Positions 1-33,618 are shown, numbered from the stretch's first letter. The stretch is 33,618 nt of DNA from a virus (IMGVR_UViG_3300048598_000369:1-33618), one strand, 5' to 3'. A program made the numbers and translations. The notes: a model not told the origin generated them from the letters alone.

Positions 1-1259
1 TCTGCTATTAGCTGAATTAATGGGTCCTTGAAATTATACGGATAAGAAAGGGTATCGATGTCGAATTTGTCGATTAATTTTTCATCAAGTAGTCTGCTTG
101 CCAATTCGGTTTCAGGCTCGATTCTAACTCTTTTTATGTACCTTTCGCCGTGTTCAATCAAACCCAGCTTTCCGAGGAAATCTATGTTTTCTTTCACTTC
201 GGTAACAGTTACTTCGGAATCAAACATCATAAAGCCTATATCAATTTTTAGACCAAGGTCTCTCAAAGTGTGAAGTGCCTCAGCATTGTCTTTAACGGTT
301 GCATTCTTGCCGTATCGTGTTAATTGTGTTTTTGACCCGGACTCAATCCCAACAAAGACTTCCTTTAACCCTGCCTTTTTCAACTTCATCAGGGCAATCC
401 TATTTTTAGTGACGGATTTCGCTGGAAGGTTAACGTAGAATGCGAGGTCATGTGCGATTCTACCTTTTGTTTTCGCATCAATTATAGCATCCGCAATTTC
501 GATTGCTCGTTTTGGGTTGTTCCCAATAAAGTCTTCATCTGTAAAATAGGGGTATCTGCCTCCTGCTGAACTGATTTCTTCTAATTGCTCAATTATGTGT
601 CTAACTGGAAATGGTCGCCATTTTGCGCATCCATATTTTGCTGTTATGCCGCAAAAAGTGCAACCACCCCATGAACATCCACGACTGCCCTCAAGTCTAA
701 CTAAACCTCTTTGCTTAATGACGGTACTCAGAAATTCTCGTGAAGGCTTAGGTAATTCTTCAAGACAAACTAGCTTTCTATTGGAGATTCTGATTTGACC
801 GTCCATATTAAGGGCGATATTCGGAATCTGCCTAACGTGTAACGCTTTTTTGATTTTCGCTATATCATCGTTAGGATTGTCACATACTGTTTTAGCAATT
901 CCGACGATTGCGTCTTCACCTTCGCCTAATACGCAGATTGCGTTTGGATACTTCAGAAGGAGTTGTTTGTAGGCGAAAGTCGCAACCAACCCACCCAAAA
1001 CAAATAATGGTCTTGTATCGAAAGATTTTTCCGTCATCCTGCTAAGGAAGCCTTCGATCGTCTCTATAGAATTTATTTTAGTCGAAATCCCAATTATGTC
1101 GTACCCACAAAGTTCTTGATTTGTTTTCTGTTGTTCCGTGAGCTGTAGATAGGCGACATCAATTTTTGCGGTTGGAAAGAAGTGTTTTAAATTTGCTGAC
1201 AATATTTCAATAGCTAAAGGCTCGTTCAACTCATTTCGGGCTGTTCCTACGTCAATCAA
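1..1259 (-). CDS. Cobalamin-binding radical SAM protein (class B-like), 3' end truncated by window edge; absent from the ORF track
   Basis: Manual minus-strand translation: LIDVGTARNELNEPLAIEILSANLK (B12-binding start), GGLVATF, ICVLGEGE, RLEGSRGCSWGGCTFC (Fe-S motif, Cx4Cx2C variant), YFTDEDF, KAGLKEVFVGIESGS, IGFMMFD. First canonical start is TTG at 1259. Confidence 0.9.
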   Translation of the reverse strand, partial: MIDVGTARNELNEPLAIEILSANLKHFFPTAKIDVAYLQLTEQQKTNQELCGYDIIGISTKINSIETIEGFLSRMTEKSFDTRPLFVLGGLVATFAYKQLLLKYPNAICVLGEGEDAIVGIAKTVCDNPNDDIAKIKKALHVRQIPNIALNMDGQIRISNRKLVCLEELPKPSREFLSTVIKQRGLVRLEGSRGCSWGGCTFCGITAKYGCAKWRPFPVRHIIEQLEEISSAGGRYPYFTDEDFIGNNPKRAIEIADAIIDAKTKGRIAHDLAFYVNLPAKSVTKNRIALMKLKKAGLKEVFVGIESGSKTQLTRYGKNATVKDNAEALHTLRDLGLKIDIGFMMFDSEVTVTEVKENIDFLGKLGLIEHGERYIKRVRIEPETELASRLLDEKLIDKFDIDTLSYPYNFKDPLIQLIA

Positions 1260-1327
1260 CTTTATTTTAACTCTTTATTCCCCCTACGTTACGCCATTTT
1301 GGCAAGATATGATACTTACACAAATAT

Positions 1328-1337
1328 GATTTAAATC
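1328..1337 (-). promoter_or_regulatory. Putative TATA box (TTTAAA) for the radical SAM gene
   Basis: GATTTAAATC, preceded on the minus strand by a purine run (AAGAAAA, BRE-like); AGGGGG RBS-like site downstream at about 1280-1285. Confidence 0.4.
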
Positions 1338-1387
1338 TTTCTTATGTTACAAACAGGCAATAAATCATTTCAGCCGTATGAGTCACG

Positions 1388-1395
1388 TTTATATA
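1388..1395 (+). promoter_or_regulatory. Archaeal TATA box for a near-leaderless transcript of the 482-aa ORF
   Basis: TTTATATA ends 22 nt before the ATG at 1418, and there is no RBS. Confidence 0.6.
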
Positions 1396-1417
1396 TCAAC
1401 TTAGCACATTTGAATGC

Positions 1418-2866
1418 ATGAGCGAAATTTCGTTTTCTTCTAATCAGGAAAGGGAGGCTGATTTTTTAGCCTGGCTAACAGAAGGTCACGTAATTTCTGA
1501 ACCTCGAACCCAGTCGGGCGTCAAGGGCGGGTTTCGAGTAGTCTCCATTGAGGGGATAAAACAGTTAATAACCGATGCTTTTGAGAAACATGACGATAAG
1601 CAAATCAACAATTTGCTTGCCTTAGCCGCTCAATCGCAGCCATTAAGCAATGATTTAATTCGAAAAAGCATGAGGGTGGGAAGCGGAGAGTACCTCAAGT
1701 TATGGTACGTGAAGCTATTGGAAAAAACCTCATTCTCAGACGTTATAGTACGTATGCTAGTTCCAATTGCAAAGGATTATTTATCCACTTATATGAAAAA
1801 TTATCAGCAGGAAATTGGAGAAGAGAACAACCGCCTCAAGCACCTATTCAAGTTACTTGAAAAATGGCCAAATATCAGCCCCGAGTCAAGAGAACGGGCT
1901 GTAGACATGAGACTTTCTGATTTTGAACTGGATAAAGAGTTGCTACCAGATTCTCCGCGGAATCTCGAAAAAATTAAAGATTCCGTTTCGAGGGTAATCC
2001 TGAATGAACTTGAAAACCAATTGTTCCCGCGACCTTTTGATCATAAAAACAGGGTTTTTGAAGAATTCAAACAAGAATGGGCAAATCAACTTTCCGAGAA
2101 CCCGTTATATTCAATGACACTTGAGGCATCAATAGATGAGGTGAACTCAAACAGAGTAATCTTTACACCAAATGTTGTGCTTTCGAAGACTTTGACTGAA
2201 GATGACCAGGAGAGGCTGTTTGAAAAATATGGTGAAATGGATGTAGTTGATTTCATCAACAAGTTCAATCCCAAAGATACCGATAAGGGAGAGAAACGTT
2301 ATTTAGGCTCCGCCGAAGAACTTCACGAAAAAATTATTTACCTTCAGATTTACTTACCATCTTGTTCCGCAAACGTTTTGGACTCAGATAATTTTGAAGC
2401 AAATGATATAACATCAGATGACACAATGAAAAAAATAAACCAAGATGCTATTAACCTCAGAGTTCTTATTGGCGATTTAGGCAAACGAGTTGATATTAAT
2501 ACTGACAATTTTTTTGTGAATGAACATAAATATCTTCGTGATTTGCCTTCTGACGAAGATTCTGAAATCCCCCTGGTCTTCGCAAGATCAGAAACACTCA
2601 CTAATTTTCTAAAAATTGCTACACAGCTCGCTAAAGAAACCAAAGACTTTGTCTATATTGCTGAAATCAATTCATGTAGAAACCGGATACTTGATTATGT
2701 AAGAACTCAAAGCTTCGTTAGCAACTTAGTGGAGTCAAGCGTTAGACGACGTTCAGTCGTTTCTTTCTATGTGAACGAAGATGTTTGGCGTTTTCTTCCT
2801 TTAGCAATAAAGGGCAAGAACTGGATCAAAATAGCCGATGCATACCTTACAAGTAAATTGAAATAA
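1418..2866 (+). CDS. Hypothetical protein, 482 aa, acidic and largely helical; no motif recognised
   Basis: Long AT-rich ORF with its own TATA box. Confidence 0.85.
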   Translation: MSEISFSSNQEREADFLAWLTEGHVISEPRTQSGVKGGFRVVSIEGIKQLITDAFEKHDDKQINNLLALAAQSQPLSNDLIRKSMRVGSGEYLKLWYVKLLEKTSFSDVIVRMLVPIAKDYLSTYMKNYQQEIGEENNRLKHLFKLLEKWPNISPESRERAVDMRLSDFELDKELLPDSPRNLEKIKDSVSRVILNELENQLFPRPFDHKNRVFEEFKQEWANQLSENPLYSMTLEASIDEVNSNRVIFTPNVVLSKTLTEDDQERLFEKYGEMDVVDFINKFNPKDTDKGEKRYLGSAEELHEKIIYLQIYLPSCSANVLDSDNFEANDITSDDTMKKINQDAINLRVLIGDLGKRVDINTDNFFVNEHKYLRDLPSDEDSEIPLVFARSETLTNFLKIATQLAKETKDFVYIAEINSCRNRILDYVRTQSFVSNLVESSVRRRSVVSFYVNEDVWRFLPLAIKGKNWIKIADAYLTSKLK

Positions 2867-2997
2867 TTAAATCGCATCAATGACCATGCAGCTGCCTCTC
2901 TTTTTCCGTTTATAACTATTACTTTCTCGTAAGAAGTTAGGCTAAAAATTGCCGATTTAGTACAAACATTTCTCAACTGTTGACTATATGTTAATTC

Positions 2998-3093
2998 TTA
3001 TAAGGTGTTTCTGTGATAGGGCTGTTTTGTGTAGGCAGCTCTGGGGAAAGCGGTAAGCTTTGTCCTCTCCCCAGGCCGCCGGGCTTGCCTTTT
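2998..3093 (+). promoter_or_regulatory. Putative late promoter (TTATAA 2998-3003) followed by a GC-rich structured 5' leader
   Basis: Nested inverted repeats: AGGCA 3033-37/TGCCT 3086-90, CTGGGGA 3041-47/TCCCCAG 3068-74, AAGC 3048-51/GCTT 3057-60. Ends in TTTT just before the protease gene. Confidence 0.5.
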
Positions 3094-3101
3094 CCCCTTA
3101 G

Positions 3102-3983
3102 TTGACCACATTCAGGTCTGTTGTTGCTTTGAGTGAAGGTTTAGGAAAAAACAAGCCATTGCATGAACATATAGCATCAATTCTGCCTTTTCGGGTACTG
3201 GAAGCCGCCGAGGGCAAGCCATTGCGAATTGCTGGCGTTGCCATGACTGCAGGCATGTCCCGTAACCACAACGTTTACACTCCTGAAGAACTGCAGGCTT
3301 TTGCTCCTAAACTCACTGGGTCACCTCTCTATCTTGAGCATGTAACCGTTAACAACGCCATTGGAAAGGTCACTAACTGCACTTTTGACGCCCAAACCAA
3401 AAGTTTACTGTATGAAGCGGAGATTTACGACCAAACTATTGCTGAGAAAATCCGGAACGGCTTGATTCAGCATGTAAGTGTTGGAGCAGACTACGACACC
3501 CTTGATTCAGCAAATGTGCCGCATGGATTGCATAACGCGGAGATGTCGCTTGTTGCCGTGCCAGGTATTCCCGAAACTAACATCCAAGTTTTAGAGAGCC
3601 TTCGTAAGGGAGTGGGGGGTTTGGAAGAAAAAGACATTGAAAGTGTCGCTGAGAAACTCGCTTCCAAGATAAGCGAAAAAAATTCCATTGAAATTGAGAG
3701 CCTGAAAACAAAGCTTACGGAAGCAGAAGGAAAAATGGCGGCAACTGAGGGTAAACTTGCCCAAGCCAACAGCACAGTTGAGCAGCTAAAGCAGCTTTTA
3801 CCAGGAGTGGACTTGCTAAAGAACCCGTCCAAACTAATGCCTGTTTCTGAAGCTGTCAAGATGGTTAAGGCAGCACTGCCTGCGCCTATGATTCAGCGTT
3901 CATGGGGACTTGGCCCTCAACGCATGTGTCAGGACCTGCAACGTGTCATCCAGAAACTTGAGACTATGGCGGGTGGCAAGTAA
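3102..3983 (+). CDS. Prohead maturation protease (HK97/herpes-type fold) fused to a coiled-coil scaffold region
   Basis: IAGVAM..SRNHNVY.EEL, LYLEH...IGKV, HVSVG and EMSLVAVPG motifs; C-terminal heptad-rich segment; first gene of the head module. Exact start uncertain. Confidence 0.85.
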   Translation: MTTFRSVVALSEGLGKNKPLHEHIASILPFRVLEAAEGKPLRIAGVAMTAGMSRNHNVYTPEELQAFAPKLTGSPLYLEHVTVNNAIGKVTNCTFDAQTKSLLYEAEIYDQTIAEKIRNGLIQHVSVGADYDTLDSANVPHGLHNAEMSLVAVPGIPETNIQVLESLRKGVGGLEEKDIESVAEKLASKISEKNSIEIESLKTKLTEAEGKMAATEGKLAQANSTVEQLKQLLPGVDLLKNPSKLMPVSEAVKMVKAALPAPMIQRSWGLGPQRMCQDLQRVIQKLETMAGGK

Positions 3984-4184
3984 ATGGCTGAGGGAAAACT
4001 GCACGAAGTCAATAATGCGGAAGCTGACGCCGTCATCGAATACGCAAGCAAAGCGATCCCTCATAACGAGATGCTTAGCCGTGTTATCCGTAACATGTAC
4101 AAGCGGATTGTGCAGTTAGAAGCCCAAGTTAAGGACCTACAAGCGAAACCCAAAAAGGTTGCCGCTAAAGCTGGAGGTCCATAA
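3984..4184 (+). CDS. Small coiled-coil hypothetical protein (66 aa) in the head module
   Basis: ATG directly after the protease stop; RIVQLEAQVKDLQ heptads. Confidence 0.7.
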   Translation: MAEGKLHEVNNAEADAVIEYASKAIPHNEMLSRVIRNMYKRIVQLEAQVKDLQAKPKKVAAKAGGP

Positions 4185-4260
4185 TTTATGCTCACTTTTG
4201 TGGGGCTATTAGCGCCAGGACGAACTGGTGTGAACGCAAAACAATGGAGATTGATTTATA

Positions 4261-4704
4261 ATGACTGATTTAACTGGAAAATCTTGGATGTCTATAGGCG
4301 AAACTGACGACCCAAACGCACAAATCGAATCTTTTGAGGTTGCTGCTGCTGTCACTAAAGGCGACCCCGTGTATCTAAGCGCAGACCACAAGATTACTCC
4401 CGCGGCTGCCGCTCAAGACTGCTTAGGTATCGCTGTCAAATCTCAAGCGACAGTCGGTGGACAATGCCCAGTGCTGATTCGTGGGCGAGTCAAGGTGAAG
4501 GCAGGCGGAGTTATTAACCGTGGAAAAGCCGTTTATGGCGCCGATGCTACCAAACGCATTCTTGAATTGTCCGATGCCTCTCAGGCTGTGGACGAGGGCG
4601 GAGCTGCAAAATACACCATTGCAACCTACTTCAACCGCAAACTTGGCTATGCTTTAGAGACAACTGCTCAAGCTGACGACCTACTTTTCATTGAGGTGCG
4701 ATAG
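4261..4704 (+). CDS. Capsid decoration/cement protein (DUF2190-like)
   Basis: FEVAAAVTKGDPVYL, LGIAV, CPVLIRGRVKV, GYALE..LLFIEV pattern; lies immediately upstream of the capsid gene; GGAG RBS. Confidence 0.75.
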   Translation: MTDLTGKSWMSIGETDDPNAQIESFEVAAAVTKGDPVYLSADHKITPAAAAQDCLGIAVKSQATVGGQCPVLIRGRVKVKAGGVINRGKAVYGADATKRILELSDASQAVDEGGAAKYTIATYFNRKLGYALETTAQADDLLFIEVR

Positions 4705-5657
4705 TGAAGCCGAAACTTTACGAGTCATTAATGCAGAAAGATGCGGGATTCAAAGAAGTCATGGAAAAACTCAAGCTGAAAACCGACCATCCCTTCCTAA
4801 AGCGATATTCCGCTTTGGGTGTGAAGGAAGGCTTTTTCAGCGATATGGCAGGCGCTCTTGGCAGAATGCATGATACGATGGTTGATGCTGCTTGGCCTGA
4901 AATGATTGGCCGTAGCATAATCAACGTAATGCCAACCAACGAAGCGATGGAACGCTTTCCGCTGGATCCTGGAACAGTTGCTTACGAATACGCTGAAGGC
5001 GCGGTCACTCGATTAGCAGGCAAAAAAGTCTCGACTGTTGACATCAACGCAAACATCCTAGCGGAATCTTCAGATGAGTGGACAAGAGAATACCTTGAAG
5101 ACGCATCTTGGAACGTAATGGACCGTGCAACCCAGAACATCGGCAACGCTTTAGGCGTCAAAGAAACCGAAAAGATTCTGGCGCTATACACTGCTGTTTC
5201 GGCGGCTGACTTAGCTACTGGCGCAGACCTTGCAGGCGGCGGTACTGTAATGAGTTGGACAAAACTGCTTAGCTTGTGGCATGCTGTTAAGTCTGAGAAG
5301 CGAAGAGCAACTGTTATCGCCCTAAACGATATGCAAGTTGCACAACTTCTCAACGATAGCACTTTCACAAACGCGCAGTCTTTACCATCCGCACAAACCG
5401 ATCTGGAAGCCGGCGTTGTTAGTGGCGCTTTGGGCATGAAGATTGTTTCAAGCCCACTTGTCACCAACGGTGTTGCATTCGCCATCGATACACGTGTTGC
5501 CTCCGCGATGCTTCTGCGCCGAGACGTAACTGTCGAGGACTGGGAAGATGTTAAGAACGGCAAATACGGTGTCAGAGCCACAACCCGCTTTGGCCTGGGC
5601 GTCCTAGATTCCAAAGGCATTGCAAGAATGACAAACATCAAGACAACAATCACTTAA
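4704..5657 (+). CDS. Major capsid protein, HK97 fold
   Basis: 317 aa; EYAEG, WTREYLEDA, GALGMKIVSSPLV and C-terminal YGVRATTRFGLGVLDSKGIARM motifs; GAGGTG RBS; 1-nt overlap with the previous gene. Confidence 0.9.
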   Translation: MKPKLYESLMQKDAGFKEVMEKLKLKTDHPFLKRYSALGVKEGFFSDMAGALGRMHDTMVDAAWPEMIGRSIINVMPTNEAMERFPLDPGTVAYEYAEGAVTRLAGKKVSTVDINANILAESSDEWTREYLEDASWNVMDRATQNIGNALGVKETEKILALYTAVSAADLATGADLAGGGTVMSWTKLLSLWHAVKSEKRRATVIALNDMQVAQLLNDSTFTNAQSLPSAQTDLEAGVVSGALGMKIVSSPLVTNGVAFAIDTRVASAMLLRRDVTVEDWEDVKNGKYGVRATTRFGLGVLDSKGIARMTNIKTTIT

Positions 5658-5673
5658 GCGGCGCATTTGCCCG

Positions 5674-5691
5674 TTTTTCTTCCCTTTTTTT
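5674..5691 (+). terminator. Oligo-T archaeal terminator/attenuator after the capsid gene
   Basis: TTTTTCTTCCCTTTTTTT between the MCP stop and the portal start. Confidence 0.55.
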
Positions 5692-5720
5692 GGGTTATCA
5701 AATCATTCGGGGTTTAACCA

Positions 5721-6923
5721 TTGAGTAGCGTTTACAGAAAAATCCGTGAGGTCCTCTCCTATGTGCCTGTTTCAGGCGTAGCAAAGCCGAATGGTAGAGT
5801 GTTCTTTGACACTTCCTGCATTCCATTAGCAGACGTTATGAAGCTCTATGAGCGTGACCCAACCTGCAAGGCAAGTGTTGACCTTTTAGCCGCTTCCACA
5901 GTTGGAATGGGCTTCTATACTACTGTGGACGAAACCTATGATAAGGCCAAAGAAGCCAAAGCCGCTGTGGATAATTTCTGCGAAGAAATCAACTTGGACG
6001 GTTTGTTAAACGATATGGCTAAACCGCTAATTGGCTGCGGAAACGATTTTTGGCTCAAATTAACTCCTGACAAACTCACCGAGACAATGCGCATGCCCAT
6101 TGACGCCGTGCAACGTATAGGGCTTAGCAGTGTGCCCGACCTAAAGCTTCCTTACAAAGTCATGGGTTATCAACTCAAGAGCATCTATCGCGGCAACGCC
6201 AATCAAGATGGCGAACTAAAGCCAGAAGCGGTTATTCACTGGCGCCTAGACGGCGATATTCCCTCTGGCTACGGCGTTGGATTGCTGCAGGTGCTTTTGC
6301 ACACATTGACCGTTGATTCGGATAAGCGCCCGGCTGTTGCTTGGATGAAAGCCAAAATTGAACGTATAATGCCCAAGATTTTTGAGAAGTATGCGGGACC
6401 TGATGTTTTGGCAATGTTGGAGGGCGTCGATGAGGCAACGGTAAAGTCATTTGAGCAAGCCATCAAGAACCGTGATGAAGAAGGCGCTTGGCTATTCTAC
6501 AACAAAAAAATCGATTTAAAGCCAGTCACGATTGACCCCCGAGCACAGGGCTTTGTTTACTACATCGACCACATCATTAATCAATTCTATCTGGGCTTGG
6601 AAACTCCTCTGCCACGGCTTTTCAGCACTCCAGGCTTTACCGAAGCATCGGCAAGAGCAGCGTTAGACTTGCAGGATATGCTCATAAAACCCGTCCAACG
6701 CTACATTAAACGCCAAGTAGAGCGGGAACTTTTCTTACCCATCATCACTCAAGCTGGGATTGACCCCATAAAGGCTAAGGTGCGCCTAAATTATGGCAGC
6801 CCCGAAACCCCCGAGATGAACTCTGCCGACCTCATTAAAGCTGCTGAAGCTGGACTAATTCGCCAAGAGGAATTCCGCAAGAACGCGGTTAAGTTTGGCT
6901 GGGAACTCTGGGACCTCAATTAA
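5721..6923 (+). CDS. Portal protein
   Basis: 400 aa; LYERDPTCKASVD, GNDFWLK, EAVIHWR...YGVGLL, LGLETP, IKPVQRYIKRQVERELF and LIRQEEFR are portal-typical segments. Confidence 0.85.
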   Translation: MSSVYRKIREVLSYVPVSGVAKPNGRVFFDTSCIPLADVMKLYERDPTCKASVDLLAASTVGMGFYTTVDETYDKAKEAKAAVDNFCEEINLDGLLNDMAKPLIGCGNDFWLKLTPDKLTETMRMPIDAVQRIGLSSVPDLKLPYKVMGYQLKSIYRGNANQDGELKPEAVIHWRLDGDIPSGYGVGLLQVLLHTLTVDSDKRPAVAWMKAKIERIMPKIFEKYAGPDVLAMLEGVDEATVKSFEQAIKNRDEEGAWLFYNKKIDLKPVTIDPRAQGFVYYIDHIINQFYLGLETPLPRLFSTPGFTEASARAALDLQDMLIKPVQRYIKRQVERELFLPIITQAGIDPIKAKVRLNYGSPETPEMNSADLIKAAEAGLIRQEEFRKNAVKFGWELWDLN

Positions 6924-6979
6924 TATCTATAAAAGATGAAAATGGTTTCGATGGTGCAGTCAATTAAACTTCGCAGGTA

Positions 6980-8635
6980 TTACAATGGCCACAATTGAAG
7001 GGCAATTTTTGCCAGTCGTTCGCCTCGTTGAATTATCTCTTTTTCTGTCCATCGGTCAAGTTGTGCTATTTCCCTATTTAGACGTAAACCGCTGTCCTTG
7101 AAGCCTTTGGACATATCCCGTTTTTCGATAAACGGTCTGTTCGAATACTCGGCGTTATACCCTGTTAGCGTAAGGTTACCAAGCGAATGCAAGTATTTCT
7201 TGTAAGTTAATTCCCAATCTTCCCCTAATTCATTTTTCCAAGGATCACTCAGTGTTTGAGGCATTATATGTTCTATCTGAAGGTCTTCGAAATTCACTGT
7301 TTCTTTATTATCTTTAAGTTCTATGCGCATTAAGAGGTATCCAATTGTTTTGGTTCCATACAGTTCTTTTATTCTCAAGTGCTCGCTGAATTCTAAATCA
7401 TCAGGCATTCGTCCGGCTTCTGTTTCTGTCGAAAGCACCTGTTTGAATGAGGTTATGATGTCTGTTTTATCGAGCTTCTGGTATACGGTTGGGAAGAATC
7501 TGTTTAAGAAGTTAGTTGGTACACCACAAACCGCTCTTCTGATTATATAACTTTCAAGAACGCTCAAAAAACCTACAAATTCATCTTTTGATATTTTTTT
7601 CATGAAAAGGTCGTTATATAGATTGAGAAGTAGTGGATAGCTTGTGGTAACGTCCAAGTAGTTCAAGGAGGCAAAATAAGCTCTAATTTCAGGGTCTTTT
7701 TCAGCTTCTGGATTTATAAATCGGTAGTAATACTCGGAGTATTTCGATAAATCCGTGGCATATTCGATAACTTGTTTTTCATCTTTGAAGTTGCCCTCAG
7801 AAAAGGCCTTAACCGAGGAGTAGACTTTATTGTAATTGGGTAGCTTCCCGTTGCGTGCTAAATAATGCCTCAAAAAATCGACAGCCGAACTGTTAAGTCT
7901 TTGCTGCATTGGAAGCCATATTGTGTCATATATCTCCTGTTGATTATTTGGACTAATTTTCATGAATAAATAATTTCTGACCAAATCCGCTTGAGTAAGA
8001 GGTTCCCCTTTTGCATTAAGACTTTCAAAAATGAGGTAGGGGTCATCATCCTTATCGAGACAAATATCAACTATTGAAAACTTGTTAAGGAGTGTATTTT
8101 TAATTTTTTTAATCTGATCTATATCTTGAATTTCAGCGTCAAGTTTGCCTTTAAAATAGTAGTAAGCTTTTGCTATTTTGTGTTCTTTATCAGTTAGCGT
8201 ATCTGGCTTGTTAACAACCGTAGACAGAATCTCACGATCTGCTTGTGTTGGAATAACCTTGTTTTTATCAAGCGATAACTCCGCGTATTTGTTAGTAAGA
8301 TATTGCTCAAAAATTGAATTTTTCAACTCTGATGATTTGTCAATATCTTCAGCTCTTTTTCTTAGAGCGGCTAGAAAAATCGTTGTGGTAACTAGCCTTT
8401 GTTGACCATCGATAACTATATATTTAGAAATACCTGAAGCCGATGAAGGTTCAGGCATGGTAACGAATGACCCAAAGAAGTGAGTTGTCTCCTTCTCTTC
8501 CATTGTATTTGTCAAGTCTGCCCATAGAGTTTCAAGATGTTTGTTATCCCAACTGTATGTTCTCTGAAATAGAGGAATGACAAAGCTTTTGCTACCCTCT
8601 AGGTACTTGAAAATTTGTGTATCATGCGCATCCAT
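6980..8635 (-). CDS. gmrSD: GmrSD-like type IV (modification-dependent) restriction protein, DUF262 + DUF1524/HNH
   Basis: FVIPLFQRTYSW, VIDGQQRL and FESLNAKGEPL (DUF262); IEHIMPQ and LGNLTL...N...SN (His-Me finger). AT-rich and antisense to the virion operon. Confidence 0.88.
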   Translation of the reverse strand: MDAHDTQIFKYLEGSKSFVIPLFQRTYSWDNKHLETLWADLTNTMEEKETTHFFGSFVTMPEPSSASGISKYIVIDGQQRLVTTTIFLAALRKRAEDIDKSSELKNSIFEQYLTNKYAELSLDKNKVIPTQADREILSTVVNKPDTLTDKEHKIAKAYYYFKGKLDAEIQDIDQIKKIKNTLLNKFSIVDICLDKDDDPYLIFESLNAKGEPLTQADLVRNYLFMKISPNNQQEIYDTIWLPMQQRLNSSAVDFLRHYLARNGKLPNYNKVYSSVKAFSEGNFKDEKQVIEYATDLSKYSEYYYRFINPEAEKDPEIRAYFASLNYLDVTTSYPLLLNLYNDLFMKKISKDEFVGFLSVLESYIIRRAVCGVPTNFLNRFFPTVYQKLDKTDIITSFKQVLSTETEAGRMPDDLEFSEHLRIKELYGTKTIGYLLMRIELKDNKETVNFEDLQIEHIMPQTLSDPWKNELGEDWELTYKKYLHSLGNLTLTGYNAEYSNRPFIEKRDMSKGFKDSGLRLNREIAQLDRWTEKEIIQRGERLAKIALQLWPL

Positions 8636-8680
8636 AAGGACACCAACCGCTGACTTACTTACACTACTAAAGCCTTATAG

Positions 8681-8713
8681 TTTTTGTCGTTTTTTACCCA
8701 TTAACGACAAAAA
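8681..8713. repeat. Perfect 11-bp inverted repeat with 11-bp spacer, each arm abutting a TATA-like box
   Basis: TTTTTGTCGTT (8681-91) and AACGACAAAAA (8703-13); CTATAAG follows leftward and TTTAAA follows rightward. Confidence 0.8.
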
Positions 8714-8865
8714 TTTAAACAGTATTACTTATTTTATTTTAAGAACCTATATTTCCTCTTTGGAAACTGATGCTACCTTTTTCTCAGTTAACTGGTTTTG
8801 GCTTATATGTTAAGTCTTTTATGCGGTTCATTCCGTAACCTCAGAATTGCTTGGAGGTTTAATGT

Positions 8866-9255
8866 CTGAGTGAATTTGCGTTACCCGCGTCAGGAAAAGA
8901 AACCTTCGGTTTGAATGGTCAAGTTAGCGAGCGCAAAAAGTTGCTTGCAGATAACGTTGCGACTACTGACGCGGAGCAGTTTAGCAGTTTTTTTGATATG
9001 CGCCTGTTTTCCAAAGCCGTTTTTCAAGCCATCAACTCGGGAAGCTATCCAGTTAAGTACTCGTTTTATGGCGCTATTGACCCTAGCATAAAGTGGGATC
9101 CTTTGCCGAACGGTCAAAATCAAGTTGTACCGGCTGGTGCTTCTCAGTTGCAAGCGCTTAGTGATTCTTATGCGTTTATCAAAGTTGGCTTTCAAAACAA
9201 CGTGGCAGGCAGCGCAAGCGTCTTTCAGGTACTTGTGGAGGCCAAGAACCGTTGA
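8866..9255 (+). CDS. Small beta-rich protein, probably virion-associated; likely CTG start at 8866 (track start 8911)
   Basis: GGAGGT at 8853-58 lies 7 nt before an in-frame CTG AGT GAA; the frame is open to 9255 and overlaps the next gene. Confidence 0.7.
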   Translation: MSEFALPASGKETFGLNGQVSERKKLLADNVATTDAEQFSSFFDMRLFSKAVFQAINSGSYPVKYSFYGAIDPSIKWDPLPNGQNQVVPAGASQLQALSDSYAFIKVGFQNNVAGSASVFQVLVEAKNR

Positions 9256-10454
9256 GTATGAACATGATGGGCATGGATCAATCCAAATTTGGCGGCAACT
9301 TTACTAAACATGCGCGTCTTGCAAATGCTCAAGAAGTGGTAATTAGCAATTTTCAATCAGGTCACGGGTGGGTAAAAGAGACAACAAGCGGCACAATGAC
9401 AGATGAAGCAACCGATTTTATTCGGGGAAATCAATGTCTAAAACTTGTTGGTCCTTCGGATGGGAACACACCACGCCTAAAATTAACTCTGGGTACACTT
9501 CTCGACATTACGGGCAAAGTTATCAAAATTATCTTGAAGGTTGATAACCCAGCGGCTCTCGTGAATTTACAGCTTGCCTGGTCGAGTGACGGTTTTGCTG
9601 CAAATTGGGTTCTTGTTAACTTCAAAGCGTTTGCGCCCAGCTTGCTCCCGGCTAATGAATGGTTCATCTTGACAGTTACGCCCAGCATGGTTACTGAAAC
9701 TCAGGGTTCAACAAACTTGACCGCGATTAACGCTTTCAGGTTCTATATGAGAGCAAACAATGGCGTGTCAACTACTCTTTGGCTAGGCGGTTTAAGCTAC
9801 CAATTAAATCCTGCCGAGGCAGCCTGCGTTCTAACATTCGACGACGGATTTGTTAGCCAATACACTGAAGCAAGAAAGAAAATGGACACCTACAATTTCC
9901 TAGGCGTCGCCTACATCATTAACGAGTACATTGATGTTAACCCATCATACATGACTTTGGCGCAACTGCTAGAATTGCAGAATTTTCACGGCTGGGATAT
10001 TGGCGGTCACGCAAGCGGACCTTTCGATGCGTATGGCGATTTACAGTTGGAAGCCAAACTTGCAAGCATCAAAGAATACCTCTTAAGAAACGGCCTTGCG
10101 AAAGGCGCGGAGCATTTAGCGTATCCCAACGGCGTGCACAACCCCACAATCAGACACTTAACAAGCAAATACTTCACTGCCCGAACCGTAACCACTGCCT
10201 CAGAAGTTAATCCGCCATCCGATTACATGCGGCTTAAAGTGTTCATGGTTACTAACACGACAACAACCGGCGCGATCGCAAATGCCGTTACCAACGCCTT
10301 AAACAATAAGGAACTTTTGATTTTGGTATTCCACAAAATAGTTACAAGCCCAGCGGTTGAGACCGAATTTAGCATTGCAAACTTTTCCACAGTCATTGAT
10401 AACATCAAGACTCAGGGCATCAAAGTTAAAACTTTAAGCGACATTTTCGGGTGA
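9252..10454 (+). CDS. Polysaccharide deacetylase (NodB/CE4) with N-terminal carbohydrate-binding-like beta-sandwich
   Basis: LTFDDG, GWDIGGH, HLAYPNG and LILVFHKI CE4 motifs; translationally coupled on both sides within the structural operon. Confidence 0.88.
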   Translation: MSMNMMGMDQSKFGGNFTKHARLANAQEVVISNFQSGHGWVKETTSGTMTDEATDFIRGNQCLKLVGPSDGNTPRLKLTLGTLLDITGKVIKIILKVDNPAALVNLQLAWSSDGFAANWVLVNFKAFAPSLLPANEWFILTVTPSMVTETQGSTNLTAINAFRFYMRANNGVSTTLWLGGLSYQLNPAEAACVLTFDDGFVSQYTEARKKMDTYNFLGVAYIINEYIDVNPSYMTLAQLLELQNFHGWDIGGHASGPFDAYGDLQLEAKLASIKEYLLRNGLAKGAEHLAYPNGVHNPTIRHLTSKYFTARTVTTASEVNPPSDYMRLKVFMVTNTTTTGAIANAVTNALNNKELLILVFHKIVTSPAVETEFSIANFSTVIDNIKTQGIKVKTLSDIFG

Positions 10455-10816
10455 CCAAAAAAGTGGCTTCTGTTGGTGTTGAGGACGTCCGAGATGTTAT
10501 TAATGTTGGGGATTCGGATATTCCCGACGCCAAAATAGAGAAGATGATTCAACGTGCTGCTGTCACGGTTGGGCTTGAAACCTCAAAAACTATAGATGCC
10601 CAAAACTGTACGGAGGCACAAAAAGAAGCCATAACCATTTTAGCTGCTGTTTATGCGGTCTGTTTCTTATCTGGCGGTTCGGCTATAGGGTTAAACTTCA
10701 CAGTAGGCGACCTTAACGTTACTCAATCATCGAAGGTGCCAAGCCTAGACGTGCTTCAAGCTGAATGTGCTCGCTTGATTGAAAAGCTAAAGACGCCCTA
10801 CATTGGGAGGGCTTAG
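10451..10816 (+). CDS. Head-tail adaptor (HK97 gp6/SPP1 gp15-like)
   Basis: About 120 aa; VEDVRDVI...IPDAKIEKMIQRA...AITILAA helices, then an FTVGDLNVT hairpin; position in the operon. Confidence 0.75.
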   Translation: MTKKVASVGVEDVRDVINVGDSDIPDAKIEKMIQRAAVTVGLETSKTIDAQNCTEAQKEAITILAAVYAVCFLSGGSAIGLNFTVGDLNVTQSSKVPSLDVLQAECARLIEKLKTPYIGRA

Positions 10817-10819
10817 CCC

Positions 10820-12403
10820 ATGGGTACTGTTCCTGACGCATATTTTCAGTTCATCATGCATTATGCGCCCTTCGTTTACGTGATACCGACTGCAATCGGC
10901 TCTGATGCTGCGGCTGGACAAAAAAACGTTACAGTTACAACGGGAGCCAATTTTGAATCAGGTTATCCGGTGCAGATTAGCGACGGCCTAAACAGTGAGT
11001 GGAACTTGGTTTCCTCGGTCGTGGGCAATGTCGTGACTATGCAAAACAATCTGCAACACACTTACCACGCGGCTGCTGGAAAAGTTGAAGGACCTGAACC
11101 TGCCTATGGGCGCGGCGTCATGTCTGCGTCTTTTGCTCTTGACTTCTTAGTCCAAGCCTATTCCGCTTCACAGTTTGCAGGCCAAAAAACTGCTATTCTC
11201 GCCAAAATCGTGGAGTTAGCCGATTGGATTCTAACCCAGCAATGCGTAAACGCGGCAAAGAAGGCTTACGGCGGCTTTGCAAGCGCTGAAGAAAGTACAC
11301 AGTATTGGAGTATTGACGCAGGCCGTTGCATTCTCGCTCTACTTTCAGCTTACCAGGTCACAGGCGATTCTCGATATTTGGCTGCGGCTAAGCTTTGTGG
11401 TGGTACTTTCCTTAAAACTGTTCAAGACGAGCAAGTTTATGGCGGGTTTGCCAGGGCTGTTGCAATAGATGATAACTGGCTCTATGAGCTTGATACTGAA
11501 TCCCTTTATTGCTTAATTGGTCTCAAACGGCTTATTGACGTTGACCCTTCAAATGCTGCCTTGTACCGGGGGATTGCCGATAAAGCAATTGCTTTTCTGC
11601 GCAGTGGGGTTGAGAATCTTTGGCTCTACTTTGAACCCGCAGATAGCCAATGGCATCGTGTTGGCTTAACTGAGAACGAAATTTACGATGATTCATTGGG
11701 CTTTGCGTTGCTTGGGCTGTACATTTACGAGGGATGGAGCGACACATGCAGAAACGTTTACAACAGCCTTCAAGGTATCAAAGCGCCTGCCGAGTTTCCA
11801 GCCTACAATCCTGCAATCTGTTGGCCTGGTTATATTGACGTTAAAAACCGTTCTCCTGCATGTGCCTATTATGATGATGTTACAAGCGGAATCCTTTGGC
11901 GAATCCGCGCCGCCCATGACAAACCAAGCCTGTACTTTAGCGTTCTAGTTGCCGAAAAATACCAAGCTGAGTTTATGAATTGGGGGCCTCTTTTTACGGA
12001 TTATAGCCCGATTACGCCTGCCAAAGCAATGGCAAACGTCAGTTGGCTTGCTCAACTCTTCTTAAACTACGTGAACCCTGCCTCGCCTTTTGCCCGAATC
12101 TTGACAAGTAAAGGAGAAAACTTGACGCTTTATCCGCTAAAAGGCGCCGGTGCAAGTTCCAGTTACGGCAATGCTCTAACCGTTAAAGCTGTTGTTGCTG
12201 CAAGTACCGCAGAGGAGCTTATTTTCGAAGTCGGCTATACACAGCAAGACTACATTACCGTTTATGGGCTTGCTTCTCTTCGTATGCATGACAAGGTTAG
12301 GCGTGCAGGCGTTGATTATGAAGTGCAGACGGTGCAGCCTTTTCTTGTTAATGGCGATCCAGAGTTTTTCAAGTGTGCCTGTCGGAGGTTAATCAATGGC
12401 TAA
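10820..12403 (+). CDS. Fusion: (alpha/alpha)6-barrel enzyme-like domain plus C-terminal head-closure (stopper)-like domain
   Basis: LADWILTQQ..YGGF and FLKTVQ..YGGF repeats, AYQVTGDSRYLAAA (six-hairpin/prenyltransferase-like). The C-terminal ~100 aa (GENLTLY..VKAVV..ITVYG..LRMHDKVRRAGVDYEVQTV..FFKCACRR) fits a stopper. Sits between adaptor and terminator. Confidence 0.7.
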   Translation: MGTVPDAYFQFIMHYAPFVYVIPTAIGSDAAAGQKNVTVTTGANFESGYPVQISDGLNSEWNLVSSVVGNVVTMQNNLQHTYHAAAGKVEGPEPAYGRGVMSASFALDFLVQAYSASQFAGQKTAILAKIVELADWILTQQCVNAAKKAYGGFASAEESTQYWSIDAGRCILALLSAYQVTGDSRYLAAAKLCGGTFLKTVQDEQVYGGFARAVAIDDNWLYELDTESLYCLIGLKRLIDVDPSNAALYRGIADKAIAFLRSGVENLWLYFEPADSQWHRVGLTENEIYDDSLGFALLGLYIYEGWSDTCRNVYNSLQGIKAPAEFPAYNPAICWPGYIDVKNRSPACAYYDDVTSGILWRIRAAHDKPSLYFSVLVAEKYQAEFMNWGPLFTDYSPITPAKAMANVSWLAQLFLNYVNPASPFARILTSKGENLTLYPLKGAGASSSYGNALTVKAVVAASTAEELIFEVGYTQQDYITVYGLASLRMHDKVRRAGVDYEVQTVQPFLVNGDPEFFKCACRRLING

Positions 12404-13367
12404 CATTGAAGACCCCAGCATTACCCTCGCCCGGCTCTTGAACACCTATCTGCGGGTAATTACTGATAGCGGCGGGCTTGCCAAAGTTTTTGTTAACCAG
12501 GAATGGTTCAACAATGAATTATCCAAAGCTTACGATGGGCAAGTTACCGTTGGGTTAAAAGAAAGTGTCGATCGGAAAGTCAATATGAGCGGCAGTATTC
12601 GACAGAAGGTTTACTTGCATCGAGTAAACGTTTGGGTTCAAGACAAACCCGAACAGACTACCCGACCAATGCGAGGCAAAATCTGTCTTGACCTTAACCG
12701 CGTCATCCATGAAAAACGCTACCATCCCAACGATACATTATATTATTTTATTGGGGTTGGGCAGCCAACAGAAACACACAAGGCGTATCATGCAGCATCA
12801 GCCTCAGAGTTAGCGCCTTCCGTTGCGGGTTGGACTGAGCTTTTAGACTTGGAGTATCAAAAAATTTGGTACTCTGACGACAACTATTTCGTTAAATCTG
12901 TGAGCGTTGCTTCGCAGCGGGCACTTATGCTTTTCCGCTTCAAAATTAGCTCTGAAAAAGCAGTGGCTAAACAAGCTGTTCTCAGTTTTGAGGGCTACGG
13001 AACCGCTCCCGGAGGCAACGGCGTAACAATCAAAGCTTGGAACTTTACCGCAGCCGCTTGGCAAAACTCCGTTTCGGGAACAAGCGGAGCCGACGAAACC
13101 TTAAGCCTAACATTGGCGACGCCTCAAGATTTCCTCGATTCAGACGGCTATGTGTACATGCTTGCAGAAACAACAAACGCCAGCAACGGGGCAACGGCTG
13201 CCGTTTTGAACTGCGATTACATACAGTGCGTTTGCACGGTCGAGGGCATAACTCATGTTGACATTGCTTCCTTCCGCGATATGGATACAGTGACCGTTAA
13301 GCCATTCATTTGGCGTACTGAGTTCACTGTAAAATCATGGTTGCTTGAGAATATTCAAACAACATAG
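12396..13367 (+). CDS. Tail terminator-like protein with an inserted beta-sandwich domain
   Basis: N-terminal part (LARLLNTYL..VTVG..HRVNVWV..MRGKICLDLNRVI) and C-terminal part (IASFRDMD..IWRTEFTVKSW) match the terminator topology and flank a ~170-aa beta-rich insert; lies before the tail tube. Confidence 0.6.
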   Translation: MANIEDPSITLARLLNTYLRVITDSGGLAKVFVNQEWFNNELSKAYDGQVTVGLKESVDRKVNMSGSIRQKVYLHRVNVWVQDKPEQTTRPMRGKICLDLNRVIHEKRYHPNDTLYYFIGVGQPTETHKAYHAASASELAPSVAGWTELLDLEYQKIWYSDDNYFVKSVSVASQRALMLFRFKISSEKAVAKQAVLSFEGYGTAPGGNGVTIKAWNFTAAAWQNSVSGTSGADETLSLTLATPQDFLDSDGYVYMLAETTNASNGATAAVLNCDYIQCVCTVEGITHVDIASFRDMDTVTVKPFIWRTEFTVKSWLLENIQTT

Positions 13368-13382
13368 GAAAGGTGAGAAAAA

Positions 13383-13553
13383 ATGGACGTACCCGAATTT
13401 AATAAAAAAATTCAAGAAACTTTTGTTGTAGTGGCAACTTGGCCTGAATGGTTACAAGCAATCGTTTTGGAAGACATCTTAGCAGCCGTTGAAAATAGAG
13501 TTCGCACCATGGACCTGATTCAACAACACAGCCTAGTAACTAAAAAAGACTAA
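13383..13553 (+). CDS. Small helical hypothetical protein (56 aa), not in ORF track
   Basis: MDVPEFNKKIQETFVVVATWPEWLQAIVLEDILAAVENRVRTMDLIQQHSLVTKKD; AGGTGA RBS at 13371-76; fills the gap between genes. Confidence 0.7.
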   Translation: MDVPEFNKKIQETFVVVATWPEWLQAIVLEDILAAVENRVRTMDLIQQHSLVTKKD

Positions 13554-13575
13554 TGGAAAAAAGGATTGAAAAAAC

Positions 13576-14439
13576 ATGGTTGAAACCTATAGCATCGACC
13601 AAACGCATCTCTTCTATATCGAAGAGGCAACACCCGGAACAACACCAAGTAACCCAGCAATGCTTAGCGTGCCAATTGAAGACATTAACCCCGGCTTTGA
13701 CCCGGGCAACTTGCTATTAAGGGCTGCTGGAAGCTCTGATTTAATGGCTATCAAAAAAGGGCTATGGAAGCCAGAATTAAACTTTAAGTACATTCTACCA
13801 TCATCTTCGCCCATCAACTTTCTGCAATACGCAAACAAGACCCTTGATAAAGCGCTGAGCATGCAAGTAATTTACCACAAAAGCATTTTCAGCACAGCAA
13901 CCGACATCTTAAGCTTAATTTACACTTACATGCGGGTAAACCGTGTTACCGTCTCCTGCGAAATTGACGATGTTGTGAGAGTTCAAGTTAATGCGCTTGG
14001 GCAGGGCTTAACCACTGGCGCAGCAAAAATCAGCGGTGCAACCTATACCGATTACACTGGCGCAGTAGCATTTAACGAAACAGACCTACAAATTGATACA
14101 GTCGCAAACTCAAGAGTCGTGGGCTGGCGTTTTGACATCAACAATAACGCAAGGCAAGTTCCAGTTTTACGGGCAACAAACGGGCATCTTGCAAAATACG
14201 TTCCCTTTGGCAGCCGCAGCTTATCCGGTGAAGTACGCTTTGAATTTGAATCAAAACAAGAACTAGATGATGCCATAGCAGACACCGAAAGAACCCTTAG
14301 ATTTGGGTTAGGCGGAACAAATTACGCTGAATTTACCGGGTGCAAATGGTCCTCAATTCAAACTGAAAAACTTCTGGAAGACTTAATCAGCGTAAGAGCC
14401 GCTTTTGACGCTAAATCAATGACTATAGCGGCAAGCTAA
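13576..14439 (+). CDS. Major tail tube protein
   Basis: YIEEATPGTTP start, VNRVTVSC, GWRFDINNN and GSRSLSGEVRFEF motifs; upstream of the chaperone. No sheath gene, so siphovirus-type. Confidence 0.85.
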   Translation: MVETYSIDQTHLFYIEEATPGTTPSNPAMLSVPIEDINPGFDPGNLLLRAAGSSDLMAIKKGLWKPELNFKYILPSSSPINFLQYANKTLDKALSMQVIYHKSIFSTATDILSLIYTYMRVNRVTVSCEIDDVVRVQVNALGQGLTTGAAKISGATYTDYTGAVAFNETDLQIDTVANSRVVGWRFDINNNARQVPVLRATNGHLAKYVPFGSRSLSGEVRFEFESKQELDDAIADTERTLRFGLGGTNYAEFTGCKWSSIQTEKLLEDLISVRAAFDAKSMTIAAS

Positions 14440-14445
14440 GCAGAG

Positions 14446-14898
14446 TTGGATCCTATGAGAGAAGAAAAATTAGAAATTGGCAACGAGTACGGCGAAGAGT
14501 TCAAAGGAACCTACACTTTCAAAGAAATGTTCTGGGCTAAAAAGAACCGCATCATCCAAAAACACACCCAATATAGCGGCGTCACTGGCGAAGTTGTAAA
14601 AAGCGATTACATAGCCATCCAAGCCGAATCAATCATGGGCAGCCTTCACGGTCAACCCGCAAACAAACCTATCTCTCTTGAACGCTTGCTCAGTGAAACC
14701 GAAGGCATCCCGGGTGAACTTGGCGAAAAGTTTGCTCGAATCGTTGAAAGCCTTAACAGCGTTGGCAAGGCAGATTTGCGTTTTTTATTAGCGCAATTAA
14801 GCGAAAAAGACCGCACCGAGCTATTACAGAGTTTAGGCTATGCAAAGAGTTCGGTTGGACACCCAACCAGCTTGCCAGACAACCCGCCAAAACAGTAA
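14446..14898 (+). CDS. Tail assembly chaperone (gpG-like, zero-frame product)
   Basis: Follows the tail tube and contains a slippery heptamer. Confidence 0.8.
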   Translation: MDPMREEKLEIGNEYGEEFKGTYTFKEMFWAKKNRIIQKHTQYSGVTGEVVKSDYIAIQAESIMGSLHGQPANKPISLERLLSETEGIPGELGEKFARIVESLNSVGKADLRFLLAQLSEKDRTELLQSLGYAKSSVGHPTSLPDNPPKQ

Positions 14899-14975
14899 CC
14901 GAATTTATTGTTATCTTAAAAGAAATTGACCGAGAAATTGAGGAAGAAAACAAAAAGGGAGCACCTAAGAAATAA
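14446..14975 (+). CDS. Tail assembly chaperone, -1 frameshifted form (gpGT-like)
   Basis: After 14787 the -1 frame reads ISAIKRKRPHRAITEFRLCKEFGWTPNQLARQPAKTVTEFIVILKEIDREIEEENKKGAPKK. Its TAA (14973-75) overlaps the next ATG. Confidence 0.85.
14781..14787 (+). other. Programmed -1 ribosomal frameshift slippery site T TTT TTA
   Basis: X XXY YYZ heptamer in the correct phase (CGT TTT TTA). Confidence 0.85.
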
Positions 14976-15337
14976 TGGAAGTTTCGCTTAATGTGTCTGG
15001 CTTTGAAGGCGTGAAGGAAGCGTTAAGTAGATTTGACGCCGCCATGATTGCCCAGGTACACGATAAACTTGTTGAATGGTGCGAAGCCGTTAGGACTTTA
15101 GCGCAGTCTGCCGCTCCCGTCCGCACTGGCTATCTAAGAGACCACATTTATGCTGAGGTTAACGATTGGATTGGCAATGTCGGTTCGGAAGCCGCCTATA
15201 GCGTTTTTGTTGAGCAAGGTACCCGTTACATGAAAGCGCAGCCTTTTCTTTTTCCAGCAATTCAGGCGCAACTGCCACAGCTTGAAGCGTTTCTAATTGA
15301 AGCAATTAATCAGGCAAAGGAGTCCACAGGGCTTTGA
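14975..15337 (+). CDS. HK97 gp10-like neck/tail-completion protein
   Basis: APVRTGYLRDHI and YSVFVEQGTRYMKAQPFLFPA signature. Confidence 0.9.
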   Translation: MEVSLNVSGFEGVKEALSRFDAAMIAQVHDKLVEWCEAVRTLAQSAAPVRTGYLRDHIYAEVNDWIGNVGSEAAYSVFVEQGTRYMKAQPFLFPAIQAQLPQLEAFLIEAINQAKESTGL

Positions 15338-15987
15338 GCAGTCCATCATTAAGTGAAATATCCATTGCAGTACGTGCAGAAAATAAGGCTTCAAACACTT
15401 TTAGGCAAGTAGCTCTTGACGTTGCAAGCTTGGGCGCCGCGTTTGGCGTCTTAACAAATGACCAAGTAAAGTTTGTTTCAATCGCATTTACGGCTGTGCG
15501 TGTAGTGGAAAGCTTAGGCGCTATTCTGAAAGCCACATCGGTCGCGCATTACTTAGAAGCGGCTGCGTGTTGGGTAGCAAATACGGCAATGACCGCGTTA
15601 AACATTAGCTTTGCCACTTTCTTGGCCTTAACAGGCGTTGGCATAGCTGCAATAGTGACGGCAGCCGCAGTTATGGCAAGCTTTGCTTCAAGCATGAATA
15701 ACGCCAGTGCATCAGTGCAGAACTTTAATTCGGCAGCCTCAGAAATGCCAACTTCATCAAGAAAAATAACCCGGTCAGGCGATAGCATAATTTATCAAAC
15801 AAGAGCAGCAACAGACCAAAACGGCAGCGCTCAACCATACCCTGGGACGTTGCGTAATTCCGAGCCGCGAGCACCAAACATTAAGCATTCAACAACCTTA
15901 ACCCATTCAACGCAGACTAGCAGACCAGGAACGCTAAAAGAACATAGCGATAATTTGCTGTTGTACCGTAAGGGCGTGGAAACGTGA
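15334..15987 (+). CDS. Very short tape-measure-like protein (217 aa)
   Basis: ISIAVRAENKAS..F N-terminus typical of TMPs; Ala-rich amphipathic/hydrophobic helices; lies between chaperone/gp10 and hub. Confidence 0.7.
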   Translation: MSSPSLSEISIAVRAENKASNTFRQVALDVASLGAAFGVLTNDQVKFVSIAFTAVRVVESLGAILKATSVAHYLEAAACWVANTAMTALNISFATFLALTGVGIAAIVTAAAVMASFASSMNNASASVQNFNSAASEMPTSSRKITRSGDSIIYQTRAATDQNGSAQPYPGTLRNSEPRAPNIKHSTTLTHSTQTSRPGTLKEHSDNLLLYRKGVET

Positions 15988-17591
15988 GCGTCGCTGATCC
16001 AGCCTTCACAATCTATTTAGGACCTACGGCAGGCGCAATTTCTCAGTCTGACGTTAAAGAATGCCTCATACATTTAGGCGGCACCAAAGAAGTAAGCAGC
16101 TGGACTCTGAAACTCTACAATTTTAACGGCAAATATACCCAGAGTGGCGCTCAACCGATCGCTTTAGGGGAAGATGGCTATATTGACTTGGGTAGAGGCG
16201 GCACGGTTCCCAGACTTATAACAACTAGAACTGAAGGCATCCGCTATGAATCAACGCCACAAGAAAACTATATCATAATTTCGGGTAGGTGTTGGGGAGA
16301 AAAACTTTTCAGATACAAATTCACCGGCACTTTTCTAGCCTACAAAGGCGAAGCAATAATCATACGTTTGCTTGATTATTACGCAGGCTTGAGTCATAAT
16401 CGTTCAGGCACTGAACTTGTGGAAACAACTGACACAACCTTTAACGAAATGGTAAATGATGACAGTGACGTTTTTGAGGTGATTCAAAAAGTTGCTGAGG
16501 CAAGCGATAAAGCAGGCGTCATCGGCTACGATTTCCGTGTGGCGCCTGATGGAAAATTTGAGTTTTTCCAAAGAGGCTCAAAAACTTGCAGTGTAAACTT
16601 AATTGACAAAATTGAAAATAGCAAAATCGAGCTAGACATTTTTAGGGTCAGAAATAAAGTAACCATTAAGGGCGCTCCATTAAGAAGCTCTCCCTATGAT
16701 AAAGACGAAACAGTGGAAAGCTTAACGCCTGCAAGCGGCACTTGGTATTGTGTAGCAGGCGACAGCCAAAGCGTTGATGGCACAGTTCTTTTTGGCAATG
16801 CTTCCGGTAGCATCAAAAACAGTACAGGCGTCAACTATTTTGGAGCTGAACAGCTCGTTTTCAATACTCCAGTTGATTGTGATACTTACCCGATTCTGTT
16901 TCTTGCATTATTAAGAGGCTCAGCTTTGACTGGTCCTTTTCATATAGTAATTTTTGATAGCGGTGGGCATCAGGCCAGTAAAACAGTGGAAAATGTTGAT
17001 TCGATTGCTTGGTCTGTCTTTAAGCTAAATGTTGGCTTAAAATATAATGATGAATGGGCAATTTCAGCAGGCATTACTTTTGACTGGAAACAGGTAACGG
17101 CGGTGCGTGTAATTGGTTATACTGATGCTTCACATACGGCAAGTTATTTCTGGATAGGTCAATGCTACTTTACAGGCGCCAGATACTATTCAAACCAACA
17201 AGACGCCGCCAGCCAAGCAATCTATGGACTACGAGAATTAGTCGATATTGACGAGGAACTTTATGGCGATGATGAATGTGAACTCAGGGCAAAAGCGCTT
17301 TTAGCCTACTATAAAGACCCTTCAACAAACCTTGAAGTTTCAAGCACAGTTCTGGATTACGGAAGCACTCCGCCCAACCATGGAGAAATGATACCAATCA
17401 CTTTGCCAAATGAGGGCATATCAGCCGTAGATTTCCGCATCAACTGGGCAGAATACCACTATTTAGCAGACACCAACATTTTAGAAATAACCCTAAACTT
17501 GGGAAAAGAACCCCAATTACTGGCTGACTACGTGTATGCTTTGAAGGCTAAAACAAGCGCAAATACCCGTTACAAAATTTCAACACGCTAA
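15984..17591 (+). CDS. Baseplate hub/Tal-like tail-tip protein with inserted carbohydrate-binding-like domain
   Basis: WTLKLYN..G, IISGRCW, GYDFRVAPDGKFEFF, VRNKVTIKG, SQAIYGLRE and EITLNLG hub motifs; internal beta-sandwich (about residues 240-400). Confidence 0.75.
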   Translation: MSVADPAFTIYLGPTAGAISQSDVKECLIHLGGTKEVSSWTLKLYNFNGKYTQSGAQPIALGEDGYIDLGRGGTVPRLITTRTEGIRYESTPQENYIIISGRCWGEKLFRYKFTGTFLAYKGEAIIIRLLDYYAGLSHNRSGTELVETTDTTFNEMVNDDSDVFEVIQKVAEASDKAGVIGYDFRVAPDGKFEFFQRGSKTCSVNLIDKIENSKIELDIFRVRNKVTIKGAPLRSSPYDKDETVESLTPASGTWYCVAGDSQSVDGTVLFGNASGSIKNSTGVNYFGAEQLVFNTPVDCDTYPILFLALLRGSALTGPFHIVIFDSGGHQASKTVENVDSIAWSVFKLNVGLKYNDEWAISAGITFDWKQVTAVRVIGYTDASHTASYFWIGQCYFTGARYYSNQQDAASQAIYGLRELVDIDEELYGDDECELRAKALLAYYKDPSTNLEVSSTVLDYGSTPPNHGEMIPITLPNEGISAVDFRINWAEYHYLADTNILEITLNLGKEPQLLADYVYALKAKTSANTRYKISTR

Positions 17592-17739
17592 ACTTCCTAA
17601 AGTCTTAAAAATAAACAAGACAGATAACCATTTGGTGAGGAGAGCCTGTGAAGCAGTTTAGAGGACATCCTTTCCCTTTCCAGAGGATATGAAGTTGATG
17701 CTTTTTAGATTGACGGAGTAGGAACAGACTCACCATAAT

Positions 17740-18429
17740 TTAGGGTAACCCAAGAAATGTTTTGGTAACATCGGTTATTATTACTTCATTATTACCATTT
17801 AATTGGTAAGCAAGAACCATTTTGTAACGATTTCCATTTGCATCAAAGAAGCGCAAATCATTATTTATGAAGTCAGTCCATAGCTGATTAATTGTTTTTC
17901 CTTCATCAAGGTTATTGCATATACCTGCAACTTCTATGGTTACCCATGTCTTATTATCAAAAGACGGGTTAACTTGTATCCATGAATGATCAACAATCCC
18001 TGTTTCGTAATAGCCAACTTTGATTACTCTAAATGGAATATCTTGAGCAACACAAAACGCTGCATAAACCCAAACATGCTCACCGCAAGCGCCCAGACCA
18101 TTTTTCAAAACCTGGGTGACATTTTCATAGGGTGGTCTATCGTATGACCAGTTAATGTGTTTGCTTTCCCAAACTAATCCTTCTGTAAAATTCATCTTTC
18201 CTTCTGGAAGCCAGTTTTTTAATTCTTTTTGCGTTGCATTAGAATAAAGGTTCCGCAAGTTAGCTCCATCTTTTGCGATTTTATCCCAAACAAGTCTCTG
18301 GTTTTCTTTAGCAGAGTCTTTAATAATAAAAGAAATTGCAATGCCCATTATAGCTGTTAATATTAAGGCGGTTATCACTACAGCGATTATAACTGTAAGT
18401 ATAACCTGTTTAGTTGGCATAATTATCAT
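17740..18429 (-). CDS. Membrane-anchored transglutaminase-like (papain-fold) protein
   Basis: N-terminal hydrophobic helix; GACGE (Cys), DHSWIQV (His) and WVTIE (acidic) triad arrangement. Confidence 0.8.
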   Translation of the reverse strand: MIIMPTKQVILTVIIAVVITALILTAIMGIAISFIIKDSAKENQRLVWDKIAKDGANLRNLYSNATQKELKNWLPEGKMNFTEGLVWESKHINWSYDRPPYENVTQVLKNGLGACGEHVWVYAAFCVAQDIPFRVIKVGYYETGIVDHSWIQVNPSFDNKTWVTIEVAGICNNLDEGKTINQLWTDFINNDLRFFDANGNRYKMVLAYQLNGNNEVIITDVTKTFLGLP

Positions 18430-18559
18430 TTGGTAATATGTAGTTAAAAATTAATCCTTTTTTGCTCACTTTAACAATAGTCTCCACTGTCCTCCTTTGT
18501 CTTTGCAGCAAAGATGTTATAATCAAAAACAGTTATGTTGCTTTCTGGAGAGCATTAAC

Positions 18560-18844
18560 ATGGGAAAAACTGTTCCTACATACAGAATGGCGATTGAAGC
18601 TGAAATAGCAAACTGGAAAAGCTTCCGAGACGCATTAACAAGTGAAGAAGAAAAAGCTGCGTTTGACCAAGTTATGGATTTATGCCGAGTTCAAGCTATG
18701 GCTGGAAGCAGCGCCTGCAACCCTATTCTTTTCGAGCCAATGGTAATGAGTGTGCTTTTGGGTCAACAGAAAATGATTAGAACACTTCAAAGAAAAATCG
18801 ACACCTTATTAGTAGCTAATTTACCGATAGAAAAAGATGAGTGA
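18560..18844 (+). CDS. Small helical archaeal protein (MGKTVPTYR family; resembles the PolB2-associated arCOG07300-type protein)
   Basis: MGKTVPTYRMAIEAEI..W..FRDAL..AFD..M..NP..FEPMVMSVLL; GGAG RBS before ATG 18560. The family name is from recall. Confidence 0.7.
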   Translation: MGKTVPTYRMAIEAEIANWKSFRDALTSEEEKAAFDQVMDLCRVQAMAGSSACNPILFEPMVMSVLLGQQKMIRTLQRKIDTLLVANLPIEKDE

Positions 18845-18948
18845 CAATGGGGCAAGTTTCTGTTTTCCACCCGTTGCTATAGACGTTTCTGAGAATAACT
18901 TTGGCTAACGGGAAGTAGCACGAATTTAACATTATCAGCACTTAGTTT

Positions 18949-18955
18949 TTTATAT
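18949..18955 (+). promoter_or_regulatory. TATA box for a leaderless tbp transcript
   Basis: TTTATAT ends 21 nt before ATG 18977. Confidence 0.55.
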
Positions 18956-18976
18956 CTGTACCCAGAAATAAGATGC

Positions 18977-19525
18977 ATGCCCTCTTACATAGAACCGATA
19001 ATTGTTAATGTCATCGCTTCTAGCAGGGTATCCTCTTTTATTGACGTTGAAGCATTAACAGAGAAGCTTGTTTGGGCAGAGTATAACCCAGAGGTTTTTC
19101 CCGGATTAATTCTAAAAAGACGAGGGAAACCTACTATGATCATGTTTGCAGGTGGCAAAATATCAAGCCATGGGGGAAAATCTGAGACGTCTGCAAAAGA
19201 CTCGATTTTGAAAATGTTTAAGGAACTAAAAACTCTCAACTGCATTGACCAAAACGCCACTTTGGAAGAAATCAAGATCGTAAACATAGTAGCAACGGCT
19301 AGTTTGGGTTGCGATCTGGACCTTGAAAGTGTCGTTAAAAATGTAAATAATGTAATTTATGAACCCGAGCAATTTCCAGGCCTTATTTTTAGAGACCTCA
19401 ATAACAAAGTTGTAAGCCTTATTTTTTCTAATGGTAAACTCAATTTAGTAGGTGCAAAAAGTAGTAAGAGTGTTAATGACTCGTTTAATAAAGTGAGACT
19501 AACCCTCAACAAATACTGTATTTAA
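18977..19525 (+). CDS. tbp: TATA-box-binding protein (divergent)
   Basis: Two TBP repeats: IVNVIAS..EYNPEVFPGLI..MFAGGKI..GGKS and IVNIVAT..YEPEQFPGLIFR..LIFSNGKL..GAKS. Confidence 0.95.
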   Translation: MPSYIEPIIVNVIASSRVSSFIDVEALTEKLVWAEYNPEVFPGLILKRRGKPTMIMFAGGKISSHGGKSETSAKDSILKMFKELKTLNCIDQNATLEEIKIVNIVATASLGCDLDLESVVKNVNNVIYEPEQFPGLIFRDLNNKVVSLIFSNGKLNLVGAKSSKSVNDSFNKVRLTLNKYCI

Positions 19526-22500
19526 GTGTCCGGAGAAAGATGTTGTTCGATCATTTGGATTTCTTGAGGTGCTAAGTTGAATGCTGAGTATATTACTTGG
19601 TCTATCTCCTTCATTATTTTGTTTATTTTTGTTTGCCTTAAATTGTCCAGCGGGCAATCCTCATCCTGTGTGATTGATAGAATTGAATCTACCTTTGAAA
19701 CAATTCTGTCCTGGTCTTGTTTTGCTAATGTTTTATAGGGAAGGCGAAATAGTTGAGGGGTATTAATTGAAAAAAATCCTCCACCAATACGGACAGAAGG
19801 GTTTTGAATTGAAAAAATCCATTGATAGAATGAAGAATTGAGTAATGCCAAGAGAACCTTATAATTGTTCCTTACTTTCCCACAAGCCTTTATTCCATAT
19901 ACTCCAATGAATACTGAGCCCTCGGTATCCAAGACTGCTGTTATTCTGGTATCGTTACCTCTGATTAGAATTTTTGGCACAAAACGGAAGTCTTCCCATT
20001 TTGATCGAGCAATCATACCGGAAGTATTATCAAATCTTGGTGAGCCAATTGTTATGCCGGCGGTCCGAATAGGTTTTCCATAATCAATATTATACGGAGT
20101 TAAATTTGAACAATTAATAACTTTAAGGCTATTCTTCACAGATTTGTTTGTAATATATTTTGACCATGCGTGATAATCTTTGGCTCGCGGTGTTCCACAA
20201 AAAATTTGATCTGGATTTAATATAGATGATAATGGTAGAGTTTCCGAGTAGATCCGGTCTAAGACATTTTTGTATTTTGGATCAATAAGCTCAATGAGGT
20301 TTCGTGCTGCGCATTCTTCTTGAGATAGCTCCATCTCCTCAAAGTCATTATGTATGTTTTTAATGGTATTAGCAAACCGTGCCTTAATCTTATGTGTCAT
20401 TGGAACCTTTTTAATAACTGATATCATGGGGTAAATGGCGGCATCAAAAACGTCATTAGCTCTCGAAATATCAAATAGCTGTAGTATAGAATTTTTGAAT
20501 AATAGCTCTCTTAGTCTCTGACCGTATTCTCTAACAAGATATTTGTCAGGAGTAATGTACACTAAAACGCCTTGTTCCCTAAGTAACTCTAGACCTTTTT
20601 CAAAAAATAACACGTATATGTCATAGTCTTTGTAAGCTGAATAAAAGTTATCCTTCATTTCACCTTTTAAGGCTGACTCTTGTTTGTGTATCCGCACATA
20701 TGGCGGGTTAGCAATTACAATATCAAATCCCGGTTTTTCTCTCTGAAAGACGTCTGCAAAATATAATTTCCAAAGGAAAAACGGTTTTACTCTATTTTCT
20801 TTGTATTGCTTTAGCCTATTCTTTGCATCTTCATTATTTGATTGATTGAGGCTTTCTTCTACCAAATCCCATTCAATACTTTCAACTTCTTTTCTTAATG
20901 TCGTTTTAACATTTTTTAAACAAGCAAAGAAGAACTCTTTTTGTAATTTTTTGAGTTCTGCAATTTTTCTCTGGGATTCCGCAACTTTTCGATTCATACT
21001 TTCGTCTAGTGTTAAGCTTCTCTTTGCTCCCTTTGATCTGCGAGCAATTTCGTCCCTTTTCCTTATTAACTGTTTTATTTGCTTGCCAACATCTATACTT
21101 GAATTAGAGCTTTTCCCGAGGGCAATCAATCCCCTCTCGGCCCTTAATTCGTTGATTTTATCATCCATTTGCTTGATTTCAAATGGATAACTTTCATTTC
21201 GTTGTTTCACTATATTTTCATCAAAGAGTTTAATGCCTTCAAAATTTTCAAGCAGGCTGTTTCCACACATAATTTTGAAATCGAGGTTTGGTAATGGCTG
21301 TATATTTCGCATATCTTGCTCATCCACAACCAAAGAAAGCCAAAATCTTAGTTTCGTTATTTCAACTGCAGAAGGTTCAATATCAACACCGTAAAGACAA
21401 TTTTCGATAGTTTCTCTTTTTAAGGAATAACTTGTTCTTTTTTCTTGCTCAGAAAGGTCATAATAAACAGTGAGCAACGTTCTAGCTTTTACGATTTCAT
21501 TCATCATACCAACTGGGAATGCCCCAGAACCCACTGCAGGATCGACAACCTTTATTTCCCTAAGTAGTCTGTCCAAGAGGCAATAGTTTTCCTTAATTGA
21601 AGAAGGAATAGAAATCTTGGTTGCGTCAGTCATTCCTTTTCTTATTGATTCTTCTGCCCTTATCGCATCAAATAGGGCTAAATCACTAACTTTAACGAAT
21701 TTTTCAATATCCACTTTAGGGATAAACGTATTAGTACTCAAATATTCTGTTAATGCTTGTTGGCACATATAGTGCACAACTTCTCTAGGCGTGTAAAATT
21801 CACCCTTAGATTTTCTATCAGTTACTTCTAGTAAATTCTCGAATACTTTACCTAACATTTCAGGGTCTACTGCAACCTCTTTGTCAAGAGGTTCGTCTTC
21901 TTTTACAGTAAAGTTAAACGTATCGAAGATTGAAAATATGTTCTCAAAGATTTCGTTGTCTAATGTAATGTCAAGTCCAGTCCAGTTATAGTTATTTAAT
22001 GCTTCGAATAAACCCCCATTTAAGAAGGGAATCTTACACCTAAAATACGTAGAATAATCATTATCCCTAGGAATTGCTAACGCTTCATAAAACAATGGTT
22101 CAAGTATATCGTTAAAGAAGTTACCGTAAGGAATAATCTCTTTTTTGTACAACTTTTTAAGGAAATTCTTAGGGCCACTTCCCCAAGGTTTGAACTCTCC
22201 GGATTCATCTTTCTCAACTCCTAACCATCCTTTCTTTTGAAGGAAATAAATGAATACTATTTGGCCAAGCAGGCGTTTAGTAAATTCAACAGTTGAAATG
22301 TTTTTATTTTCAAACTCTACCTTCATGTGCTTATTGGTTTTTATTTTATCTTCTAATGCCTCGTTCAGTATTAAATAAAGTTCATAATATTTTTCAAAGA
22401 ATATTTTTGTAACTTTTTCAACACTGAAAGCGTTCTCAATCGCATCTATGGAAGGCAATTCATCTCTAGTTAATAATTCAAGGAACTGCTGTTTGCATGT

Positions 22501-22977
22501 ATGATTAGGCTCATTTTTACCGACAAGATAAGAGTATCTCTTAACAGGTGTTAGTTCTGTTTCAACTTTTAGCTTTCCTGCCTCGTCTTTACTAATGTTA
22601 TACTCTAATTTTACAAAAGAAAAACGCCAATCCTCATGATCATCATCACCGTAAAAAGCAACAAGCGCAGCATCTTTGCTATAATTTGTCAAGTATTTTG
22701 CGATAAAGTTTCTTTGCATGGTTCTTGCCCTATCTCTGGAAGAAGTCCGTTTCAGTTTAACACCTAGAACATCAATTGTTTTTTTCGACATATCCGTGTA
22801 ACTTCCAAGAGAATAGGCAGACTGGACATAATCGTAGTATTCGCTCGAAATGGGGAATGTTCGCTGTTGAAGTGTAAAATCATTTAATAGTTCCATCGCA
22901 AACTTTGCCAATCGCTGATGATCATAGTCCCCACCAAATGTTCCATCTAAGATTTTTATAGCGCTTGCTTTATCCAT
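19522..22977 (-). CDS. Large N6-adenine DNA methyltransferase with C-terminal target-recognition domain (Eco57I/type IIG-like)
   Basis: FLNGGLF, LGKVFENLL, GEFYTP, DPAVGSGAF (motif I), IANPPY (motif IV) and LLALLNS (TaqI-C-like TRD). Confidence 0.92.
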   Translation of the reverse strand: MDKASAIKILDGTFGGDYDHQRLAKFAMELLNDFTLQQRTFPISSEYYDYVQSAYSLGSYTDMSKKTIDVLGVKLKRTSSRDRARTMQRNFIAKYLTNYSKDAALVAFYGDDDHEDWRFSFVKLEYNISKDEAGKLKVETELTPVKRYSYLVGKNEPNHTCKQQFLELLTRDELPSIDAIENAFSVEKVTKIFFEKYYELYLILNEALEDKIKTNKHMKVEFENKNISTVEFTKRLLGQIVFIYFLQKKGWLGVEKDESGEFKPWGSGPKNFLKKLYKKEIIPYGNFFNDILEPLFYEALAIPRDNDYSTYFRCKIPFLNGGLFEALNNYNWTGLDITLDNEIFENIFSIFDTFNFTVKEDEPLDKEVAVDPEMLGKVFENLLEVTDRKSKGEFYTPREVVHYMCQQALTEYLSTNTFIPKVDIEKFVKVSDLALFDAIRAEESIRKGMTDATKISIPSSIKENYCLLDRLLREIKVVDPAVGSGAFPVGMMNEIVKARTLLTVYYDLSEQEKRTSYSLKRETIENCLYGVDIEPSAVEITKLRFWLSLVVDEQDMRNIQPLPNLDFKIMCGNSLLENFEGIKLFDENIVKQRNESYPFEIKQMDDKINELRAERGLIALGKSSNSSIDVGKQIKQLIRKRDEIARRSKGAKRSLTLDESMNRKVAESQRKIAELKKLQKEFFFACLKNVKTTLRKEVESIEWDLVEESLNQSNNEDAKNRLKQYKENRVKPFFLWKLYFADVFQREKPGFDIVIANPPYVRIHKQESALKGEMKDNFYSAYKDYDIYVLFFEKGLELLREQGVLVYITPDKYLVREYGQRLRELLFKNSILQLFDISRANDVFDAAIYPMISVIKKVPMTHKIKARFANTIKNIHNDFEEMELSQEECAARNLIELIDPKYKNVLDRIYSETLPLSSILNPDQIFCGTPRAKDYHAWSKYITNKSVKNSLKVINCSNLTPYNIDYGKPIRTAGITIGSPRFDNTSGMIARSKWEDFRFVPKILIRGNDTRITAVLDTEGSVFIGVYGIKACGKVRNNYKVLLALLNSSFYQWIFSIQNPSVRIGGGFFSINTPQLFRLPYKTLAKQDQDRIVSKVDSILSITQDEDCPLDNLRQTKINKIMKEIDQVIYSAFNLAPQEIQMIEQHLSPDT

Positions 22978-25900
22978 TATTTATCAGATACTCCGATAGT
23001 ATAACTTCTTTTGGACCTGAGATGTCAGCTCCGCTTGTAAAGGAATTCACCTGAAATAGACTGGAGGGAATCTGGCTTTTTATTTTTGCAAGAATTTTGA
23101 GAGCGGTCGTTTCTTTTTCCACCTCTTCAACTACTCTCTTTATGGTAGCTTTGGCGATGGCGCCATCTCTTACTAAATTTAAAACTTTTTGCAAGTATTC
23201 TTCGTCGTCATCGATAAACTCCTTGGAGTTTATCACAGCTTTAATTATTTTGAAAAGCTTTGACTCCTGGCTTCTGCCTCCAGTCAACTTTGGTTGATCG
23301 TCTTCAACGGTAAAGACATCATCAAATTCTCGTTTATTGACTTCTAGAAGGCTATAATAATCGGGCGGTATAGTCTCAGACTGGATAGCCAAAGGAGTGT
23401 CGAGAATTTGCGCTGCTTTTTCCAAGTCAAGCTCTTGAACTTCACTTCCATCGGTGAGAAATACCTTTCTTAACTTACCCTTTCTAAAAAATGTTAGGAG
23501 GGACCTGGTTTTAACTTCCCTTGCCTTTGCAGCTCTTGCTTTTCTTGGTAACCGTTTAATTTTCTCAAAGAGATTGGGATCAGTGTCTCTAATTTGTCTT
23601 AGAAAAGTCAGATACTTTAATTCAGAATCGTCTTCTTTATCTTCGCCAGTTATAGTAATCTTTGAAGACAATCTAACAAAGAGATCGTGTGATTTGATTT
23701 CTTCATCCGTTAAAAGCCTAGCATCATTGCCTAGCATTTCGATGAATGCTTGTATCTTTGCTTCTGCTGCTTCCTTCAGACTAATCTCTTCGTTAATTGG
23801 ACCTGCTGGAAAGAAGTTATAAGTATAAATCATATCAAAAGGTGAGTTTTTGCTTACCCTATTTACTCGCCCAACCCTCTGCATCATACGCACTGGATTC
23901 CATGGAATGTCATAATTGATAACTACATTCGAACGGTGTAAGTTAACTCCTTCAGAGAGAATGTCAGTAGAGATTAAAATTCTAACATCGTCTTTTTGCT
24001 TGTGTTTGTTATAGGTCGCATCATAGTTTTCAATTACGATCTGCCTATCAAGCTCTGTGGAGTCACTCGAAAAAACCATGACGCTTTTTCCATATTTTTT
24101 ACCTAGTTTGTCCATAAGATAATTTGCAGTTTCCTTTGATTCTGTAAAAATTAATAACTTGCTATCGTTAAGCACCTTTTCCTTTGAGAGTTGCTCAAGG
24201 AATACATTTAATTTTGGATCGTCTTTTACCTCGTCCCACATTTTCTTAATTTTGTTTAAGAGAAGATAATCGTTTTTAAGATCCTTGATAAATTTCGGAA
24301 TGAATTCATCAGACTTATATTGAAACGCTTGTTCATTTTCAACTAATTGTTTAACCGACTCTTCGTCATCATCATCGATAAGCTCGAAAATTTTGTTAAT
24401 GTGTTTTTTGCTTACAAAGACTCTGCCCTTGCTATACTCCTCAATAAATCGCCTGTAAGAATAAAGGAACCTATCGACTGATTGGCTAAAAGCATAAAAA
24501 CTGCTCTCAAGACGTTTTAGCAGCAATATTTTCATGAATTTACCCATGTTTATTTGAGAAAGTTCTTCTGGTTGGGTAACGCCTTTTTTAAGGTATAGAA
24601 GAGGCATATACCTGGAATATTTGAATTCCTTAATGATTAACTCAAGGGTTTTATTGAATATCTTATCAGTTTTGTCAGTGAATTGATATATTACTGGTTC
24701 TGGGTTAGCAATCTCAGGAAATCGAAGGCCCTGTTTCTTTAGGTCAAGCCCATAATAGGTAATAATGCTATTTCTAGTCCGTCTAACCATTAAGTGCCTT
24801 AAGACATTGTTTCTGATTTCTTCAGCATTCTCTTTAACAATTTTAAGGTATTCCTCTTTATCCTTCTGTCGGTCCAAGTTTTTCAAGCGATTTTGCAATT
24901 TTTTGAAATATCTTTCCAAGTCTCGGACTTTAGGATTGGGGAGAGTGGATTTATGTGCACTTTGAAAAAGTTTAATCTGGCTGAGAATATCCATTGGTGT
25001 ATTATTTAAGGGGGTCGCAGTTACCAGAATGACTCGTTTTCCTCTACAAATTTCAAAAAGCTTTTCATACATTTGTGTTGATTCTGTTCTGAATCGATGC
25101 GCTTCGTCAATTATTACATTCTTGAACTTTTCTGTTCCTCTTTCGACGATTTTGTCAAGCATGCCAATTGATTCAAACTCCGCTTGTCTAACACCAAATT
25201 CAAAAAAGATGTTTCGCCAGGAGCCGGGGTTTTCTTTAGAAATAAGAAAGGGCGGGGCAATGACAAGAGTACCTCCATCTAATTGCTGAGCCAACATTGC
25301 AGTGATATAGGTTTTCCCTAATCCAACTACGTCAGAGATAAAAACCCCGCCGTATTCATCTAATTTTATTTTTGCATCTTTTACAGCGTCTTCTTGGTAT
25401 TGTAAGTCCATGAAGTTATCGGGGTAATAAGTTTTGAAAAGTTCTGTCTTATCTATGTTGATTTTTTCTTTCAAGTATTCATAGAGAAACTTCAGATAAA
25501 GCTCATATGGACTTATTTCATCATTAAGCCAGGTTTTTCGCTTAATTGTGTCAACATATTTCTGTGAAACATCTACTGAATTGTCCCAAAGTTCATTAAA
25601 CTTTTTAAGCGCATATTCGTAATCAGATCGGTCTTTTAGTTCAACGTTAAATTCAATATTTTCTTTAAGTCCTGATATTGTAAAGTTGCTCGAACCAGTA
25701 ATTATCCTGCCTTTGTCTATTGCATCATCGTTAAATGTCATAATGTATAACTTAGCATGGATGTTTTGCTCTGGATAGGCGCGTATTTCCATTTTACGGC
25801 TTTTTATCCAAGAAATGAACTTTTGTACGCCCTTTTCTACTTCAATAGAGTCCTTTGAACCATCCATTTCGCCAATAACGTTTGTACAAAAGTTTTCGGT

Positions 25901-26170
25901 TACATCTTTGTGGGTTATATATTCATCAAGGTTAGCCTGCTGAATCAAGTCAAAGGTTTTTTGATTAGTACTTATTCCAACTAAAACACGAATCTTCTCT
26001 GTTTTCTCCAAAGAATCGCAAATAGCATAAAAACCACTACTATAAAAATAACCCACTAAACAGTCAAAATATCTAGTATGTTGTATTAATTTTGCAAAGC
26101 GATCTTGAAGACTTTGATTTTCCTGATTTGTAATAAATGTTAAATCGTCTGTCATTGAAGCGTTAGCCAA
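22970..26170 (-). CDS. PLD-family nuclease fused to an SF2 (SNF2-like) helicase; partner of the methyltransferase
   Basis: IHAKLY..GSSNFT..N.E (HKD-type), DVVGLGKT, IIDEAH, TATP, EGVNL and QRVGRVNR; 8-nt overlap with the MTase. The start may be ATG 26155. Confidence 0.92.
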   Translation of the reverse strand: MANASMTDDLTFITNQENQSLQDRFAKLIQHTRYFDCLVGYFYSSGFYAICDSLEKTEKIRVLVGISTNQKTFDLIQQANLDEYITHKDVTENFCTNVIGEMDGSKDSIEVEKGVQKFISWIKSRKMEIRAYPEQNIHAKLYIMTFNDDAIDKGRIITGSSNFTISGLKENIEFNVELKDRSDYEYALKKFNELWDNSVDVSQKYVDTIKRKTWLNDEISPYELYLKFLYEYLKEKINIDKTELFKTYYPDNFMDLQYQEDAVKDAKIKLDEYGGVFISDVVGLGKTYITAMLAQQLDGGTLVIAPPFLISKENPGSWRNIFFEFGVRQAEFESIGMLDKIVERGTEKFKNVIIDEAHRFRTESTQMYEKLFEICRGKRVILVTATPLNNTPMDILSQIKLFQSAHKSTLPNPKVRDLERYFKKLQNRLKNLDRQKDKEEYLKIVKENAEEIRNNVLRHLMVRRTRNSIITYYGLDLKKQGLRFPEIANPEPVIYQFTDKTDKIFNKTLELIIKEFKYSRYMPLLYLKKGVTQPEELSQINMGKFMKILLLKRLESSFYAFSQSVDRFLYSYRRFIEEYSKGRVFVSKKHINKIFELIDDDDEESVKQLVENEQAFQYKSDEFIPKFIKDLKNDYLLLNKIKKMWDEVKDDPKLNVFLEQLSKEKVLNDSKLLIFTESKETANYLMDKLGKKYGKSVMVFSSDSTELDRQIVIENYDATYNKHKQKDDVRILISTDILSEGVNLHRSNVVINYDIPWNPVRMMQRVGRVNRVSKNSPFDMIYTYNFFPAGPINEEISLKEAAEAKIQAFIEMLGNDARLLTDEEIKSHDLFVRLSSKITITGEDKEDDSELKYLTFLRQIRDTDPNLFEKIKRLPRKARAAKAREVKTRSLLTFFRKGKLRKVFLTDGSEVQELDLEKAAQILDTPLAIQSETIPPDYYSLLEVNKREFDDVFTVEDDQPKLTGGRSQESKLFKIIKAVINSKEFIDDDEEYLQKVLNLVRDGAIAKATIKRVVEEVEKETTALKILAKIKSQIPSSLFQVNSFTSGADISGPKEVILSEYLINNG

Positions 26171-26250
26171 CTATGAGATAAGACCATATGTCAAGGGTTA
26201 GTTCATAAGATTTGTGGTTTTTCACTATCAATAACCTTGTTTAAAGCAGC

Positions 26251-26436
26251 TTAACCTTTAGTCATTTTTGGAATAGAAAAACTCAGTTTTCCACTTCTAT
26301 AATAGAGCATTGTATTTTTGCTACAATTAACGCACTTAAAGGATTTAACATGAAAAGTGTTTCCATGATAATCCCATTCCTTGGTTGGTTCCATTGGTAA
26401 TTCTGAATGGCATCGGGGGCATTTCAATGTATTCAC
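26251..26436 (-). CDS. Small zinc-ribbon protein
   Basis: CPRC ... CVNC in 61 aa. Confidence 0.7.
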   Translation of the reverse strand: MNTLKCPRCHSELPMEPTKEWDYHGNTFHVKSFKCVNCSKNTMLYYRSGKLSFSIPKMTKG

Positions 26437-26569
26437 TATATTTTTTTATGGAAAGGTGTTCCTAATAAGCGTTAGTAACATAGGCAACAAACGGCTAAAA
26501 TATAGAGTTCAAGATTTATGTGCAGTCCACAAATTATTAAAGTAAGTAAACAGTGACAAAGTCGTTATA

Positions 26570-26686
26570 GTGGCCTCCATTGTTGTTGTTTTAACTGTTC
26601 CGTTTGACTTTGTCAAAGAAGCGCTTATAGTAACGGTGCTGATTAACTTTTTAGCAGCCGCTTTATATTTTAAATTCGCTGGGTGA
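26570..26686 (+). CDS. Possible two-helix hydrophobic microprotein (about 38 aa)
   Basis: VASIVVVLTVPFDFVKEALIVTVLINFLAAALYFKFAG; the frame is open from 26546 and the start is uncertain. Confidence 0.3.
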   Translation: MASIVVVLTVPFDFVKEALIVTVLINFLAAALYFKFAG

Positions 26687-26794
26687 CGTTTCTTTTTGAG
26701 GGTTTTGTGCCTTTACAAACAAGTCCTCGATAACGTCGTTGAAGATTTGAGCTTTGCCCACCTTAGCCATCCGTTCGCCATGTTACAGCTTAAA

Positions 26795-27070
26795 TTACCA
26801 TTCTTTTTTTGAAATCCTCTCGTCACGAAAAATCGCCCAAATATAATCAGATCCTTTTACAAGTTTCGAGATAACGCTTTGACTTTTAATTGGGACATAC
26901 TCATAGGCTTTGGCAAAATCCGCTTTCAAAATTTTAATTTTAGTTCCAATTGGAAACAAATCGGTGCCACTTATTTCATAGGTGAAAGGTAAATTAGTGA
27001 TTGTTTTGAATTCCTCGTTTTCACATGCTACTATTCTTTTCCAAATTTCTGCAAACGAAGGCTTTAGCAT
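26795..27070 (-). CDS. Hypothetical protein, 91 aa
   Basis: AGGTGA RBS before the ATG; globular-looking sequence (W.RI..F.T..FTY..GSDYIWAI..D.RI). Confidence 0.75.
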   Translation of the reverse strand: MLKPSFAEIWKRIVACENEEFKTITNLPFTYEISGTDLFPIGTKIKILKADFAKAYEYVPIKSQSVISKLVKGSDYIWAIFRDERISKKEW

Positions 27071-27246
27071 ACTCTCACCTGATTATTTGCACCCGATTCT
27101 AATCACGTAGGTTTATCCCTTCGCTGTTCTCCTAATTAAAGCTAAAGTATTTGGAAAAGGCTGCATTCGTTGGGTTTCTTACAATTCTAATCCAGTAAAT
27201 CTTGGCGCTCTTTTTGTCAAGTTTTCAGGCCTTCTTTCTCACACTT

Positions 27247-28671
27247 CTAAACAACATGCGAGAAAGCAATATTTTCAATTATTTGCAGATGCTTGCAAGA
27301 TTGGTGAAAAGTGTAAGCTGGACAAGAACATCTTTTTCCTATAGAATCGACTTCATAAAATTTGCCTGGTTGAGTGAAGCTCTCGACTTCATATAGACCT
27401 GCTACGGTGTCGCTAATTTTTATTGTGGGGGCGAAAATGGGTTTGCCAGCTAAGTAGTGATCAACTAAGTGCCATTCCTTTTTATCATCTCGACAGTAGA
27501 GTTCCACTTCAGGAACCCATGCTTGGGTTTTAAGAGAGTTTAGTTTTAGGGGGATGCTTCTTACATCTTCCCCGTTCAAGCGTATCGTAAAGGAACGTAA
27601 TATCGTATGGCTTTGGGCATCCCGCAACTCCAGTCGGACTGGGGTAGGCTTGGGAAAACAATAGTTTACATCAACTGAAAGGGCAAACTCGCCATTTGGC
27701 AACATTACATCTGGGAACTCAACGTTATCAAGCTTCAAAAAAGGTGCCCTATGCTCAGGCAACTTGACTATGAAACTTTGAGTATAACTGTCAATAACCG
27801 ATTTATCTAACTCACGAAACTGCTTTAATATCCCCAGGTTCAGATCAATCAATGTTTTGCCATCTGTGAAGGATAGCGACCGGTGAGTTCTGCTAACAAC
27901 TTGTTTTTTTGCCAAATCAGAAATAATTCGCGACAAAGCGGTTTTTGAAAAGTTTAGTCCACTCTTTTCTAAAGCGTTACCCAACATTCGGTAAGTCAAT
28001 TGCTTCAACTTTTTTCTATTATCAAATAATCTATCCAAGGCTGTTGCAATCACAATTAAACCGCCTGTAGCTTTGAATTTACTATCGCTGATTATCTTAT
28101 CAAAGACTATGTTTGCAACCAAATGTGTGACCTGTGTTAAGTGTTTGCAGTGTGCGCCTCGAACGGTGTGGTGAGGGCATGAACAGTAATCATCAAATGG
28201 CCGCACTTCATAGAACTCCTCGCCTGGACAAGTAAGGCTTTCCAGTTTCCATGAAGCGTTCCCTAAATATTCTATTCGAGGTTTGTACACCCATTTGCCC
28301 GTATCTTGCTTAATGTAATGAATACCGCACTCGCACGCAAATTCATCGCTTTCAGAGGAAGGCAAAACCTCATTATTGCAACTCGGGCAAGATAACCTAT
28401 CTCCAAAACCAAAATTTGAGACTATTAATTCAAAAGGCGGGCAACCACGAAAATAACCGTCACACGTCCTTAAATCTCCAAGCTCAACAGCCGCTTTAAG
28501 GTATTCTGTAAGAGTTTGAGAGTTTTGCCCAGTTATTTCGCGTATCTTATTTTTGCTGAGGAAAACGGTTCTTTTATCAATTTTCTCCAAATCTCGAAGA
28601 AAATGTCTATACGATTCTATGTAAATACCGTGTTTTTCTAATATTGCCTTTCTAGTTATCGATTGCTTCAT
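27247..28671 (-). CDS. Multidomain protein with two SWIM zinc fingers, a zinc ribbon, putative winged-helix regions and an Ig-like domain
   Basis: CSCPHHTVRGAHCKH and CSCPAYTFHQSCKH (CxC-xn-CxH); CPSC..CECG; HTH-like LTYRMLG..SKTALSRIISDLAKKQVV. Confidence 0.8.
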   Translation of the reverse strand: MKQSITRKAILEKHGIYIESYRHFLRDLEKIDKRTVFLSKNKIREITGQNSQTLTEYLKAAVELGDLRTCDGYFRGCPPFELIVSNFGFGDRLSCPSCNNEVLPSSESDEFACECGIHYIKQDTGKWVYKPRIEYLGNASWKLESLTCPGEEFYEVRPFDDYCSCPHHTVRGAHCKHLTQVTHLVANIVFDKIISDSKFKATGGLIVIATALDRLFDNRKKLKQLTYRMLGNALEKSGLNFSKTALSRIISDLAKKQVVSRTHRSLSFTDGKTLIDLNLGILKQFRELDKSVIDSYTQSFIVKLPEHRAPFLKLDNVEFPDVMLPNGEFALSVDVNYCFPKPTPVRLELRDAQSHTILRSFTIRLNGEDVRSIPLKLNSLKTQAWVPEVELYCRDDKKEWHLVDHYLAGKPIFAPTIKISDTVAGLYEVESFTQPGKFYEVDSIGKRCSCPAYTFHQSCKHLQIIENIAFSHVV

Positions 28672-28700
28672 TTCTCTAAATTTACAAAGTGTTACGCCCC

Positions 28701-28746
28701 TTTATAAACTCTTTATATATGATTTTAACCTGCAAAGCAAATTTGC
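28701..28746. promoter_or_regulatory. Divergent promoter region with two TATA boxes and a palindromic operator candidate
   Basis: TTTATAAA 28701-08, TTTATATA 28712-19 and GCAAATTTGC 28737-46, between the SWIM gene and the RHH gene. Confidence 0.6.
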
Positions 28747-28777
28747 CACAAATCCCATGTCTACAATGTGAATTCCC

Positions 28778-28987
28778 ATGAAAAAAGAAAAATGGGTTGT
28801 CTTTAGAGAGGAAACAAAACTCGTCAGCCTCATAGACGGCATAGCAGAAAGAAGAGGCATCGATAGAAGCGATTTCATACGCGAAGCCGTGCGAAAACAA
28901 CTAACTGAATTAGGCGTTTTCCCAGAACCAGTAAACACTGCTATAGAAAGCAGCGACCGAGGAATAAACTATGGACAAGCAAGTTGA
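28778..28987 (+). CDS. Ribbon-helix-helix (CopG-like) DNA-binding protein
   Basis: VVFR..KLVSLIDGIAERRGIDRSDFIREAVRKQL. Confidence 0.88.
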   Translation: MKKEKWVVFREETKLVSLIDGIAERRGIDRSDFIREAVRKQLTELGVFPEPVNTAIESSDRGINYGQAS

Positions 28988-29339
28988 ATTTTTGGTCAAA
29001 CTAAGGGATTCCTGCCTAATGCTTGCCGACGCTACCAACGAATACATAGACTCACTCGCTCCATCCGAAGTTAAAGCGGAGAAAAAACAGGCAGCTGCAG
29101 TCTTGGAGTTGAACTTTACTTTTCTAAAGTTTGACGCTCAACAGGGCGCTAAACTTGGCGAATACGAAATTGCCCACAAGCAAAATAATCTGCCGGATAA
29201 GTGGCAAAGCGCCTACAACATCCTAAGAAACAGCAACGCAACCATCAAAGACCGCTACTACGGCGAAGACTACCAATACAGCTACTGGCTCTACGGAGAA
29301 GACAAAATCTACCGCCAAAAACTCAAACCCAAAACCTAA
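28971..29339 (+). CDS. Hypothetical protein, 122 aa
   Basis: GAGGA RBS; overlaps the RHH gene within the early operon. Confidence 0.8.
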   Translation: MDKQVEFLVKLRDSCLMLADATNEYIDSLAPSEVKAEKKQAAAVLELNFTFLKFDAQQGAKLGEYEIAHKQNNLPDKWQSAYNILRNSNATIKDRYYGEDYQYSYWLYGEDKIYRQKLKPKT

Positions 29340-29355
29340 GGAGAACAAAGCTAAC

Positions 29356-29493
29356 ATGGTTGATTTTGACGAAATCGAAGAGTGCCCTGAAGGTTACAAT
29401 GAAGTTTTAGCCCAATGCACAGTTCTTGCTGCCAATCTGCTAAAAATGCTAATCGACAATTCCGCTACCAATCGAACAGAAACTTGCCGTTAA
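29356..29493 (+). CDS. Small hypothetical protein (45 aa), not in ORF track
   Basis: MVDFDEIEECPEGYNEVLAQCTVLAANLLKMLIDNSATNRTETCR; AAGGAG upstream; fills the operon gap. Confidence 0.55.
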   Translation: MVDFDEIEECPEGYNEVLAQCTVLAANLLKMLIDNSATNRTETCR

Positions 29494-29506
29494 GGAGCCA
29501 AAGCCG

Positions 29507-31294
29507 ATGGTTCAGAGGGGAAAGGGCAAGAAATGTGGGGATTGTGCTAACTGGAAAGTAAAAGGTAGCCCATGCACCTATTACGACGACATACTCACGG
29601 GTATGGTAAAAAAGACTGATCCTGCATGCGAAGACTTCTACCCTAAGGGAAAAGAAAAACCTAAAATTCATAAAACAAGCGGTTACGCAGAGCAAGGATT
29701 CTACGAAGCAATCTACGCAAACGGAAAACCAGCCTTCCTCACCATAAAAAATGGCACATTCGTGGTGTACAAAGAAGTTACCGTTGAAGATGAAATCTTT
29801 TTACCTAAAGAATACCCAGACGAGTTCCCCTATGAACCCTACAGTTACTATGAAGGCAACCTCCCCACCCATGAGGAGTTATACTGGAAAATTAGAGAAG
29901 AATTCGCCCTCTTCCTTGATTTAGAACCCACATGGAAAGATTACCTCGCCGCCTGTGTCCTATTAAGCTATCAACAGGAAAAAATGCGAACAGTCCCCTA
30001 CATCTACTTTGTCGGGGATAATGAGAGCGGCAAAACCGTCGCGTTAAACCTGCTCAACTGGCTAAGCTACCGCCCAATGCTAGGCGTCACCATCCCCTCA
30101 GCCGACGTCTACGGCTACCTAGACGATTCAGACACACCCGGAACCATCCTCGAAGACGAAGCACAAGGACTCTACAAGGACCTCGATAAAGCCAAAATCT
30201 ACAAGGCAGGCTACAAAAAAGGCGCCGTAGTGCCCCGAACAATGCTCACACAAAACAAGCGCTTCATCAAATACTTCCGAGTTTTCTGCTTCAAAGCCTG
30301 CGCTGCCGAGGAAATGCCCCACGTCAAAGGCCTACTGGAACGCTTCATATTCATCCCCATGACCGAAGGCTACCCAACAAAAGACTGGGCAGACCTAAAC
30401 AAAGACGACGAGCAGCGACTCAGAGAACTAAGAAATATTCTGCTAAAATGGCGCCTATCAACCATAGAAACAGAACTTCCAGAAATCGAACTACCAGTAA
30501 AAGGACGCCTCAAAGAACTATGGAAACCAGTCATCCAAGTTACATCCGGCTTAACCATCGAAAAAAACCTCAGAACACAACTTGAGCAACTGCAAAAAGA
30601 CCGACTCAGCGAAAAAACCAACACCCTAGAAGGCCACCTCGTTAAGGTAGTTTGCGAACTATACAACCCAGAAACCCCACTTGCCGCCTCAGACATTTGG
30701 GATGGACTGGTTAAAGATTTAGAAGGCAAAATAGACGACAAGAAACCAAACAAGATGGATACCCCCGAGTTTGGAGAAGTAACCAAGCAAAAAATCGGCT
30801 ACAGGCTCCGAGAAGTGCTAAACGGCAAAAAAACCAAAGCACGACTGCAGGATGGTCCAGCATGGGTTTACAGTTTTGATAAAGAAAAACTCAAGCGCAT
30901 CGCCAAGAAATACGGCTGCCAACTTGTTCCAAAGTTCCAAACGTTCCAAACCCCCACCACAACCACCAGTCTAAAACCCGAAAACAAAGGCGAAGAAAAA
31001 AGCGTGAATGAGCAAAACAAGCCCGTTTCAGAGCCACAAAAAACCATACAAACAGTGGAGGTTCCTTCTAAGGTTGTGCAACTTGGGAACACTGGAACAT
31101 GCACCTTAGACGAGTTGGCTTTGAAAACTAAGAGTGTATGCCGCTTAACAATGGATTTTGGGATAGAAACATGCGTATGCTGCGGTGTCAAAGGGCGGCC
31201 TGACTGGCAAGTCAACGAATTTGACGATTCATGGGGCTTCCTATGCGGTCCCTGTGGAGTCAAACTTTCAGAGAGGTTAAGCAACAATGAGTAA
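29507..31294 (+). CDS. Putative replication ATPase/helicase (SF3- or DUF3631-like) with N- and C-terminal Cys4 zinc modules
   Basis: Walker A FVGDNESGKT, Walker B TILEDE, LERFIFIPM (Arg-finger-like), GRLKELWKP; CGDC..C..C and CVCC..CGPC. Confidence 0.7.
   Translation: MVQRGKGKKCGDCANWKVKGSPCTYYDDILTGMVKKTDPACEDFYPKGKEKPKIHKTSGYAEQGFYEAIYANGKPAFLTIKNGTFVVYKEVTVEDEIFLPKEYPDEFPYEPYSYYEGNLPTHEELYWKIREEFALFLDLEPTWKDYLAACVLLSYQQEKMRTVPYIYFVGDNESGKTVALNLLNWLSYRPMLGVTIPSADVYGYLDDSDTPGTILEDEAQGLYKDLDKAKIYKAGYKKGAVVPRTMLTQNKRFIKYFRVFCFKACAAEEMPHVKGLLERFIFIPMTEGYPTKDWADLNKDDEQRLRELRNILLKWRLSTIETELPEIELPVKGRLKELWKPVIQVTSGLTIEKNLRTQLEQLQKDRLSEKTNTLEGHLVKVVCELYNPETPLAASDIWDGLVKDLEGKIDDKKPNKMDTPEFGEVTKQKIGYRLREVLNGKKTKARLQDGPAWVYSFDKEKLKRIAKKYGCQLVPKFQTFQTPTTTTSLKPENKGEEKSVNEQNKPVSEPQKTIQTVEVPSKVVQLGNTGTCTLDELALKTKSVCRLTMDFGIETCVCCGVKGRPDWQVNEFDDSWGFLCGPCGVKLSERLSNNE
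30926..31098. repeat. Iteron-like repeats (candidate replication origin) inside the replication gene
   Basis: GTTCCAAA x3 (30926-33, 30934-41, 30943-50), an A-rich spacer, then inverted variants TTGGGAAC (31083-90) and CTGGAAC (31092-98). Confidence 0.6.
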
Positions 31295-31691
31295 AAACGC
31301 CGTCTCGCGAGGGCTGATATTTGTTCGGTATGTTGACCATGTTCTCTACAACCGAGCTTCAGCTCTGGCTATGCAGCCGCAGGTTCGAGAGGCAATCGGA
31401 TGGCTCATCTACGAATGCGACAGTTACATCACACTTTGCTGGGACAGAGACGCTGGACCGCATACCCTTCACGGTGGCGACCCGAAAGCCTCTGGTTTGG
31501 TCTTGTTAAAATCAGACATAACAGCGCTGGAAAGACTAAACGTAACAGCAAAGATTTCATATGGAACCGTTGAAAGGGTCTTAAATTCTCAACAGCCCAT
31601 AGTTAAGGATGAGTATGCGTTCCGACCAGCGGAGCGAAAAACTCACGGAGCAAATACTCCGAAAAGAAATACTGGAGACAATACAGCATGA
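31287..31691 (+). CDS. Hypothetical protein, 134 aa (small beta-barrel-like N-terminal domain)
   Basis: Overlaps both neighbours; GAGG RBS; IFVRYVDH..EAIGWLI..YITL..GLVLLKSDI. Confidence 0.75.
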   Translation: MSKNAVSRGLIFVRYVDHVLYNRASALAMQPQVREAIGWLIYECDSYITLCWDRDAGPHTLHGGDPKASGLVLLKSDITALERLNVTAKISYGTVERVLNSQQPIVKDEYAFRPAERKTHGANTPKRNTGDNTA

Positions 31692-33118
31692 CTATAGCGA
31701 AAGCCAGCTTAGCCTCCCCTATTATCAAAAAACGCCAACTCTCCATCGAAGACCTACAAAGCCTAAATCTGCCATTAACAATCAAAGACAACACAGTAAC
31801 AATAGAAAAAAGCCTAATCGGCTACCGACTCAAACAACCCGTAATTATAGAGCTAAACAAAATCTTAGACGCCAAAGAAAAAGGCATCGTCAACTATGTA
31901 ATCAGCTCACTCATAAACGAACGCTCACAACTAATACCATACGTCTTTAACAACGAAAGCCTGCTCAAAATGGCGCGACATTTCCTTCGCCACTATTCAG
32001 GCTCACTAAAAAGCTGCTTAACCTACACTGCAAACATGCACAAATACGCAACATGGCTCGGCTACAGCCCAGACCTCATAATACAAGACATCAAACCAGT
32101 CGGCGCAATACCTGACCCAGAAAGAGTCCAAAACCACTGCGGATACCTAAACGATTACTTAGCCGAACTCCAAGACGACGGATTAAAACCCGGCGCAGTC
32201 AACAACTGCATAAAAGCCGTCAAAACCTTCTACCGCGTAAACGGCGCAAAAGTCGAACTCTCAGAACCCTTAAGCCGAAGAGTAACCTACAAAGACCGAG
32301 CACCAAAACCCGAAGAACTAAACGCAGTCTTAGAACTAGCCGATGTACGCGAAAAATTCATTGTATCAGCATTTGCATTAGGCGGCTTTAGAGAAGAATG
32401 CTTCTCAAAACTACAATATCGCCACGTCAAAGACGACTTAGAAAACAATCAAGTACCAATACATGTGCACATAGAAGCGGAAATCACTAAAGGAAAATAC
32501 CACGACTACGACACCTTCTTAGGAGCAGAAGCAGCACAATACCTAAAATTATACATTGAACAACGCAAAAAAGGACACGGCAGCATCCCACCTGAAACCA
32601 TAACAGACAATTCACCACTAATACGAGACAGCAAAAGAGCAGAAACCCCAAAAGGCGTTAGACCAAAAACCCTGCGAAAACTCGTCCATGAACTATACAA
32701 ACAAGCAGGCCTACTACGAAAACAAAACGGGCGAATGTATGACCTACGAGTCCACAGCCTAAGAAAATACTTCAAAACACAACTAACAGCCTTAGGCGTC
32801 CAGCAAGACTACGTCGAATACATGATGGGACACACAATCGGCACCTATGACGACGTACAAAGCTTAGGAATCGACACGCTACGCAATATTTACAGTTCAG
32901 CAGGACTAGCAATTAAACCAAAAACAAGAATAACAAAAGTTGATACACTAAAAGAAATAATACGAGCATTTGGCATGAACCCAGAACAACTACTCGCTAA
33001 AGAAGCACTAACACAAGGAGCTATAACCTACAAAAACCCGGCAGAACAAGAAAACCAGCAGCTAAACGTACTCGTAAATCAGCTTAAAGTGTTGATAAAA
33101 CAGGAGGCTACAAATTGA
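31688..33118 (+). CDS. int: Tyrosine recombinase/integrase (intact)
   Basis: GGFREE (R), ITKGK (K), VHSLRKYF (HxxR), YMMGH (H) and TYDD (Y). Confidence 0.95.
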   Translation: MTIAKASLASPIIKKRQLSIEDLQSLNLPLTIKDNTVTIEKSLIGYRLKQPVIIELNKILDAKEKGIVNYVISSLINERSQLIPYVFNNESLLKMARHFLRHYSGSLKSCLTYTANMHKYATWLGYSPDLIIQDIKPVGAIPDPERVQNHCGYLNDYLAELQDDGLKPGAVNNCIKAVKTFYRVNGAKVELSEPLSRRVTYKDRAPKPEELNAVLELADVREKFIVSAFALGGFREECFSKLQYRHVKDDLENNQVPIHVHIEAEITKGKYHDYDTFLGAEAAQYLKLYIEQRKKGHGSIPPETITDNSPLIRDSKRAETPKGVRPKTLRKLVHELYKQAGLLRKQNGRMYDLRVHSLRKYFKTQLTALGVQQDYVEYMMGHTIGTYDDVQSLGIDTLRNIYSSAGLAIKPKTRITKVDTLKEIIRAFGMNPEQLLAKEALTQGAITYKNPAEQENQQLNVLVNQLKVLIKQEATN

Positions 33119-33160
33119 ATAAAATAAATCTCCAGTATAGGTTCGTTAATATCGCGTCAC

Positions 33161-33178
33161 GTCCTTTCAGCGGCGCCA
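33161..33178 (+). repeat. att-like site: duplicated 3' end of a tRNA (tRNA-Asn-type)
   Basis: GTCCTTTCAGCGGCGCCA parses as T-loop end GT, T-stem CCTTT, acceptor strand CAGCGGC, discriminator G and CCA. It starts 43 nt after the integrase stop. Confidence 0.7.
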
Positions 33179-33394
33179 TCCCAGTTACCCATTTAAAAAT
33201 AATTAAACAATTTTTCAACATGCTTTTGGTTTAAAAAAGCGCCAAACTGACCTACCCCTCTTAGGTTTCAGCATACAACCTCTAATAGGATCCAAATAGG
33301 CTGGCTCTGACAAAAACTAAATCGGAGAAGTGGGTTGTTATGCAGATAGTAAAAATTGTGCTGTCAATGTAGCATTTATAAAAAGTTTGAATTG

Positions 33395-33568
33395 TTAGGG
33401 GATTTCTGTTTTGTTATCCCGCAAAGCGAGCCAACGTTTAAACTCAAGCCCGGTACACTTGCCTTTTCCCAGCCAGTTGTCACCGTACTTCTGCTTCAGC
33501 TTATCACTGTAAGATGCAAAAGTTTCTGCTTCAGTAACTTCAACGCTGTCTCTTTTCTTTTTAACCAC
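33395..33568 (-). CDS. Small hypothetical protein (57 aa), probably host flank
   Basis: GTG-started MVKKKRDSVEVTEAETFASYSDKLKQKYGDNWLGKGKCTGLEFKRWLALRDNKTEIP. Confidence 0.45.
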   Translation of the reverse strand: MVKKKRDSVEVTEAETFASYSDKLKQKYGDNWLGKGKCTGLEFKRWLALRDNKTEIP

Positions 33569-33618
33569 TATACCATTAACTCCAGCTTACTTTAATGCAT
33601 AACTCCACTTAAAGTTAA

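Follow-up and report, generated by a model that had tools for sequence, protein, structure and literature searches.

An (alpha/alpha)6 enzyme-fold barrel fused to the head-closure protein in a group of Bathyarchaeia viruses

Neck proteins of tailed viruses and the fusion locus

Known stoppers, i.e. those of Pam3, Pa193, XM1, SPP1 (gp16; 7z4w, 2kca), lambda and GTA, have their fold in common with residues 419-527 of the protein described here (best Z 12.4-8.7), are of similar size, and are likewise encoded between the adaptor and the tail genes. The known neck chains are 100-135 aa long, carry no enzyme-fold domain and show 8-23 % identity to the stopper domain of our protein. A ring that binds and cuts wall polymers at the neck of a short-tailed phage is formed by the pre-neck appendage gp12 of phi29, which consists of separate beta-helix trimers, is no domain of the stopper and serves a virus with a bacterial host. 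In Staphylococcus phage 812, the hexameric stopper gp97 (8q01) bears an extra outer domain, and the terminator also has an extra domain, as here; yet the gp97 domain is a small beta-sandwich for which no enzyme pocket is described, and the virus is a contractile-tailed one of bacteria (PMC12886913). Finally, the archaeal short-tailed virus HFTV1 carries a glycan-binding and deacetylase-like module away from its tail tip, i.e. the turret gp31, whose proposed role is a first reversible capture, but which is a separate trimer on the capsid hexamers, of another fold and unfused to any neck protein (PMC12494034).

The virus group studied here is the same as that of the head-tailed proviruses of Bathyarchaeia reported by Xu et al. 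2024 (PMC11705971) and Duan et al. 2024 (PMC10848311). The fusion gene of our locus L033 corresponds to gene 14 of JAAKEZ010000002_pro, which the supplementary table labels GlcNAc 2-epimerase (PMC11705971), and JAGTQZ010000001_22 (462 aa), which we counted as a member by its length and labels, without alignment, is labelled head completion protein and has a Pfam C5-epimerase match (PMC10848311). The main texts of both papers contain 0 mentions of a stopper or of closure, the only designations being automatic labels in the supplements. The first-pass annotation had known of no virion with this architecture, and a description of an enzyme-fold stopper was likewise not found in the literature searched, which extended neither to subscription papers nor to bioRxiv supplements. 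Among stoppers with an extra outer domain none with an enzyme-fold barrel was found, whereas a beta-sandwich on a stopper (phage 812) and virion decorations directed at glycans (HFTV1, the phi29 appendages) were already known.

The window, i.e. the whole stretch of DNA analysed, is the full record IMGVR_UViG_3300048598_000369 (33,618 bases; class linear, ~40 % complete), which holds a head-tail module from 3102 to 17591 (Table 1). This module opens with a protease-like gene, a cement protein, the HK97 capsid protein, the portal slot, a variable slot and the adaptor, followed by the fusion gene, a likely terminator, the tail tube, a chaperone slot, an HK97 gp10-like gene, the tape measure and the hub. 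For relatives, the positions of the portal, the adaptor and the tape measure are labelled portal, head-tail adaptor and TMP, respectively, in Table S5 of PMC11705971. Since the named relatives almost all come from Bathyarchaeia genomes, we infer Bathyarchaeia as the host class of the window virus. Outside the module, the window consists of host- or island-like DNA (TBP, restriction-modification genes, an integrase), and neither attachment repeats nor a tRNA were found in it.

Large genes are common in the slot ahead of the adaptor in related loci, and in the window this variable slot is occupied by a GmrSD nuclease and a polysaccharide deacetylase-like gene. The latter was present in 1/153 related loci and is possibly a second glycan-directed virion protein; no sequence match to HFTV1 gp31 was found. 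On the other side of the fusion gene, the gene in the terminator slot begins before the fusion gene ends (12396 vs 12403) and is the downstream neighbour of the fusion in 137/145 loci scored; it has no Pfam match, and its shorter forms in relatives measure 152-159 aa. The tape measure-like proteins of relatives mostly have 170-310 aa.

Table 1. Features of the window that bear on the fusion gene and its surroundings
Feature	Coordinates	Strand	Support
HK97-fold major capsid protein	4704..5657	+	PF05065, E 2.1e-8
Portal protein slot	5721..6923	+	relative L015 matches PF04860 weakly, E 0.0031
Polysaccharide deacetylase-like gene, variable slot	9252..10454	+	PF01522, E 1.2e-4, under cut-off
Head-tail adaptor gene, directly upstream of the fusion	10451..10816	+	PHROG 541 head-tail adaptor, E 0.0099
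Barrel-stopper fusion gene, 527 aa	10820..12403	+	ATG start, 0 internal stops, ORF intact
First (alpha/alpha)6 barrel helix, residues 1-20	10820..10879	+	DSSP H6-15; structural matches from residue 1
Optional inserted beta domain, residues 21-91	10880..11092	+	in 81/149 fused ORFs (loose count, as a few ORFs are partial)
(alpha/alpha)6 six-hairpin barrel body, residues 92-418	11093..12073	+	3ren_B, Z 28.6
D166-x-x-R169, start of second inner helix	11315..11326	+	D 245/246, R 244/246
D290-D291, start of fourth inner helix	11687..11692	+	245/246 each
Y350-Y351-D352	11867..11875	+	246/246 fused; 29/29 diverse barrels
Stopper (head-closure) domain, residues 419-527	12074..12403	+	structure matches to phage neck chains
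Likely tail terminator with ~170-aa insertion	12396..13367	+	role inferred from position
Tail tube protein	13576..14439	+	PF18906, E 5.4e-15
Short tape measure-like protein, 217 aa	15334..15987	+	position
Tail hub-like protein, final virion gene of the window copy	15984..17591	+	PF24032, E 0.0035

No terminase is encoded within the 33,618 bases of the window. A terminase lies within 10 kb in 62/153 related loci, often right after the hub, where the window continues with unrelated genes. The window copy is a fragment or remnant and may produce no virions, yet its fusion gene is intact. Because of the missing terminase, the short tape measure and the several copies per host, a gene transfer agent or a domesticated capsid-tail cluster was considered for the group; this was rejected in view of the terminases of the related loci and of a published provirus with both terminase and integrase. 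Bathyarchaeum tardum, which is in culture, also carries a genomic copy of the fusion, together with a terminase (L069).

Two folds in one conserved reading frame

Folded alone, the last 109 residues of the fusion protein gave a model with a pLDDT of 86.4, and the best match of this domain was the Pam3 neck protein 8hdr_A (Z 12.4, rmsd 3.3, 98 aligned), with further matches to the necks of Pa193 (9b42_A, Z 11.0), XM1 (7kjk, Z 10.6) and phage 812 (8q01_S, Z 9.9), as well as to SPP1 7z4w, lambda 8k37, the T1 stopper 9l0e, GTA 6tba and T4 gp14. Phage neck chains made up nearly all top rows of the Foldseek search, and the ESM Atlas returned Phage_attach (TM 0.71) and Phage_HCP clusters. The C-terminal domain, which the first-pass annotation had taken for a stopper, indeed models as a stopper beta domain. 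Among the rows of the stopper-domain alignment, 36/66 matched PHROG 939 and 4/66 PHROG 161 (head closure), and the window fusion protein itself had no PHROG match. The assignment rests on structure, because a search of PDB sequences with the profile of the stopper alignment found no neck protein up to E 10.

Residues 465-471 form a low-confidence loop in the model of the fusion, and this loop may correspond to the gating loop of a stopper. A second stopper gene is absent from the module, in which the fusion gene occupies the place between the adaptor and the terminator and tube genes, and in the gene table of the complete provirus JAAKEZ010000002_pro the fusion is the only closure gene (PMC11705971); it is likely the sole head-closure protein of the virus group. 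A complex prediction with four copies of the stopper domain scored 0.02 (mark 0.42), a result that carries no weight either way.

For the full fusion, AlphaFold2 with a 116-row alignment reached a mean pLDDT of 94.1 and a pTM of 0.92. The model comprises a helix at residues 6-15, the beta insert at 21-91 and eleven further helices up to residue 416 (i.e. twelve in 6-416), followed by a short helix at 423-431 and the beta domain at 433-523. The enzyme-like (alpha/alpha)6 barrel proposed from the sequence was thereby recovered, although with ~345 aa after removal of the insert it is smaller than the ~400 aa first assumed. Its best structural match was the GH126 protein CPF_2247 (3ren_B; Z 28.6, rmsd 3.0, 302 aligned, 15 % identity; Foldseek E 1.5e-7), and the cellobiose epimerase 5zig_A (Z 27.8), 8h1k_A (Z 26.6), relatives from GH15, GH76, GH88/105 and GH8 (Z 21-27), a dextran dextrinase and the GH126 member PssZ (6r2m, Z 23.0) were matched as well; the top matches were without exception (alpha/alpha)6 enzymes. 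Squalene-type cyclases (Z 21-21.6) took ranks 46, 47 and 50 among the 50 rows shown. In Pfam, no family reached its cut-off for the window barrel, the best being C5-epim_C with E 8.9e-5. The matches of a 29-row barrel profile to solved enzymes were limited to the repeated helix pair, those to GH76 included (best E 4.5e-7), and 3REN was not among the 34 PDB chains that this profile matched up to E 1; helix-loop repeats of this kind find chains of GH76, of pectate lyase and of LanC too.

The small beta domain that had been placed at about residues 25-90 is real and optional, being absent from fusion forms of ~460 aa. Kin of this insert also occur in numerous long proteins, and some hubs of the virus group have one too; the insert weakly resembles PF24149 (K1-lyase Rider, E 0.062).

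A homologue search over 8,000 candidates yielded 605 relatives of the fusion protein, the best 120 of which are 426-589 aa long with 81-100 % query coverage. Of the 153 loci collected by barrel motifs, 151 had the stopper part and 145 the downstream terminator-slot gene, and one ORF matched both barrel and stopper in 149/153 sources with a match (154 searched, window included). Because this avoids selecting on the barrel, loci were also taken through the adaptor gene: among the best 80 of 187 such loci, some contigs of which are common to the earlier loci, the fusion was intact in 75, cut by a contig end in 3 and frameshifted in 2, and a lone stopper was seen in 0. A lost stop codon unique to this assembly, against which the first-pass annotation had cautioned, or another assembly artefact is ruled out by the intact fusion across hundreds of relatives. 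Over independent pairs, the median dN/dS was 0.094 for the insert (22 pairs), 0.097 for the barrel (23 pairs) and 0.092 for the stopper (24 pairs), i.e. all three domains are under purifying selection. Compared with L074, the barrel is better conserved than the stopper (86 % vs 70 % identity).

A plain stopper family of 112 aa (28-36 % identity) follows the same adaptor family in two loci, L239 and L240; therefore, the unfused state works too. There, a further gene of 382 aa, weakly suggestive of a helical barrel, comes after the plain stopper; comparisons gave no support for kinship of the L239 ORF with the barrel (HHalign 1.2 %, no Pfam family, squalene cyclase at E 0.025). Neither the fusion protein among 50,697 GenBank phage records nor the free bacterial-type barrel among plasmids found a match. 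In an unrooted barrel tree of 44 rows, fused and unfused rows were intermixed, and the barrels of a second virus lineage, described below, were split from the window group by a 100/100 branch.

Conserved residues of a putative pocket and the gene context of the barrel

In (alpha/alpha)6 barrels the active site lies at the starts of the inner helices, and the near-invariant acids and aromatics of the fusion proteins sit at or just ahead of these starts. Besides the motifs in Table 1, the near-fixed residues among 246 distinct fusion proteins are E227 (237), W278 (246), R280 (245), W335 (244), Y338 (244) and W388 (245). The conserved acid initially named as D165 is in fact D166, residue 165 being Ile. 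Across 29 diverse barrels, stopper-less ones included (~25-30 % identity), W278, Y350, Y351 and D352 never vary, D291, R280, Y338 and W388 are kept in at least 90 %, while D166 is replaced in 6/28 aligned barrels covering the position and R169, E227 and D290 are kept in the viral group only, R169 being lost in the stopper-less relatives. On this pattern of conservation, D291 and Y350-Y351-D352 are candidate catalytic or sugar-binding sites.

GH126 (3REN, PssZ; clan-related to GH8 and GH48), the best structural match, is defined by Glu84, Asp136, Tyr194, Arg139 and Tyr307 (PMC7479077). By helix counting, D166-x-x-R169 at the second inner helix may be equivalent to Asp136/Arg139 of GH126 (CSR-3, one of the seven conserved sequence regions of that family). 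By the same counting, however, no acid seems to stand where the first inner helix begins (G99-S102), the place at which GH126, GH8 and GH48 keep the general acid (Glu84, CSR-1), and the invariant set of the window barrel differs (D291, YYD352); at position 93 an acid is kept, but just within the viral group. GH76 alpha-1,6-mannanases have their catalytic Asp-Asp on the second inner helix, and the Asp pair of the window barrel (290-291) opens the fourth.

AGE and cellobiose 2-epimerases rely on two catalytic histidines, whereas no His is conserved in at least 95 % of the 246 fusion proteins (H279 in 216/246). Therefore, even though the barrel scores highly against 5zig_A and 8h1k_A and the epimerase label stands in tables of PMC11705971 and PMC10848311, we regard a sugar epimerase or isomerase of this kind, as proposed by automatic annotation, as highly improbable. 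The first-pass annotation had pointed to terpene cyclases and prenyltransferases alongside six-hairpin glycosidases. Both QW-like repeats that it quoted are present (W136-F153 and F197-F210), with Q141 and Q202 conserved in at least 95 %, and together with the matches to squalene cyclases they could speak for a domain with archaeal isoprenoid lipids as its ligand or substrate. The repeats end in GGF, not GxW. Class II terpene cyclases of the squalene-hopene type have a catalytic DxDD motif, but neither DxDD nor DDxxD/E was found in the window barrel, D353 is Asp in just 24/246, the cyclases rank at the bottom of the 50 rows, 7 Z units below the glycosidase, and the genes that surround relatives speak for sugars, all of which makes a terpene cyclase-like domain barely credible. 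The glycosidase side of the earlier proposal was strengthened by the fold ranking and the gene context, and the cyclase side fell away. With no DxDD, no fixed His and apparently no Glu84-like acid, a mode of action like that of six-hairpin glycosidases is the most that we would propose for the barrel, and we assign it to no family.

Evidence on the glycan context comes from a second lineage of Bathyarchaeia viruses, in which a protein of 965 aa (L158:1613-4510) is encoded between the adaptor and the terminator and ends in a C-terminal stopper related to that of the window (HHalign 96.9 %). PF05521 is found in 7/8 members of this family and a weak six-hairpin glycosidase match, PF17389, in 4/8 (best E 7e-4, under cut-off); the profile of the family had no match in the PDB. 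An internal slot is empty in 3 of the 8 members, holds a levanase-type beta-sandwich in 2 and the barrel of the window in 2, and one further, truncated member has the tail end of the barrel there. The beta-sandwich of L158 matches the levanase chain 4b1l (E 6e-7), which we take to be a CBM66 binding module. Since the slot holds either a beta-sandwich or the barrel, the barrel swaps with a likely sugar-binding module.

Barrels without a stopper occur too, some of them in large multidomain proteins and others in proteins whose ends resemble signal sequences or membrane segments. A search with the alignment of free barrels found 20 metagenome loci, i.e. 6 viral fusions and 14 stopper-less ones of bacterial type. 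Three of these 14 (L252, L253 and L254, representing two independent contexts) lie beside a GT2 glycosyltransferase and a UDP-GlcNAc 2-epimerase, 6/14 adjoin purF, outside any sugar cluster, and 5/14 have neither marker. The setting in glycosyltransferase/UDP-GlcNAc 2-epimerase clusters resembles that of PssZ (GH126), described as degrading a ManNAc/Gal polymer made with the glycosyltransferase PssC (PMC7479077). A literature search for Bathyarchaeia surface glycans found nothing.

A proposed collar at the virion neck

Taken together, we lean modestly towards a reading in which six glycan-directed barrels ring the neck of the virion and make the first capture on host glycans. The starting point is observed, i.e. 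two folds in a single intact and conserved ORF between the adaptor and the tail genes. By analogy with solved necks, six copies would assemble into a ring that has the adaptor dodecamer on one side and the tail terminator on the other. The barrel is then predicted to remain attached and to point outward, because the joint to the stopper is short, conserved (Y417 and P420 in at least 95 % of the 246 sequences) and confidently modelled, residues 411-440 having a pLDDT of 89-95 with no flexible linker. The N-terminus of a stopper lies outside the ring, and by rough sizes six barrels of ~50 Å fit a ring of ~65 Å radius.

This joint also bears on the idea that the barrel does its work within the cell or during release, where it would loosen the envelope or edit glycans of the virion or the host, with the fusion tying its dose and timing to assembly and the barrel maybe being cleaved off. 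Some free barrels with signal- or membrane-like ends could be host envelope enzymes, and L239 and L240 encode a barrel-like protein separately, after the plain stopper. We nevertheless find such an enzyme quite unlikely, as no flexible or low-confidence linker separates the domains, the joint residues are conserved, and six copies per virion would be poor dosing for a lysis enzyme.

A rigid link between barrel and stopper, as indicated by the pTM of the model, would also suit a structural buttress, i.e. a dead enzyme fold without ligand, bracing the neck that joins the capsid to the tail. In favour of a buttress, the barrel agrees with no known catalytic set, and the neck proteins of phage 812 bear outer domains with structural roles (PMC12886913). 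On the other hand, conservation peaks in acids and aromatics where the inner helices begin, residues that free-standing relatives have as well, the second-lineage slot that is empty or filled by a beta-sandwich or a barrel fits a swappable ligand module better, and loci with the same adaptor family manage with a plain stopper of 112 aa. A purely structural role is therefore unlikely in our judgement.

For the glycan-capturing collar that we prefer, the conserved residues suggest a putative pocket made up of D166/R169, E227, W278/R280, D290/D291, W335/Y338, Y350/Y351/D352 and W388, which would bind a sugar polymer, possibly with amino sugars, and most likely glycans on the S-layer or in the capsule of the archaeal host. 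Least certain is whether the collar would cut besides binding; if the pocket does bind such a polymer, the chances that D291 and D352 are a catalytic pair, for which they are candidates, appear about evenly balanced. Capture would precede engagement of the short tail. Tape measures account for ~1.5 Å per residue, and with 217 aa the neck would be ~30 nm from the tail tip, so that the collar can help side-on capture only. In 36/38 loci with a terminase downstream, just 0.7-1.4 kb of small ORFs separate it from the hub, which leaves no separate tail-fibre gene at that place. A long and variable extension is common in the hub (527-1188 aa) and could be the actual receptor binder. Glycan-first capture by an archaeal virion has been put forward as a model for the turrets of HFTV1 (PMC12494034).

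A bolder version, which we put forward as tentative and on the whole doubtful, sees the DNA stopper as a modular docking post for repeatedly recruited glycan-active cassettes and the barrel as a new glycoside hydrolase family with D291/D352 as its catalytic pair, a family that would also serve bacterial amino-sugar polysaccharide operons. If true, six active neck glycosidases would bind and walk through the glycan coat of the host, replacing tail fibres.

Few parts of a virion are as small and as constrained as stoppers, and the barrel is three times the size of the stopper that carries it. A fixed fusion under purifying selection in hundreds of genomes would show that the core of the neck can serve host recognition. 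The published tables mislabel the fusion gene as a metabolic epimerase, and the barrel family is a candidate for a new family of carbohydrate-active enzymes. The copy in Bathyarchaeum tardum makes induction and cryo-EM thinkable. The barrel offers a probe for the surface glycans of Bathyarchaeia and, with it, a handle on how the viruses of an abundant, barely cultured class of sediment archaea meet their hosts.

Genomic surroundings of the virion module

The tail hub gene is the last gene of the virion module in the window, from which the terminase block seen in relatives is missing. The genes located downstream are listed in the table and end with a primase-like gene and an integrase, perhaps from another element. 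Upstream, the GmrSD gene is inserted between the portal and adaptor genes; it is oriented opposite to the virion operon and has a low GC content of 0.36-0.38.

Genes of the window lying outside or interrupting the virion module
Feature	Position	Strand	Location
GmrSD (type IV restriction) gene	6980-8635	-	between portal and adaptor
TBP gene	18977-19525		downstream of virion module (region 17591-33618)
Restriction-modification pair	19522-26170		downstream of virion module
Primase-like gene	within 17591-33618		downstream of virion module
Integrase gene	31688-33118		downstream of virion module

Among related loci, the same neck-tail module is paired with different head modules (L103, L104, L010, L134 and L158), some of which include a capsid protein of the encapsulin-like type (L104:5049-5933 matches PF04454 with E 1.5e-47). 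Several proviruses of this virus group occur within single Bathyarchaeia genomes, i.e. four loci in one assembly (L001, L004, L026, L027) and six in another (L009, L018, L019, L031, L033, L035), while one chromosome (G002) harbours four full-length barrel matches.

Other neck architectures and free barrels

The second stopper-fusion lineage (L158:1613-4510; P0138, P0287-P0293) comprises proteins of 710-1159 aa, which likely carry another six-hairpin module. Their swappable slot is either empty or occupied by a levanase-type beta-sandwich or the window's barrel. In two further loci (L239:5001-6814 and L240:4090-5900), the neck module contains, in order, the gene for a plain stopper (112 aa), one for a 106-aa protein and a separate one for a 382-aa protein, the last showing weak signs of a helical barrel.

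Free barrel genes (L252:5695-7173, L253:5170-7131 and L254) are clustered with genes for a GT2 glycosyltransferase and a UDP-GlcNAc 2-epimerase, and are candidates for a new family of polysaccharide-trimming glycosidases.

Variable parts of the neck proteins

In L049 (9923-12400), most of the fusion protein is joined in frame to a terminase in an 825-aa ORF, which likely reflects a deletion or misassembly.

The terminator-slot protein (12396-13367, + strand) has a length of about 328 aa in most relatives, with an insertion of ~170 aa, and measures 152-159 aa in others, which lack it. It would be a second decorated neck protein. Extended hubs in these viruses (L096, L106, L110, L140 and L142) carry the beta insert of the fusion protein (residues 21-91) as well, making this insert a mobile module of the virion surface.
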